A stretch of DNA of 63,529 nt, the filler included, from Thraustochytrium aureum (taxonomy: Eukaryota): assembly GCA_012862495.1 (NCBI GenBank). It is 5 parts of 4 records of this genome, joined end to end, with 100 filler letters (N's around TTAATTAATTAA, not from the genome) between each part and the next. Parts side by side here need not be neighbours in the genome. Positions count along the whole stretch, not along the records: positions 21,405 to 45,074 come from BLSG01000269.1; 4 more parts are not named here. One strand, written 5' to 3'. The notes under the pieces were generated by a model. That model saw only the letters and a program-made list of their open reading frames with translations. It did no database searches and was not told the DNA's origin. Position numbers and translations under genes: made by a program. This document shows positions 1 through 63,529 of the stretch, one piece after another. The number at the start of each line of letters is the position of its first letter. Positions within the stretch are counted from its first letter, which is position 1.

Positions 1-1462
1 TGTGGATGGACAGGATGGCTGCTTTGGATAGAGCACGGGCTGCCTTGCAGGTCGAGACTGGCAGGGGTTTGACGGAATCCGAGTCTGTGGAGCTCGAGTC
101 TGTGCACGAAAAAGCCTTCGAGGGAAACGCTTGTCCGCGATGGAACCCAATTCAAAAGTCAGTCAGTCAAAAGTTCCAGCGGACAAGGAGGTCCACCTCG
201 CGTCGACAGAGGTTGCCTCTCCGACCCACTCGACTGGCCCAAGCCTATTTTCTACGCGACGCCCCGCAAAGCGTCCGGGCGTCAGTCTGTCTGCCCACGG
301 AGAAAGAGAGTTGCACACTACAGAGTCAGTTTTCCAAGTTAGGTTCCCGCGTCTCCCGTTCATCTGGACACGACCAGGACAGTCTGAAGAGCTTTGACCG
401 CTGCGGTGCCCGGGCCACCACCGGCAGGAGCAGGCCCCCTGGCCCGCTCCAGCACTGTGGCGAAACGCCACGCCCTAAACGATTGCAGTGTCAACCTGCG
501 CGCCTTGGCTTGCAGCAACGAGGTCAAGGCGACGTAGCGGTCCAGCGCGAGGACCGACTCGCAGGCGTCAAAAAGCTCGCTGCCCCCGCTCAGCGACTCG
601 GGCTGCTCCGTTTCTCGGAGCGATCGCAGAGCGCGTGCGTTGGTGCGCCAGGCCTTGAGCGCGCGGAGCGCCCGGAATTCCTGCAGGCGCCTCCTAAAGA
701 CGCGCACGACGCGCCTAGTCACTGCCGCTCCAAACCAATGAACCAAGGCTCGGCGAGAGCGCGCGCTGGCCGCGACCCTGGTGAGCTTGCGGGCGGCGCG
801 CCGCCGCCGNNNNNNNNNNNNNNNNNNNNNNNNNNNNNNNNNNNNNNNNNNNNNNNNNNNNNNNNNNNNNNNNNNNNNNNNNNNNNNNNNNNNNNNNNNN
901 NNNNNNNNNNNNNNNNNNNNNNNNNNNNNNNNNNNNNNNNNNNNNNNNNNNNNNNNNNNNNNNNNNNNNNNNNNNNNNNNNNNNNNNNNNNNNNNNNNNN
1001 NNNNNNNNNNNNNNNNNNNNNNNNNNNNNNNNNNNNNNNNNNNNNNNNNNNNNNNNNNNNNNNNNNNNNNNNNNNNNNNNNNNNNNNNNNNNNNNNNNNN
1101 NNNNNNNNNNNNNNNNNNNNNNNNNNNNNNNNNNNNNNNNNNNNNNNNNNNNNNNNNNNNNNNNNNNNNNNNNNNNNNNNNNNNNNNNNNNNNNNNNNNN
1201 NNNNNNNNNNNNNNNNNNNNNNNNNNNNNNNNNNNNNNNNNNNNGGCTCGCGCGCGTGCCCGCCCGAGCCGCGGCCTGCTCGCGCCAGCAGGCCGGCCTC
1301 GGCGGCACAGCGACAGACTCGGCCAGGCCATGAGCCACGGCGAGGCAGCTTCTCCCGCGGAAGAGTCAGTCCTCGGCAGCCAGCGCTGGCGCCAGCGCTG
1401 GCCAGTGCAGCCAGGCCCAGGCGTCGGTTCACAGACGTTGTGCGGCGGCTGACCTGACCGGG

Positions 1463-3230
1463 TCAGTTGGCCGTGAAGAGCATCTCCAAGTACATGGCCA
1501 CGATCGAGTCTGTAAAGGTCTCGAGCGGCGGCAAGTGCGCCTGGACAGACTCGACGACCGCCGCCCGGTGCTCCGGGGTGCTCGAAGCGAGGTTTGCGAG
1601 GCCCTTGGCGGAAGACCGCTGGTGCTCGACCCGCGAGCTGTGCCGGAGGATCTGCGCGAAGAGCCGCGGTGCGCCGTACTTTACCAGCCGAGGCTTGTTG
1701 GCCTCCTTGATGGCCAGGACGCTGAGCGTCTGCGCGAGAAATGCCAGCTCCGACGAGCCCTCGTGCGGGGCCTGCGATGCCGCTGAAAGCAGCGGCGCAA
1801 TAAATGTTGCCAGTTCGTTTGTCTCGTCTTGTTTGGCGCGGCCGAGAAGAGCTTCGGCAATGATCTCGCGCGCCCGACGAGACGAGGTCCGGGCCAGTGT
1901 CTCTACCATGAGGCGCAGTGGGCACTCGACTTTCTCCCCGTGACAGATTGCGCGCAGCCGCGGGGCGTACGTGTCGGCTTTGGGGCGCTGGCCGTCCCGC
2001 TCTAACAGGTCGTGCTCTGCCGCTTCCTGGGTCGCGCGCTCCTCCTCCTCCTCGATGAGCATGATCAGCACCTCGAACCCACCCGCACGGAAAAGCACCG
2101 CGCTCTCCTCCTCGCGCCGCGAAAGCTGCACAAGAATGTCGGCGACAAGCGGCCCAGTGGGCCCCAGCGCTGCAACACGCCGAAGGGCCCGAACGAGGCG
2201 GGCGCCCTCCACCATGGCAACGCGCCGAAGCGAGTCGTCGCCGCACTCGCGCAGAACGGCCTCAAGCGCCATACACTGGATCTGTGGCATTGTGGCCGAC
2301 TCGAGCGTCCCGATGGCGTCCTCGAGGTCTGCGACGGGCTCGGATTTTGACTCGAGCTGGCCGAGGCGCGGGAGCCGGCGCGGCGCGCGGGGCTTGTGGG
2401 ATCCACGCTCTCTCTTTTGTCCTTGTGCGAGAGGCAAAGCAGGCCGCGCGCGGCGAGCTGCCGCGTCGCGGGGTCGCTCGCGCGCGAGAGGTGAATGAGA
2501 GCCCCGCCTGCGCCGACCCGAACCATCGCGTCCTTCGTAATAGGATCGCTGACGCACGCGCCCAGGATGGCTGCGCAGCCCTCTGCGACCGACTCGCTGC
2601 GGGAATGCAGAGCTAGGGTGCAAATCCAGCGGCCACACTGCAGGGCGGCGCCGGGGCTCAGGTTGGCCGTTGCGCCGTACGGCGTGCACAGCACGGTTCG
2701 CAGTAGCGCGCATGCCCTCTCTGCTACGCCCTGCTCGGACGCCGCGAGCATCTCAACCAGCACCTTGATTGGTCCAGGGCCAATTTTCACGGGCTGGCCG
2801 GACGGCGTGCGTGAGAGGTCGCCCTTGATGGCAGCGCCCACCGCAGTCAGTGTGTAGGACTGGAAGTGGCGCCACCTGGACAGCACCTGGCCCAGCTCGG
2901 CCTGGGCTGCGGGCCTGAGCTGCTTTTCTAGCGTCGGAAATACGTGCGCGCCGTCCTCGAGCACATCGCCGACGCAGAGCGAGTCGGGCAGCAGGTAGTC
3001 CTTGCTGTCGCGCAGCGAGTGCGTGGCGAGCGGCCTTCTCGCCCACCAGGCGCAGTCAGCGCCAGCCCAATCGCAACCGCGCAGCTCGCCTGCAAGCCAC
3101 ATACTTACGGCGCATTCGGATTGAGCTCAGCAAAGTTGCGCTCGATCGCGTTTCGAAGCTCGAACACGGTGGCGCTGCTGCTGCAACACGTCAGAAAGTC
3201 CGTGCCTCCCGCATGCACCAGCAGCTTCAT
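1463..3230 (-). CDS. Armadillo/ARM-like repeat protein with N-terminal ubiquitin-like domain; exon 1 3230-3109, intron 3108-3035, apparent frameshift near 2370-2400
   Basis: ATG at 3230 (MKLLVHAGGTDFL...) splices via GTAAGT...CTGAC...AG in frame into ORF 2065..3102 (PLATHSLRDSKDYLLPDSLCVGDVLEDG). ARM-like helices (AMVRVGAGGALIHLSRASDPATRQLAARGLLCLS; ANKPRLVKYGAPRLFAQIL...SAKGLANLA) are split over two frames. Confidence 0.6.
3035..3108 (-). other. Spliceosomal intron (74 nt)
   Basis: GTAAGT donor, CTGAC branch motif, AG acceptor; removal joins two coding frames (CC|G = Pro). Confidence 0.8.
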
Positions 3231-3546
3231 CTTCGTGTGAAACCAGACGCCCCGCACTATCTCTCGCGCTCAATCTGCTCGCCTCGCTGCTCGCCGTCGC
3301 GGCCTTGGCGCGAGGCCGGCTGGCCGGCTGCACGGTCAGGTCTGGGAGGCCGGCCGCCTTGCGTCAATATGGCCGTTGGGGACTGTGCTCCTGGGCGACC
3401 CCATACCGATCTCTCCGGCCCCGGGTCGCGCAGGCCGGGCGCAGCGAGGGCGCCGGCGGAGGCACGCAAGAGATCGCGAGACAGCTGCGCTGCCCGCTCG
3501 TTCGCGTCACTGCGCACTGCCTGCGGCCCGGGCGCGCTCGAGCGGT

Positions 3547-4593
3547 ATGGACCCCTTGGCGGACCGCGAGCATGCCGAGTACCAACTCGCCCTCGCCTCC
3601 GTGGCAAGCTCGCTGCTCAAGAGCAAGACGCACGTTGCGAGAGGCGGCGCGAGGTTGCCCGAGAGGTAAGTGGCTGGCTGCTTGTGGCGCTGGCCCGGCG
3701 GCTGGCTGACCGATGTTGGCTGCAGCGTCCGCCGTGTCCTGCGGTCCAACGCGTGGCGAGCTGCGTCCATGCTTGAAGAAGGCGCCACCGGCGTGACTTG
3801 CGAAGGCGCTGGCGCCATGGGTCGCGCCGCACATGAGCTCGTGGCTTCCTTGGTGGCTCATATCGACGACCTCGATAGGGAACGGGCGCGGGACAAGGAG
3901 GACCTTGCAGACGCAATCGCGACGATGCAAAAGTGGCGCGCTCGCGAAGAGCTTCAAAGGCAAAAGCGTCGCGAGGCGGAGGAAGGTTTCGCGCTGGAGG
4001 TTGCCGAGCTTGCACGCCTCGAGGCCGAAAACTTGAACATGCGCAGGGCGCTCCAACTCGCTAAGGCTGAGCTAGAGCACGCAACGCGCACGGCCGCGTG
4101 CGAGCACCTGCGCCACTCGCGCTGCGCGAGCATCACGACTGTGGAGGACCTCTTGGGGAGCTCTGCAGAAGACTCGGCGTCGGCGTGGGGGGATTGCGAC
4201 TCTTCTAGCAATTGGGTCCAGGCCGGCACGGAGCGAGCGGCGCGGGCGCAAAACGGCGAAGCGTGCGATCGGAGGCCGCGCGTGCTGAGCGACCCCTTGC
4301 CAGGCGAGTCTGAGGATTTTTTCGAGCCTCGGCTCCGCACGCCAAGCGGCGCGTCGCAGTCCTCTGGTGATAGTTTTAGTGTCTCAAGCAAGGCTTCCCG
4401 AGCCCGGCTGCAGACGCGGCTCTACACAGCAGAGGAGGGGGAGGAGGAGAGCAAGTCTGTTGCTGCGAGCCAGGCCACAGACCACGTTGCGGTTCTCGCA
4501 GCCGTCGAGAAGCGCATGTTTCGTATCCGATCAGCAGTGGAGGGCTGGGCAAGCGACGAGGCCGCGGCTTCCCCAACCAGGTCGATCTCGTAA
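3547..4593 (+). CDS. Hypothetical coiled-coil protein; exon 1 3547-3665, intron 3666-3725
   Basis: MDPLADREHAEYQLALAS... joins ORF 3670..4593 in frame after removing a 60-nt intron; heptad-rich segment (ALEVAELARLEAENLNMRRALQLAKAELE). Divergent from the ARM gene across about 316 bp. Confidence 0.6.
3666..3725 (+). other. Spliceosomal intron (60 nt)
   Basis: GTAAGT donor containing the in-frame TAA, GGCTGAC branch, TGCAG acceptor; length is a multiple of 3 and splicing preserves the frame. Confidence 0.8.
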
Positions 4594-5170
4594 CCTCGTA
4601 ACCTCGTAACTGAACACCTCTGTGTGTTACCTTGCCGCGCCGCCTCATCGCCGCGCAAGCGCTCTCGCTGTCCGGCACCGCGCCGCCCCACATGGCCAAA
4701 AGCCCGCCTCCGGTCGAGCGTTGCGAGCGTTGCGTGCTCTCGCTCGCAAGTTGGCACATCCACGCGCGCGCGTGTCCAGAGGCGTCCGCACACCCGCACA
4801 CAGTACCACCGACTCCTCCCATCCGGCGCTTGATGAGGGCAGGCTCCTCTGGCCGGGGTGAGCGCCAATCCTCCGAGGCGAGCTCGAGGTCCGTCATCAG
4901 GCGCACCTCGCCATCGACAGGCGTCTGTCTGTCTCGTCCTGCATTTGTTCTCTGGGGTGCGGAGGCTGCTCCAGCGCTCGCTCCTCGACGAGCAGGCTCG
5001 CTTGGATGATGATCTCGACCGGCGCATGCGTTCGTGCGTGCGACATACACGTTTCATACACGTTTCATTCGGTCAAAAAACCACTCGCGGCGCTTGCAGA
5101 CCCTGAACGCGTGGCACGACAGGGCGCGAAGCGCGCGAGCAGCTGAGCTGTGGGCCGAGGCGCAGGAAGG

Positions 5171-8100
5171 ATGCGGACGAGCGGACGACACGGACGGGCC
5201 TGGGCTAGAGCGGCTCTGCTGGCGGCGGTCGCGGTTGTTGTCAAGGCCACTGTCGCGACAGTGGCGCTGGACGGGCTCGAGACGGAGCCGGAGCTGCAAC
5301 TGGATGGGCAAGTGGGCGCCAAGGTCGCANNNNNNNNNNNNNNNNNNNNNNNNNNNNNNNNNNNNNNNNNNNNNNNNNNNNNNNNNNNNNNNNNNNNNNN
5401 NNNNNNNNNNNNNNNNNNNNNNNNNNNNNNNNNNNNNNNNNNNNNNNNNNNNNNNNNNNNNNNNNNNNNNNNNNNNNNNNNNNNNNNNNNNNNNNNNNNN
5501 NNNNNNNNNNNNNNNNNNNNNNNNNNNNNNNNNNNNNNNNNNNNNNNNNNNNNNNNNNNNNNNNNNNNNNNNNNNNNNNNNNNNNNNNNNNNNNNNNNNN
5601 NNNNNNNNNNNNNNNNNNNNNNNNNNNNNNNNNNNNNNNNNNNNNNNNNNNNNNNNNNNNNNNNNNNNNNNNNNNNNNNNNNNNNNNNNNNNNNNNNNNN
5701 NNNNNNNNNNNNNNNNNNNNNNNNNNNNNNNNNNNNNNNNNNNNNNNNNNNNNNNNNNNNNNNNNNNNNNNNNNNNNNNNNNNNNNNNNNNNNNNNNNNN
5801 NNNNNNNNNNNNNNNNNNNNNNNNNNNNNNNNNNNNNNNNNNNNNNNNNNNNNNNNNNNNNNNNNNNNNNNNNNNNNNNNNNNNNNNNNNNNNNNNNNNN
5901 NNNNNNNNNNNNNNNNNNNNNNNNNNNNNNNNNNNNNNNNNNNNNNNNNNNNNNCTTTACGAGGACGAGCACAGGCTGGGAGAAGGGCGCCACAGAGGTT
6001 ATCTTCGTCCTCGATCGCAGACTCTCGTCCTTCGGGCAAACGGTGGCTGTGGGCCCAACGCACCTCGCCGTTGGCGCCCCAGAGAGCGGGGTTGTATTTT
6101 CTTACCCGCGGAGTTTTGACGTCGTCACGATCGGGTTCAATCCTACCTCGCCGGCTCCACAAGAGCGGCTGGAGGCAAGCCCCGACTTTGACCGCTTTGG
6201 CCAATCTCTCTCCATGGACGCGACGTCGTTGGTGGTGAGCGCGAGGAGGGCCGCCATCCAGTCGCAGCTTTTCGTCTACGCACTCAACCGGTTCTCTACC
6301 TGGGAGCTGGCCGCGACGCTCAACCTTGCACCTGCAGATGGGCCGTTCGACGTTGAAGACCCGTACAACGCGAGGCCGCTAAACCTGCCCGTTTGGAAGG
6401 TGGACGTCAGCGACGACTCGCTGATTGCAGCTTCCTCGGAGTTTTTGGACGACGTCATTGGCACGGAGCGAATCAACCATGCAGATGCTCTCGGGTTCAA
6501 GCGCAGGAATGGGCTTTGGGACCCCACGCCATTCGTGCAGTTTCTCGAGCCGTTTACATCGGCAGCGATTTCGGGCGATAAAATCCTCTCCGTGAGCGAA
6601 TCCAGACGCGCGAGCGTCGAGTTGCAAGAGGTCGCGCAGAACACGAGCGTGGTGCTGCTCGGCCGAGTCCTGATCGACAGGGTTTCCGCTGTTGTTGGCG
6701 CGGGCGGCGGGGCGATGGTTTATTGCACAGGCTCGTCTTGCTTTCCGCTGCCTGGATGGCAAGGTCCTGCGCCTACACGGTTCCCTACTCTGTTTCCGTC
6801 GCCGCTTCCCGCGACCGAGGCGCCATCGCTCGATCCTCGTGGGCCGTCTGCTCAGCCAACCGTCTCGCCTTCCACTGCGCCAGCGACAATCGCACCGTCA
6901 GCGACGCCTCCGCCTGAGATCTTTTCAGTGACGTGGGCTGCTGCCACGTTCGACCCCGTGGTGCACCGCTTCAGCTCGTTCACAAGCTTTCTGTCTACCA
7001 TAATCGCGCAAGCGGCGGGGTTGCCACGAGACCGGGTTCTGCTGCACGACGTGAGGAACGGTAGCGTCATCGTGGAATATGCGTTCCTGGGCCCAGTGCC
7101 GGCAAACGCAACTGAAGCGTCGCTTGCTGCTCGAATCAAGGCTATCGCGCGCGCGAACGACGCAGGTGAGCGCTTTGGACTTGTGGACGATCCGGCGCCG
7201 AAAACAGCTGCCCCTTCAACGGCCCCGACCGCCGCGCCGGGGCCGTCCATTGCCGGCTCGGTGGTGGGCGGCGTTGTCGGCGCGCTTGTTGCAGTGGCTG
7301 TTGTGACATTGTTGTGCTTTGTTCTGCTCCGTCGCCGCAGGGCTCGCAAGATTGGCAAGGCAGGGACCAGCACGGCCGACGAGCTCAAGTCGGAAGTCTC
7401 GCGCGGCGTGGACGCGCGCACCCCCGTCAAGGGCCTCGAGGGCGGGACAAGTGAAGCTGCAACTGCGCCGCTTGAGCTTCGGGGGGGCTCTGATCTGGAG
7501 GAGGGCGGCGAACTCGCGACCACGAGCTACTCGACAAGCAGCACCGTTGGGTCGGCCGTGCCACGGACGTGTGAGGCCGCCACAAGCGACCTGTCCCTCC
7601 GGAGTAAAGCCAGCCTCCAAGAAACCGTCCTGCTCACCGCCCACACTGGCCCCAGAGCCTCGCCGAGCTTGTCGAGCTGGCGTTGGCCCCTCCGCTTGCG
7701 CGAGGAGGTCCTGGTCGCGGCGAGGCGGTCAGAGGCGTTTGCGATGAGCGCCCGAGGCGCCAAGCAGCCGTCCGAGCTGGACGCCCTCGAAGCCATGATG
7801 ACTGAGCTGGGAAACCTCATCGAGGGGTCCAGGGACGCCGTCTCTGAATTGACGACGACTAGCAGCGAGAGCCTGGAGCTGCACGCGGAGATCTACGCTG
7901 CAACAGCGTCGCGGCGCCAAGATGCGGCGATGCACGCCCTGGTCAGGAAGATTAACGCCACGCTCGACCGCTGCGGCGCCGAGCCAGCTGCCGTAGCCCT
8001 CGGCGAATCGGTGCGGTTGGATTCGCACGCCATTGATGTGGCTTGCGCGCGTCGAGTGGCGCGCATCTTGGCCGATGCAGACAGCCGCAACTCAGCCATT

Positions 8101-8401
8101 GAGGAAGAAGACTCTGGCCAGCTTTCCGCGGGCGTCGCATCGTCTCAGACGGATGTCATCCGCAAAGCGCGTCTCGAACATAACGCGCACGCGCGCCGTG
8201 TCGTGGTGGGCTTTGAGAGCGCCGACCCGGCCGCGCTTTGCCAGGCTCTCGACGACCTGGCGGCCTCCTCGACGCTGCAGGTGACCAAAGACCGCGCGGA
8301 CGTCAAGATGGAGGACCTTGCGTTTGGTAGGCTGCTTGGCCAGGGCGGCTTTGGCGTTGTCGTGCAAGCCACCTGGCACGGAACGGATGTCGCGGTCAAG
8401 C
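5171..8401 (+). CDS. Receptor-like TKL-group protein kinase 1 (partial, gapped): signal peptide, FG-GAP-like repeats, P/T stalk, SEA-like domain, TM, kinase N-lobe
   Basis: Hydrophobic leader (AALLAAVAVVVKA); FGQTVAVG and FGQSLSMD repeats; PT-rich linker; VRNGSVIVEY; TM IAGSVVGGVVGALVAVAVVTLLCFVLL followed by RRRRARK; kinase LAFGRLLGQGGFGVVVQATWHGTDVAVK running into a gap. Linking 5171 across the first gap is inferred. Confidence 0.75.
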
Positions 8402-9173
8402 NNNNNNNNNNNNNNNNNNNNNNNNNNNNNNNNNNNNNNNNNNNNNNNNNNNNNNNNNNNNNNNNNNNNNNNNNNNNNNNNNNNNNNNNNNNNNNNNNNN
8501 NNNNNNNNNNNNNNNNNNNNNNNNNNNNNNNNNNNNNNNNNNNNNNNNNNNNNNNNNNNNNNNNNNNNNNNNNNNNNNNNNNNNNNNNNNNNNNNNNNNN
8601 NNNNNNNNNNNNNNNNNNNNNNNNNNNNNNNNNNNNNNNNNNNNNNNNNNNNNNNNNNNNNNNNNNNNNNNNNNNNNNNNNNNNNNNNNNNNNNNNNNNN
8701 NNNNNNNNNNNNNNNNNNNNNNNNNNNNNNNNNNNNNNNNNNNNNNNNNNNNNNNNNNNNNNNNNNNNNNNNNNNNNNNNNNNNNNNNNNNNNNNNNNNN
8801 NNNNNNNNNNNNNNNNNNNNNNNNNNNNNNNNNNNNNNNNNNNNNNNNNNNNNNNNNNNNNNNNNNNNNNNNNNNNNNNNNNNNNNNNNNNNNNNNNNNN
8901 NNNNNNNNNNNNNNNNNNNNNNNNNNNNNNNNNNNNNNNNNNNNNNNNNNNNNNNNNNNNNNNNNNNNNNNNNNNNNNNNNNNNNNNNNNNNNNNNNNNN
9001 NNNNNNNNNNNNNNNNNNNNNNNNNNNNNNNNNNNNTACACAAGTAAACCGGTACTTGCGCTGTCAGCGCTTCCGCGTCCACGGAGTCATCACCCGCGCA
9101 TGGGCTGTGAGAGCAGAGGAGAGTACTCCACGCACTAGCTAGCTGGAGTACACGGCTGGCACGTTGCCCCCTT

Positions 9174-11886
9174 ATGCCCGCAGTTCCCTCACGATGCCAA
9201 GCCAGACGCCCAAACCCAGCGCGACGAACGGTGCCAAGCCAGACGCAGGCAGATCCCAAACCCAACACGGCGAACGACAAGACCAGGCGGTGCTGCACGT
9301 TCGAACCAGAGACGGCAAAGGCTTCAGGAATCGTCGCTGGCACGGCAGAGCAGGGGAAAGAGCTCAAGACAAACCCGCCGCTCGAGCTTGGAGATGTTTC
9401 GCGAGGTCTTCGCGATCTCTTGGTTGTGGCCTTGGGGTGCTTGATCGGGTACCTTGTAAACAAGGCGAAAAACGAGAGCCTCAAGCCGGAGATTTGCACA
9501 ATCTACAATCACGAGATCGAGCGGCGAACGTGCTATCGCGCGTGCCATTGTCGCCAGGTGTGTCGAACCGACAAGAACAACAAATCAGTATGCAGTACGA
9601 AATGTGACACGTGCCCGTACACGTGCCATGCGGGCCACCTCCGCCTCAAGTGGAACTGCTTGGTGGAGCACAGTGACTTTGCTAACCTCGAGTCATGCAC
9701 AACGGGACGCGTCGCGGATGCGGTCTCCAGCCACGACCATCGGTCAGACACGGAGCACTTGCTTGCTTCGTCCTACGCACTGGGCAGCCAGGTTGGATGT
9801 TTCGTCAACGTCGATTCATCCATCGCAAGTAACCCCAACAACGAGGTCCACCTCGAGCTCCACTCGCAAGACTCTGTGTTGATCGCCGCAATCGTCTTCT
9901 TCTCGCTCGCCGGCTCCATCGTGATCGTACTCCTCGGCATGTGGTGCCGATCGCACTGCTCGCTTCCCGAAATGCCACAACGCAAACGATCGGTTTCAGA
10001 GCGGACCTCCCCAAAGCCTAGGCCCGCTGTCGTCACGGCGCCAGAAACCAACCAACTCCACCTCGGCAAGTCCGGAGATGCGGCGTGGGTGCCTGCGGAC
10101 GCACTCTCTCTTGTCAGCCCGCGTTCTGGCGACGAGCGTGCTTGGTGGAGACCCGCTGCAAGCCCAGACCCTGCCGAAGCCCGCGAGCCGGCCTGGCGGG
10201 GCGCTGACCAAGCCACTGCGCAAGCCGCTCAGCACCTTGCCGGGCTGGCCCTGGAAGCGCTTCGGGCAGGTCTCGTTCGAGACGAGATTGTCGCTGCCGC
10301 AAACCGAGCAGGAGCGTTTGCGTCGAGCCCGAACCCGGTCCGGTTTGCCGTACACGGCGACGAAATTGGCACCCTGGTTTCCGAGCTCGGCCATCGCGTG
10401 GCCGGAGCTGCAGAAATGAACCTGGACATGCCAGTGCAAGGAGAATTGCACAGCCAAAGCGAGCAGCTGCACGCAGAAATCTATGCCGCCACCGCAACGC
10501 GCCGTCAGGACACTGCGATGCACACGTTGGTCGAAAAGATCAACGCGACCCTCGACCGCTACGGAGCCCCGCGCGCGGGCCCGCTTGGCGGCGAGGCAGA
10601 GCGGTCCATCTTGCACGCGATCGACGTGGACTGCGCGCGCCGAGTCGCGCGCCTGCTGGCCGACGCCGAGGCCGCCTCAAGCCCAGAGGAGGTTCACGTG
10701 TATGTGGAGGACGACCCGTCGCACAGCATGCCAGCCGCTCAAGTCGTCCAGCAGGAGCGGCTCGCACAGCACGCTCAGCGCGTCGTGGCAGGGTTTGAGG
10801 CCGCCAACCCGACCGAGCTCGCCCACGCACTCGACGAGCTGGCGGCAACTTGTACACTTCAAGTGACGAAGGACCGGGCCCACGTTGCGCTGGAAGACCT
10901 TGAGTTCGGTGCGGAGCTCGGCCGAGGAAGCTTTACAGTCGTCGTGCAGGCCAGATGGCGCGGCGCGGACGTCGCAGTGAAGATGGTCGGCGAGGCCGGC
11001 GCCGCATCCCTTNNNNNNNNNNNNNNNNNNNNNNNNNNNNNNNNNNNNNNNNNNNNNNNNNNNNNNNNNNNNNNNNNNNNNNNNNNNNNNNNNNNNNNNN
11101 NNNNNNNNNNNNNNNNNNNNNNNNNNNNNNNNNNNNNNNNNNNNNNNNNNNNNNNNNNNNNNNNNNNNNNNNNNNNNNNNNNNNNNNNNNNNNNNNNNNN
11201 NNNNNNNNNNNNNNNNNNNNNNNNNNNNNNNNGACCAGAGTAAGGGCCACTTTGGTTTTGTCATGGAGCGCTGCGACCGCTCGCTCAGCGACATGCTGTA
11301 CAAGAGCCAGGATGCGATCGACGCCGTCGTGCTGAGCTGCGTTGGGGCTGGCATCGCCCGCGGCCTCGAACACCTCCACAGCAAGGGCATGGTGCATCGA
11401 GACGTCAAGCCGCAGAACGTGCTCTTGTCGAACGGCGTTGCGGTGGTCAAGCTGTGCGGCTTTGGGATGAGCGAGTTTAAGGCCGAGAGGAAAGCGCGCG
11501 ACGCGCTGGACCGGGAGTGCGACCTCGCGGCGGCCTACGCAGCGCCCGAGCTGATTGCGGCGAGTGCGCTCGTCTGCTCCAAGAGCGACATCTTTTCGCT
11601 CGGCGTTTTGCTCGGCGAGGTGGTCGAGCGCCGACGGCCGTTCGGCAACGTGCTGCCTTGGTCCATTCCTGGAGCGATTAAGAGCGGCAAGCGGCCGTTT
11701 TTGACGCGCCCCTCAACCGTTTTCCCGGGCTGGGCTTTCGCGCTGATCGAGTCGTGCTGGGACGGCAGTTGCGCGGCGCGCCCCACCGCCGCACAAGTGG
11801 CCGCCATTTTCGAGTCGGAGCTCCCAGCTGACGCCTCACAGTCCGTGCCGGTCGCGACCATGGCAGGGCTAGGAGGCGCGAAGTAG
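9174..11886 (+). CDS. Receptor-like TKL-group kinase 2 (gapped), two TM segments flanking a Cys-rich loop; possible pseudokinase
   Basis: TM1 LLVVALGCLIGYLV, Cys-rich loop, TM2 VLIAAIVFFSLAGSIVIVLLGMW; LGRGSFTVVVQARWRGADVAVK before the gap; HRDVKPQNVLL, LCGFG, YAAPE, SDIFSLGV, CW..RPTA after the gap (ORF 11263..11886). Confidence 0.8.
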
Positions 11887-12509
11887 GGGCGTGCATCGTG
11901 GCGCAGCCGGAATGGGCCATCACCCGCTCGCTCGACCTCGTGCAGAAAGAACAAGAGCGCGTTTGTCCATCCGCGCTGGCCGGCATGGGTTCAGCTCCCG
12001 CGCTGACTCACTCTTGACGGCAACGCGCCCGAGTTCACTGAGGGACAGCCACCTCAGCCGACGGACACCAGCACACGCTGCTGGTGACGCCGCTGCACCT
12101 GCTGCGCATCTCTAGAGGCAGTCTGCGTTCGCGCCGCTGATGATGGCCGCCAAGCTCCGGCAAGTTGGCTTCGGCAACTTCGGCAACAGCAGAGTCCGCT
12201 TCGAACGCAGGCCAGGTCCCGTTGCAGGTCACGCAATGTCAGCGCGGCGCTCACGCACATGTCCTGCATGTCCCGAAACGTGCACAAGCCAGTCAGTGAG
12301 CGCAGCACAACGACGACCTTCGCGCTGACGTCCTTCAAGTTGGTCTCTCGGAGTGCCACGGTACTGAGAACTTTCAATCAAGTAAACCTAGTTTCCCCCT
12401 CTCGCTGTCCCCTTTCACGATCCCCTCTATTTCACGATCTCTAGCTAGGTATGTCGTCTCGCGCCTCACACATGTGAGGAGCTCGTCTGTAGGGAGTAAG
12501 TACGAACTC

Positions 12510-12650
12510 CTTTTTGCTTGTTTTTTGTTGGGTGTATCTGTTGGCTGGGGCTTCTTTCTGTTCGTTCGTTCGTTTGTTTGTGGTTTTTGTTGTGGTTTTT
12601 TGTTTGGTTTTTTTGTTGTGGTTTTTTTGTTGTGGTTTTTTTGTTGTTGG
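12510..12650. repeat. T/G-rich low-complexity tract
   Basis: Runs of TTTTTG(T)TG(TG)G in a GC-rich background. Confidence 0.8.
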
Positions 12651-12755
12651 AAGCAGAGCAGACAGACTCTGAACCACTTCGAACGCGCAGGCCGAGAGAA
12701 GAGCGCACGCGTCCAGGCGCACGCGTCGACGAGGCAGCGCAGAGGAAGCGCACGC

Positions 12756-12866
12756 GGGTCGAGGCAAGCGAGGGTCGAGGCAAGCGAGGGTCGAGGCAAG
12801 CGAGGGTCGAGGCAAGCGAGGGTCGAGGCAAGCGAGGGTCGAGGCAAGCGAGGGTCGAGGCAAGCG
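12756..12866. repeat. 16-bp minisatellite (GGGTCGAGGCAAGCGA) x about 7
   Basis: Perfect head-to-tail tandem copies with no spacers. Confidence 0.95.
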
Positions 12867-13202
12867 CGAGGCAGCAGCCATCGGNNNNNNNNNNNNNNNN
12901 NNNNNNNNNNNNNNNNNNNNNNNNNNNNNNNNNNNNNNNNNNNNNNNNNNNNNNNNNNNNNNNNNNNNNNNNNNNNNNNNNNNNNNNNNNNNNNNNNNNN
13001 NNNNNNNNNNNNNNNNNNNNNNNNNNNNNNNNNNNNNNNNNNNNNNNNNNNNNNNNNNNNNNNNNNNNNNNNNNNNNNNNNNNNNNNNNNNNNNNNNNNN
13101 NNNNNNNNNNNNNNNNNNNNNNNNNNNNNNNNNNNNNNNNNNNNNNNNNNNNNNNNNNNNNNNNNNNNNNNNNNNNNNNNNNNNNNNNNNNNNNNNNNNN
13201 NN

Positions 13203-14495
13203 GGCGGCAAGGTGCAGGTTTTTGAGCGGAAAGCCGGCTTGGAGGGCCTCGGCGCGAATGAGTCCACGTGGGCGTTTGCCGCGCTGCTCGACGTCGGCAC
13301 GAGCAGCATTCTGGACATCGCCCTATGTGACGGCCTCTTGGCCGTCGGGGTAGTAAGCAGAGTCAAGCTGTTCGAGAGGAGCGAGAAGGGCTGGGGCAAG
13401 CGCGTCGACTTTGAGGAGATCTCATTCTCTTTGAGGCGATTAACCGCATTCGGGCAAGCCGTGGCCGTCGGCCCGACCCATATCGCGGTTGGCGACCCCG
13501 AAGCCGGCATCGTGTTCGTTTACTTGAGAAGCTTGACCGGAACCTCTACATCTGGAACGACTATCCCAGGACCAGATCAGGAACTCAGAGGGCGAGCGGA
13601 AAACGACGTGTTTGGCCAGTCGCTCTCCATGGACAACACTGCTTTGGTGGTGAGCGCGAGGAAAGGCGCCATTCAGTCGCAAGCCTTTGCATACGAGGTC
13701 GGGTTTGACAACAGAATGCTCTTCAGCACGGTCATTGATCTCGCACCAGCAGATGGCGTCTTCAATGACGATCCCTACGTTGTCAGGCCGGACACCCTCC
13801 CCATCTGGAAGGTTGATGTCGGCGGTGACACTCTGATCGCGGCGTCCTCTGAAGCCGTTTCCGACGTATTATTCCCTGGCCAAACCTTCCAAAACAACGC
13901 CTTGGTTTTTCGGCGTGAATTTGGGTTTTGGAACTCCAATCCAATTGCCACATTTGGTGATCCTTTCTTCTCGGCTGTGGTTTCTGGCAACACGATCCTC
14001 GCAGTGTCTCTGACTTTATCTTCTTCCGTGGACCTCATTCGCATTGAGCAAGGCAAGGGTCGGTTTTTATCGCCAGGTCGCCCCTTAGTGCGGGACAGGG
14101 CTTTGTCGGGCACGGCAGCGGGACCATGGTGTTTTGCGACGTCTCCGAGTGCTTTCCGCTCCCCGAAGCAGCGGCTCCAACGCCCACGACAGTGCCAACC
14201 TCTGTTCCGTCGCTTGTAGCGCCAACGCCGAGCGGCCCGACCGCGACGCCGTCTCCCGCAAACTTTAGCGTGAGCTGGAGCGGTGCGACCTTCGTCACAG
14301 AGGTGCACGAGTCCAACACCTTTAAAGACTATCTTGTGCCACTGATCGCACAAGCAGCTGAGGCCACTCTGCAGGAGGTCTCGATATACGACGTCAGAAG
14401 CGGAAGCGTTGTCGTCAACTACGGTGTCTTTGCGGCTTTGCCGCCCGGCGCGACCGAAGCCTCCCTCGCAACTCGAATCAAGGAACTTGCTCGGG
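13203..14495 (+). CDS. Partial paralog of the kinase-1 ectodomain (FG-GAP-like repeats, PT stalk, SEA-like domain); frameshift near 14050-14120
   Basis: Collinear similarity with kinase 1: AVGPTHIAVG, FGQSLSMD..LVVSAR..AIQSQ, LPIWKVDV..D.LIAASSE, VRSGSVVVNY, ATEASLATRIK. Truncated by a gap and the scaffold end. Confidence 0.75.
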
Positions 14496-14539
14496 NNNNN
14501 NNNNNNNNNNNNNNNNNNNNNNNNNNNNNNNNNNNNNNN

Positions 14540-14551
14540 TTAATTAATTAA
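14540..14551. other. Artificial scaffold linker TTAATTAATTAA
   Basis: Six-frame stop cassette centred in an N block; identical at four sites. Confidence 0.95.
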
Positions 14552-14595
14552 NNNNNNNNNNNNNNNNNNNNNNNNNNNNNNNNNNNNNNNNNNNN

Positions 14596-14745
14596 GTGGC
14601 CACGATCGCCCCGTCGGTGATGGGTCAGCTCATGGACAACTCGGACAAGCTGAAGGGCACCATCGCGAGCGTCGACGAAAAAATCCGCAAAGCCCTGGAC
14701 GCACTTCCCGTCGACGACGAGCTCAAGGGCCAGAGCTGGCCCTAG
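14596..14745 (+). CDS. C-terminal fragment of a protein, weakly DUF302-like
   Basis: Open frame VATIAPSVMGQLMDNSDKLKGTIASVDEKIRKALDALP...WP* from the scaffold start, with GC3-rich codons. Confidence 0.35.
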   Translation: MATIAPSVMGQLMDNSDKLKGTIASVDEKIRKALDALPVDDELKGQSWP

Positions 14746-15126
14746 GCGCGCCGGGTCTGGCCGCCGAGATCGCTATCGGCGCTGTGAATTCGTACCTTTC
14801 CACAACCACTTTCTCACTGTTTTTCACTCCCGTTGACAAGCCCGGATTGCGAGCTGGGCGCCGAGTGCCACTGCGCCTGTGCCGAATGACTGCAAGAGGG
14901 ACAACGCGGGCCAATGTCCGGACGCACGCGTCTCATGGCGCACGTGCCCCTCGCCGGCTCTCCCGCACCCGGGTTTCATGAACGAACGCAACGTCGCGGC
15001 AAGACAAGTAAAGACGAGTTCGCGATAGAAAATCCTTTTTCTTGGCGCCAGCCAGCCAGCTTCGCTGGCCCGCGCCCTATCACACAGTCATTGCTGCAGC
15101 CCGCGCGTCATGCTGGGCCCGCCGTG

Positions 15127-15249
15127 TCACTTTCTCGGACACTTGCAGCGGTCCTCCTGCGGCACGCCAGCGAGCGCGCTCTCGATGTGCATGCCGCAGC
15201 CAGACCAGGTGGCCTTGCCGCACTTGCTGCAGGTCGTCTTGAAGCACAT
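15127..15249 (-). CDS. 40-aa Cys-rich putative metal-binding protein (copy A)
   Basis: MCFKTTCSKCGKATWSGCGMHIESALAGVPQEDRCKCPRK; near-identical paralog at 16286. Confidence 0.8.
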   Translation of the reverse strand: MCFKTTCSKCGKATWSGCGMHIESALAGVPQEDRCKCPRK

Positions 15250-16285
15250 CTTCGCAGGTCCACTCGAGGCTCTTGCTAAGGCTTGATTCGCTCTTGCTTG
15301 TTTGCTCTTGCTCTGTTCTCCTGAGTCGCGTTTGGGGTCTGCTGCCTCGGCAGCGCAAGCCGTGCGCAAGCCGCGCCAGTTCGGCGCGACTCGAGCGGCA
15401 ATTTCACGGCTCCATCTGCCGCGCGCACAACCGCGCAAATGGAGCGCGCTAAACGCCGAGCCAACCTCCGGGAGGGCCATCCGGTGACAAACCTCGTGAA
15501 ACGCGGTCACAACCCCGGGGCAGAATCGCGTCAGCGCCGCGTGAGTTACGCCGTGCTGCGGCGCAAAGTCGCTCGTGGCCACCCCGTCTCGGAGCTCTTC
15601 CTCCCAGTCCAATCCAAGCCAAACAATCCAATCCGCGTCAAGCGAAGCCGGCTCACTTCATGCTGCGCGCGAGCGAGTCTGCGAGGGCTGCGCGGTCTGC
15701 GCCGGCGCGGAGTCCATCGTTCGGAACGGATGTGCAGAGTGCGCTGTGAGCTCGGCCATTTGCCTCGGCGAAGAAAGCACGCAGGACGTGCGCTTGCTCG
15801 GCTGCTCGCCGCGCCGGGGAAATCGCTGACTTGCGGGAGTCTGCTGCGGGGAATTGGCCGCATGCGCGCTCGCTCTNNNNNNNNNNNNNNNNNNNNNNNN
15901 NNNNNNNNNNNNNNNNNNNNNNNNNNNNNNNNNNNNNNNNNNNNNNNNNNNNNNNNNNNNNNNNNNNNNNNNNNNNNNNNNNNNNNNNNNNNNNNNNNNN
16001 NNNNNNNNNNNNNNNNNNNNNNNNNNNNNNNNNNNNNNNNNNNNNNNNNNNNNNNNNNNNNNNNNNNNNNNNNNNNNNNNNNNNNNNNNNNNNNNNNNNN
16101 NNNNNNNNNNNNNNNNNNNNNNNNNNNNNNNNNNNNNNNNNNNNNNNNNNNNNNNNNNNNNNNNNNNNNNNNNNNNNNNNNNNNNNNNNNNNNNNNNNNN
16201 NNNNNNNNNNGGCCGCGGGGTGGACAGTCCCGATTGACAAGGCAGAACAGGTCGTTCATCAAGCAGCGCAAGCAGCCTGTCCAGG

Positions 16286-16540
16286 ATGTGCTACAAAGTG
16301 CAGTGCAGCAAGTGCGGCAAGCCGACGTGGGGCGGGTGCGGAATGCACATCGAGAGCGCGCTCGCAGACGTGCCCAAGGAGGAGAGGTGCAAGTGCGAAC
16401 GAGCGCCGAGCAACGGGTGCTCGGTGTCCTACGCAAGGGCGGATAGGACGTGCCTGGCTGCCCGGTGCTCGACGTGTCCGCGGAGCCAGAGGGTGGCGTG
16501 CGCGAAGACGGCCGCGCTCTGCAGGTGTCAGCGATGTTAG
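16286..16540 (+). CDS. Small Cys-rich putative metal-binding protein (copy B)
   Basis: MCYKVQCSKCGKPTWGGCGMHIESALADVPKEERCKC...; the 3' extension is uncertain. Confidence 0.75.
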   Translation: MCYKVQCSKCGKPTWGGCGMHIESALADVPKEERCKCERAPSNGCSVSYARADRTCLAARCSTCPRSQRVACAKTAALCRCQRC

Positions 16541-16656
16541 CGATGATAGCAAAGCAAAGTGTGCCGCGTTTTGTTTCCCCAGGTATTTCCACAACAAACA
16601 AACAAGCAAAAGATAAAATTCAAACAAACAGAGCCTTGCCATGCACAGCGAAAGGG

Positions 16657-17929
16657 CTAAGCTACGCGACCCACGCGCGCCGATTGCACGTCCGCCTCGG
16701 CAGCCTGCACGAGCCGCTGGCTTCGAGTCGGCCGGCACTCCAAGACATCGACAATGTCCGCCAAACTAGTCGGCCGCGCAGAGCAGCTCTCGCAGTCAGA
16801 CAGCAAGCGCAAGCGCTCCAGGTGCTTGGCAGACGGCGACACAGTATGGAGCTTGGCGCTCGCGTCCTCGAGCGGGTACGGTAGCGTCACGTCGTCTTTG
16901 AGCGAAAGACTCATCACAAACTCGACGTTCTTTTTCCGGCTGTACGCCGGCAGGAATAGGTGAAACGGCAGCACGCCCTCGTCCTCAATCCCACTCCCGT
17001 CCGGATCTGCATCGATGCCGCCCCCCGCACTGCCGCGCCGTCCGCTCGCGTCCGCATGGCCCAAGGGCGGGCGGGGAATCTGTTTGCGCGTTGCTCGGCC
17101 TCGTAGGCCGCCGAGCGAGCGGGGTCTGCCCCCCTCCAGGCGGCGACTCGGGCGGGAGGGGCCCCGCAGCAAGGCTCGACCGTCTTGCTCGGTCCGCGGT
17201 GGTGCGGCGCGCACGCTTGGCTGCGTCAGGTCCGGCAGCTGGGGTCGGCGCCGCGCGATTCGTCGGGCCGCTACCTTTCACTGGCGCCCCGCGCTGCGAC
17301 TCGCTTTCCTCAATCACGAGCAGGAACGCGTTGAGGTCCAGCTCGTCGTCTTCGTTGCTGTGCTTGTTTACCAACTTGCGGAGGTGGCTCATGCCGTCGT
17401 CGAGGCCAACCAGCTTCATGGCGATCGAGATCTCACCAAAGTCGAGTGCGCCGCTTCCGTCCTCGTCGAGGAGCGCGAAAATCTTGCCATACATCTCCTT
17501 TTCCTCGGCTGTCATTTTGGCGTTGGCCTTGCGCCCGTGGGCCCGCATCCACTTGCTAGTGTCGGCTTCGCGGCTCAGGCGCCGCTGCAGCGACAGCCAC
17601 CCCTGCTGCAGGCGGAGGCACTTGCAAGCCTGGCCGTCGCACCCCTTGGTGCACCTGTTGCCGCCCCTGCCCCAGCCTTTGCGCTTGCCGGGCGCGTCTT
17701 GGGGCTCCTTGTCGTGGCTGGCGCGACCCTTGCCTGCTTCGCCTTGCTGTTTTGGCAGGGTTTCGCCGTGCGCGCGGCCCGGCCGAGCTTGCTGCGAAAC
17801 CGCCGCGTCTCCGCTCCGCCGCCTGGGCTCTGCCGACTTGCTCTCGCCCGCCGCGCGCTTGCTCGCCGATGGCACATCGAGTAGGTCAAGAAGGCCCAGA
17901 ATCTCCTTTCGCCGCCCGGCGTCGCCCAT
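16657..17929 (-). CDS. EF-hand (centrin/calmodulin-like lobe) protein; apparent frameshift near 17030-17200
   Basis: EEKEMYGKIFALLDEDGSGALDFGEISIAMKLVG followed by a degenerate second loop (NEDDELDLNAFL); the C-terminal part (LPFHLFLPAYSRKKNVEFVM) is in ORF 16657..17214. Confidence 0.65.
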
Positions 17930-18435
17930 CGCGGCAGGCACGACAAGCTCGCGCGAGCCGCCGCCACAAAAGGAGGAAGCAGGACTGGGCGCGACGGCGA
18001 CGTTGGCAGCGCTGGCGCGTCTGGACTCGCGCACTAGCATGCGCCAAACATGCGCGGCGCACCGCCTCTTCCCCAAACTCGGTCTTCCGTCCCTGGTGGG
18101 CGCGTCCAGCAGGACAACAAACACGAAGAACAGCGCCGTTCCCTCCCCGTCGGAGCTCGTCAAGGTTCAAAGTTGCACGTTTGTACTAGCTCGCGAGTAG
18201 GCCTACAGTGAGGAAAGGAAAAGTGCGACCGCGATGGAATCGTCTCGCAGGAAAGGGTCCGCGCTGCACAAATGTGCGACGGGTAAATTCGCTAATGGGC
18301 TTGCACGTTTGGCTGACGCCGAGGATGGCGCGTTGAGCGCGCAGGCGGACCTGAAGGCTCGCGCGCCAGGGCCGAACGGGTCGCGTGGGCTCTGGCCGGC
18401 TGCGAGTATCATTCATCTATTGTCTCTCCAGGTTG

Positions 18436-18897
18436 ATGCGGCCGCGCGCACGGAGGAGCGCGCGCGGCACGACGACGACCCACCAGCAGAGCGAGGTCGT
18501 GCGCAAACGCGACCTGACGCTGCTATGCCAAGAAGCGGCGCAAGCAAAGACCATCGCGGACAAGCTGCTGAGTGGCGGCAAGGTGAGCGCGCTGGACTGG
18601 GGCAGGTGGGAGCAGACCGGCAAGCGGCGGTCGCGCAACGCAAAGTTGTTTGACACCGGGCCGGGGCCGGGCCACTACGCGGCGCCGCTGCCTGCGCCGC
18701 GGGCCAAAGGCGTGCCGCGCATGGTCCTGCCTGGGACGTTCAACAAGCAATACGTCCGCGACGGCAACTACAAGCGCTTCGGGGAAAGCCGGCCCGCGGA
18801 CTACTCGGCGCTCGGGCGCCAGGCGCTCTCCCAACATACCTCCACATGCCACTTTGACGGAACGCTTGCGTTCAAGTCGGCAGGCAGCGCTGCTTGA
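18436..18897 (+). CDS. SHIPPO/PGP-repeat (ODF3-like) protein, probably 5'-incomplete
   Basis: DTGPGPGHY motif and SALGRQALSQHTS segment typical of axonemal PGP-repeat proteins; pyrimidine-rich CTCTCCAG acceptor-like site just upstream. Confidence 0.45.
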   Translation: MRPRARRSARGTTTTHQQSEVVRKRDLTLLCQEAAQAKTIADKLLSGGKVSALDWGRWEQTGKRRSRNAKLFDTGPGPGHYAAPLPAPRAKGVPRMVLPGTFNKQYVRDGNYKRFGESRPADYSALGRQALSQHTSTCHFDGTLAFKSAGSAA

Positions 18898-19571
18898 TCT
18901 TCAAGTNNNNNNNNNNNNNNNNNNNNNNNNNNNNNNNNNNNNNNNNNNNNNNNNNNNNNNNNNNNNNNNNNNNNNNNNNNNNNNNNNNNNNNNNNNNNNN
19001 NNNNNNNNNNNNNNNNNNNNNNNNNNNNNNNNNNNNNNNNNNNNNNNNNNNNNNNNNNNNNNNNNNNNNNNNNNNNNNNNNNNNNNNNNNNNNNNNNNNN
19101 NNNNNNNNNNNNNNNNNNNNNNNNNNNNNNNNNNNNNNNNNNNNNNNNNNNNNNNNNNNNNNNNNNNNNNNNNNNNNNNNNNNNNNNNNNNNNNNNNNNN
19201 NNNNNNNNNNNNNNNNNNNNNNNNNNNNNNNNNNNNNNNNNNNNNNNNNNNNNNNNNNNNNNNNNNNNNNNNNNNNNNNNNNNNNNNNNNNNNNNNNNNN
19301 NNNNNNNNNNNNNNNNNNNNNNNNNNNNNNNNNNNNNNNNNNNNNNNNNNNNNNNNNNNNNNNNNNNNNNNNNNNNNNNNNNNNNNNNNNNNNNNNNNNN
19401 NNNNNNNNNNNNNNNNNNNNNNNNNNNNNNNNNNNNNNNNNNNNNNNNNNNNNNNNNNNNNNNNNNNNNNNNNNNNNNNNNNNNNNNNNNNNNNNNNNNN
19501 NNNNNNNNNNNNNNNNNNNNNNNNNNNNNNNNNNNNNNNNNNNNNNNNNNNNNNNNNNNNNNNNNNNNNNN

Positions 19572-20486
19572 GTGCGCTTGATCGTTTGTGGGCTCCGTGT
19601 CCTCGCTTTCGCCCTCCTTGCGCTCGCTCTCCTCGCGTGCGGGCCCTGAGGCGGGGAGGCGCACAGGCAGCGCAGCGGGCATTTGCCCGCCATGGCCGGT
19701 GGCCGCCCGGGAGGGGCTCCCTCGTATGGAGACCTGCAGCTCGCCCTGTTTGAAAGGATTCGGCGACTCTCCGGACTCGAGGTCGGCAAACGAGCCGCGC
19801 CTGCTCTTGCGCTCGGCGGGGCTCACTGCAAGTGATGGCGGCAAGGAGGTCGGGGACGTTTCAGAGACGGCCTCAAAGTCGTCGTCATACTCGTACTCCA
19901 CCTCAATCTCGGTCTCCTCAGACTCGGCGCGGTCGTCGGCATTGTCCGCCTGGGCCGCGCTGAATGCGACCAGGCTGCTCGAGCCCTTAGACTCGGAGTC
20001 GCCACCCCCCAAAGCGCCCAGAACAGGGTCCACCGCTTTGCCCCACGTCCTGCGGTTCTTCCCGGACGCGATCTGCGACCCGACGCTCGAGAGGATCGAA
20101 GAGGTGGCTCGCCGAGCGCGCGCCTTGGCCTTGGCGAGCGCGCTGGGCCCTGCGCTGCTGCTCCTGTTGCTCAAGTGCCTGTTTTCGACGTCCAACTCTG
20201 GCGCACTGTCGAGCGAAATCCGCGAGCGGCGAACGGTGCTGCGGGCTTGCGGTCCGGTGCAGCACCCATGCCCCACCGATCCGCACGTGGCGCAGCGGCC
20301 TTCGTCGACGCGTCTGCGCCGGGTGGCGTCCAGTTCCTCATTTGCGCCATTGAAATGCGTCGAGAACCCCCTTTCCAGTTTCTTCTTGCGCCGTTCCTCC
20401 AAGGACAGCCTCTTGTCCTCTTCCAGGCGCCTTTCGCGGTTGCGTTCGGCGAGGCTGCGCAAGTGCCTTTGCGCGTGTCCGCTCAT
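19572..20486 (-). CDS. Partial protein with a KATNIP/KIAA0556-like N-terminal motif
   Basis: LAERNRERR...LERGFSTHFNGANEE resembles the katanin-interacting protein motif (LEQGFSVYVNGAN), followed by an acidic EYEYDDDFE segment; runs into a gap. Confidence 0.4.
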
Positions 20487-20699
20487 CGCGGCGCGCTTGC
20501 TGCTGCGAGGTCGAGTGCGTCAAAACCGTTCGGGACCGGGCCAGCAATCCCTTTTTCGATCGACGATGCGGGGCCGCAGGCCCGCCCCAGCGCCGCCCGC
20601 GCCGCGCCACACCACACGCTTTCACCTTGCCTTCTCGCGCGGTCCTCCTTCGACGGCCGTTCCGTGCCCCGCGTCCTCAACGCGCCGCCTCGTGACCTC

Positions 20700-21180
20700 A
20701 CCTGAGTCCAGCGCGTCCAGCACGTCCACGTCAACAACGCGTCCAGCGCGTCCAAAGTGTCCGTCGCGTCCAGCGGCACGTCCAGCGGCGCGTCCAGCGG
20801 CGCGTCCAGCGCGTCCAGCGAGTACAGCGACACTGGAGGCCGTTTCACGAGCCCTGCTCGTCCAGCCTTCGTCCCACGTCCCGGGCAACCTCCGCACGTG
20901 CTCTGCGTGGCGCGCTCTGCGTGTCGCGCCCTGTGCCCTGCGCGGCGTGCCCTGCGCGGCGTGCCCTGCGCGGCGCGCGTCCGTTGCCCGCGTCCGGTGC
21001 CCTGGCGAGCGAGGAACGCGCCGCGTTGCGACTCTGCTCGTCCCCGGCGTCCTGCAACGTCGCCTGCCGCTGGTGCAGGTCGTGGAGGTCCTGGTGGTCC
21101 TGGTGGTCCCTGGTGGTGGTCGTCGTGGTGGTCCTGGTGGTCGTGGCGGTCGAGCGCGTGGTGCTGCTGCTCGTGCAGTG
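20700..21180. repeat. Low-complexity short tandem repeats
   Basis: CGTCCAGCG(GCG), GTGCCCTGCGCGGC and GGTGGTCCT reiterations. Confidence 0.7.
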
Positions 21181-21348
21181 CGCTGGGCGGGCGCCTTGGG
21201 CAGGCGGGGGAATGAGGAAGGGATCGTGGATGCTCGCTACTCAACCGCCTTGGCGATCGGGGCGTACGTTGGCAGGCGTGAGAGAGAGAGAGAGGAGGGA
21301 GAGANNNNNNNNNNNNNNNNNNNNNNNNNNNNNNNNNNNNNNNNNNNN

Positions 21349-21360
21349 TTAATTAATTAA
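21349..21360. other. Artificial scaffold linker
   Basis: TTAATTAATTAA within Ns. Confidence 0.95.
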
Positions 21361-21910
21361 NNNNNNNNNNNNNNNNNNNNNNNNNNNNNNNNNNNNNNNN
21401 NNNNAAGTGAACGCAACGACGACGTGGGTGGGGCTTTGCTCAGTTTGCTGAGCCCGACGTGCTTGTCTTTCATGGGGAACGGCGAGCATTCCGCGCCGCC
21501 GCCAGCGCAGGATCAAATGTCGGCGCGGGATCGCGCGACTGGCACACCGAGGCGGGACACGGAACGGAACGAGAAAACGAACGCGACCGAATGACAGTAG
21601 CAGCGGTTGTCGTGCTCCTCGCCGGACCGCACATCAGCCTGAGCACGGCCTCCATCCGCGCACCGTCAAATGTACTCTACACAGTGTATCTATCTTGAAG
21701 TGCAAAGGACAGTCCGGCCTTCTTGTTCCAGTCCGCCACGTCGGGGCGCGCAGTCCACGGCAACCGACGGCAACCGAGTCAGAGCCCTTTCGTGCTCGGC
21801 GCGCGAACGAGCAAGCGCGGCACGGCCAAGTCGGCGCGCCTGGCGATCGGCTGTTGCCCTTCAACCGCGTGGCAATCAGGTAGCTCGAAAGCCGTTCGGG
21901 CGGAGCAAGG

Positions 21911-22844
21911 ATGGCTGCTGCAACCCCACTCGCAGGCCTCAAGGTGGTCGAGGTGGCCGGGCTCGCGCCAGCGCCCTTCGCTGGCATGGTCTTGGCAGAC
22001 TTTGGGGCAGATGTGATTCGCGTTGACCGCGTCGAGAAGGACGGGTCGGTGCGCATGACACCAGACACGTTGGCCCGCGGCAAGCGCTCGGTCGCGATCG
22101 ATCTCAAGTCGGCGAAGGCAAGGCGGTGCTGCGCAAGATGCTGGCCAAAGCAGACGTCTTGATCGAGCCGTTCCGGCCGGGCGTCATGGAGAAACTCGGC
22201 CTCGGACCCGACGAGCTCTGCGCCGCCAACCCGCGCCTCATTTACGCCCGAATGACTGGGTTTGGACAGGGCGGCGACCCCGCCGTGGAGCGCGCCGCCG
22301 GGCACGACATCAACTACATCGCAGTCTCGGGAATCCTCTCAGCTCTGCGGCGCGAGGGTGACGTCCCGCAACCCCCGATCAACCTGCTGGGTGACTTTGC
22401 CGGCGGCGGGCTCATGTGCGCGATGGGCGTCCTGCTTGCAGTGATCGAGCGATCCCGCTCCGGGCGCGGCCAAGTTGTGGACGCCGCCATGGTCGACGGC
22501 GCCTCGTACGTCTCCAGCTTTGTTTACCGCGCCGCTGGTATGGGGCAGTGGGAGAACGGGCTCGACTCTGTCGGCACCAACCTGCTCGACGGCGGGGCGC
22601 CTTTCTACGGCGTCTACACGTGCAAGGACGGCCAACACTTTAGCGTCGGGGCGATCGAGCCGCAGTTCTACGCCGCTCTCCTTGCGGGCCTCGGCTTGGA
22701 CGCGAAGCGCGATGGCTTGCCGCGCCAAAACGACCGGTCCTCCTGGCCAGCAATGAAGAAGCGCTTTGTCGACATATTTGCAACCAAGACGCGCGACGAG
22801 TGGGCCGAGATCTTCCGAGGCAAAGACGCCTGCGCGTTTCCCAT
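21911..22844 (+). CDS. AMACR: Alpha-methylacyl-CoA racemase (CoA-transferase family III), partial; frameshift near 22120
   Basis: [101 protein letters not shown]. Confidence 0.92.
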
Positions 22845-23761
22845 NNNNNNNNNNNNNNNNNNNNNNNNNNNNNNNNNNNNNNNNNNNNNNNNNNNNNNNN
22901 NNNNNNNNNNNNNNNNNNNNNNNNNNNNNNNNNNNNNNNNNNNNNNNNNNNNNNNNNNNNNNNNNNNNNNNNNNNNNNNNNNNNNNNNNNNNNNNNNNNN
23001 NNNNNNNNNNNNNNNNNNNNNNNNNNNNNNNNNNNNNNNNNNNNNNNNNNNNNNNNNNNNNNNNNNNNNNNNNNNNNNNNNNNNNNNNNNNNNNNNNNNN
23101 NNNNNNNNNNNNNNNNNNNNNNNNNNNNNNNNNNNNNNNNNNNNNNNNNNNNNNNNNNNNNNNNNNNNNNNNNNNNNNNNNNNNNNNNNNNNNNNNNNNN
23201 NNNNNNNNNNNNNNNNNNNNNNNNNNNNNNNNNNNNNNNNNNNNNNNNNNNNNNNNNNNNNNNNNNNNNNNNNNNNNNNNNNNNNNNNNNNNNNNNNNNN
23301 NNNNNNNNNNNNNNNNNNNNNNNNNNNNNNNNNNNNNNNNNNNNNNNNNNNNNNNNNNNNNNNNNNNNNNNNNNNNNNNNNNNNNNNNNNNNNNNNNNNN
23401 NNNNNNNNNNNNNNNNNNNNNNNNNNNNNNNNNNNNNNNNNNNNNNNNNNNNNNNNNNNNNNNNNNNNNNNNNNNNNNNNNNNNNNNNNNNNNNNNNNNN
23501 NNNNNNNNNNNNNNNNNNNNNNNNNNNNNNNNNNNNNNNNNNNNNNNNNNNNNNNNNNNNNNNNNNNNNNNNNNNNNNNNNNNNNNNNNNNNNNNNNNNN
23601 NNNNNNNNNNNNNNNNNNNNNNNNNNNNNNNNNNNNNNNNNNNNNNNNNNNNNNNNNNNNNNNNNNNNNNNNNNNNNNNNNNNNNNNNNNNNNNNNNNNN
23701 NNNNNNNNNNNNNNNNNNNNNNNNNNNNNNNNNNNNNNNNNNNNNNNNNNNNNNNNNNNNN

Positions 23762-24345
23762 GTCGGCGGCGAAGGATGCGGCGCGGCGCGACCAGACTGG
23801 GGCAGGCCGCGAAAGGCAGTGCGTCTCGGCAGCGGCGGCGCGAGTCAGCCTTGGCCGGGACAAGGAGGACCTCGAACTTGGTCGACGCGCCACGGCCGCT
23901 AAAGGCGGCGGAGCTCGATCATGTCTGCGTTGTGGTGCGGGATGTCGAGCGCAGCGTGGGGTTTTATCGGCGAGTGCTTGGGCTGGAGCTGCAGTTTGAT
24001 GGGGAGGAGCACTTTTGGCCACGGTGCGCGGCGTCGCCAGCGTTCATGGCCAACAACAAAGGCGCCAAAGTGGCGCTACTCCCAGCTGGGCGCGACGGGG
24101 AAGCGCGACTGGCTGCTCGCGCGGCGCTTGGTAGGCTTGGAGATCACTTTGCAGTTCGTGTCAGCCGAGAAGAGTTCCGCTTTGCGCGGGGCAACCTCGG
24201 CCGACTCCTTGCAGCGACTGGCGCACGGGACGCGGTCGAGGCTCATGACTACGGGCATCAGCTGTCCTTGTTCTTCGAAGACCTTGATTGCAACGTGGTG
24301 GAGGTGACGACGTGGGTCTCGCCATCAGACACGGAACGCCTGTGA
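23762..24345 (+). CDS. VOC/glyoxalase superfamily protein
   Basis: LDHVCVVVRDVERSVGFYRRVLGL, DHFAVRV, SLFFEDLDCNVVEV; start uncertain because of the adjacent gap. Confidence 0.85.
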
Positions 24346-24521
24346 AGGCTCGCTCACAGAACAGAACGAGCTCGGGCTGCTTGCGAGCCCTACCCTGAGC
24401 GAGAAACGCGTCAGTATCGGAAAGTAGCTTGCACCTGAGCGCGAAGCTGATCCGTGCGCCCCAGGTTCCAGAAGTTTGAGTCGGTCGTTGCTAGGAGTTA
24501 TTTATAAAAGGGTCACCCTCG

Positions 24522-26225
24522 CTACTTCTCGACTCGGTAGGCCTGCGCAACGGCGAGCGCCTGGCCACCGTCCTCGCCAACAGTACTGACGCTAATTACA
24601 GGCGTCGTACGAGCAAGGTCCTTTGATTTGGCAGCGGATGCGGGCTCAGCGCTGCCCAGTCCAAGGACAGGAACCACGGCTGAGGACCGTGCTGTGCTCT
24701 GCTGGTCCTCCGAGGGAACTCGGCCCTCAAACGAGTCTGACGAGGACGACCCCAACTCGACGTCGACCACCTGAGGCTCGTCCAAGTACCGCGACATCGA
24801 CCGGCACCTGTAGTTGAAGGCCAGCCCGCAAAAGAAGGCGACGTCGAGCGTCTCGGAGAAAAAGTAGATCCCCGGCAAGTCGCCCTTCATGCCGAGGCGG
24901 GCCAGGAGAATCTGGGCGATCGTGATGAGAAACGGACCGATGGCAAGATAGGCAATCAAGAGGTACCGCAGGTTGGCGAACAATGAGATGGTGTCCGTGA
25001 GGAAGCGAACCCGTTGTTCGATTCGGAGGACGGTGATCGTGTGCTCCGGGTCCACCCGCGCGCGGTCTGCCCCCACACGCGCTAGCTTTCGCGAAAGCTC
25101 GCTGATGGACAGCGTCGTGACCTGGTACATTGTCGAGGTCATGATGATGTACAGAAACATCAGCAAAACCCAGAGCAGGGCGCTAAGGCGGCCCCACCAC
25201 ATAAACATGGCGGAGAGCAGGCCAAAGCCGAGGACCAGGCGGTTTGTCCTGTGCCTATCGATCGGGTTGATCTGGTTGGTCGTGATGTGCAGCCCGAGGC
25301 CAAGGTACAAGATGCGCTCCGTGAGGAGCAGGTAAAACACCACCGCAACGAGGAACCGCAAGTAGAACAGTCCCGTGGCCGCCGCGACGGGGCCGTCGGC
25401 CGACTTGGCGAGCAGCGACCCTGCGGCCAGCCCCACTGTGAGCCACTTGGTCAGGAAAACCGGCGTGAGCCAGACCTGCAGCTTGATGTTTTGCGACGTT
25501 CTCCAAGCGGCAAGATGCCCGGCCCACACCGCCAGGAGCACGACGCCGAGGGCGGCCTCCACCCCAAGCCCGCGCAGGATGGTGATCTCGCCTGCCCCGA
25601 GGTGCGTGCCTCCCGGGTTGGTGAATGTCGAGTCCACTTCGAGCACACCACGCAGCGAGGCAGAAGGGTACTGAGCAGTAAACCCGCAGCCGGAAAACAC
25701 AAAGTACATCTCGCCGTCTGCCTCGACAAGGTCCTGGTCGACGCTGACGTGAAAGCTTCCGAAGGGGCTAGCAACGGTGGAGGTTGCCAAGTACGTCGCA
25801 GGGAACCGCTTGCAAAACCACGGCTCGCGGCCGAACCGGAAAGCGCAAAACGCGCCGGGAGAGTTTGCTTCCAGCTGGTAGAGCTCATCGTACTCGTGCG
25901 GCGTGCAGGCCAAAAGGTGAAACAGGTTGTCCACGTCGCCCTGCGATTGTCCGCCATCGTTTCCAGGTTCGCGGGGCCTCTTCGCGACGCGGTCGAGCAA
26001 TTCCACGCCAAGTTTGGCATCCGCCGTGATTGTGCCTCCCTCAAGAAAGTCAAACTTGGTGATTCCAACCAGCTCATTCCCGGTGGTGACCTCAAGGTAA
26101 AACGCTTGTTTGCCAGTCTGTACGTCTACCGAACCCACCCCGTTCGACAGCGACCACAGCATTCCCATCCCGTCGCCGGGCAACGACGCCAGCACCAGCA
26201 CCCCGAGGCCAACCCGCCTGTTCAT
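24522..26225 (-). CDS. Signal peptide + lumenal domain + 7TM protein (GOST: GPR107/TMEM87-like)
   Basis: N-terminal leader, FTNPGGTHLGAGE just before TM1 (cf. NPxGxLsAxE), about 7 hydrophobic segments, Ser-rich tail. Confidence 0.65.
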   Translation of the reverse strand: MNRRVGLGVLVLASLPGDGMGMLWSLSNGVGSVDVQTGKQAFYLEVTTGNELVGITKFDFLEGGTITADAKLGVELLDRVAKRPREPGNDGGQSQGDVDNLFHLLACTPHEYDELYQLEANSPGAFCAFRFGREPWFCKRFPATYLATSTVASPFGSFHVSVDQDLVEADGEMYFVFSGCGFTAQYPSASLRGVLEVDSTFTNPGGTHLGAGEITILRGLGVEAALGVVLLAVWAGHLAAWRTSQNIKLQVWLTPVFLTKWLTVGLAAGSLLAKSADGPVAAATGLFYLRFLVAVVFYLLLTERILYLGLGLHITTNQINPIDRHRTNRLVLGFGLLSAMFMWWGRLSALLWVLLMFLYIIMTSTMYQVTTLSISELSRKLARVGADRARVDPEHTITVLRIEQRVRFLTDTISLFANLRYLLIAYLAIGPFLITIAQILLARLGMKGDLPGIYFFSETLDVAFFCGLAFNYRCRSMSRYLDEPQVVDVELGSSSSDSFEGRVPSEDQQSTARSSAVVPVLGLGSAEPASAAKSKDLARTTPVISVSTVGEDGGQALAVAQAYRVEK

Positions 26226-26661
26226 TTCCTCCCAGACCCTGCGGCAGGCTCAGCACCAGCGCACGCGTTGAGCCGCGACCCACGCGCCACCGCAGGATTC
26301 CAATCGCGCGAGATGTGCGCTCACCAAGACTGCCAACGCCGTGACAAGCGCACGTATTTCCCCACCTACACAACAAGCAGCACGTCGGCGGGCAGCCCGG
26401 ACACCTCCAGAACCTCCGCCAGCCGGGCGCCGGCGCGCGCGTCAATCCGCGAGCCACGCGTTCACGTAGGATCCAAAGACCGCTCCAACTCCGCGTGCGC
26501 GCCGTCAGGGCTCTGTGCGTCAGACATGGAAGGCGGCTGCACGCCATCCACATCCGCAAGATTTCAACGGACCTTTAGGTTAGGTCGACGCTTGCGAAGG
26601 TTAGGGTAAGCGTGGACGAGAACGAACGATGGAAGGGATGGAATGGAGGCGAGCAGAGCAG

Positions 26662-26725
26662 ACCCGCAACGCGGAGGAGCAGGAGGAGCAGGAGGAGCAG
26701 GGAGGAGCAGGAGGAGCAGGAGGAC
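26662..26725. repeat. (GGAGCAGGA)n short tandem repeat
   Basis: Direct observation. Confidence 0.8.
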
Positions 26726-26818
26726 AGGGGCCCGCGCGAGCCGCGGCGCTGCAGCTGCTCGCGTCTGTGCGTCGGGCCGACGCGCGGGGAGGGCTGCGCT
26801 CGCTAGTTTGGTTGTGCC

Positions 26819-29800
26819 ATGTCGCTGCGGCCAAAGTTGAGGAGCTTCGAGGAGGACCTCGAGGCGTTTGAGGCTGGCAAGCTTCAAGGCGCTGCTCGAA
26901 TTGTTGCTGCGAACGCCGCGGATGGGCCGGGCCGGGTGCGGGTGCGGGATCTGGCTCCGACGGCTGAGGATGGCTCTGCCTCGGCTTCGAAGGACGTGCA
27001 CGGTGGACGGGACGAAGTCGAGGAGCGCGACGATGTTGTGCAAGGCAGGCTAGCTCGCGGCAGACGCGTCACGTTCGACTTACCCTGTGAAGATGATGAT
27101 CCGGAGGCGCGCTTAGACTTGCACGACGAAATGCAGAGCATCAGCGGGATCTTGCACGGGATTTCGGAACGCGAGCGCAACGAAGTCCTCCCTGCGATGT
27201 TCCTGGGTCGGCGTCCAGCGCAGCCAACCGGTTTTCCGTCGACTTTTTCTGCCACGCCTGCGAAGGGGACTCAGCCTTTAAACGGGCAGGGCGCAGTTGA
27301 GACCGGGAACTCCAGGACGCCCGAAGCCGAGAACGAATCTCCCCCTCAACGGCCCATGTCCCTATTCAAACAACGGATGCTAGAAAAGCGAGGCGAGCTG
27401 CCCAGCAGAACCTCTGCCAGCAGAACCTCTGCTGGAGGCGAGAAGGCCACTGTGCATGCAGCCCCGCGAGGCGCATCGCCGTCACCCCCTCGACCTACAA
27501 CAACAGCAAGCGTTTCGAGCGAGATCGGTCAGGGCGCAAACCTTGAGCAAATGTCAGCAAGCGAGATCGCCGCGGCACAGCTTGAGATTCGCCAGACGTT
27601 TAGCCCGCAGGTCCTCGAAGCGTTCATGGCAAAGTTCGGGACAAAGCAGGCCAGCCCCAGCGCGCCAGCCGCGCCAAATACCCGGCCTTTAGTAGACCCT
27701 GCAGCTGTCCCTGCGTCAGATCGGTCCAGTGCGTCCCGCGTTCAAGACTTGTCGTGGATTCGGTCCGAAGAAGACCTGGACAAGGCGGTGAACGACCTGC
27801 TTCCAGACCTGGAGAAGGAGAAGCTGCGTTGGACCGGCAAGGTGACTGCGCCTCAAGGAGGGCTCGAGACCGGCGCCGCGCCGCGGGAAGCGGCGTTTCC
27901 AAAGGACAGCGTGAGTGCGATGCTAGAGTCACATGGGTACAAGCCGTCATCGGAGAAGCAACGCTTCGACCTCGAGGGCGACCTGGTTCGCGCCGACGCG
28001 GCGCCCGGGGAGGAATCAACACCATCGCAATCTGCGCTCTATCACCATGGCGACGACCCGGACTCTGCTGGGTACACGCTGAGTGAACTCGTTCAACTAG
28101 CGCGGAGTAAAGCACCAGCGCAGCAGGCGCTTGCGCTGTCGTGCCTCGAGAAAATACTTGACAAGCGGCACGCGGCGCTTTATGCCCAGCCGTCGCGGCA
28201 CCCCCTCTTCTCCCTGCCCATCCAGCTGCCAATGGTGCTTCGGGTCGCAATTGACGGCAGCAATTCTACAGCAGTAACCGCTGCGGTTCGAGCGCTAGCA
28301 GCCTTCCTCGTGCCGGCCACGTTGCTGAGGGATATCGCATTTGCGTGGCGGTGCCTGTCTGGCAGCGCCTTGGTGCTTCCTCCGAAAGTGCCGCGCGCTC
28401 AGGGGGCGGCCGCGGTTTTCGGCCCGGCTCTCGATGACGAGCCGGCATATGATGCTGACCAGGTCGATGAGAGCGACCCGACAGCCCAGCCTCCGACAGA
28501 CCCCGAGCTCATCCAAGGTTCTCCCGTGTACGGCTTGATCCACACCGGCCTGATAGATCGGATAGCTTTCCTTGTGGGTTCCAGGTCGCACCTCGCTGCT
28601 GGAGTGACGCTCGGTCCTGGCGGTGAAGTAGCTTGCCTTCGCATCTTGACGCATGTTGTGCTGCACTCGAACGACGGGCTGGAGGCGGTTCTGGCAGACG
28701 GCAAACTCATCGCTTGGCTCGCTGCCCGCAGTCGGACTGCCTTGGCCGACCTACGCGACGGCCGCCAGGCGGAGGCCGCGGCTGTGTTTAATGTGCTAGC
28801 TGTTTTGGCGGCCGCGCGGGCTGATGTGGCGCGCACCCTCGCTTCTTCGCCTGGAGGTGCTCTCGTTGCCGCTGTCGCAGAGGCCACCTTGCCTCCGTTC
28901 CGCTCAACTTCGGCGTATTCTCTTGCAAGGGTGCTCGCGGCCTGCGGCCACGCTGAGGCCCTCCAATTGGTGGCCGCCCAAGACGCCCCATCGCTTAGCA
29001 CATTGAGTGAACGTGGCGAGCCTGCGGCGCTGGCCTTAGTTCTTGCTCAGGCCGTGGACTCGCTGACGCCTGAACAGGTGGCGGCTTGGGCGGATCACTT
29101 TCGCCGCTTGCCAAGCGCCCCGCGGCATGCGGGCCCAGCCAGCTTCCTTGCTGCTGTCGTGAGAGCTACTTTGCAGCTACCTGCGGTCGAAGTTTGTGGG
29201 GCCGTCGAAGCCGACCTCGCGGTGGTATGGAGCGCCGCGGCTGCGGTACCGGAAGCCTGCGTTGGCTCTGACATCGACCGTGACTTGGATCGCACGTGCC
29301 AGACTTTTGCAGCGTGGCTCGGGGAAGAACTGGAGGCTGCCCAGGCGCATGATTCGCAGGTGCAATGGTCGGTTGCGCAGGTCGACCGCCTTGCTGCGCT
29401 GCTGGACCTCGGCCTTGCCCTTGCGAGCTCGGAGCCTTTGCGCCGGCGCCTCGGGCAGCTGCTGGCCAAGCTCGGTCATCGGTCCCGCCTGCGGGCGCTT
29501 CTCGTTGCCGAACGACTCGAGCTCGAGTCTGGCGTATCTCCAGAGCTCTCGTTTGTGGCTCTCTGTTGGGCCCGAGCTCGCTCTCTCGCTACGCTTCGCG
29601 CTTCCCGACTCCTCGTTCGCCTGTTCGGCTCAGTGCGTGCGCCGGCCGCCGGCCAGGGCTCGCAAGCTGCAGAGTTGGCGGCACGCCGGAAGGCGCTGTG
29701 CAACGCGATGCCGAGCGCGCCGCACCTGGCGGGCCTGGAGGCGCTAGCGCGATCCATCGTCTCCGCGCTCTACGCCCCGGGCCTTGGGCCTGTTCGGGCA

Positions 29801-30848
29801 AGAAGACCGGTCTGGGCCAACCAGGGTGAAGGAGGCCTTGCTGGACGCGCTGTGGGAGCCTTTGCTCGGTGAAGCTGGCGCCCTCGGTTCGTTGCGCATC
29901 GGCTTTGACCCCAGTGCGAGTCTGCGTCGCGACGAGAAGGCTGAAGGGCGGCTTGCGAGAATATGGGGGGCGCATTGGGCCGCCGCTCGAAGTGCTTGGC
30001 CCCTCCTCCCAGCACGGGCGGCTGTGGGCCCGGGGGGGCGCCCCTCCTCGCGGCGGCCTTGGATGCTGCGGCCACCTTGATGCGCGATGGTGGCATGGGC
30101 CCAGCAGATGTTGTTCTGCAGCTAGCTAGGCTACTTGCAGACCACAACGGTCCACGGGCCATGTTCGACGAGAGCTGCTCGCGTCGCATGAACCAACTTG
30201 TCGACCTCGCGCTGGACGGGCTGCTCCCCGACCCAGCCGAGCCTCCAAGCGCACACCGGCCGCAACAAGGGGCGTGGGTTGACGCCTTAGTATGCGCTGC
30301 TGGAGGCCGCGCCCAGCTGTTGAGCTTGTGGCAGAAGCTGATCGTCGCCTTCAACGAGCGACTCAATGGGCACGAGACAGCCGTCGCTCTTCTGCTGTTG
30401 GCGTTTCGCGCAGACAGCGACGAAGAGCTGCGACTCATTGCCTGGACCGACCTGCACGGGGCAAATTTGCTAGGCCTCCTGGAGCTACCGCGCTTGAGCC
30501 CTGTTGCTGCCCTTGAGGGCGACCTCGATGCATTCAAGCGCCCAGCAGAGACAAGCTTGGAGACTGTTCAGTGCATGGCGCACGCCCTCGCGCAACGCAC
30601 CTTGGGGAAGGGCAAGAACCCGTTCCTGACAGGGGTGGCGGTGTCGCACCTCGCGGCCTATTTGTGGCAAAGTGGCCCGCTGTCGTGGAATCGCATGCGC
30701 ATCCTCAAGCACTTGGCCCTCGATGGGGCATACTGGGACGTCTGCACAACATTGCCAGACGGGGCTGTCTACCTTGGCCCAGGCGGCGTCCCCCGCCCAC
30801 ACCCTCATGCTGTGGAGTCGATGCGTACTCTCGCGCGACAGGACCCGG
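26819..30848 (+). CDS. RPAP1: RNA polymerase II-associated protein 1 (partial; frameshifts near 29790 and 30000)
   Basis: LEQMSASEIAAAQLEI (RPAP1_N), EKEKLRWT, RFDLEG, LYHHGDDPDSAGYTLSELVQLARSKAPAQQALAL (RPAP1_C), then a long helical region continuing in ORF 29963.. Confidence 0.85.
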
Positions 30849-31217
30849 NNNNNNNNNNNNNNNNNNNNNNNNNNNNNNNNNNNNNNNNNNNNNNNNNNNN
30901 NNNNNNNNNNNNNNNNNNNNNNNNNNNNNNNNNNNNNNNNNNNNNNNNNNNNNNNNNNNNNNNNNNNNNNNNNNNNNNNNNNNNNNNNNNNNNNNNNNNN
31001 NNNNNNNNNNNNNNNNNNNNNNNNNNNNNNNNNNNNNNNNNNNNNNNNNNNNNNNNNNNNNNNNNNNNNNNNNNNNNNNNNNNNNNNNNTTGGCTCCATC
31101 CCAGGAAGAAGCATCGCCCTTGCCGGCGTGCGTTTGCTCCATCCCAGGAAGAAGCATCGCCCTTGCTGGAGCGGCGCGTTCTCGCACAGCTCGATGCGTA
31201 TGTACCGGTTGTAGACT

Positions 31218-32659
31218 TCAGATCACAAAAACTGTTCGCGACGAGAGCCGGCTTGGTTCGAGCAGGAACGTGTACTCACCGACACGCATCTTGCCGGACG
31301 CTTCCGCCGTCCGCGTTTGCACCTGTCCAAGCGGAAGCACGTTATCACGAGTGGCAGAGTCTTGAGCGACCTGGTTCTCAGACAAGTTCAATTCGCTTTC
31401 GATGGAGCGCGAGGCCACTCGGGGAGTCCCACCAGAGCTTTCTGGCGACCGCCGAACCTCTTGCACCTCCCGCCACAGCCTAGCGTTCTCTGCCTCAAGC
31501 GCTTCCCGGTCTTCCAGCTCCTGATGCAGTCTCTCGGTCTCCTTGGTGAGATCCGCAAGACGAGTATTCGCCGCTTCGAGCATTTCCAGCTCCGCAAGGT
31601 GAGCAGGGGCCTGCGCTTGGGATCTACGTTCGGACGTGACAGCTGAAACTGAACCCTGACGAGCCCCGTCCAGTTCCCGTCGTGCATGCGAGCAAGAGCG
31701 AATCGCGCTGTCTTCTGCGCAGCAGCAGCTGCAACAAGACGGCGGGTCTGATCCTGGAGAGCTTCTACCGTTCTGGCGAGGTGGTTTTCCACGAGCCGCA
31801 TCGCCTCACACTCGTGCTCTAGGTCCCTCGCGACCTCTGCCGCACTGTCCCGCTCGCCTTGAAGGCGTGCGTTCTCCGATTTGAGCGTCCTTTTCTCTGC
31901 GAGGAGCGAGTTGAGTTGGAGCTCGATAGATTGATTTTCGAAGCGTAGAGCCTCGATCTCGTTCTCGTGGCTAAGGCAGAGCCGGCGGAAGTCGTCCTTG
32001 GAGGCCACTTCGCCGTGCTCTGAGTGGCGGCCAAGAGCTGCTGCGGAGGAAGAGGGGACTAGCTCTGTCTCCTGTTGCCCTTGGACGACCAGGGAATCGT
32101 CCCTTCCTGAGAGACCCAGACCGTTCAGAGGCCCATCTGCAAGCGATTCGCTCAACGATGCATTCTCCTGCTTGAGCTTTTGAAGCTCGCCCTCGAGTTG
32201 CGCCGCGTAGTCAATGAGCAAGAGCGTCAAGTTCTCGTCGTTCCCGGCTGGAAAAATTCCAGGGCCGGATTTGAACGACCCGACGGAAACCGCGCTGCCA
32301 TCGCCCGAGCGCAAGTCCCGCGTGTGTCCTTCTTCGAGGTAAATGTCGAGGTCCAACCCCTCAAGTTTGCTTAGGGCCGACTCGGCGGACTTTGCTGAAG
32401 TAGGTCCACTCCTGGGGCTGAGCGATGGTAGCGCGGCCGGGGAAGGAATGTCTTGGTCATCCCTGGAAGCCCTGGTCGATCCCGACTCTGGGCTCTGAGG
32501 CGCAGATTTCAGCAGATTACCCCCCTCGGGAGTCGCGCTTTGGTCCACAGCAGCGTGTACAGCAACAGCTGTTCCAGCAGCAGCACTGCCAAGCGGTCAT
32601 GCGGCGGCGACTTGCGCCGCCGCGTCGCCGGCCCCGCGTTTTGACGCGTCCCAGGTGAC
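31218..32659 (-). CDS. Coiled-coil protein, partial, with a frame change near 31600-31700
   Basis: Heptad-rich stretches (ENEIEALRFENQSIELQLNSLLAEKRTLKSENARLQGE; LEAANTRLADLTKETERLHQELE) in ORFs 31388..32548 and 31218..31583. Confidence 0.55.
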
Positions 32660-34561
32660 NNNNNNNNNNNNNNNNNNNNNNNNNNNNNNNNNNNNNNNNN
32701 NNNNNNNNNNNNNNNNNNNNNNNNNNNNNNNNNNNNNNNNNNNNNNNNNNNNNNNNNNNNNNNNNNNNNNNNNNNNNNNNNNNNNNNNNNNNNNNNNNNN
32801 NNNNNNNNNNNNNNNNNNNNNNNNNNNNNNNNNNNNNNNNNNNNNNNNNNNNNNNNNNNNNNNNNNNNNNNNNNNNNNNNNNNNNNNNNNNNNNNNNNNN
32901 NNNNNNNNNNNNNNNNNNNNNNNNNNNNNNNNNNNNNNNNNNNNNNNNNNNNNNNNNNNNNNNNNNNNNNNNNNNNNNNNNNNNNNNNNNNNNNNNNNNN
33001 NNNNNNNNNNNNNNNNNNNNNNNNNNNNNNNNNNNNNNNNNNNNNNNNNNNNNNNNNNNNNNNNNNNNNNNNNNNNNNNNNNNNNNNNNNNNNNNNNNNN
33101 NNNNNNNNNNNNNNNNNNNNNNNNNNNNNNNNNNNNNNNNNNNNNNNNNNNNNNNNNNNNNNNNNNNNNNNNNNNNNNNNNNNNNNNNNNNNNNNNNNNN
33201 NNNNNNNNNNNNNNNNNNNNNNNNNNNNNNNNNNNNNNNNNNNNNNNNNNNNNNNNNNNNNNNNNNNNNNNNNNNNNNNNNNNNNNNNNNNNNNNNNNNN
33301 NNNNNNNNNNNNNNNNNNNNNNNNNNNNNNNNNNNNNNNNNNNNNNNNNNNNNNNNNNNNNNNNNNNNNNNNNNNNNNNNNNNNNNNNNNNNNNNNNNNN
33401 NNNNNNNNNNNNNNNNNNNNNNNNNNNNNNNNNNNNNNNNNNNNNNNNNNNNNNNNNNNNNNNNNNNNNTCGCTGGCAGCCGCTCTTCCTGGCCTCCAAC
33501 GGACACTACGCAAGTATTCCACACCGGCCAACAATTCACGAGCGAGCATCACGCCCGGCTTGGGGCCGCGCCAGCCATGCACGAGCGTAACGAGCAGCGC
33601 GGCCATCACGTGCGTTCGCTCACGCGGCGGACGGACCACCAGCCTCCGAGAAGCGAGAGGGCGCGGAGGCTATAAAATGATGACAGAAGGATGGGTCAAT
33701 CGAAGGCGCGACAATCACTGACAGAGCCGTCGCGGCTTCACAGCCGGTACATGGCACGCCAACTGTGCAAAGCCGGATGGCTTGAGCTGGTCAGCGATGT
33801 GGAATTGCGCCAAGAGGAGGCGTGCCAGGTTGTTGGCGGACCCGGCGCACGCGGGCGCAGTACAGCTCCGAACGGAGAAGCAACGCTCGAGGCACTGACG
33901 CGAAGAGATGCGTTGGGAAAGATCCGTTTCTCTGAGCGAGCATGGGTAGATGCAAGGCGACTCAGTGCTGGGCAACTTACTGCCGAACACCTCGAGAGAT
34001 TGGTCTTTTGCCTGCATGAACTTGCGGTTGCTGCACCAGCCCCTATCTCTCCCCAAAGACGAGTTTGCCTCTCACAGCGCTGCAGCGCTGCAGCGCTGCC
34101 TTTGCGATTCATTTTCCTTCTCAACTTGTTGCTACTACGCTACAAGTTGCCGAACTGCTGCTATTCTTGCTGCTACAAGTTGCCAAACTGCTATTCTTGC
34201 TGCAGCGCGGCATACCCAGCCTCTAACTCCTGCGAAAATGCTCTTGCTTCCTGCGAAACAGTTTTCCATTGACTAGGTCGAGCGCTCTATGTTGATGCAA
34301 GTTGATGCCCAACTGTGCGAGCGCCTTTATCTGCTGAAGAGTCGCCTACCTGTTCCGCGCCAGCCTTCATGCTCAACGGAAGGGCAACGCGGCTCACTAC
34401 GGAGTTCCTGGATGCCAAAACAGCAGTTCCGAAACCTGAACAACGGAGGCATACCTTTAGCGAGCGCCTTGCACAGCAGCGCGCGACGCAGCTTCTCCAG
34501 GATTTGACTGGCTGACCAAACTCAGGCACGGGCGAACCTGATCTCGGCCTTGTCTGCAAAC

Positions 34562-36250
34562 ATGTCCAACCCATTGCATGTTGATCAGACCGTGTACACC
34601 TCGTTCCTGTTCGTGGCCATCTTGAGCACCCTTCTGACGGCGTTCTACTTTGTGCAATGGCGCCAAGGACGATGCAACACTCACCCTTTGTACGTGCAAG
34701 CCGTCACGGCGGTGGTCTACAGCATGAGCGCTGCCGGATACGGAGGCTTTGTCTTCAGTAGCATCAAGTTTGACGACGGCTCGTTCGTGGCGGTTCCCAT
34801 CGCGCGGTACCTCTTCTGGGTGATGACTTGCCCGGTGATTCTCGCAGGCTTCATCTCCCTCTTGCACTACCGCGACCCAACCAAGCAGGACATTAATCGC
34901 ACAGTGTTCATTGTGGTCAAGGATTTGGTTGTCATGTGCTTTGGCGTGCTCGCTGCCATTCAAGCGCCAGGGCTCATGAAAATCTCGCTTCTCGTTGTCT
35001 CGTTTTCCGTCAGCTTTTGGCTCCTTACAGACATGTTTCTGATTGTCCGCGAGCGCTCGGCGGACTTTGACGGACGACTTTGGACGTGGCTCTCGATGGT
35101 CTGCGCGCTGTTCTTGACCAGTTGGCTCATCTTCCCGTTGCTCTACGTGCTTGGGCCGCCCGGGTACGACGCGATCACTCGCGAGGGCGACGCAATCGGG
35201 CACGCCATCGGCGACCTCATTGCCAAGGACGTTTTCGGCTTTATCGTGTGGTACTTTCGCTTCAACGTTGTGATTCCGCACAAGAAGGAGCTAGACCGAC
35301 AGGAGGCCAAGGACGCAGCGGAGGAAGTGAGCGAGTTTGGTCTGCTCATCAGCAACAAGCAAACGCTGGACGCCAAGGACAACGGACCAATGAAGGTGCT
35401 CGAGTACCACGGCACGGTTCTCGTCATTGAGCCCGAGCCGCACATCCAGCGACTCCTAATGTATGTTCTTGAGGAGGCCCGGCTTCGTCCCGTCTGTGTT
35501 TTTGACTTTCAGCAGGCTAGGGCTGTGCTGCGCCGCGGCCGCATGGACGAGTACAGCGCTGTGTTCCTCAACTTGGACTATGCGGTGAGCCACTTTGCAG
35601 ATGCTCGCGGAGCGATGAGCACGTTCAACAACGCGCCAGTCTCGACTCCGATTCTCGGGTTCAAGCTCGGCGCCACAGCAAACCCGCTAGTGGAGCGAGA
35701 ACTCGCTGATCCGCAGCTCTGCAACGCCGTTCACGAGTACACGATGGATGCGCGCAGCACCGTTGCTCTCGTCAAGTTCTGGGAGCAAACCGCCGCCACC
35801 TGGCGGAAGCGCGCAAGAGCACTTGACGAAGAAGCTGCTCTGCACAGCATGCCGTTCAACCCCGTCTCCGTCGGCAACTCGTACGGCCTCAACCGTTCGC
35901 CGCTTCGGGTTCGCAATTCGTTCTCGCTAGCCCCCAGCAACCAGCAAAGTCCTTCTACGCCGCAGCTCGCAATCGACACCGGAATTTCGCCGGCCGGCAC
36001 ACCGCAGCCGACCAGTGCAAGGTCGTCTGTTTCAAAGCCCAACTTCACCACGAGCCCCGTCGGCGATGTTCCAGACACGGTTTGCCTTTGTAACGCAGCA
36101 GGTTGCTCTCGCACAGCGACGATGCAGTGCGGCGCCTGCAAACTCGACCCCGCCATGTACTGCTCGCGAGAGTGTCAGCTTGCGGCGTGGAGTTCGCACA
36201 AGGGCAGCTGCGGCGGCACAACGCCCAGCGCGGCACTTGCTCTTGTCTGA
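34562..36250 (+). CDS. Channelrhodopsin-like protein A (probable anion channelrhodopsin) fused to a pseudo-receiver domain and a MYND zinc finger
   Basis: 7 TM; TM3 ARYLFWVMTCPVIL, TM4 KDLVVMCFG, TM6 SWLIFPLLYVLGP, TM7 GHAIGDLIAKDVFG (retinal Lys codon 35225-35227); receiver-like VLVIEPEPHIQRLLMYVL...AVFLNL...PILGF; C-terminal CNAAGC..QCGAC..YCSRECQLAAWSSHKGSC. First ATG is at 34562. Confidence 0.92.
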   Translation: MSNPLHVDQTVYTSFLFVAILSTLLTAFYFVQWRQGRCNTHPLYVQAVTAVVYSMSAAGYGGFVFSSIKFDDGSFVAVPIARYLFWVMTCPVILAGFISLLHYRDPTKQDINRTVFIVVKDLVVMCFGVLAAIQAPGLMKISLLVVSFSVSFWLLTDMFLIVRERSADFDGRLWTWLSMVCALFLTSWLIFPLLYVLGPPGYDAITREGDAIGHAIGDLIAKDVFGFIVWYFRFNVVIPHKKELDRQEAKDAAEEVSEFGLLISNKQTLDAKDNGPMKVLEYHGTVLVIEPEPHIQRLLMYVLEEARLRPVCVFDFQQARAVLRRGRMDEYSAVFLNLDYAVSHFADARGAMSTFNNAPVSTPILGFKLGATANPLVERELADPQLCNAVHEYTMDARSTVALVKFWEQTAATWRKRARALDEEAALHSMPFNPVSVGNSYGLNRSPLRVRNSFSLAPSNQQSPSTPQLAIDTGISPAGTPQPTSARSSVSKPNFTTSPVGDVPDTVCLCNAAGCSRTATMQCGACKLDPAMYCSRECQLAAWSSHKGSCGGTTPSAALALV

Positions 36251-37278
36251 GCCAATCAATACGTGAACTTGCTTCCAAACAACCTCAGCTTTTCCGTTTT
36301 GTCTTCGTGTGGGACGCTACTACTAAGTAGGCACTCTACGCCTCGCTCGAGCGCGCTGGGAGGTGTCGCTCGGGCTCGGCCGTCGTTCGTGTGTTGTTGA
36401 TTGTTGGTAGCAAATGAGCTCGAGCTCGAACACGGCCAGGTCCGTCGCAACGCATTGTTTGATTTCCTCGACTGCGCCCCCAGCCAGCGCATCTCGACTT
36501 GGACTTCACGAGCACCAAGACTTCCAAGGACCACGCACTCGCCGCATCGCTTCGAGCGGCCAACCCCCGCGTCAACCGCAGAGCCCTGCCGGCGGACACA
36601 AGTTGTGGTTTTGGGAGTTCTCCCAGAATCGACGTGCAAGAGCGCAGCAAGCGGCACGTTGGGAGGCCGAATCTGATCATGATGGCCAGCAGTGGCTGCA
36701 TTACATCCTCATCCGGGGATGACTCTCTTCGCCAGATCACGTGCGGCACTCAACGGCCTTGGCACTGCCGGCCGTGACTGTCCCTGAGTCAGTCGCAGAG
36801 TTGTCGTTCATCATGTGATACCTTCTCCACTTCTGCCTCACCAGCTTTCATGCCGACGACGTGACGCGAGGCACGTGCAGGGGGGGCAATTCGGCGACGC
36901 GCAGGCGGTGGGAGCTCTCACGGCGACGTCAGCGCGGCGTCAGCGACTCGAGACATGGTGCCGGTCGCTGGCAATCGTAGTCATACGCAAACTGGCTGGC
37001 GGACACGCGGTGCGAAGGGGGAGGGGGAGTTTTCCGTCGTTTTCCATCATCAAAACCAACGTGCACGGTGGCTGCATCTGGGACTCGGAGACACGCGTTT
37101 GCGATTTTGCGGTTCGCAGTCTGGCGAGGGGCGCACGCCGGAATTCATCAGCTTCGGTGCTTGCAGTCCTCCCCGCAGGTCAGTGCAACCTTTCAGAGGC
37201 AACGTGCCGTGGAGTGCAGTCACCAAACACGCAGCGACGGCGAAGCTCATCAAGAATCATCAGCACTCTACGAAGAAG

Positions 37279-38472
37279 ATGGGGATCCGAATCGCGGCAG
37301 CGGCGTTGGCCGCCGCGGCAGCCGCCGCAACACCAAGCTTTGCTGCTGGCAGCTTCCATTCGACAATGACCGTCACGGCCACAGCTTTCGAGGACCTCGA
37401 ATTCGACAAACGGTTCGAGTTCGGCGACCTTGTCGTCGATCCTCCGGGCCTCCTTGAGCGGTTCATCTTCGCGGCCGGATCGGCGTGCGAGATCCGGTAC
37501 ACCGCGCTTCCATGGGTGGTAAACTGCGAGGTCGATGTCGCGATCGCCATGGACAACTCTACGTTCAACAACGGCGAGCCAGTCGTGTTCCAGGCCTTTG
37601 TCGGCGCCGTGTTCTCGCAGAGCGTCGTTAATGGTGACACGGACAGCAACTTGGAGATTCGCTACGGTGTGACAACGCCGAAGATCGACCTCAACCTGAA
37701 ATGGGCCGAGGCGTTCGGGCTTGACCTGAACGTGCCCTCCTACACGTTTCCGCCCGACGCGGACCAGATTGGCCTGCAGGTGCCGCTCGGGCTGGTCTCC
37801 AATGGCGTCTGCTTGGCAGAGAACCTCCCAGAACTCGCGAGTTTGCTCATCGCCGTCAACCCCCAGCTCCGCGTCGCAGCAGAGGCCATCGACAAGATCT
37901 CCGACATCACCGGGACCGACATTTGCGCCAAGTTGGCTGAACTCGTGATTGCCGAGGACGGCACTCCAGGCGTGGCGCTGAAGATGGTCGTGTCGCTTCA
38001 CTTCCTGGATGAGGCGCTGATGGATGAGCTCAACCCAGCGGCGCGCGCGCTGGTTGTTCAGCTCCGCAACGCCTTGCTCAAACGCGACTCAGGGATTGTC
38101 TTGTCAGCTGACTTGGGCAAGCTCATCTTTGACAGACTCTCTGGGAAGTCAGAGCTGGCCGGCACGACAGCGGACACTTTGGATGGCGTCCTCGACAAGA
38201 ACGGTACATTCCTCTTCGGCTCGTTCACGCAGCTTGCCTCGGACGACAAGTTGACTCCTGGGTCGCCAGAGTCGCCCGAGGCCACCGAGGGGGAGCTCTC
38301 CCTTGTCGGACCGCTTGTGGGGACCGGCGTGGTTTTGGCGCTTGCGGCTCTGGCAAGTGTGGCGTTTGTGCGCGCTCGGCGCGCCAAGCAGCAGAACGAA
38401 TCAGTCGACCCCATGCAAGACCCCGTGGCCCACCGGGTTCAAGTTGCCAACCCGCGCTGGGGCACGGTTTGA
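37279..38472 (+). CDS. Uncharacterised type I single-pass membrane protein
   Basis: Signal peptide MGIRIAAAALAAAAAAATPSFA, about 330-aa ectodomain with 4 Cys, TM LVGPLVGTGVVLALAALASVAFV followed by RARRAK, short tail. Confidence 0.75.
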   Translation: MGIRIAAAALAAAAAAATPSFAAGSFHSTMTVTATAFEDLEFDKRFEFGDLVVDPPGLLERFIFAAGSACEIRYTALPWVVNCEVDVAIAMDNSTFNNGEPVVFQAFVGAVFSQSVVNGDTDSNLEIRYGVTTPKIDLNLKWAEAFGLDLNVPSYTFPPDADQIGLQVPLGLVSNGVCLAENLPELASLLIAVNPQLRVAAEAIDKISDITGTDICAKLAELVIAEDGTPGVALKMVVSLHFLDEALMDELNPAARALVVQLRNALLKRDSGIVLSADLGKLIFDRLSGKSELAGTTADTLDGVLDKNGTFLFGSFTQLASDDKLTPGSPESPEATEGELSLVGPLVGTGVVLALAALASVAFVRARRAKQQNESVDPMQDPVAHRVQVANPRWGTV

Positions 38473-38870
38473 GAATTAGATTGAGACCAAGANNNNNNNN
38501 NNNNNNNNNNNNNNNNNNNNNNNNNNNNNNNNNNNNNNNNNNNNNNNNNNNNNNNNNNNNNNNNNNNNNNNNNNNNNNNNNNNNNNNNNNNNNNNNNNNN
38601 NNNNNNNNNNNNNNNNNNNNNNNNNNNNNNNNNNNNNNNNNNNNNNNNNNNNNNNNNNNNNNNNNNNNNNNNNNNNNNNNNNNNNNNNNNNNNNNNNNNN
38701 NNNNNNNNNNNNNNNNNAAAGCGTCAAAATTGGATCGATCCCGTAAATCTGCGTTTACCTACCCCTGGTCTAGGATGGGTGCGTGGCACCTTGCGGCAAC
38801 CCGCGCGAGCCTTTCGGTCCCTTGCGATTTCTGCTGTGCTCTACCTGCGCTTTTAAACTCTAAGAATTGG

Positions 38871-40724
38871 TCAGGCCCCGTTGCGCAGCGTGGCACACTC
38901 TCGCTTGTGGGTTTCGCGCCAGTCCCTGACCTGGCAGTCACGGCCGCAGTACGCGCGTTGGTGGCACGCGCCGCACTGCATCTGGGCTCGGCTAAAGCAC
39001 CCACTTGCGCTGCACGTCTCCATTGGCAAGCTTGTTCCGGGCACTGTCAGTCTGGCATCAAAGGCGTTGTTCGCTCTCGGTGGCGACGCGGGCTGCTGCT
39101 CGGGCGTTAAACTACCACCACTTTGCTGCTGCAGCAGCTGCTGCTGCTGGCGCTCATTGAATTTTGTGTAGTCTGGGTTGCGTGGTGACTGCGACGGGTC
39201 GTACCAACGGCGGAAAGGGTCGTCAGTGTCGATAAGCGCTGCGTGCGAGGCGTGTCGGTCTAGCATGCCACTGCCTTGTGGCACCTCAAGGCTCGGCGGC
39301 TCGGTTGAGAACTGGGACGAGCCGGACTGGACCCTGTGAAGAGAGTTGGGTTGAAATATCACCCCACGCAGGTCTTGGTCCAGAGGTGCGGACTGTGAGT
39401 TGAACGACATTCTTCGGGCCTGCGACATCGCCGCTTCGCCGCCATTTCCAATCATGAGCTGCTCCTCCTCCTCGGAGGTCATCGCAGCGCGGCGCCAAAT
39501 GTCGCTTGTCTTGCGCCAATGGCGCACGAGGCGGCTAATGTACCGTTCATCGAGCAAGTGCATCATGGTTGCGTGGCACAGGTGGCGGTCCTCTGTTTCT
39601 TGCTCCATTAGCTTTTCGTCGTCCGTGCCGTTGGTGTAGCCGAGGATGGGGAAATGGTACGGGCGCTTTGAAAACACCTTCTTGAACTGGGAGGCCCCTT
39701 GACGGTTGTCAAACTGGTGGTGGAGGTTGACGAGGACAGCATCGAACTCGTCGAGGCGGCTTCGCAAGATGATCTGCTTTGCTTGGTCCAGGCTAAAAGC
39801 GAGGACAGTGTTGAGCCCAACCTCGCCGAGCATGTACATGAACAGGCGTTGGTATCCCACGTCGGGCTCCACAATGAGCACCGAGCCGACTACCTTGTTC
39901 TTGGACGGCTTGGAGCGACCTGCAGCCGGGTCTGGGCCGTTGTACTGGAGCTTTTTGGACTTGGCGACGCTGCCTGGCATGGGGACAATCGCGGCCTTGG
40001 CCTCCTCGCCTTCAATGAACGGGTAGATGATTCCGTAGCGCAAGTACCAGCACGCAAACCCAAACATGTTCTTGGCAAGCAGGTCGCCGATAGCGTGCCC
40101 GATGGCTTCACCCTCCGTGCTGATGATATCAAGTACGGGAGGGCCCAAGAAGTACAGGATTGGGAAGATGAACCAACTCGCAAAGAAGAGACAAGTAACT
40201 CCGACGAGCACGTGCCAAAGGTGACCTGGGTAAGAGTCCTTGCGCATCAGCTCCAAATGCACCGTCTCGTAGACGAGGGACAGGCTCACGCACAGGGCAA
40301 TCGACAGAAAAACACCCTTCCAAACCGGCGAGGACTGGAACGACGCAACAACACCAGCAGCCATGAGGACGAGGTCCCGAGTCACGATGAAGTTGATCTT
40401 GGTGAAAGAGATACGCGGCCCGAGCAAACCTATGGTCTGGAAGAAGCCCATGAGCATCGTCGGGCAGGTAATCATCCACGACATGTAGCGGCCGATGGCG
40501 ACAGGGCGGGCGCCGTCAGGGAAGACAATTGTTGCAAAGATGAATTCGCCTGCTCCGAAGGCAGTGAGCGTGTACACGATTGCGGTCACGCCTTGCACGT
40601 ACAACGGGTAGAGCAGGCAGCGACCTCGGCGGTACATGACCGCGTAGAAGCAGAAGAGCGAGCATGACGTGATTACGACGAGAAGGCTAGCCGCGAACGC
40701 GCCAGCGCCCTGCTCGAGCCCCAT
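38871..40724 (-). CDS. Channelrhodopsin-like protein B (probable anion channelrhodopsin) fused to a pseudo-receiver domain and a MYND zinc finger
   Basis: TM3 GRYMSWMITCPTML, TM4 RDLVLMAAG, TM6 SWFIFPILYFLGP, TM7 GHAIGDLLAKNMFG (Lys codon 40073-40071); VLIVEPDVGYQRLFMYML...FDAVLVNL...PILGYT; CSASGC..QCGAC..YCGRDCQVRDWRETHKREC. Confidence 0.92.
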   Translation of the reverse strand: MGLEQGAGAFAASLLVVITSCSLFCFYAVMYRRGRCLLYPLYVQGVTAIVYTLTAFGAGEFIFATIVFPDGARPVAIGRYMSWMITCPTMLMGFFQTIGLLGPRISFTKINFIVTRDLVLMAAGVVASFQSSPVWKGVFLSIALCVSLSLVYETVHLELMRKDSYPGHLWHVLVGVTCLFFASWFIFPILYFLGPPVLDIISTEGEAIGHAIGDLLAKNMFGFACWYLRYGIIYPFIEGEEAKAAIVPMPGSVAKSKKLQYNGPDPAAGRSKPSKNKVVGSVLIVEPDVGYQRLFMYMLGEVGLNTVLAFSLDQAKQIILRSRLDEFDAVLVNLHHQFDNRQGASQFKKVFSKRPYHFPILGYTNGTDDEKLMEQETEDRHLCHATMMHLLDERYISRLVRHWRKTSDIWRRAAMTSEEEEQLMIGNGGEAAMSQARRMSFNSQSAPLDQDLRGVIFQPNSLHRVQSGSSQFSTEPPSLEVPQGSGMLDRHASHAALIDTDDPFRRWYDPSQSPRNPDYTKFNERQQQQLLQQQSGGSLTPEQQPASPPRANNAFDARLTVPGTSLPMETCSASGCFSRAQMQCGACHQRAYCGRDCQVRDWRETHKRECATLRNGA

Positions 40725-41674
40725 GGCCGCTGCGGGGCGGGATTGGGTTCCCTCTTGCTAACTTGAATGCGGCAAACCAAGCGCGTTCCGTTCCGAAGCT
40801 TGATGTGCGCCTGGGATGGTCAACACCTTGCTCGATTGGGTGCGATTGCCAGTCGGTGTCCTTCGATCTTTGACGATGAATGGTGTCTGCCACCCCCGAG
40901 AGGTCGAGACTGCTCCAGCCAAGGTGCGATTAAGCGTCGCCGCGTTGTTGACAATATCGAATGTCCGGTCGACCCCAGAGGGCGGCAGGGAAGTGAGAGG
41001 GAGACGAGCTCAATTGCTTCAGGGTTGGACCACCGCGGAGTGCAGCTTCTTCGCAAATGGAGAAGCGAGCCGCCAGCACTTGCGTCCGTTGAAACGAGCC
41101 GGCGGGCGCGGAAAGAAATCAACATCCGCTTTCCAGCCCGCCTCCCCAAGGCCACCTCGTCTGCATGGGACCTGTCACATTGTTGTTGTGCTAGAACTTC
41201 CAATACCAGACCCGGCAACTTGGGGTTTCATCCGCGCAGCCAGTAGACGGAGAGGTCGAGAGCCGCAGACTGTGCTGCCGCTTCTAGCCACGGCTCGTTG
41301 ACGGCGCAGTGCTCGCACTGCTCGCAGTGGATGCCGCCTCCCTTAGGGGCCGCGCCGGAAGCTAGCTCGTAACGGGTAGGATCCGTTGAGCTGTTTGCTT
41401 NNNNNNNNNNNNNNNNNNNNNNNNNNNNNNNNNNNNNNNNNNNNNNNNNNNNNNNNNNNNNNNNNNNNNNNNNNNNNNNNNNNNNNNNNNNNNNNNNNNN
41501 NNNNNNNNNNNNNNNNNNNNNNNNNNNNNNNNNNNNNNNNNNNNNNNNNNNNNNNNNNNNNNNNNNNNNNNNNNNNNNNNNNNNNNNNNNNNNNNNNNNN
41601 NNNNNNNNNNNNNNNNNNNNNNNNNNNNNNNNNNNNNNNNNNNNNNNNNNNNNNNNNNNTCAAAGGGCGGCTCG

Positions 41675-43130
41675 TCAAGGGGAAAGCGCTGGAGTGGGCG
41701 GCAAGTCGCCCCGAGTCTCGGGGAGTCGAAAATAGACGAATGCCGAGCAAAAGGCCCCGATGCAGCTGAGCGCGAAAAACGTCGGCGCCGGCCCGATCGC
41801 GTTGTCAACTACTGGAAATCCGAACGAGACGCAGATGTTGAAGACCCAGCAGGCCACGTTGGTGAACACGAGCGCCTTCGGGCGGACAAGGCGGGGAAAC
41901 GTCTCCGAGGCCATCAAGAAGAACAGCGAGCCAGGGCCGATCTCAAAGAAGAAAATGAAGCCCATGAGCGCCGCGATCGTCACAAAAGCTCTAATCCCTC
42001 CCGCAGCGTCCTGCAAAAATGCGCTCCCGCCTGCTAGGACAAGCGACGACGCGGTCATGCCGACGAGGGCGGACAGCATGAGCGGCCTGCGCCCGAGGCG
42101 GTCGACAAGCAAGGTCGCCACGAAGACCGAGACAAAGTTCCAGGCACCAATAACGGCGACCGTCAGCGCGAGCACGTTGTGGAATCCAGCGTCCTTGAAT
42201 ATCTGCGGGCTGTAGAATATAATGGCGTTGATCCCGGTGAGCTGTGCAGAGCAAGCGAGCCCCAAGCCGATGCCTGCCCACTCGAGGCCCTGTCGAGTCA
42301 TCAGCAGCTTGCGCCACGTGTACGCTTTGCTCGCGCCACCCCGTCTTGCGCCTCGGCAGTCTCCTCCTCTTGCAACAGCCGATCTGCAACGGTCTCGTCG
42401 GCTTGGCCGTTCTCGTCCTGCAGACCATGCGAGCCTTCCGCGCCGCCAGGCGCACCAGCCCGCGCCCGGCGGGGCCCTGCAGCCTCCCAGTCCGAAGGAT
42501 CCAGTCCGAAGACTCTTGGAACCCTAACAGCGCGTGAAGAATCATAACAGCGGCAGGCACGGCTCCGAGGCTGAGCTGCAGGCGCCATTTCCACGGCTCG
42601 ACGCACATGTGGTCCACGTCGCTTGGCGTGAAATCCGGGTCAAAGGCCAAGTTGAGCGCCTGCGCGAGCAAAATCGAAAAGCAGATTGCTATTTGGAACA
42701 CGGTCCCCACCGAGCCGCGACGAGCGGGCTCGCACACTTCCGTGACGTAGAGCGGGCAGAGGACCGAAACGCCTCCAACGGGCACCCCCGTCAGCGTGCG
42801 CAAGAGCACGGCCAGCCAGAACGAATCCGCCGCCCCCAGCGCCGCGGCAAGCAGACCGGCGGCCCCGCAGGCCAAGTAAGCCTTCCGCCGTCCGAAGTGG
42901 TCAGCAAACGGCACGCCAACAATCGCGCCAGCAATGCCCCCGACCAAAATGCTCGCCGTGAACATCCCGCTCAGCGCCGCCTGCTCCGCGTCCGCCTCTG
43001 GCTCCATCGGCACGCTCGGAAAGAAGTGGCACTGCACCATCGAGCTGGTCAGCCCGCTCACGACGGCCGAGTTGTACCCAAAGTACGTCCCAGCCGCAAG
43101 GCTCATCAAAATCGCATGGCGCTGCGACAT
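41675..43130 (-). CDS. MFS sugar porter family transporter; frameshift(s) near 42300-42490
   Basis: FGYNSAVVSG, ADHFGRRK, PLYVTEVCEPARRG, QLTGINAIIFYSPQIF, VDRLGRRPL, LPETRG. Confidence 0.9.
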
Positions 43131-43564
43131 CCAGCGCGCTGCCACAGCCAGGCCACCAAAGCAAACCAGAACCAAACGCAACCGCGCCACAGCCGGCACC
43201 GATGTGGCCGTCGAGCGCGCTCTGCTCGCAAGCGCCGCCGCGCGCCACCGTCGCCTCGCACTCTTCTGGGCTCTGTTCTTGTCCCACGGCGCAGAACATA
43301 GAACAAAANNNNNNNNNNNNNNNNNNNNNNNNNNNNNNNNNNNNNNNNNNNNNNNNNNNNNNNNNNNNNNNNNNNNNNNNNNNNNNNNNNNNNNNNNNNN
43401 NNNNNNNNNNNNNNNNNNNNNNNNNNNNNNNNNNNNNNNNNNNNNNNNNNNNNNNNNNNNNNNNNNNNNNNNNNNNNNNNNNNNNNNNNNNNNNNNNNNN
43501 NNNNNNNNNNNNNNNNNNNNNNNNNNNNNNNNNNNNNNNNNNNNNNNNNNNNNNNNNNNNNNNN

Positions 43565-43955
43565 AGAACAACGGTAATAGAACAAAATAGAACAAAATAG
43601 AACAAAATAGAACAAAATAGAACAAAATAGAACAAAATAGAACAAAATAGAACAAAATAGAACAAAATAGAACAAAGTAGAACAAAGTAGAACAAAGTAG
43701 AACAAAATAGAACAAAATAGAACAATAGAACAAAACAGAACAGAACAGAACAGAACAGAACAGAACAGAACAAAGTAGAACAATAGAACGAAATAGAACA
43801 ATTGAACAATTGAACAAAGTAGAACAATAGAACAAAATAGAACAAAATAGAACATAATAGAACATAATAGAACATAATAGAACAAAGTAGAACAATAGAA
43901 CGAAATAGAACAATAGAACAAATACAGAACAGAACAGAACAGAGCAGAACAGAGC
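43565..43955. repeat. AT-rich satellite built from AGAAC / AGAACAAAAT units
   Basis: Tandem 10-mers, 5-mers and variants; probably extends through the gap from about 43292. Confidence 0.95.
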
Positions 43956-44321
43956 AGGGTGTGCACCAAGCGTGCGAAGGGCGCGAGCGAGCGAGCGAGC
44001 GTGTGCACGCCAGCCACTCCATCATTCCTTCATTCCTTCATCGTCGTTCGCTTCAGCAAGGCCGAACTGTGCTGCGCTGCTGTTGTGCACGCGAGCAGAG
44101 CTGCGAGGAGGAGCGGCACACGCAGCGCGCACCGGCCGGACGAGCGAGCGAGCGACCGAGCGCCGAGCGACCACGTTGGGCTGCTTGCGCCGGCTGGGCT
44201 GCTGCCGCCGCGGCTGGTTGCTGCTTGCTGTTCTGGCTGCTGCTGGGTGCTGGCGGAGGTGGGCGTTGAAGCGCTGCGCGCGTGCGGCGAGCGCGCTTGA
44301 GGCGCGGCGAGGCGAGGCAGG

Positions 44322-44930
44322 ATGAGTGCGGATATGACCTGGAGCGAGACGATGAACGAGGTGCTGGACTCGCATGAGGTGCGCGAGAGCGTGGGCGAGG
44401 TCCTGCTGTGGGAAAACCCGACGACGAGCGGGCTCTGGTTTGGCGCTGGGCTTGCGCTGTACATTATGGTGGATGTGTTCCAAATCGGGCTGATGACTAT
44501 CATTGGAAGCATCGCAATCTTGCAGCTGCTCGTGTACAGGATATCGCTGTTCCTGCAAGGCAAAGGGATGGCCTTTGAGGACGTTGACCTCAAGGAGAAA
44601 CTCGTGCTGACCCCGGACCCTGCCAATGTCGCGAAGACCGTAGAGGTTGCTGGCGACGTGCTCCGCATTGTGGAGGAGTCCATCAAGGAGCTATCGCTGA
44701 CCTCGGATTACCTTCGCCTTGCGCAGGGCTTTAGCGTTCTGCTGTTCCTCAGCGCGCTGGGGCGCGTCATCACACTCCCCGTGCTGCTCCTTGCTACGTG
44801 GATCCTCTCCTTCAGCGGTCCTGTTGTGTACGTCAAAAACCAAGAGCGCATCGACGCGATCATGGACAAGTCGTTCGAGGCAACCGAGATGCTGCTGGAC
44901 CAGGCTGACGTCAAGGTCAAGGCGCGCTAG
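44322..44930 (+). CDS. Reticulon family protein
   Basis: VGEVLLWENPTTSGLWFG, two long hydrophobic hairpins, FSGPVVYVKNQERID; C-terminal KVKAR. Confidence 0.85.
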   Translation: MSADMTWSETMNEVLDSHEVRESVGEVLLWENPTTSGLWFGAGLALYIMVDVFQIGLMTIIGSIAILQLLVYRISLFLQGKGMAFEDVDLKEKLVLTPDPANVAKTVEVAGDVLRIVEESIKELSLTSDYLRLAQGFSVLLFLSALGRVITLPVLLLATWILSFSGPVVYVKNQERIDAIMDKSFEATEMLLDQADVKVKAR

Positions 44931-45118
44931 CCTGCTGGAGCCGCGCTATCAGCGCTGGCCCGGATCGGCTCGGCTCGGCGCAGCGACTGCGCGGGCGCGC
45001 CGAGCGGATCAATCTCGCCAAATGAACTTGAATATCTACACACTCTCTCTCACACATGCCATTCTGGTCCCCCGNNNNNNNNNNNNNNNNNNNNNNNNNN
45101 NNNNNNNNNNNNNNNNNN

Positions 45119-45130
45119 TTAATTAATTAA
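45119..45130. other. Artificial scaffold linker
   Basis: TTAATTAATTAA within Ns. Confidence 0.95.
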
Positions 45131-45174
45131 NNNNNNNNNNNNNNNNNNNNNNNNNNNNNNNNNNNNNNNNNNNN

Positions 45175-46222
45175 GAAGCTGGCCAACATAGACACGCGGC
45201 ATCGCGACGAGCTCTCTGCTGGGACCCAGCGCGAGGCCAACCCCACGCTCGAGCAACGCATCCGGTACTTGACAAAAGCGCTCATGTACGCCAACGCCGA
45301 GGCGGGCCTCGGCGGGGAGGCGCGCGGGATCAACCTGACGTACCTCAAAGACGAGCTGGACGTTGCGCGTTTGCAGAGCCAAGTCCTCGATGCGCTCGCG
45401 GACGACACGCGGCGTCTTGAGGCGGCGCTGCCAGAGCACGTCTCCGACGAGGTCAAGGAGGAGCTCGAGCAGCGCTCGCGCGCGCTGGAGACGCTGTCCC
45501 GCACCTTGCAAAACCCGACGAGCCTCTACAACGACTTTGCCTACCGGTTCGGCCTCTGGGAGGCGTGCATCAAGATCATTCGCGAGTGCGAGCACTCGGC
45601 GTCGGATGAGCTCTCCGCGGAGATCCGGGGCCTGTACAAGCGCATCCTGCAGGACGCCGCCGCGCCGCTCGTCAACGCCACTTTCGAGGCGCTCGCAAAC
45701 GCGCTGAGCGTCACTGTGCTGGACCTCGGCCGCAAGTTTTACGCAGACGGGGCGGAGCGCAGCAAGGCGTTCGTCTTCCCAGTCGAGTTTCTCGTTCAGG
45801 GTCTTGAAGACCTCGCCATGTTTCACCCCCACTCAAACGGGCCGCAGCCCTGGGACTCGTGGGTGCTCAAGACCTTAATCGAAGTCGGCGTCTCCTTTCA
45901 CGAGGTGTTTCACGCCTACAGCGAGTACATGCGGGTGATCAAGTGCGATGCGGCGCCACTGGGCCTCAGCTTCCTGTACGAATCGGATGAGGAGTTCGAG
46001 TACTCGGACCGGTCCAAGTTTCGTGTGGCCAAGGCTATCGTTGAGCTCGTCAATCGCTGGAGTCGCGCCTCGCGAGCTGTGCTGTGCGATTCGCGCGTGG
46101 GCGATCTCCTGGAGGGGCTCTCCATCTTTGTCGGCGGACTCCACAGCGACGACGTTAGCGACGCTGACCGGGCTGAGTTGAAGGCCAACCTCGAGGTGCT
46201 CATCGCAAAGGTCCGGGACTGA
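45175..46222 (+). CDS. NUP155: Nucleoporin Nup155/Nup170 C-terminal part
   Basis: PTLEQRIRYLTKAL, LKDELDVARLQSQVL, SLYNDFAYRFGLWEACIKII, FVFPVEFLVQGLE, WVLKTLIEVGVSF. Confidence 0.75.
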
Positions 46223-46535
46223 GGTGGACTGTTGAGCTGCAGACCACCAGCCAAGCCCACCGAGGGCGCTTTGAGTGGCTTCCTTGGCGATGTTTTGATT
46301 GGCGTCTTTTATGTTTTGGTCACGACGAGCCCCGCCTCGCCTCAGCGGCCGGAGAGAAACGAGGGAGCGCAGATGGCATGGTAGAGCAAAAGTGAAAGCA
46401 ACAAGTAACCCGCATCAGCCGTGATTGATTTTGTTTGCTCGCCGTCGTGGCGAGCTCCGCGGAGCGCGGTTCAGAGTGCACAGTGTCTCGGGTCTCGGGC
46501 AAGACACTCGGAAAGAAAAAAGCGCGCCACGCGCG

Positions 46536-47438
46536 CTAGTCGTTGTTGTCAGAGGAATCGTTGCCGTCAAAGTTGGGCCATTTGCTGGTTTGCACGCCCC
46601 ACCACGCCAGCGACTTGCGTTGGTAGCCCTCGTCTTCCGGGATCATGGGAGGCTCTGCGAGCATGACCTTGCGCCCGTTCCTGTCGCGCGGGTAGATGTC
46701 GTGCGAGTCGAGGTTGGTCGCAAGGAAGCCCCAGCCAAAGTTGGCATCCCCAGGACTGCACTCGGCATCCGTGGGCAGGTCGAGGTACTTTGCCATTGCC
46801 TCCTTGACGAGCTGGTTCAAAGGCAGCGTCCAGTCCAGCCGCGGCGGCTCAGGCGCAGGTGCTCGCGCCCCTTTCGCGGGAAACGGGCCTGATGAGGCGG
46901 TCCCAGAGCGGGGTTTCTGCGGCGCCCCGGCATGCTGCACCGACTTTAATGGTTTGGCCGGGGAGGCCGTTCTGCCAAGCGCCTGTTCCGCGGACGCCTT
47001 GGAGGGATTGCCACTCCCTGCCTCGGCATCCTTCGTCTTCGAGGACTTTTCCTTCTTGAGCTTTTTCACTTTCTTGACCAGTTTACTGTCCCTCTTGCCC
47101 GATCTGGCATCTTCGGCGTCGCCCTCCTTCTCATCCTTGTCGTCCTCGTCGTCAGCGCGGCCGCTCCGCTTGTGCGCCTTCGACCCGTTTGCCTTCGCAC
47201 CGGGCTTGTCGTCGTCGTTGTCGTCCTCCTCCTCGTCAAGCGAGGACACCTCGACGTCGTCCGATGGCGCTGCGGATGCGGCCTTGGCACGAGCAGCGCG
47301 CTCCGGCTCGGTCTCCCCGCGCTCCGGGCCGCCGAGGCAGATCCCTAGCGCGAGACCGGCTACGAGCGAGGCGTTCTCGCGAGTGGCCCACATGGGCTTG
47401 CCAACCGGCAGCGCAGCGCCACGCTCGCTGAGCGCCAC
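46536..47438 (-). CDS. Hypothetical protein, C-terminal part (acidic/Lys-rich)
   Basis: Open frame from the gap; charged low-complexity region then an ordered-looking tail (WGFLATNLDSHDIYP...WWGVQ). May be continuous with the 47562-48650 fragment. Confidence 0.5.
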   Translation of the reverse strand: MALSERGAALPVGKPMWATRENASLVAGLALGICLGGPERGETEPERAARAKAASAAPSDDVEVSSLDEEEDDNDDDKPGAKANGSKAHKRSGRADDEDDKDEKEGDAEDARSGKRDSKLVKKVKKLKKEKSSKTKDAEAGSGNPSKASAEQALGRTASPAKPLKSVQHAGAPQKPRSGTASSGPFPAKGARAPAPEPPRLDWTLPLNQLVKEAMAKYLDLPTDAECSPGDANFGWGFLATNLDSHDIYPRDRNGRKVMLAEPPMIPEDEGYQRKSLAWWGVQTSKWPNFDGNDSSDNND

Positions 47439-47561
47439 NNNNNNNNNNNNNNNNNNNNNNNNNNNNNNNNNNNNNNNNNNNNNNNNNNNNNNNNNNNNNN
47501 NNNNNNNNNNNNNNNNNNNNNNNNNNNNNNNNNNNNNNNNNNNNNNNNNNNNNNNNNNNNN

Positions 47562-48650
47562 GGTCCTGCCAGTGACTGCTCAGCGAGGCCCGCCACGTCG
47601 GCCTCTAACACCGTGTCGTTGCTCTCGGACTCGAGCTTGCTCAGCACCGACTCCCCGAATGCCTTGCCAGCGGCGATGCGGTCCGGGGCGTCTGGTGTCG
47701 CACACGCCATCCCGGCCTCGCGCAAAGCCAACCCGTACAGTGCTCCAAGCACTGTGGAGATGCGCCCCCTCGCACGTCCTGCGTCGCGCCCGGAGTAACC
47801 CGACCTTTGGCGTTTTCGCGTCTAGATCCCCGAGGCAGCTCTTGAGCGTGTGAAGGACGAGGCCCAGGAGCTCGTCCCAGCCCGATTTACGCCACCCAGC
47901 CGGCGCTGCACTTTTCGTGGGGTGCTGAAGTTGCTGTGTCTCGAGGCAGGCTTGGATCGCTGCGCGCACGTCCTTGCCCTTTCGGCTCGACGAGGTCAGG
48001 GAAGCTTCGAGCGGCTTTCGCCACAGAAGTGCACTGGTGTTGAGCGCCTCAGCGAGGGCCTTGCTGTCGTTCTCAGAGAGGAAGGCCAGCTCGAAGGCTA
48101 GGCTGGCCGCCCTGCGCTTCCGGGTGCCTACAGAGTCGATGCTGTTGCTCGAGCTCGTGCGCCGAACACCCGTTTGCCTTGTTGACGAGTTGTTTGTTGA
48201 GCTCGCCGCGTCCGAGTCATCCCGCGACTCTCGTGTGGCCTCGTCAGCGCTTTTTCGCCTTTTCCGAGAGCTCGAACCAACGCTTGTCTTGGACGCTGCA
48301 CGCTTGAGCGAGCGGTCGGAGGACCTGCCGGCAGGCATCTCCGTCGGCGGCTGCACCGCCGCTCGCGAAGCGCAAGCACAGGCAGCAGCTCGCTCAGAAA
48401 CGACAAAGGCAGCGGCGCAAGCAGCGAGCGCAGATGCCGAGGCGCTGGCGGCGGCGGCCGTCGTTCGAGCACTGCTGCCAGAGTCGAGCGACGCGTCCAG
48501 ACGCCGCAGCAGCAGCAGATGCAGCAGCCGCAGCAGAAGCAGCAGCAGACGCAGACGCAGCAGCAAAAGAGGCAGCGACCGAGAGCAAAACCGCAGCGCG
48601 CCGCTCTCCCGCCGCCCTTCGGGTCCGCCCAACGCCCTCCGCGTCCGCGA
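47562..48650 (-). CDS. Hypothetical protein fragment (frameshifted)
   Basis: Protein-like helical segments in ORFs 47580..48632 and 47360..47752; start unclear. Confidence 0.35.
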
Positions 48651-48985
48651 TGGAGCGACTCCTCGTCACACGGCCAAAACCACCGCATTTAAACCCCGCC
48701 TGCCCGCCACCTCCCGCTTGGGTCCCGCGAAGCCATCCTCCTGTTCCCCCGCACCTTACCCATGGCCGAAATTAAACCACGCGGGGAGCTTAAGGTCCGC
48801 CGCCCGAAAGCCACCCGCGCCATGAATCCTGCGGAGCTCCTTGCGCTCGAGCCCGCACGGCAGCCCAAGCCAAAGGTATGGTTAAGAGACGCGGGGAGGA
48901 CGCGAGCGAGTGGATGGTCGTCGTGGCAGAAACGGGGCGAGCAGACACCCAACGATCGAAGGCAACGAGCTGCGCGCGCGCCGCA

Positions 48986-48986
48986 G

Positions 48987-49054
<68 letters not shown>
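48986..49054. repeat. (GCAG)n microsatellite
   Basis: Perfect tetranucleotide run upstream of the LysRS gene. Confidence 0.95.
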
Positions 49055-49135
49055 TGCCCGGAGAGCGATAGCGAGGCAGCGCTGGTGCGGCAGGCAACGG
49101 AGGAAGGCAGGGCGGAGAGCGGCGGTTTTGGCAGT

Positions 49136-50865
49136 ATGGCGGACCGCGGTATTCCTGAGGTGGAGAATGATCCCGAGGTGATTGAGTGGAAGGCGCAGGT
49201 GGATGCGGGGACGCTGTCGAAGAGCGAGTTTAAGAAGCGGAAGAAGGCCAAGGAGACCGCGTTTAAGAAGTCGGCCAAGGATGCCGCCAAGGAGCCGAGC
49301 GCCGGCGCGGAGGAGGGCGGCCCCAAGCTCCAGGTGGACGAGGAGGAGCTCGACCCCAGCAAGTACTACGAGAACCGCAACAAGGCGCTCGCGGACTTGT
49401 CCGCCAAGGGCGTCGACCTCTACCCGCACAAGTTCCAGGTGACGATCTCCCTGCCAGAGCTGGTGGCCAAGTACGAGGGCATCGAGGACGGCTCGCACGA
49501 CGAGGAGGCCAAGGTCTCGGTTGCCGGGCGCATCATGGCCAAGCGGCAGCAGGGGTCCAAGATGGTGTTCTACACGATCCAGGCCGACGGCGCCAAGCTG
49601 CAGATCATGTCGCAGTTGCAGCACTACGAGAGCGAGGAGGCCTTCTTCGAGGTGCACAACGTTTTGCGGCGCGGCGACATCGTCGGTGTCTCCGGCTTCG
49701 TGGGCAAGAGCAAGAAGGGCGAGTTGTCCGTGTTCCCGCGGTCGCTCAGGTTGCTTTCGGCTTGCCTGCACATGCTCCCGCTGGCCAAGAAGGGCCAGGA
49801 CGCCCTCACCAACCAGGACACGCGATACCGCAAGCGGTTCTTGGACCTGATCATGACCCCGAGCACTCGCGACGTGTTTTACACGCGCGCCAAAATCATC
49901 AACTACATCCGCCGGTTCCTGGACATGCGCGGGTTTTTGGAGGTGGAGACACCAAACATGAACATGATCGCGGGCGGGGCAACGGCCAAGCCGTTCGTGA
50001 CCTTCCACAACTCGCTCAACATGGAACTCTTCATGCGTGTCGCCCCGGAGCTCTACCTGAAGAAGCTGGTCGTTGGCGGCCTCGACAAGGTGTACGAGAT
50101 CGGAAAGCAGTTCCGCAACGAGGGCATCGACCTGACGCACAACCCCGAATTCACCTCGGTGGAGTTTTACGAGGCGTACGCCGACTACAAGGACCTCATG
50201 GAGACCACCGAGCAGCTGCTGTCGGGCATGGTCAAGGAGATCTGCGGCTCGTACGTGATCCAGTACCAGCGCCTGGGCGAAGACGAGCCGCTGACGATCG
50301 ATTTCACGCCGCCGTTCAAGCGCGTGTCTATGATCGGCGGCCTCGAGGAGGTGCTCAAGGTCAAGATCCCCGAGGACCTCTCCTCGGAAGAGGCCAACAA
50401 GATGCTCGACGAGCTCGCCACCAAGCTCGAGGTGGACTGCGCCCCGCCACGCACCACGGCGCGCCTCCTCGACAAGCTCGTCGGCGAGTTCATGGAGGGC
50501 GACTTTATCAGCCCGACGTTTATCACGGACCACCCGCTGATCCTCTCTCCGCTCGCCAAGAAGCACCGGAGCAACCCTTTCCTCACCGAGCGCTTCGAGC
50601 TCTTCGTGGCAGGCAAAGAGCTTTGCAACGCGTACACCGAGTTGAACGACCCGCATGACCAGCGCAGCCGCTTCGTGGACCAGATGAAGGACAAGTCCGC
50701 CGGCGATGACGAGGCACAGTCCCACGACGAGTCGTTCTGCGAGGCGCTCGAGTACGGACTGCCGCCCACGGGGGGCTGGGGCCTCGGCGTGGACCGCCTG
50801 ACAATGTTCCTCACGAACAAGAACAACATCAAGGAGGTGCTGCTCTTCCCAGCAATGAAGCCCGA
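49136..50865 (+). CDS. KARS: Class II lysyl-tRNA synthetase, eukaryotic cytosolic type (end lies in a gap)
   Basis: [84 protein letters not shown]. Confidence 0.97.
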
Positions 50866-51624
50866 ANNNNNNNNNNNNNNNNNNNNNNNNNNNNNNNNNN
50901 NNNNNNNNNNNNNNNNNNNNNNNNNNNNNNNNNNNNNNNNNNNNNNNNNNNNNNNNNNNNNNNNNNNNNNNNNNNNNNNNNNNNNNNNNNNNNNNNNNNN
51001 NNNNNNNNNNNNNNNNNNNNNNNNNNNNNNNNNNNNNNNNNNNNNNNNNNNNNNNNNNNNNNNNNNNNNNNNNNNNNNNNNNNNNNNNNNNNNNNNNNNN
51101 NNNNNNNNNNNNNNNNNNNNNNNNNNNNNNNNNNNNNNNNNNNNNNNNNNNNNNNNNNNNNNNNNNNNNNNNNNNNNNNNNNNNNNNNNNNNAGGGATGC
51201 CGTTGTTGCTGAAGGCTGTCTTGCGCTTGTTGCTTGCCGAGGCTTTGGCTCTTTGGGTCGGGAAACGATGATACAAACTTGATGATCCCAGTATGATTAT
51301 TCAAATAGACTACAATTCCCTGATCCCACGACCAAAGAGGCCAGGCCTCGGGGGCGGGCGCGGTGTCGCAGCTGCCTGCGCGCGTGCTAGGGGTTCGGTT
51401 TGTCAGCGAGACACTAACATTTCGCTATAAACCCGCGCAGACCAAGCAGAAAAGACGAGCGGAGGCGACGAGGCTGCCGCAACCGAAGAGTAGACTCGGA
51501 AAGCCCCACCCGGCCACTGCACGTGCGGGCTCTCCGCGAAGTTACACGCGCGAAACAAGACCCTACTACAATAATAATGGAAATCCTCGTGAATGCCCGA
51601 GGGCCTGCCAGGGCATCGAGCTTG

Positions 51625-52603
51625 TCAGCACAGCAGCGCCTCTTGCATGCCCAAGTCGTTGCGCTTCTCGGCATAGTCGATGGGCGTGCGCGACTTGAAG
51701 TCGCGCGCCCTGACCTGCGCGCCGTGCTGGCGGAGCAGCTTGGCAAGGTGCAACTTGCCGGCGACCACGGCGACGTGCAGCGGGGTCCGCCCCTTCTGGT
51801 CGCGCCCGTGGACGTCGGTCTTGCCGCTCTCCAGCAAGCGGCACACAGCCTCCATGCGCCCGAGCCGGATAGCAAGGTGAAGGGCGGTGCCGTCCGGCTG
51901 TCCCGCGCCGAGGTTGGCGTCGCAGCCGTACTGGAGCAAGGTCTCGATCATCGCGGCCTGGTCGGCGTCCACGGCATGATGCAACGCGCTCCACTGCTCG
52001 TTGCTGAGAGCGTTCACACTGCCGCCCTTTTCCAGCATGAGCTCGACCACCTGGCGCTGCCCGGTTCGGGTTGCGTGCATGATCACGGTCTCCCCGGTCT
52101 GCAGCTGGCGCATGTCAGGGTTGAACGAGGTGCTCGTGCTTGCCAGGAGCGCGTTGGGCTCGATCTTCTTCATAAAGTTGAGGATGCCGCCGATGTTGCC
52201 TTTCCGCGCGTACGAGTAGATGGACTGCATGGACGCCGGCGCATACTCGATGGCGGGCGCCTTTCGTGATTCTGCTGGGCTGGCTGCGTTCGTGGTGGCA
52301 CTAGGCACGCCTGCGGACCTTAGTGCCGCGGAGGGTGAGAACGCCGACGCCGACGGCGAGCCCCGGCCCGCGGCGCTGCGGCTGCGATGCGGGCTTGCGC
52401 CTGCGGCGTGAGCGGCGTGAGCGCTGCTGCCGAGGGGTCGGTTGTTCGCGCTTCCCGAGACAGAGGTGGAGACCTGCAGCCGGCTCTTGACCTTGCCCGG
52501 CGTGAACTTGAGCTTGCCCCCGGACGGACTCGCGGCTGCAGGGAGCGCGCTCGATGGGCGGCCGGTGATGGGTTTGGCCAAGGCGGTGGCCACAACCGGG
52601 AGC
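51625..52603 (-). CDS. Ankyrin-repeat protein, C-terminal part
   Basis: TGETVIMHA, QWSALHHAV, GTALHLAI, GRTPLHVAV, RTPIDYA; the N-terminus may be MGQDGEEDAV... near 53623, across the gap. Confidence 0.9.
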
Positions 52604-54551
52604 NNNNNNNNNNNNNNNNNNNNNNNNNNNNNNNNNNNNNNNNNNNNNNNNNNNNNNNNNNNNNNNNNNNNNNNNNNNNNNNNNNNNNNNNNNNNNNNNN
52701 NNNNNNNNNNNNNNNNNNNNNNNNNNNNNNNNNNNNNNNNNNNNNNNNNNNNNNNNNNNNNNNNNNNNNNNNNNNNNNNNNNNNNNNNNNNNNNNNNNNN
52801 NNNNNNNNNNNNNNNNNNNNNNNNNNNNNNNNNNNNNNNNNNNNNNNNNNNNNNNNNNNNNNNNNNNNNNNNNNNNNNNNNNNNNNNNNNNNNNNNNNNN
52901 NNNNNNNNNNNNNNNNNNNNNNNNNNNNNNNNNNNNNNNNNNNNNNNNNNNNNNNNNNNNNNNNNNNNNNNNNNNNNNNNNNNNNNNNNNNNNNNNNNNN
53001 NNNNNNNNNNNNNNNNNNNNNNNNNNNNNNNNNNNNNNNNNNNNNNNNNNNNNNNNNNNNNNNNNNNNNNNNNNNNNNNNNNNNNNNNNNNNNNNNNNNN
53101 NNNNNNNNNNNNNNNNNNNNNNNNNNNNNNNNNNNNNNNNNNNNNNNNNNNNNNNNNNNNNNNNNNNNNNNNNNNNNNNNNNNNNNNNNNNNNNNNNNNN
53201 NNNNNNNNNNNNNNNNNNNNNNNNNNNNNNNNNNNNNNNNNNNNNNNNNNNNNNNNNNNNNNNNNNNNNNNNNNNNNNNNNNNNNNNNNNNNNNNNNNNN
53301 NNNNNNNNNNNNNNNNNNNNNNNNNNNNNNNNNNNNNNNNNNNNNNNNNNNNNNNNNNNNNNNNNNNNNNNNNNNNNNNNNNNNNNNNNNNNNNNNNNNN
53401 NNNNNNNNNNNNNNNNNNNNNNNNNNNNNNNNNNNNNNNNNNNNNNNNNNNNNNNNNNNNNNNNNNNNNNNNNNNNNNNNNNNNNNNNNNNNNNNNNNNN
53501 NNNNNNNNNNNNNNNNNNNNNNNNNNNNNNCCTCCTTGAGCAGTACATCCGTCCTGTCCTTTTCGTCTTGCAGCGCGACGCGGAGCTCGGTTGCCACCGC
53601 GTCCTCTTCGCCGTCTTGGCCCATCTCGCTCGCGCCGATCCACGCTGCTGAGCACGACGGGCAAGATCGTCCTTTTCCGCCCTCCCTGCGCGCTTGCGCA
53701 GGACGAAGTTCTCGCCAACGCAATGGCGCGCTCGTTCCACCCGACGAGCGACAGTGAGAATCGCTCGCGGGCGCGCTGTGCCGCGGCCTCTGTTGAGCTC
53801 GTCACGTGCCTGGGGCTCAACCTCGCGCTGCTTACCTCAAGCAAGGACGCTCAGGTACTTGGCCCGCTGCCCGTGCTTTCGATGGCCGCTTGCCTGGGTC
53901 TCGCCGTGCTTTCTTTCGATGGCTGCCTGCCTCGGGCTCGTGCAACTCGTGGTGTCGGTGCTCGAACTCGTGGTGGTCGCGTGCTTGAAGTTGGACAAGA
54001 GGCGCTCGTGCTCGTGCTCGTGCATGCGTTGGTACTGGCGGCGGCGCTGGTACTGGCGCTGGCGTTGGTGCTGAAGATGACGATGACGATGACGATGAAA
54101 TGCGCTGCCCTGCCTGCGCGCTGCGCCCCGTTGCGCGTCTGCGCCATGCACGACAGTGGCTCTTCGAGCGCCACCGCGGCCAACGGATCAACCGCATTCC
54201 TCAGAACAGAACGCACACCCAGAGCAAAGGTGTGCGCTCGTTCCGGCGAAGTGGGATTGGCGTTGTTTGGACGTTTCGCGGGAGTGGACAGAGAGCGGAT
54301 GGCGTCCCAACTGATCGATCGATCGATGTGCGCGAGGGACGGGACGAGGCGGCCCCTGGAGAGCGCAGTCGCGCATCGGGAAGGCGCAGACGGCGGTCGC
54401 GGAGCGGCTTGGACCTGTTGCGGTGCGGCGGAGGCTCTTGCCCTGGTTTTGACGCAGGTTCTGGTCTTGGTTTGGTGCGATTCGGTGCAGAATTGCGCGC
54501 TTGGCGGTGGATCCTGGCCGGACAGGACAGTCCAGTTGGCGCGCGGACGGG

Positions 54552-55622
54552 ATGGACGGGAGCATGTCGTTTGAGGAGTTTGCAGCTGTGCGCAGGCGCA
54601 GGAAGCAGCAGGAGGAGAATGTGGCCAAGGAGGATGGTCGCAAAGAACGCGTGGTTGGCGCAGAGGCGGGGCGGGAAGCGGAGGACGAAGGCGAGTCGGG
54701 CGTGCTCGCGAGGCTAGGGGGCGCTCTGCAGACCCAGGAGCTGCAGTTGGTGCTGGTGGTCCTGATCGTGGTCGACTTTTTGAGCGGGTTTTACCAGCTG
54801 TACGCGCAGGCGCGCGGCTGGCAGAGCCCAATGCTGAGCATTTTGGAGTACCAGTCGGGGCTGTGCTTGCTGCTGTTTTCGCTCGAGCTCGGGCTCGTGT
54901 TGCTCGCGTTTCGCAGCGAGACGCTGTCTCACTTTGGGTACTCGCTGGACATTGCCGTCGTTGGCGCCATGTACTATGGCATCCTGGCGTCGCCAGGCCC
55001 AGGGTCGGCGCTCGTGCCGGGCACGCGCATCCTGAACGTGTTCCGGCTGTGGCGGGTCGTGCGCATGATCAACGGTGCCATCGCAGCAAGCGAGCAGGCC
55101 CACGCGGCCACTAAGACCGAGCTAGCGGATCTGCAGGACAAGGTGGAGGGGTTCAAGCTGCGCGCTCGCAAAGCCGAGCAAGCTGCGAAGCGGGAAACGG
55201 ACAAGTACCGGCGGCTGGAGCAGTCTTTCCGTGCGCAGCGCGACGAGCTGGACACGATGCGAGAGGCCTTGCAGATCGCCGCGCAGACGATGGCCAAGGT
55301 CCAGGGCCTCGAGTCGATCGCGGGCTTGATGGGTGCGGAGGAGCAGCTCGAGCTCGAGCGTGTCGTTGAGGAGGAGCGCAGCACGAGCCGGCGCAAGGCC
55401 GGGGCGTCCAGCACTGGTCTTGAGGCTGTGGGGGGCAAGGAGGCTGGCGAAGAGGATGACGACGACTTTGTGGATTACCCAGACGTGGCGGACGACGACA
55501 ACTCGGAGGCAGACCCAACGAGAAATGGGGATGTGTCGCCTTTGCAGCGGCGCGGTCAGGCAGGGTCTAGTGAAGCCTGGGCCGCGCTCGCGTCCGCCGA
55601 GCCACAGGACACGAGTTCGTAA
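54552..55622 (+). CDS. HVCN1: Hv1-type voltage-gated proton channel (voltage-sensor domain + coiled coil)
   Basis: S1 VLVVLIVVDF (Asp), S2 LFSLEL, S3 LDIAVV, S4 FRLWRVVRMING (RxWRxxR..N), no pore domain, C-terminal coiled coil. Confidence 0.8.
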   Translation: MDGSMSFEEFAAVRRRRKQQEENVAKEDGRKERVVGAEAGREAEDEGESGVLARLGGALQTQELQLVLVVLIVVDFLSGFYQLYAQARGWQSPMLSILEYQSGLCLLLFSLELGLVLLAFRSETLSHFGYSLDIAVVGAMYYGILASPGPGSALVPGTRILNVFRLWRVVRMINGAIAASEQAHAATKTELADLQDKVEGFKLRARKAEQAAKRETDKYRRLEQSFRAQRDELDTMREALQIAAQTMAKVQGLESIAGLMGAEEQLELERVVEEERSTSRRKAGASSTGLEAVGGKEAGEEDDDDFVDYPDVADDDNSEADPTRNGDVSPLQRRGQAGSSEAWAALASAEPQDTSS

Positions 55623-56085
55623 ATTGTCTTGCTAGTGTTTACAAAAGAGAAGAGCTCTGAGCCGGACGGCAGAGAGACGGCTGCATGAGGCCTGTCGAGT
55701 CGCCGAAGGCTCCAGCGCGCCGCGAGAGCAAGCCAGCGATACGAATACGAGCCTCTCGTTGCTGCGCTGCTGTGGGCTTGGTTTCCTTGCGTGCACCCAC
55801 AGCATTCGAGCGCTTTGCCAAGCTCGCCTCTCGAGCCNNNNNNNNNNNNNNNNNNNNNNNNNNNNNNNNNNNNNNNNNNNNNNNNNNNNNNNNNNNNNNN
55901 NNNNNNNNNNNNNNNNNNNNNNNNNNNNNNNNNNNNNNNNNNNNNNNNNNNNNNNNNNNNNNNNNNNNNNNNNNNNNNNNNNNNNNNNNNNNNNNNNNNN
56001 NNNNNNNNNNNNNNNNNNNNNNNNNNNNNNNNNNNNNNNNNNNNNNNNNNNNNNNNNNNNNNNNCAGGAGCTTTTTCAGGTCGAT

Positions 56086-57023
56086 TTAGGCGGGGGTCTT
56101 GCCGATGCGCTCGGCCACAGCAAGCTGGGTACGCGTCATGTTGGAAAGGTACACGACCATGAGGAGGTCCTGCAGGTTGTGGCGGAAAGCCTTGTCGAAG
56201 AGCTCGGGCTGGATACGCGGCACCATAGACACAACACTGGCGATCCGCGAGCCGATCTTGTAATCCGGCTGGCGGCGCTTGGCCACAACGTCGTCCACGT
56301 ATGCGCTGACGGTATCGAGCATGCCCAACAGTCTTGACACGGACTGCTCGAGGTTTGCGATGTCAGAGTTGATCTCGTTCGAGTCGACGAGCTGCTTGGA
56401 CGTGTCGAAGCGCTTGGTGGTCGACGACTTGATCATGAGGTCGAGGCCGATGCGCTCCGGCTCGGAGCACTGGAGCTCCACCTTGAGCTGGTTGAAAGCG
56501 GCCGCAAGCACGCTCTCCCCGAGCAGAACCGTGTCGCTGAGGTAGGCCTTGACTGAGAGAATGCTGTTGGTGAGCGAGGTGTCCACGACAAGGTGGACCG
56601 GGTCTTTGCATTCTGCGCTGTAAAAGTCCTGGATAAGGCAGCTCTGCTGGTTGATCATCACCGAGTCGGCGGCGGTCGTGGCGTACCAGCCGAGACCTCC
56701 TCGTTCGGGTTGACCTTCTCGTGCAGCTCGAGCATGTGTTTGAGAAACTCTTTGCCGACGGCGACCTCCTCCTCGCCTTTCTCCACGTGCGGGACGGGGA
56801 AGCAGTTTTTAATCACGATCGAGCTGGAGGTCCGCGTCCCGAGCAGCGTCCCGATCACCCTGACCTGCCCCTCGTTCCGATGAATGAAGTGGTCCAAGAT
56901 CGAGAAGAGCACAACCGGGTGCACTTTGACGGTCTGCTTGACTCGCTCGACCTGCTCGACCTCCTCTTCCTGCTGCTCCGCGACCACCTCGACCGCGCCG
57001 TCGTCGGCGACCACGTCCGCCAT
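56086..57023 (-). CDS. EIF3F: Translation initiation factor 3 subunit F (MPN domain); 1-nt frameshift near 56694
   Basis: [35 protein letters not shown] restored by adding one base, [26 protein letters not shown]. Confidence 0.92.
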
Positions 57024-57821
57024 CCTCCTTTCGCGCGCGCGTACCCGCCCTGCCCACTTGGTCCGCGGCCGCCCTCTGCACGACTAGCGTCTTCTCCGGA
57101 GCGAGCGATCCGCGACAGATGGCCTCTCCGCGACAGCAGCCTCGCCTCGCCCGTGCTCTTGTGCGCCTCGCGAGAGTCTTCTGGCGCCACCCATCCGACT
57201 ATCTCACCACCACACAGACAGGCCCAGCGCACCCTAACCCAAACCCTACCCTCCTTCTTGGAGAAGATTCGTAAAGAACAAAAGGCGTTTTCAGTGCNNN
57301 NNNNNNNNNNNNNNNNNNNNNNNNNNNNNNNNNNNNNNNNNNNNNNNNNNNNNNNNNNNNNNNNNNNNNNNNNNNNNNNNNNNNNNNNNNNNNNNNNNNN
57401 NNNNNNNNNNNNNNNNNNNNNNNNNNNNNNNNNNNNNNNNNNNNNNNNNNNNNNNNNNNNNNNNNNNNNNNNNNNNNNNNNNNNNNNNNNNNNNNNNNNN
57501 NNNNNNNNNNNNNNNNNNNNNNNNNNNNNNNNNNNNNNNNNNNNNNNNNNNNNNNNNNNNNNNNNNNNNNNNNNNNNNNNNNNNNNNNNNNNNNNNNNNN
57601 NNNNNNNNNNNNNNNNNNNNNNNNNNNNNNNNNNNNNNNNNNNNNNNNNNNNNNNNNNNNNNNNNNNNNNNNNNNNNNNNNNNNNNNNNNNNNNNNNNNN
57701 NNNNNNNNNNNNNNNNNNNNNNNNNNNNNNNNNNNNNNNNNNNNNNNNNNNNNNNNNNNNNNNNNNNNNNNNNNNNNNNNNNNNNNNNNNNNNNNNNNNN
57801 NNNNNNNNNNNNNNNNNNNNN

Positions 57822-58108
57822 GAGCCAAACCATATAATTTCAACTACGTACAGCCCATACTTGGGCAGCCTGGACTCGAGGAGCACGCCGGCGCACTGCA
57901 CCGCCCCGTCCTCCGGGCTGACGCACCCGAGCACGACCGGGGCGCCTTCGCGCGGCTCGCAGACCACAAGCGTCTTGTTAATGTCCTCAACGCTATCCGT
58001 AAAGTACCCGCCGAGGATGGCCTTGGCCTGCTCGAGGTGCTCTGCGGTGCGCAGCACGGTCACGCCGCCGAGGGCCCCAGCCTCCGACGACGTGACAAAT
58101 CCATCCAT
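57822..58108 (-). CDS. Hypothetical protein N-terminus, possibly GNAT-like
   Basis: ATG-initiated globular alpha/beta-looking frame running into a gap (…VQCAGVLL…VVEIIWFG). Confidence 0.35.
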
Positions 58109-58920
58109 TTTTCCTGCCCGCTCCGCGCCGATCTACCTAGCCCAAGAGTCCAGCTTGCCGGACCCCTCGCCGCCAGCCCCCAGCCGCCTGCCGCCAGGCA
58201 GAGCGCGGCCGCCTCGTGCACGCTGCAGCACCTGCTCGTGCNCAAAACCAGCCAGCCACCCGCGGCCAGCCAGCACGATGGGCAGGAAAAGCACCAGAGC
58301 AAGCGAGCTCGCCAGCAAGCCAGTGAGCGCGCGGCCAGGCGGGCGGGCGGGCGGGCGGCCAGGCGGGCGGGCGGGCGCTTGAGCGAGCGCTCGTGCGAGC
58401 TCCGCCACTGTCTTTCGCCGCAGTGGGGCTGGCGTTGGTCAACCACACGCGCCTGTCGGAACGCGTCCCGTGGGCTCTAAATCGCGCACGTCACGTAGCC
58501 TCCACGTCACGACGCATTTCCAGTCCTCGCACGGAATTTACGTCACGAGGTGACCCCTGTGATGGAATTGGTTTTAATATGCATGGGGTGTTTTTTCCTC
58601 TTTCAGACACGAGCTGTCCTTGAAAGCCTGCCAACTGACCTGGACTCGCGGCAGCGGCGCGCGAGGCGCCGGCCGGGAGCGGCGAGGCTGGCGAAAAAAC
58701 GCGCCTTTGTCTTGCCAAGAGAAGGCTTCCGCGGTTTTGACCAGGCCGCGCGAATCAGTCCAGCTTGGCAGAGATTCTCGGAGATTCTCGGAGCGCTTGA
58801 AGCGCGCAAGCCGTTGGAATCTGATCTGGTGTGGAAGGAAAAAAGGAAAGGAAGAAATGCAGACGTTGGGTGGTTGGGACTCTGTCACGGGTACTCACTC
58901 TACTATTGCCAGGAAGGGCG

Positions 58921-59961
58921 TCATCGGCTTGTGCGCTGACGCGAGCGCTTGTCCATCGCATAGCCGCGCTTCTCCGCAGCCTTGTACTGCATGGGCTTCT
59001 TGGCACTCCCGACTTGACGAGCCCCGAACGTGGCCGCCTGCAAGTCGTAGAGGTCTTCAAAGTCGGAGTCGTCAGAGAACGAGCCCGCCCGCGCAAGCGC
59101 GCGGTGCTCAACTTGCTCCCGCTGCACTGGCGCCGCGGGTTTGGGTTCGCGCAGCTTCTTGGCCTTGGTTGAGACAGTCTCCCACCCGCTCGCCTCCTCC
59201 TCGTCCTCGCCGATGACCGACTCGTCGATCCGCCCCTGCGGCGGAGGATTGCCCACACTGCGCACCGCAATCTCGCGGGGATTTACGTGCGAGGCGCTGT
59301 TGAGGTGCCTGAGCCGCTGATATGCCTCGTACGCCTCCTCCTCCTCCTCCTCGTCCGAGTCAGAGACAAGCGCCGCCCACGCGTTCGCATTTGGTGTGGG
59401 CTCGACCGCGGCAGCATACCTTCCATTCGCCAGGTTGAGGGCCTGCATGCCGTTCCGGCCCTCCGCCGCGCTGGCTGGACCAGGCAACGGGCTGTGACCC
59501 CTATCTGGCCGCTTCCACGCTTGCGACCCGACAGAGGTCTCGGAAAGGTTGCCATCAAACATGTCCGCGAGGAGCTGGCGACCGGTCTCGGAGAGCGAGC
59601 GCGAGCGCATGCGTACAGGACCAGTGTGCGCAAAGGAGCCCGAGTCACTGGCAAAGCGCGGAGGGACCGGGAGCATCGCAGTCATTGACGCCGGCCGAGC
59701 GTTCTCAGGCGGAGGGAGTTGGCTCCCCAGCGGAGCAAACGCATGTGCCAGCATTGGCACTGGCGCCGAAGTCGACCGCGTCAGGCTAGTTTCAGGGCCC
59801 GAGTACGACCATGCGCGCGCCCTCAGCTGCGCGCCGCTCGCTGGCGACATGCGAGGCGACATGCGAGGCGAGGGCAGCGGCGACGCGTTCGCTCCGTCTA
59901 CCCGCAGCGCGTTCGCAGTAGCTTGGCCCACGCCGAGCCCGGCACTCGAGTTGCGCTGCAT
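58921..59961 (-). CDS. Hypothetical disordered Ser/Pro-rich protein
   Basis: 346-aa ORF with acidic tracts and a basic C-terminus; may be 5'-truncated at the scaffold end. Confidence 0.55.
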   Translation of the reverse strand: MQRNSSAGLGVGQATANALRVDGANASPLPSPRMSPRMSPASGAQLRARAWSYSGPETSLTRSTSAPVPMLAHAFAPLGSQLPPPENARPASMTAMLPVPPRFASDSGSFAHTGPVRMRSRSLSETGRQLLADMFDGNLSETSVGSQAWKRPDRGHSPLPGPASAAEGRNGMQALNLANGRYAAAVEPTPNANAWAALVSDSDEEEEEEAYEAYQRLRHLNSASHVNPREIAVRSVGNPPPQGRIDESVIGEDEEEASGWETVSTKAKKLREPKPAAPVQREQVEHRALARAGSFSDDSDFEDLYDLQAATFGARQVGSAKKPMQYKAAEKRGYAMDKRSRQRTSR

Positions 59962-60018
59962 CTCCCTTCCTCCCNNNNNNNNNNNNNNNNNNNNNNNNNN
60001 NNNNNNNNNNNNNNNNNN

Positions 60019-60030
60019 TTAATTAATTAA
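60019..60030. other. Artificial scaffold linker
   Basis: TTAATTAATTAA within Ns. Confidence 0.95.
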
Positions 60031-60491
60031 NNNNNNNNNNNNNNNNNNNNNNNNNNNNNNNNNNNNNNNNNNNNAAACGCCGCCATGAGAAACCTCTCAG
60101 TAGCTAAGTACCACCAGAAGGATACTTCGTTTGTTCTTCCAAAACGGTGTGCGCTCCGCCTGCACACTCGAGGGACACTGGGGAGATGGTTGATTTCGGG
60201 AGTCTATGGCGTTGGGCCCGAAACGCGATGCGCAGACCCCGAAGGATCGACGGCAGCTGCGGCATAGCGAGCCCGGCACCGAGAAGCGCGCTACTATTCT
60301 CAATAACAGGGTGCCGAGCTTCACGTTTGCTTCCTGGTCTGCGGCCTGTACCCGTTCGAACGGGCTCGACGTCTGCAGGCCGCTCTAGCTAGCTAGAGGC
60401 TACCCACGTGTTGTCGCCTGTGCTCGCCGTCGTCTGCGCTAGGCGGCAGCAGATTGTCTTTGGCCTGGGCCAAAAGTGGCTGGGCGCGGAA

Positions 60492-62492
60492 ATGACTGGG
60501 GTTGCTGAGCAGGTCGACAGTCCGCCAAGGTCCACCTCGCGACCGCGGAATAGAAGGGCGCGGTCCGCCCTGCAGAGGGAGCTACATTGCGCCGCGTACA
60601 AGCTTCGGCGTAAGCTGGTGACGGAGTTTTACAGGGTGCCAGTGACGCTGCACAAGTGGGGCGAGGCGCAAGAGGAACTTAGCCCCAACTATGCCGACCT
60701 GTTCTTCGACTTGATCTACGTCGCCGTTGTCTTCAAGCTTGGCAACCTGCTGTTCGACGAGATCGCCCTCGCGGACGGTCCAGCATCCGGGTACGTCGGG
60801 CGCGGCCTGGCCTGGTTTGTGACCCTCTACTTAGTCATGCAGGATGCCTGGCTGAGCAAAAACAACTTTCACGCTCGCTTCGACATGGAGGACCTCTTCC
60901 ACAAGCTGATCGATCTGGTCGAGTCGTCCCTCGTGGCCGCGCTGGCGGCGCACATCGTGCCGGTGCCAGCCTTTTGGGCCTCGCTGGGCGGTGCTGCGCC
61001 GTACAACTACATGGTTTGGTCTTTCGTTTGTAAAGCTGCNNNNNNNNNNNNNNNNNNNNNNNNNNNNNNNNNNNNNNNNNNNNNNNNNNNNNNNNNNNNN
61101 NNNNNNNNNNNNNNNNNNNNNNNNNNNNNNNNNNNNNNNNNNNNNNNNNNNNNNNNNNNNNNNNNNNNNNNNNNNNNNNNNNNNNNNNNNNNNNNNNNNN
61201 NNNNNNNNNNNNNNNNNNNNNNNNNNNNNNNNNNNNNNNNNNNNNNNNNNNNNNNNNNNNNNNNNNNNNNNNNNNNNNNNNNNNNNNNNNNNNNNNNNNN
61301 NNNNNNNNNNNNNNNNNNNNNNNNNNNNNNNNNNNNNNNNNNNNNNNNNNNNNNNNNNNNNNNNNNNNNNNNNNNNNNNNNNNNNNNNNNNNNNNNNNNN
61401 NNNNNNNNNNNNNNNNNNNNNNNNNNNNNNNNNNNNNNNNNNNNNNNNNNNNNNNNNNNNNNNNNNNNNNNNNNNNNNNNNNNNNNNNNNNNNNNNNNNN
61501 NNNNNNNNNNNNNNNNNNNNNNNNNTCTGGGCCGAGGTGGCGCTGCTCTCGGACGAGCGCGCCGCGGTCCTGATGGCCAGAAGAATCGTTCGGGAGCAGG
61601 GGTGTACCTTGTGCCCACTGGCGCCGCAATGGCGGCTGCATTCCTGCAAGACGATTGGCGCGTCGTCCTGGGTCTCTGGGCTGCGGGCACGGTTGTCCCT
61701 CGGCTGATTATCGTGTACAAGCTCTCTTTCACGCAGCTGCTGGACAACACAAACACGACGCCAATTCACGTCGAGTACACAATTCACCGCTGGGGCGACT
61801 GGACGATGCTCATGTTGGGCGAGGGCGTATTGCAGATCATCATCACAGACTTTAACGTCGAGAACACCGCGCTGCACTTGCTAACATTTCTGGCCTCCTT
61901 CTTTATCCTGTCGGCAGTGATGCTTATCCACTATACGCTCATGCCGACCGATCCGGATGACCACGCGGCGCGCAAATCGCGCTCGCGCGGCATCCTTTAT
62001 GTGCAGGCCGCGACGCTCTACTCGATGTGCATCAGCATTGCCGGCGTGGGCCTCAAGGCAAATCTCAAGTACTTGGACAGGATCTACAAGCCACAGTACC
62101 AGGCGTTTACCTGGCTCCTCTGCGGATCGCTCGCGCTCGCCCTGTTTGGCATGGTGCTGGCCAAGCTCCTGCACGTCGGCCCGTATGAGATTGTGCGGAA
62201 CACACCAACTCCAGTCCTCAAGGCGCGCATCCTCTTCTGGGCCCTCCGAATGGCCCTCCCAGCGGCGATGCTTGCAGTGCCTCCGCTACTCCTCAAGGGC
62301 TCGCAAATCGCGCTGCTGCTCCTGTTGATTGCTCTGGCCACGCTCCTCGTCAACTTTGGCGACTTGCGCCAAGCGGATGACTTTCGCCCGCCAGACTTTG
62401 ACAAGGACATTGAGCTGCACAGTACGGAGGAGCTTGCTGCGCAGTTTCGTCGCGTCTCAGTCCGTGTCGATGCGGCGGGCCAGGATGAGTAA
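60492..62492 (+). CDS. Low temperature requirement A (LtrA)-family membrane protein (gapped)
   Basis: YADLFFDLIYVAVV, ARFDMEDLFHKL, PIHVEYTIHRWGDWTMLMLGEGV, multiple TM segments. Confidence 0.75.
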   Translation: MTGVAEQVDSPPRSTSRPRNRRARSALQRELHCAAYKLRRKLVTEFYRVPVTLHKWGEAQEELSPNYADLFFDLIYVAVVFKLGNLLFDEIALADGPASGYVGRGLAWFVTLYLVMQDAWLSKNNFHARFDMEDLFHKLIDLVESSLVAALAAHIVPVPAFWASLGGAAPYNYMVWSFVCKAXXXXXXXXXXXXXXXXXXXXXXXXXXXXXXXXXXXXXXXXXXXXXXXXXXXXXXXXXXXXXXXXXXXXXXXXXXXXXXXXXXXXXXXXXXXXXXXXXXXXXXXXXXXXXXXXXXXXXXXXXXXXXXXXXXXXXXXXXXXXXXXXXXXXXXXXXXXXXXXXXXXLGRGGAALGRARRGPDGQKNRSGAGVYLVPTGAAMAAAFLQDDWRVVLGLWAAGTVVPRLIIVYKLSFTQLLDNTNTTPIHVEYTIHRWGDWTMLMLGEGVLQIIITDFNVENTALHLLTFLASFFILSAVMLIHYTLMPTDPDDHAARKSRSRGILYVQAATLYSMCISIAGVGLKANLKYLDRIYKPQYQAFTWLLCGSLALALFGMVLAKLLHVGPYEIVRNTPTPVLKARILFWALRMALPAAMLAVPPLLLKGSQIALLLLLIALATLLVNFGDLRQADDFRPPDFDKDIELHSTEELAAQFRRVSVRVDAAGQDE

Positions 62493-63454
62493 AGGCGGGT
62501 CCGCTAAGGGATCGATTCCGGGTGTCTACGATGATCTCGGTTGCAACAAAATGTGGCCTTCAGGCCAACAGAAAGCGACCAGCAGCAGATTCTTCTATTC
62601 ACAGTCAGTCTCGTCGTTGCAGCCTATGCTCGAGGACCGTTTGGCCATGGCTCTAAAGATTCGTAGCTGTGCTTTCTGTAGCGGCCCTTGTAGCTCTCGT
62701 CGCTACCTGCAAGGAGCACTATGCCAGCTGAGCTGTTCTGCTCGTGGGTTTTGTCGTTGCTCTACGAAAACGCGCGTTGACAGAGCTTGACCGTTCATAC
62801 TGCCCGCGTCTCGGCCGCGAGGGGGTTCTCCGTTTCGTTTTGCAATCGGTGGACCACCGCGGCGTTCTGTGGGAGCCTTGCTGTAACTTGCGCGAAAAGA
62901 GCGGCACGGCGACGAAAATGACGGCGCCCAGCAAATTGCCGATAGAGGCTGGAAAGAGATTCCATGCCCAAAGCTGGCCTTAGGTAAAGTTGACGCCTTC
63001 TAGCCAGGCCATCTGCAGGTATCCCATGTTGGCCGGGGAGTGCTGCACGCCCAGGACACAAAGCTCAGAATGGGCAGGAAGATACCCAGCACCTGAGACG
63101 TGCATTGGGCCGCCTGAAACCGCGAAACGGGACATCCCTGCGCACGACAGAACCCGCGTGCTGGAATAGACCCTGCGCCTAACAGAACCGGGATCGCAAC
63201 CAAAAACACTGACAGTGGCGAGGCGCCTTCCGATGTTGATGACTCGAAACGCCCGCGACAAACTTGTTGACGATCGATCTCTCTCGCGGATCGAAATAGG
63301 CGCACCAAGCAGCCTCGAGACGAAACAGACCAAGATGCCCAGCCTAGCCCAAGCCTCCAGTGGCCTCGATCACGAAGCGTGCTCGAAAGGTCTCGCCCGA
63401 GATCGCCGCGTCAGCTGCTGCGCGCGAGCGCGACGGCACAAACGAAAGCAAGAG

Positions 63455-63481
63455 CAACAACAACAACAACAACAACAACAA
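63455..63481. repeat. (CAA)n microsatellite
   Basis: Direct observation. Confidence 0.9.
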
Positions 63482-63529
63482 GAAAAATCACCACCACCGC
63501 AAACCCGAAGCGCGCGACTGCGCGGCCCT

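What the first reader, a model, noticed from the sequence alone, without database searches (positions are those of the whole stretch)
34562..40724. Pair of channelrhodopsins each fused to a pseudo-receiver domain and a C-terminal MYND zinc finger
Seen: two paralogous intronless ORFs, arranged tail-to-tail, share the architecture 7TM rhodopsin - receiver-like domain - disordered S/P/Q linker - MYND finger. Both keep the Schiff-base Lys, the TM3 TCP Cys, the TM4 Asp (DC pair of ChR2) and the GH.I.DL..K TM7 pattern. Known: these are channelrhodopsin hallmarks; receiver-like tails occur in some channelrhodopsins; MYND fingers are protein-interaction modules that bind proline-rich motifs. I do not recall a described rhodopsin-MYND fusion. 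Inference: a light-gated channel that also scaffolds or signals to partners, in what looks like a non-algal protist. The finger is retained in both copies although the linkers have diverged, which argues for function.
Basis: partly seen in the sequence, partly recalled or inferred. Interest (0 to 1): 0.93.

Follow-up and report, generated by a model that had tools for sequence, protein, structure and literature searches.

The report
Protist channelrhodopsins with MYND zinc fingers
Two already catalogued but untested light-sensor genes of a marine protist, likely light-gated chloride channels, each end in a MYND zinc finger, a protein-binding module found in one branch of this channel family that we could not find described, and it likely anchors the channel to partner proteins.

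Summary
Two intact ORFs (562 and 617 aa, convergent, with a third ORF between them) each carry a channelrhodopsin 7TM domain, an Asp-less receiver fold, a disordered linker and a complete MYND finger. The genes are not new: their first 300 residues match, by eye, the untested catalogue entries "T ACR2" and "T ACR1" of Thraustochytrium aureum, members of the labyrinthulean anion channelrhodopsins (ACRs). The receiver-like tail is published too. The MYND finger is what I could not find in print. It occurs in 7 of 16 proteins of the core thraustochytrid clade, from four named genera, including full-length SaACR2 and AlACR3, whose 300-residue constructs give photocurrents. The full-length red and green Aurantiochytrium/Hondaea-type paralogs I saw lack it. 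All eight zinc ligands and the proline-stacking Trp are kept in 7 of 7, while linkers vary from 84 to 192 aa. Databases already detect it automatically (HfACR3 is mislabelled "Programmed cell death protein 2"). Most likely these are anion channels whose tail is dispensable for gating, with the finger as a constitutive anchor for targeting or regulation. No partner is known. Verdict: new variant of a known kind, moderate interest.

The parts
34562..36250 (+). ACR gene A (562 aa): 7TM, pseudo-receiver, linker, MYND. First 300 aa match catalogue entry 'T ACR2'; sister to SaACR2
   Evidence: match by eye; 100/99 with P0003
34586..35269 (+). Rhodopsin 7TM domain of A (aa 9-236): F85 at the ChR2 E123 site, C90, D121, W188, P192, D218, K222, D223
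35408..35806 (+). Asp-less receiver domain of A (aa 283-415): N337 at the phospho-Asp site, Y393 at the Lys109 site
35849..36088 (+). Disordered Ser/Pro/Thr-rich linker of A (aa 430-509)
36089..36211 (+). MYND finger of A (aa 510-550): C510, C515, C523, C526, C534, C538, H546, C550; Q539 and W543
36955..38472 (+). Intervening ORF (505 aa; likely start M109 at 37279; hydrophobic stretches 113-131 and 446-475). Predicted single-pass membrane protein of no known family; no link to the ACRs shown
38871..40724 (-). ACR gene B (617 aa): same architecture. First 300 aa match catalogue entry 'T ACR1'; sister to SaACR3, near the AlACR3 lineage
   Evidence: match by eye; 100/97 with P0001
40029..40703 (-). 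Rhodopsin 7TM domain of B (aa 8-232): S82 at the E123 site, C87, D117, W184, P188, D214, K218
39492..39890 (-). Asp-less receiver domain of B (aa 279-411): N333 at the phospho-Asp site, T364 kept, H389 at the Lys109 site
39015..39467 (-). Ser/Pro/Gln-rich linker of B (aa 420-570), with a short block shared with P0001
38895..39014 (-). MYND finger of B (aa 571-610): C571, C576, C584, C587, C593, C597, H606, C610; Q598 and W602

Best explanation
These are two thraustochytrid channelrhodopsins, likely blue-to-green-gated anion channels, whose tails carry an Asp-less receiver domain and a MYND zinc finger that likely acts as a constitutive peptide-binding anchor rather than a light-switched output. 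Step 1 (shown by sequence and model): a retinal-binding 7TM domain with the labyrinthulean ACR residue pattern. Step 2 (inferred from orthologs): light opens a passive, probably chloride, conductance, and the first 300 residues suffice. Step 3 (inferred): the receiver cannot be phosphorylated (Asn for Asp, no Lys109) and serves as a structural or trafficking module. Step 4 (inferred from MYND family behaviour): the finger, on a flexible 80-190 residue tether, binds a short, probably proline-containing motif of a partner. That partner would target or cluster the channel in the zoospore's light-sensing membrane, or regulate its turnover. Approximate odds: channel 0.9, anion-selective 0.8, folded zinc finger 0.95, constitutive anchoring role 0.55.
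For: The residue pattern fits labyrinthulean ACRs: non-carboxylate at E123 (F85/S82), no Glu at ChR2 positions 82, 83, 90, 97 or 101, and D253/K257 kept (family definition). Both sit in a 99/99 clade with HfACR1, an AlACR2-type protein and AlACR3. The sister of A, P0003 (58.9% identical over 7TM), is SaACR2 at full length (2 differences in 300 by eye). P0151 is an AlACR3 allele. Both are listed as functional, were tested as residues 1-300, and end in MYND, so photocurrent does not need the finger. All 8 zinc ligands and the Trp are kept in 7 of 7 fingers and the Gln in 6 of 7. These match DEAF-1 W533 and Q529, which contact proline-rich ligands (PMC3555993). Over 20 pairs, mean identity is MYND 50%, 7TM 44%, receiver 33%, linker 19%, with linker length 84-192 aa. 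Two full-length fusions, P0001 and P0003, come from MMETSP entries (that MMETSP is a transcriptome set is recalled). In run X2 (RNA status only guessed), one contig spans 38899-40202 of gene B, from the finger to the last TM helices. A. limacinum ChR proteins fall after zoospores settle, significantly only for AlACR1, and table S1G marks AlACR3 as zoospore-enriched. Precedent: the MYND protein DAF-25/Ankmy2 localises a sensory guanylyl cyclase to cilia (abstract), and ChR receiver tails were proposed as trafficking signals.
Against: Neither window protein has been expressed (catalogue: Tested = N). Anion selectivity is marked as confirmed only for AlACR1 and HfACR1, not for the MYND-bearing SaACR2 or AlACR3. 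Gene A has Asp223 after the Schiff-base Lys, where the nine other aligned proteins have Asn. No partner is known. DEAF-1 ligand residues Met512 and Thr516 are not kept (alignment), so the PPPLI motif need not be the ligand. The Gln and Trp are common to MYND fingers in general (148 and 170 of 182), so they show an intact fold, not a specific role. Nine of 16 core-clade proteins show no finger (one is truncated), including AlACR2-type and HfACR1 paralogs in species that also have an MYND-bearing paralog, so targeting cannot depend on it in general.
Confidence: 0.55

Rival explanations
1. The tail is a light-regulated signalling output. Channel opening, or light-driven phosphorylation of the linker, unmasks the finger so that it recruits a partner only in the light, giving a non-ionic signal.
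For: In the model TM7 runs on as one helix to residue 260, close to the receiver. Basic Ser motifs (RRxS or RxxSF) occur in 6 of 7 linkers, four times each in AlACR3 and HfACR3.
Against: The finger is separated from the folded core by 84-192 poorly conserved residues (19% identity; pLDDT under 50), a poor route for allostery. The receiver lacks Asp57 and Lys109. Such Ser motifs also occur in 6 of 7 MYND-less relatives.
Confidence: 0.17
2. The finger serves biogenesis or disposal. It recruits a chaperone or ubiquitin machinery that folds, exports or removes this subset of channels, for example when zoospores settle.
For: Full-length AlACR1 and AlACR2 gave no membrane fluorescence in HEK cells, so native tails affect trafficking (both are MYND-less types). 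ChR proteins drop on settlement. The best PDB matches include fingers of MetAP1 and ZMYND10; their roles in protein maturation are recalled.
Against: No partner data. Similarity over 40 residues does not fix a function, and MYND-less paralogs also decline after settlement.
Confidence: 0.18
3. The finger is a promiscuous stramenopile domain picked up by chance, and has little function.
For: MYND fingers occur on many unrelated proteins in the hit lists (182 fingers in 49 proteins; diatom and oomycete hits). It is absent from 9 of 16 core-clade proteins.
Against: It is intact in 7 of 7 carriers across four named genera while the flanking linker has decayed. The fingers share a signature: Gly before Cys2 in 7 of 7 against 13 of 157 others, and M-x-C-G-x-C in 6 of 7 against 2 of 157. 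In leave-one-out ranking, 4 of 7 rank first of 183 and the others 2nd, 5th and 26th. One clade of all carriers is not rejected (AU p = 0.21).
Confidence: 0.07
4. Gene-model or assembly artefact: the finger belongs to a neighbouring gene.
For: Protist gene models do fuse neighbours, and two other rhodopsin hits look like such chimeras (P0037, P0072).
Against: Both ORFs are single open frames. Five independent homologs have the same order. A contig of run X2 spans finger to TM helices in gene B, and another runs from receiver into the finger in gene A.
Confidence: 0.01

Closest known systems
Labyrinthulean anion channelrhodopsins (Govorunova et al. 2020; bioRxiv 10.1101/2020.04.15.043158; catalogue in PMC8406140 Data Set S1)
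   Same: The window proteins are catalogue entries T ACR2 and T ACR1 (first 300 aa identical by eye). They share the TM2, counterion and TM7 pattern and the receiver-containing tail.
   Different: The catalogue rows seen stop near residue 300, and the preprint text read names only REC in the tail. Neither protein has been tested. The MYND finger is not mentioned.
SaACR2 and AlACR3 (functional Laby ACRs)
   Same: Nearest tested relatives (58.9% and 45.4% identity over 7TM). At full length they have the same 7TM, receiver, linker, MYND order (P0003, P0151).
   Different: Studied only as residues 1-300; the finger was never part of a tested construct in the text read.
RubyACRs (AlACR1, HfACR1)
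   Same: Same family, with a receiver-like tail.
   Different: The window proteins keep Trp and Pro where RubyACRs have Gln213 and Ile217. HfACR1 (P0007) has no MYND.
Prasinophyte/viral ACRs and green-algal CCRs with RR-like tails (Rozenberg et al., bioRxiv 10.1101/2020.04.15.042127)
   Same: 7TM followed by an Asp-less receiver with Asn at position 57.
   Different: No zinc finger in the text ('zinc' 0 hits) or in the Fig. S9 legend; the figure itself could not be seen.
MYND fingers of DEAF-1, ETO, ZMYND10, and DAF-25/Ankmy2
   Same: C4-C2HC ligand set, beta-beta-alpha fold, and the Gln/Trp of the peptide groove.
   Different: Those are soluble nuclear or ciliary adaptors. Here the finger is part of an ion channel, and the strand residues that read PPPLI differ.
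Histidine-kinase rhodopsins (enzyme rhodopsins)
   Same: Rhodopsin and receiver in one chain.
   Different: No kinase or cyclase domain here, and the receiver is degenerate.

Membership tests
Labyrinthulean ACRs | Schiff-base Lys in TM7 and Asp at the BR D212 site | tested here: met
   K222/K218 and D218/D214
Labyrinthulean ACRs | Non-carboxylate at BR D85 (ChR2 E123) | tested here: met
   F85 and S82
Labyrinthulean ACRs | No glutamates in TM2 | tested here: met
   ChR2 82/83/90/97/101 map to H,P,T,S,Y and Y,P,T,T,A
Labyrinthulean ACRs | Placement in the family tree | tested here: met
   16-row clade, 99/99, with HfACR1, an AlACR2-type protein, AlACR3 and SaACR2; catalogue identity
Labyrinthulean ACRs | Residue after the Schiff-base Lys | tested here: inconclusive
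   The preprint text says Gln, the catalogue rows show Asn; B has N219, A has D223
Labyrinthulean ACRs | Light-gated passive anion conductance | not testable with these tools
   Needs patch clamp; the catalogue lists both as untested
RubyACRs | Gln213 and Ile217 (with Phe108 and Tyr171) in the retinal pocket | tested here: not met
   A: F85, F148, W188, P192. B: S82, L144, W184, P188
Receiver (REC) domain | (beta/alpha)5 CheY-like fold | tested here: met
   Model of A against 3jte: Z 13.4, rmsd 3.2, 126 aligned. Family profile against 7qz2: E 1.8e-6. B was not modelled.
Phosphorylatable receiver | Asp57 and Lys109 | tested here: not met
   N337/N333 and Y393/H389
MYND finger (PF01753) | Eight zinc ligands (C4-C2HC) and Pfam cut-off | tested here: met
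   29.7 and 31.6 bits against 22.7; ligands listed
MYND finger (PF01753) | Gln and Trp of the peptide groove (DEAF-1 Q529, W533) | tested here: met
   Q539/W543 and Q598/W602
MYND finger (PF01753) | Binds zinc and a proline-rich peptide | not testable with these tools
   No partner known
Histidine-kinase rhodopsins | His-kinase domain between rhodopsin and receiver | tested here: not met
   Only about 45 residues separate TM7 from the receiver; no kinase hit

The most novel reading that the evidence does not exclude
A branch of thraustochytrid channelrhodopsins are dual-output photoreceptors: besides passing anions, they use a fused MYND finger to recruit a partner in a light-dependent way, linking zoospore photoreception to a non-ionic pathway such as flagellar trafficking, settlement or gene control.
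Probability: 0.15. Interest if true: 0.8.

Novelty: new variant of a known kind. Interest (0 to 1): 0.45.

Why it matters
What native channelrhodopsin tails do is poorly known, because channels are usually studied truncated. A small folded interaction domain on AlACR3, a functional channel of Aurantiochytrium limacinum (where gene knockouts have been made; recalled), gives direct bait for finding native partners. Its presence on some paralogs and absence from others in one cell suggests that colour channels are placed or regulated differently. It also corrects a database mislabel. It does not reveal a new channel family or a shown new mechanism.

Tried and rejected
No whole genome is held for the window, so the third catalogued paralog (T ACR3) and genome-wide MYND counts were not examined. 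The single-sequence AlphaFold model was useless (pLDDT 40.6) and was replaced by a model from a 67-row alignment. Pfam Response_reg misses the receiver in both window proteins; 5 of 15 family members hit weakly. Foldseek's listed rows were all rhodopsins, and the finger was barely tested by fold search. Viral contigs: 0 of 24 pattern matches were relatives. Metagenome contigs: 6 loci, none with a MYND finger in six frames, and no relative of the middle ORF. A MYND-profile search of longer proteins gave 27 hits and no rhodopsin fusion beyond those already found; P0159 and P0160 are unrelated multi-MYND proteins. No PxLxP or PPPL motif occurs in either protein, so no self-ligand of that type. 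Sequencing runs: no RNA holder listed; X2 and X3 are only guessed to be RNA, and their lack of cover over the middle ORF is not used as evidence. The control over a wider stretch was not obtained, so X2's RNA status stays open. Of the listed variants scored, 7 of 10 in A and 9 of 13 in B are synonymous (24 of the 64 rows were not shown, and a 3-base change at 39412-39414 was left out). The complex prediction of receiver with finger was not available, so intramolecular docking is untested. The trees need 2 changes for the MYND label and cannot tell one gain from gain plus loss. The middle ORF has no Pfam or Atlas hit. Earlier scan notes: nothing by sequence or by words. The PNAS version of the RubyACR paper is not held.
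Full report
Observation. The window holds two uninterrupted ORFs, 34562-36250 (+, 562 aa, gene A) and 38871-40724 (-, 617 aa, gene B), convergent, with a 505-aa ORF between them. They are 34% identical. Of 24 window ORFs scanned, these two hit Bac_rhodopsin and zf-MYND above the curated cut-offs, and their best PDB matches by sequence are channelrhodopsins. A six-frame scan finds MYND fingers at only these two places in the window. An AlphaFold model of A from a 67-row alignment (mean pLDDT 83.5) shows seven helices, a long TM7 extension, a (beta/alpha)5 domain at 283-415, a disordered stretch at 439-504 and a folded finger at about 510-550. The model matches ChR2 by Foldseek (E 2e-11). By VIA-align it matches KnChR (Z 27.2) and the receiver 3jte (Z 13.4, rmsd 3.2, 126 residues). 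A profile of 15 family receiver regions hits receiver domains in the PDB (best E 1.8e-6). The phospho-acceptor is Asn (N337, N333) and Lys109 is lost.

Identity. Data Set S1 of PMC8406140 lists 300-residue sequences 'T ACR2' and 'T ACR1' from Thraustochytrium aureum ATCC 34304. They match genes A and B letter for letter by eye, and both are marked untested. The genes are therefore catalogued members of the labyrinthulean ACR family, and the window is likely T. aureum. The residues fit the family definition in the RubyACR preprint: no TM2 glutamates, a non-carboxylate counterion site, and D212 kept. They lack the RubyACR Gln/Ile pair, so blue-to-green absorption is predicted. The receiver-like tail is published: REC with weak E-values, and an Asn-57 RR-like domain in labyrinthulean ChRs.

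Distribution of the finger. A profile search of 1.84 billion representatives returned 2690 hits at E up to 0.001, of which the best 150 were listed. Among the 158 proteins then held, 122 have a rhodopsin domain, 38 of those also have the receiver, and 5 of those have MYND: P0001, P0002, P0003, P0151, P0154. P0016, a fragment in P0151's cluster, has receiver plus MYND. By eye against the catalogue, P0003 is SaACR2, P0001 is SaACR3, P0151/P0016 is AlACR3 and P0154 is HfACR3. P0002 is an unnamed record. P0154 is GBG23965.1, labelled 'Programmed cell death protein 2', with both Pfam families precomputed. In a 52-row 7TM tree, all seven carriers fall in one 16-row thraustochytrid clade (99/99). They form two groups: A with SaACR2 (100/99), and B with SaACR3, P0002, AlACR3 and HfACR3 (98/98). 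The nine non-carriers include HfACR1 and an AlACR2-type protein; one of the nine (P0009) is truncated and uninformative. A 22-row 7TM-plus-receiver tree needs two changes, and one clade of carriers is not rejected (AU p 0.21). The fingers share a sequence signature rare among other fingers in hand, and 4 of 7 rank first in leave-one-out tests (others 2nd, 5th, 26th of 183). One ancient fusion is the simplest reading but is not proven. The comparison fingers were themselves picked by similarity, and many are repeats within one protein.

Is it a real fusion? Yes. Both ORFs are single frames. Two full-length homologs come from MMETSP entries. A contig of run X2, guessed to be RNA, spans 38899-40202 of gene B, and another spans 35374-36132 of gene A, reaching 44 bases into the finger. 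No joints fall inside either ORF.

How it likely works. SaACR2 and AlACR3 gave photocurrents as residues 1-300, so the tail is not needed for gating. Anion selectivity was confirmed only for AlACR1 and HfACR1, so it is inferred for this branch. The receiver cannot take a phosphate. The finger keeps all eight ligands and the Trp in 7 of 7 carriers and the Gln in 6 of 7; in DEAF-1 and ETO these two residues contact proline-rich peptides. It is well conserved (50%, partly because of its invariant ligands), while the linker is 19% identical and 84-192 residues long. A conserved binding module on a long, variable tether fits a constitutive anchor better than an allosteric output. I put 0.55 on targeting or clustering through a partner, 0.18 on a biogenesis or turnover adaptor, 0.17 on light-regulated signalling and 0.07 on a passenger domain. 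Context fits a zoospore role: ChR proteins of A. limacinum decline after settlement, significantly only for AlACR1, and AlACR3 is marked zoospore-enriched in table S1G. DAF-25/Ankmy2 is a precedent for a MYND protein placing a sensory membrane protein in cilia. Against this, MYND-less paralogs exist in the same species, no partner is known, and some PPPLI-reading residues differ.

Novelty. 'channelrhodopsin' with 'MYND' gave 1 paper at word start and 3 anywhere, none on rhodopsin biology by title or abstract. 'rhodopsin' with 'MYND' gave 24 papers, 23 listed, none on a fusion by title or abstract. Broader searches added none. The library lacks most subscription papers. I could not see the PNAS and Current Biology versions, the bioRxiv supplements, the Fig. 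S9 image, the large proteomics table of PMC12221091, or the Catalog of Natural Channelrhodopsins; any of these could mention the finger. What I read: 10.1101/2020.04.15.043158, parts 1-2 of 4 plus passages; 10.1101/2020.04.15.042127, passages and section 7; PMC8406140, passages and supplement rows; PMC12221091, passages and supplements; passages only of PMC8818676, PMC11473104, PMC3555993, PMC10016063 and PMC12558739; abstract only of PMC2991253.

Verdict. A real feature and a new variant of a known kind: known genes, known family, known pseudo-receiver, plus an apparently undescribed but machine-annotated MYND fusion conserved across a branch of the family.

Noticed in passing
window 36955-38472 (+): Orphan ORF between the two ACR genes. 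It likely starts at M109, with a signal-like stretch and one C-terminal TM segment; no Pfam or Atlas hit, and no relative in loci L001-L006.
   Followed up: partly
window 35228-35230 (gene A, D223): Asp directly after the Schiff-base Lys, where the nine other aligned proteins, ChR2 included, have Asn; may affect spectrum or selectivity.
   Followed up: no
P0154 (GBG23965.1): HfACR3 is annotated 'Programmed cell death protein 2', a mislabel probably driven by the MYND finger.
   Followed up: yes
P0004 (CAK9108303.1): Labelled Durusdinium trenchii (a dinoflagellate) but nests with thraustochytrid AlACR2-type proteins (98/93); possibly thraustochytrid contamination of that assembly.
   Followed up: no
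P0001 against catalogue SaACR3: The catalogue model jumps from the end of TM7 into the middle of the receiver, lacking about 80 residues present in P0001.
   Followed up: no
P0037 and P0072: RhoGEF plus partial channelrhodopsin (862 aa), and alanine-racemase-like plus channelrhodopsin (997 aa); probably gene-model chimeras, not checked.
   Followed up: no
P0005, P0009, P0011: Three MYND-less ACR paralogs report the same longest-contig length (136917), hinting at a paralog cluster like the pair in this window.
   Followed up: no
window about 39165-39225 (gene B aa 500-520) and P0001: A short block in the otherwise divergent linker is conserved between gene B and SaACR3; a candidate linear motif.
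   Followed up: no
P0151 and P0154 linkers: Tandem RQNSF repeats just before the finger in AlACR3 and HfACR3 resemble basophilic kinase sites.
   Followed up: partly
window 26819-29872, 44322-44930, 48878-51271, 45284-46222, 22138-24345, 60492-62492: Other genes by Pfam: RPAP1-like, reticulon, class II tRNA synthetase, nucleoporin fragment, CoA-transferase III with glyoxalase, LtrA-like; no evident link to light sensing.
   Followed up: no

Follow-up and report, generated by a model that had tools for sequence, protein, structure and literature searches.

Rhodopsin A of Thraustochytrium aureum has phenylalanine at the site of the primary counterion of bacteriorhodopsin, which raises the question of whether the protein is a red-shifted anion channelrhodopsin. 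A sequence-only reading of the locus had proposed this, together with a possible use as a new inhibitory optogenetic tool. Rhodopsin A is a labyrinthulean channelrhodopsin homolog without three of the four RubyACR residues, and we consider it probable, from comparison with tested relatives, that it is a green-absorbing, light-gated chloride channel. The remaining interest lies in Asp223 and in a MYND finger, not in Phe85. The gene is located in the window, the whole 63,529-nucleotide stretch of DNA that was analysed, which also holds a paralog:

34562 to 36250, + strand: rhodopsin A gene, a single open reading frame of 562 amino acids (protein P0001).
34598 to 35266, + strand: seven-helix type-1 rhodopsin domain, residues 13-235 (Pfam PF01036, Bac_rhodopsin, E 1.2e-22).
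38871 to 40724, - strand: rhodopsin B, a paralog of 617 amino acids (P0002), matching 'T ACR1' (row 333) by eye and also carrying a MYND finger.

At this E value the Pfam match is not due to chance. Channelrhodopsins are the top matches of P0001 both by sequence (HMMER) and by fold. The full-length model, built from three sequences, has a pLDDT of 48 and informs the fold class only. Residues 1-300 of the protein are, in a by-eye comparison, the 300 listed residues of 'T ACR2' of Thraustochytrium aureum ATCC 34304, Asp223 included. This entry is row 334 of Data Set S1, marked 'Tested N' and credited to Govorunova et al. 2020; a third paralog of the species is listed there as 'T ACR3' (PMC8406140). 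By this sequence match, rhodopsin A is already catalogued as 'T ACR2' and is not new. The row stops at 300 residues and does not extend to the end of the receiver or to the MYND finger of P0001. The exact full-length proteins of rhodopsins A and B are absent from a collection of 15 billion sequences, and the titles and abstract openings of the literature on Thraustochytrium aureum rhodopsin contained nothing on rhodopsin A. A word-index homolog search returned P0003 as the sole match for P0001 or for a three-row alignment, and none for the domain alone; P0003 is, by eye, the listed SaACR2 row (MT002463) save two residues. Just 5' of the start codon, positions 34494-34581 occur in two versions each in runs X2 and X3 (5 and 1 differences), which from sequence may be either alleles or alternative 5' ends.

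The residues on which the family assignment depends are the following:

34706 to 34708, + strand: Thr49 (ACG), aligned to the GtACR1 Glu68 / ChR2 Glu90 site.
34814 to 34816, + strand: Phe85 (TTC), at the primary counterion site (bacteriorhodopsin Asp85); common to RubyACRs, green AlACR2 and SaACR2.
35213 to 35215, + strand: Asp218, aligned as the second photoactive-site carboxylate (bacteriorhodopsin Asp212 site).
35225 to 35227, + strand: Lys222, aligned as the retinal Schiff-base lysine.

Positions 34802-34846 translate to ARYLFWVMTCPVILA. We take the residue roles in C1C2, including that of the glutamate of 'RYAEW' as the Asp85-site counterion, to be established. In the HMMER alignment with C1C2 (3ug9), Phe85 stands opposite this glutamate and Thr49 opposite the mid-TM2 glutamate. 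Searching 1.84 billion representatives with HMMER yielded 203 matches, of which the 150 listed, together with the two window proteins, form a 152-row alignment. Its Phe85 column is occupied by aspartate in pump-like rhodopsins and by glutamate in chlorophyte-type channels, and HfACR1 (P0008) has phenylalanine and threonine in the columns of Phe85 and Thr49. The placement of phenylalanine (codon 34814-34816) at the Asp85 site, made earlier by comparison with bacteriorhodopsin, is thus confirmed by translation and by both alignments, and the threonine described at the Glu68 site of TM2 is indeed aligned to the mid-TM2 glutamate. Contigs of runs X1 and X2 cover the Phe85 codon with zero differences. 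The initial statement that RubyACRs have phenylalanine at the Asp85 site and no TM2 glutamate was also correct: AlACR1 has Phe108 at the position of Asp85 and Thr72 at that of Glu68 (10.1101/2020.04.15.043158).

Within the labyrinthulean family, however, neither Phe85 nor Thr49 is distinctive by sequence. Threonine occupies the Thr49 site in 16 of 17 labyrinthulean-clade tree rows and in 17 of 17 in the full-length alignment, and TM2 of P0001 (residues 38-62) contains zero aspartates or glutamates. Since TM2 glutamates are absent from all labyrinthulean homologs (10.1101/2020.04.15.043158), Thr49 says nothing about colour.

By sequence, rhodopsin A is a homolog of labyrinthulean anion channelrhodopsins, and this part of the initial interpretation stood. 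It has the family traits of a Schiff-base lysine (Lys222), Asp218, the non-carboxylate Phe85, a TM2 without glutamates, and an Asp-less receiver-like domain. A 17-row maximum-likelihood tree was calculated from the rhodopsin domains, with rows shorter than 190 residues (P0015 and P0019) left out of the trees. P0001 pairs with SaACR2 (100/99), and SaACR3 is the partner of rhodopsin B (99/98). HfACR1 lies in a separate clade (99/100) together with P0011, which is by eye the S2ACR2 row and one residue from AlACR2, and is used here as the AlACR2-type protein. P0001 falls in a 13-row clade (98/96) with SaACR2, SaACR3, HfACR1 and P0011, and a 34-row quick tree agrees. In the rhodopsin domain, P0001 is identical to SaACR2 at 133 of 223 positions, to HfACR1 at 90 and to P0011 at 83. 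RubyACRs are 76-80% identical to AlACR1 (10.1101/2020.04.15.043158), a level of kinship that P0001, with 90/223 to HfACR1, does not reach. A tree constrained to join P0001 to HfACR1 and no other row fails the test (p-AU 1e-38), which is a strict one because it also separates P0001 from SaACR2. The pocket alignment and the tree place rhodopsin A beside SaACR2 and not beside HfACR1, the RubyACR row used. P0006 (CAK9108303.1), labelled as from the dinoflagellate Durusdinium trenchii, also falls within the labyrinthulean clade as a neighbour of the AlACR2-type protein (93/94); it likely comes from a thraustochytrid contig in the Durusdinium trenchii assembly. Two further proteins of the clade, P0009 and P0010, have asparagine at the Asp85 site, a residue absent there from the 36 listed rows of Data Set S1.

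The DC gate and the retinal pocket of rhodopsin A contain these residues:

34829 to 34831, + strand: Cys90, DC-gate cysteine, with its partner Asp121 at 34922-34924 (cf. AlACR1 Cys113/Asp144).
34931 to 34933, + strand: Val124, at the bacteriorhodopsin Met118 site (HfACR1 Met143); the red-tuning methionine is missing.
35003 to 35005, + strand: Phe148, at the RubyACR Tyr171 site; the Ruby residue is missing.
35123 to 35125, + strand: Trp188, at the RubyACR Gln213 site (bacteriorhodopsin Trp182); the Ruby residue is missing.
35135 to 35137, + strand: Pro192, at the RubyACR Ile217 site (bacteriorhodopsin Pro186); the Ruby residue is missing.

Four pocket residues are constant in RubyACRs, namely Phe108, Tyr171, Gln213 and Ile217, and the DC-gate pair of AlACR1 is Cys113/Asp144 (10.1101/2020.04.15.043158). 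P0001 has one of the four marks, Phe85, and lacks the equivalents of the other three. Sites 85/148/188/192 read F/F/W/P in P0001, SaACR2 (P0003) and P0011, and F/Y/Q/I in HfACR1. Site 124, where Val124 is opposite Thr198 of C1C2, is occupied by valine in P0001, threonine in SaACR2 and leucine in P0011, each followed by Phe/Trp/Pro at the other three sites. Phenylalanine at site 85 occurs in at least 8 rows of the 152-row alignment (150 of the 203 matches listed), and among these rows only HfACR1 has methionine, tyrosine, glutamine and isoleucine at the other sites. In Data Set S1, by eye, 23 of the 36 labyrinthulean rows have phenylalanine there; the full Ruby set accompanies it in 9 and is missing in 14. 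The count covers named rows, excludes two unnamed metagenomic rows, and includes many almost identical sequences of closely related strains. In a comparison of 24 pocket and gate positions, P0001 agrees with SaACR2 at 21, with P0011 at 19 and with HfACR1 at 16.

RubyACRs (AlACR1, HfACR1, A1ACR1 and T1ACR1; 590-610 nm) share with P0001 the phenylalanine at the Asp85 site, the threonine at the Glu68 site, the Cys-Asp gate, the Asp212-site aspartate, alanine before the lysine, and a receiver-like tail. They differ from P0001, which has Phe, Trp, Pro and Val in place of Tyr171, Gln213, Ile217 and Met147 and is 40% identical to HfACR1. Rhodopsin A could still be a RubyACR-like anion channel peaking at 580-610 nm if the phenylalanine sufficed or other residues compensated. 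Phe85, Thr49, Ala221 and Tyr195 agree with HfACR1, and all but Thr49 are red-favouring features of that protein. The half-maximum of HfACR1 at 655 nm moves to 629 nm in F104S, a blue shift of 26 nm caused by loss of the phenylalanine, and GtACR1 S97F is red-shifted (PMC12448745, in excerpt). The same excerpt, however, reports 637 nm for M143V (18 nm blue), 644 nm for M143C and 646 nm for A242C, and P0001 lacks the methionine along with the three Ruby residues. In AlACR1, the shifts are 10 nm for Phe108, 20 nm for Tyr171 (Y171I) and 15 nm for Ile217-to-Pro, and are additive; replacement of Gln213 has almost no effect on colour (10.1101/2020.04.15.043158). The same paper describes F108W as an imitation of AlACR3, whose listed sequence carries valine at this site; this is probably a misprint, like 'Y217P'.

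The relatives of rhodopsin A also speak against a red peak. Neither AlACR2 nor SaACR2, the two tested proteins among the 14 phenylalanine rows without the Ruby set, is red. Purified AlACR2 absorbs at 525 nm and its action spectrum has a shoulder near 545 nm, and the tested labyrinthulean homologs besides the four Ruby ones are green or blue (10.1101/2020.04.15.043158). NlCCR has phenylalanine at the counterion site and yet peaks at ~440 nm and conducts cations; its motifs are ACR-like, yet Na+ is conducted, and mutations at its tuning sites moved the colour in the 'wrong' direction (PMC12448745, in excerpt). Phenylalanine at the counterion site alone foretells neither colour nor selectivity. 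Together with the rejected grouping with HfACR1 alone, these observations make a peak at 580-610 nm most improbable. The inference of a red shift thus fails on the three missing Ruby residues, the missing methionine, and the presence of the same phenylalanine in green AlACR2 and in SaACR2. A new red-shifted silencer would have been a useful tool, but the pocket is of the green type and the sequence became publicly available in a list of 2020-2021, so that the claim adds little.

If the shifts of 20, 15 and 18 nm are taken off the RubyACR range of 590-610 nm, ~540-555 nm remains, an estimate that assumes additivity across two proteins and lets the Tyr-to-Ile shift stand in for Tyr-to-Phe. With AlACR2 as the anchor, we predict by analogy a peak of rhodopsin A at 510-550 nm.

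The residue that follows the Schiff-base lysine sets rhodopsin A apart from its relatives:

35228 to 35230, + strand: Asp223 (GAC), at the central-gate asparagine site (GtACR1 N239, ChR2 N258, C1C2 N297, Chrimson E300).

Asp223 is aligned opposite the asparagine that follows the retinal lysine of C1C2. Among the 149 aligned rows of the matches listed that have the Schiff-base lysine, this position is occupied by asparagine in 119 and glutamine in 5, by aspartate in P0001 only, and by glutamate in one row, that of Chrimson. Asparagine follows the lysine in 35 of the 36 listed labyrinthulean rows (Data Set S1, by eye), and P0001 lacks the amide. An amide here is typical of channelrhodopsins but does not define them, for 'T ACR2' itself is counted as a member by those who described the family. 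Data Set S1 has 50 places where Lys-Asp follows Ala, Ser, Cys, Gly or Thr, and only in 'T ACR2' is the lysine that of the retinal. Asp223 met no mention in the portions of published text searched. One contig each from runs X1 and X3, which belong to two studies, covers the codon without a difference at a depth of ~4. A sequencing error was considered and judged unlikely, although these are contig data of low depth.

Most anion channelrhodopsins have one carboxylate in the central gate, Glu68 on TM2, which is neutral in the dark. Since the labyrinthulean family has lost this TM2 carboxylate, the most economical interpretation has Asp223 supplying one again, this time from TM7, and altering kinetics or amplitude. 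Chrimson (E300) and C1C2 N297D resemble P0001 in having a central-gate carboxylate directly after the Schiff-base lysine; unlike P0001, they are chlorophyte cation channels with a glutamate counterion, TM2 glutamates and distant sequences. As Chrimson absorbs at 590 nm and is the only other protein with an aligned carboxylate after the lysine among the matches listed, the resemblance might be taken in favour of a red peak of rhodopsin A. However, E300 of Chrimson governs closing, and it is changes at other residues that are described as causing large blue shifts (PMC5577340, in excerpt).

Asp223 might instead alter selectivity: the channel could let protons or cations through, perhaps Ca2+ among them, or be non-selective, and would then excite rather than inhibit. 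Asp223 is the sole aspartate in the 149 rows and its codon is present in runs of two studies, while the protein with the sole glutamate, Chrimson, is proton-selective. C1C2 N297D has a higher calcium affinity and a lower gate barrier (PMC11931529, in excerpt), and NlCCR conducts Na+ with a phenylalanine counterion and a glutamate-free TM2 (PMC12448745, in excerpt). On the other hand, most anion channelrhodopsins tolerate one gate carboxylate, so Asp223 may merely replace Glu68, and both E68Q and N239Q of GtACR1 keep anion selectivity (PMC11931529, in excerpt). Residues 38-62 of TM2 are free of aspartate and glutamate. The sister protein SaACR2 has asparagine at this site, which confines the change to a single lineage, with no sign of a clade that shares it. 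A selectivity switch driven by Asp223 is possible, although less likely than a restored gate carboxylate, and we give such an exciting channel only a slim chance. It is equally doubtful that the gate carboxylate has moved from helix 2 to helix 7, through Glu68 to Thr and Asn239 to Asp, with a proton-, cation- or Ca2+-permeable channel as the result. If true, the move would be a one-residue natural selectivity switch. The prediction of ion selectivity from sequence is described as a major unresolved problem (PMC12448745, in excerpt), and P0001 and SaACR2 make a close natural pair, alike at 21 of 24 pocket and gate positions and differing at Asp223. SaACR2 resembles P0001 in the TM3 motif, the F/F/W/P pocket, the receiver and the MYND finger; it differs in having Thr, Phe and Asn in place of Val124, Tyr195 and Asp223.

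The cytoplasmic tail of rhodopsin A contains two modules:

35405 to 35860, + strand: receiver (CheY-like) fold, residues 282-433 (model pLDDT 93.4; Foldseek receivers E 1.9e-5).
36089 to 36211, + strand: C-terminal MYND zinc finger, residues 510-550 (Pfam PF01753, E 6.6e-7, 29.7 bits, cut-off 22.7).

The model of residues 282-433 is composed of five strands and five helices, and its top Foldseek matches are response-regulator receivers. Asn337 closes strand 3 and, in the model, would occupy the position of the phospho-acceptor aspartate. Sequence search did not detect the receiver in rhodopsin A or B, the best Pfam Response_reg hit having E 0.18 and lying in B only. Asp-less receivers of labyrinthulean channelrhodopsins were described previously and are thought not to switch (10.1101/2020.04.15.042127, in excerpt). 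The MYND finger is present in 5 of 18 labyrinthulean-clade proteins scanned, in 4 of them above the Pfam cut-off, and some of the 18 may be incomplete. The carriers besides P0001 are P0002, P0003, P0007 and P0012; the Pfam scan found none in HfACR1 or P0011. The literature searched, at the level of listings, gave no description of a MYND finger on labyrinthulean channelrhodopsins. The finger hints at a binding partner of the cytoplasmic tail.

It is also conceivable that rhodopsin A is a green photoreceptor with little or no current, in which Asp223 blocks or impairs the anion path and any signalling passes through the receiver and the MYND finger. AlACR2, which has the same four-site pocket, gives a nearly pure charge-displacement signal with only residual chloride conductance, and the addition of a gate carboxylate in AlACR1 T72E reduces the current ~35-fold, from 2.7 nA to 76 pA (10.1101/2020.04.15.043158). 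GtACR1 N239A nearly loses its current (PMC6336409, in excerpt). By analogy, the residual conductance of AlACR2 weighs against reading rhodopsin A as a functional chloride channel. AlACR2 is like P0001 in the F/F/W/P pocket and the threonine at the Glu68 site, as seen through P0011; the AlACR2 type is unlike P0001 in its clade, in leucine at the Met118 site, in asparagine after the lysine, and in the lack of a MYND finger. Contigs differ at 11 coding positions of gene A, 8 of them synonymous, and the 4 differences in the rhodopsin domain are all synonymous, which suggests, if only weakly, that the protein has been preserved. Against a silent photoreceptor stands the sister SaACR2, one of seven tested labyrinthulean rows, which is catalogued as functional with anion selectivity 'not confirmed'; among the seven, that selectivity is confirmed only for AlACR1 and HfACR1 (PMC8406140). 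The receiver, without its phospho-acceptor aspartate, is likewise of the kind thought not to switch. We regard a photoreceptor of this type as unlikely.

For the green chloride channel that we favour, tested relatives suggest the following mechanism. Retinal on Lys222 would isomerise in light. With Phe85, the Asp85 site would offer nothing to accept a proton, and the Schiff base would therefore stay protonated during pore opening, with Asp218 as its counterion. Anions would then flow down their gradient past a TM2 without glutamates, and the closing rate would be set by Cys90-Asp121. Phe85 may give a modest red push, but the ordinary ring pocket of Val124, Phe148, Trp188 and Pro192 is expected to keep the peak green in spite of it. 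Asp223 probably takes the role of the TM2 central-gate carboxylate and may reduce the current. Docking rather than gating is the probable function of the Asp-less receiver and of the MYND finger. By analogy, rhodopsin A probably serves light sensing in zoospores. Zoospores of Aurantiochytrium limacinum have higher levels of AlACR1-3 than vegetative cells, a difference that is significant only in the case of AlACR1 (PMC12221091, in excerpt), and phototaxis has been reported for the zoospores of one labyrinthulomycete (PMC8818676, in excerpt).

Rhodopsins A and B are arranged tail to tail. Their stop codons are separated by 2,620 bases, and an N run at 38493-38717 lies within this interval. Rhodopsin B has serine at the Asp85 site (40479-40481), a Leu/Leu/Trp/Pro pocket and asparagine after the lysine. 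Between the two genes is an open reading frame of 505 amino acids (36955-38472, + strand) that has no Pfam match. By eye, its sequence is hydrophobic around residue 110 and ends in a membrane anchor, and its true start may therefore be later. At 54552-55622 (+ strand), a 356-residue protein has a weak Ion_trans match (E 2.6e-4, below the cut-off), an arginine-rich fourth helix and a coiled-coil tail; by its motif, it may be a voltage-gated proton channel. The whole window contains 8,906 N in 28 runs, and its other genes are ordinary eukaryotic ones by Pfam, encoding lysyl-tRNA synthetase-type, RPAP1, sugar transporter, CoA-transferase III and nucleoporin proteins.

Follow-up and report, generated by a model that had tools for sequence, protein, structure and literature searches.

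Two linked channelrhodopsin genes of Thraustochytrium aureum: old paralogs by sequence, with a predicted blue/green split

The window analysed here is a stretch of 63,529 nucleotides from the thraustochytrid Thraustochytrium aureum (assembly GCA_012862495.1). It contains two channelrhodopsin genes, called A and B below. They are convergent, and the 2.6 kb that separates them holds one ORF for which Pfam gives no match:

34562-36250, plus strand: rhodopsin A, an ORF of 562 aa with the domain layout of B; ortholog of SaACR2.
37279-38472, plus strand: intervening, unrelated ORF of 397 aa; no Pfam match.
40724-38871, minus strand: rhodopsin B, an ORF of 617 aa with a seven-transmembrane channelrhodopsin, an Asp-less receiver domain, a disordered linker and a MYND finger.

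Neither rhodopsin ORF is interrupted or contains N, and Pfam finds Bac_rhodopsin and zf-MYND in both. The nearest solved structures by sequence and fold are channelrhodopsins, and the AlphaFold model is best matched to channelrhodopsins. By eye, the product of the intervening ORF has a hydrophobic, signal-peptide-like N-terminus and a C-terminal hydrophobic segment.

Judged by sequence, both proteins are already catalogued anion channelrhodopsins (ACRs) of the Labyrinthulea. Residues 1-300 of B are identical by eye to TaACR1 of T. aureum, and residues 1-300 of A to TaACR2; no difference was seen across the 300 listed residues. These two proteins occupy rows 333-334 of Data Set S1 of PMC8406140 (cited throughout from the portion available), where 300 aa are given and the entry under testing reads 'Tested? 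N'. The same data set holds a third paralog, TaACR3, with Phe at the site of bacteriorhodopsin (BR) D85. A third rhodopsin was not found in the window, 14% of which is N; tblastn gives two rhodopsins only.

The sequence-only reading had pointed to the counterion site, the position of BR D85, and its residue calls hold. In B, positions 40490-40461 (minus strand) encode RYMSWMITCP. This aligns to RYAEWLLTCP of C1C2 and places Ser82 (codon TCG, 40481-40479) opposite the Glu at the D85 site. Paralog A has Phe there, as had been claimed: it reads RYLFWVMTCP, with Phe85 at 34814-34816 (plus strand), and Phe is also present in ACR1, ACR2 and SaACR2. The residue after the retinal Lys differs as well, being Asn219 in B (40070-40068, minus strand) and Asp223 in A (35228-35230, plus strand). 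The other sites compared here, as located by translation and alignment or, for the ring sites, in a site table, are as follows:

[quoted passage not shown]
35213..35230, plus strand: A Asp218 (BR D212 site), Lys222 (retinal Lys) and Asp223, which replaces the central-gate Asn.
40068..40085, minus strand: B Asp214 (BR D212 site), Lys218 (retinal Lys) and Asn219 (central-gate Asn).
40293..40298, minus strand: B Ala143/Leu144 near the beta-ionone ring, Ala plus an aliphatic residue as in the ACR3 branch.

The ring sites of A and B presumably correspond to BR S141/T142, by the C1C2 alignment and BR numbering. G152S is among the changes that red-shift GtACR2, and G152 presumably occupies the BR S141 site.

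The likeness of B to the cryptophyte protein GtACR1 was also correctly noted. As far as the sources at hand go, GtACR1 has Ser at the D85 site and so does GtACR2 (Ser93), the two forming a green/blue pair with different gating. Ser at this site is common, not unusual. Among the matches listed (153 rows), the 124 rows with R..W aligned carry Ser in 31 cases, Gly in 33, Glu in 30 and Phe in 8. In Data Set S1 of PMC8406140, P1ACR1 has Ser, SaACR3 has Ala, the ACR3 rows have Val or Ile, and the ACR1, ACR2 and SaACR2 rows have Phe. Two further Labyrinthulea paralogs in our collection, P0010 and P0013, have Asn.

Both A and B keep the marks of Labyrinthulea ACRs: the retinal Lys, the Asp at the D212 site, the Cys/Asp DC pair and a neutral D85 site. 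Such family marks, the neutral D85 site included, have been described in the RubyACR preprint (10.1101/2020.04.15.043158). The second transmembrane helix (TM2) has no Glu in 14 of 14 Labyrinthulea rows among the matches listed, and the E68/E90 site is Thr in A and B. In contrast, GtACR1 and GtACR2 belong to a separate family that keeps Glu68 and Glu64, respectively, in TM2.

Ser82, Phe85 and Asp223 were looked up in Logan contigs. Ser82 of B is confirmed by record 7 of X1 and record 16 of X2 (two runs of one study), Phe85 of A by record 2 of X1, and Asp223 of A by record 10 of X2, at a depth of 4.5 with no other letters. Because the same letters recur in contigs of two runs, Ser82, Phe85 and Asp223 are unlikely to be assembly errors. 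The Logan contigs also reveal 24 coding variants, some of them on one low-depth contig; 6 further variants upstream of the start of A were left out of this count. Within the two rhodopsin domains all 11 coding variants are synonymous, and in the rest of the ORFs (the tails) 6 of 13 are non-synonymous. Contigs of three runs cover both rhodopsin ORFs and not the stretch between them; the runs are presumed to be RNA, and we do not read this coverage as transcription.

Homologs were gathered by three word-index searches (1, 0 and 3 matches) and an HMMER search (best 150 of 351). No shorter homologs were found among 1732 candidates. Comparison by eye with the catalogue gave names to five rows: SaACR3 (P0003), SaACR2 with a few residues different (P0004), HfACR3 (P0005), HfACR1 (P0011) and an AlACR2-like protein (P0012). 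P0005 and P0011 have Hondaea accessions. The rhodopsin-domain tree was built from 25 of the 153 rows, taking the top matches and a spread of distant rows and leaving out the remainder. A second tree, of 18 rows, used rhodopsin and receiver together. AlACR1, AlACR3, P1ACR1-3 and TaACR3 are absent from both. A Labyrinthulea clade of 14 rows, which holds A, B, HfACR1, HfACR3, SaACR2 and the AlACR2-like row, is recovered in each (99/99 and 99/96).

Genes that lie so close together, face each other and share a domain layout could have arisen by a recent local duplication, after which the change between Phe and Ser at the counterion site would have made a two-colour pair. This account, in essence that of the sequence-only reading, is highly improbable. 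The rhodopsin domains of A and B share 43% identity, and for each gene an ortholog from a different genus is closer: SaACR3 of Schizochytrium aggregatum for B (56%) and SaACR2 of the same species for A (59%). In the rhodopsin-domain tree, SaACR2 is the partner of A (100/99) and SaACR3 that of B (99/95); the second tree agrees (100/98 for B with SaACR3). When A and B are forced together as sisters, the tree becomes 85 log units worse (p-AU 2.45e-05). They are therefore not sister paralogs but fall apart in the phylogeny, the outcome that the earlier reading had itself named as counting against it. Furthermore, the same codon is used at 91 of 196 identical aligned residues, compared with 85.6 expected from codon usage, which is chance level; synonymous sites between A and B are saturated. 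The ortholog pairing, the AU test and the saturated sites together identify A and B, on the sequences, as old paralogs whose duplication predates the split from S. aggregatum. Recent duplication is refuted.

The one-to-one orthologs of S. aggregatum share the layout with the MYND finger, and SaACR2, which the catalogue lists as functional, shares Phe at the D85 site with A. At two sites the orthologs differ from A and B: Ser82 of B is replaced by Ala in SaACR3, and Asp223 of A by Asn in SaACR2.

A block in TM6-7 of A and B is 75% identical over 158 bases, and gene conversion was considered as its source. The block has the same codon at 19 of 32 positions, compared with 14.5 expected. Because this excess is weak and codon sharing is at chance level overall, gene conversion was not accepted.

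Scans of metagenome contigs and viral contigs for synteny elsewhere found no relative. In the homolog collection, the Labyrinthulea ACR paralogs P0007, P0008 and P0013 have one value, 136917, as the length of their longest contig, and the value for P0010 is 136521, a hint that several paralogs lie on one contig in another organism. Another row, P0009, is a Labyrinthulea-type ACR that lies beside the AlACR2-like row in the tree; its 12 kb contig is assigned to the dinoflagellate Durusdinium trenchii. It may reflect thraustochytrid contamination or transfer.

The retinal pockets of A and B suggest different colours. Since B has Ala and Leu at the ring sites like the ACR3 branch, A has Ser and Phe like AlACR2 and SaACR2, and the Tyr/Gln/Ile of RubyACRs is missing from both, B is predicted to absorb in the blue, at about 480-500 nm, and A in the green, at about 520-545 nm. 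Both ranges are carried over from paralogs that are 34-46% identical (46% between B and HfACR3, 37% between A and the AlACR2-like row). The three paralogs of Aurantiochytrium limacinum peak at 485, 545 and 590 nm; AlACR3 is the one at 485 nm, and AlACR2, with Phe at the D85 site, absorbs at 525-545 nm (10.1101/2020.04.15.043158).

The blue assignment of B draws on its place in the trees, where the pair of B and SaACR3 joins HfACR3 and P0006 (86/93), and the B branch again joins HfACR3 in the second tree (85/89). AlACR3 and HfACR3 resemble B in their non-aromatic D85 site and in the Ala plus aliphatic ring sites, and HfACR3 has the MYND finger. They differ from B in having Val at the D85 site and Gly rather than Ala before the retinal Lys. 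The apparent weak points of treating B as ACR3-like are this Ala and the joining link, which is not starred. The pocket of A was also compared with that of the RubyACRs. AlACR1 and HfACR1, which absorb at 590-610 nm, share with A the Phe at the D85 site, a residue that B lacks and that also occurs in non-Ruby rows of the ACR2 type. At the Ruby pocket positions Tyr171/Gln213/Ile217, however, A has Phe/Trp/Pro and B has Leu/Trp/Pro. Among the 35 rows of the site table, Tyr/Gln/Ile occurs in P0011 (HfACR1) only, a protein that lacks the MYND finger.

Of the spectral split that had been proposed, the split itself is thus likely, given the position of B near the ACR3 branch, the green-type pocket of A and the splits measured in A. 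limacinum. The role given to the F/S site fares less well. In Labyrinthulea ACRs colour does depend on the D85 site, but a substitution at Phe108 of AlACR1 displaced the peak by 10 nm, compared with 20 and 15 nm when two residues on the ring side were replaced (10.1101/2020.04.15.043158). GtACR1 and GtACR2, at about 510 and about 470 nm, are separated by about 40-50 nm although both have Ser at this site, so that their colour split comes from other sites (PMC10147648 and PMC13187731, in the parts available). On both counts, the F/S difference probably does not account for most of the tuning. The gap between A and B would instead arise from several pocket sites acting jointly, with Phe or Ser at the D85 site and Ser/Phe or Ala/Leu at the ring sites. 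The preprint 10.1101/2020.04.15.043158 writes F108W, and AlACR3 in Data Set S1 of PMC8406140 has Val.

Another way in which the two proteins may differ is the central gate. Asn after the retinal Lys is indeed the usual channelrhodopsin form, as the sequence-only reading had stated: it is found in 123 of the 148 Lys-aligned rows among the matches listed. Asp is found in 1 of the 148, and that row is A; its ortholog SaACR2 has Asn. For the residue after the retinal Lys, the text of the preprint 10.1101/2020.04.15.043158 has Gln, and the sequences available in Data Set S1 of PMC8406140 have Asn.

Asp223 may alter or abolish the anion conductance of A. In a pore whose TM2 has no Glu, this Asp may take the place that Glu68 has in GtACR1, alter the kinetics or let cations leak. 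In C1C2 the equivalent mutation, N297D, increased PCa/PNa, which went from 0.29 to 0.51 (PMC11379304). In GtACR1 the residue is N239, part of the central gate, and the channel closes faster with N239Q (PMC13230924). These results, together with the rarity of Asp223 and its confirmation by an independent contig, speak for the idea that A is no ordinary anion channel. Its carboxylate, in a pore free of Glu, would cause a cation or proton leak, odd kinetics or a nearly non-conducting state, with B as the working ACR. On the other hand, A keeps every other ACR mark. GtACR1, in the material seen, conducts anions with the carboxylate of Glu68 in the same gate, which a protonated Asp could match, and the change could be a lineage-specific neutral or mildly harmful one. 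We consider it unlikely that A departs from anion conduction in this way, and a substantial functional change from Asp223 is unlikely to the same degree. Less likely still is a more elaborate arrangement, in which A would be cation- or proton-permeable or changed in gating beside a blue anion channel B. Zoospores would then respond with opposite sign to green and blue light, both proteins being docked to partners through their MYND fingers. In any case, Asp223 of A is a natural probe of anion selectivity in a Glu-free channelrhodopsin pore.

Downstream of the rhodopsin domain, each protein has two further modules:

35411..35806, plus strand: A receiver-like domain, by alignment, with Asn337 at the phospho-acceptor position; no Pfam match of its own.
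36089..36211, plus strand: A C-terminal zf-MYND finger, Pfam E 6.6e-07.
39495..39890, minus strand: B receiver-like domain, about residues 279-410, with Asn333 at the phospho-acceptor position, by model and fold match.
38895..39014, minus strand: B C-terminal zf-MYND finger, Pfam E 1.7e-07, above the curated cut-off.

The model of the B receiver has a pLDDT of 94, and its top matches are NtrX, MicA and PhoB. In the alignment, the response-regulator residues Asp57 and Lys109 are replaced or missing: the former is Asn333 in B and Asn337 in A, and no Lys follows strand 5. An Asp-less receiver with the same residue pattern has already been described for labyrinthulean channelrhodopsins, in the accessible text of 10.1101/2020.04.15.042127. 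The paralog P0008 has Asp at the phospho-acceptor site.

The MYND finger occurs in 6 of 14 Labyrinthulea rows among the matches listed, namely A, B, SaACR2, SaACR3, HfACR3 and P0006. HfACR1 and the AlACR2-like row are among the eight without it, one of which is truncated. With the 18 rows of the second tree, a single clade of the six MYND-bearing rows is not rejected (p-AU 0.263), nor is it established. Within the full-text literature searched, which excludes subscription papers and online catalogues, no description of a MYND finger on channelrhodopsins or other microbial rhodopsins was found. The Hondaea ACR3 record at NCBI is named 'Programmed cell death protein 2', probably because of its MYND finger. 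A receiver that cannot be phosphorylated would act in localisation or as a scaffold, and so would a MYND finger. The finger marks a subset of Labyrinthulea ACRs and could point to the placement or coupling of the receptor in zoospores.

Taken together, A and B are probably old thraustochytrid ACR paralogs that function in zoospores as two distinct chloride channels gated by light, with B predicted to be the blue and A the green member. Isomerisation of retinal would open the anion pore, and the resulting anion current would change the membrane potential and so steer zoospore phototaxis. Photocurrents were recorded from all seven Labyrinthulea homologs tested, and the family is described as anion-selective by the authors; AlACR2 gave a residual channel current only (10.1101/2020.04.15.043158). 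In Data Set S1 of PMC8406140, SaACR2, AlACR2 and AlACR3 are listed as functional, with selectivity marked as not confirmed. The three ACR proteins of A. limacinum fall after zoospore settlement, significantly for AlACR1 only (PMC12221091), and a review, PMC8818676, refers to phototaxis in zoospores of labyrinthulomycetes.

The sequence-only reading had also raised the possibility of heterodimers, for which no support was found. Genomic linkage might aid co-expression of A and B, and fungal rhodopsin cyclases are described, in the excerpts available, as forming heterodimers of paralogs with different chromophore tuning. But the Labyrinthulea ACRs that have been tested, the ortholog of A included, carry currents when expressed alone. 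A and B also converge on each other across a third gene and have no common promoter. A functional A/B heterodimer is very unlikely, and separate channels are the preferred reading.

By comparison with characterised family members, a blue/green split is already known for Labyrinthulea ACRs. The significance of the question as originally posed is small: both proteins already have catalogue entries, and measurements from 2020 cover blue/green/red sets of ACR paralogs within single thraustochytrids. The A/B pair is nonetheless a cheap patch-clamp target.

A few other features of the window were observed. The gene at 41675-43130 (minus strand), which we take from its translation to be sugar-transporter-like, is split over two overlapping frames near 42300, as a frameshift, a short intron or an assembly error would produce. 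The gene at 26819-31483 (plus strand), presumably encoding an RPAP1-like protein, seemingly consists of two ORFs with a break at about 29870-29960. Finally, the 12 bases at 45119-45130, ttaattaattaa, lie between two runs of N and are likely a scaffolding linker rather than biology.
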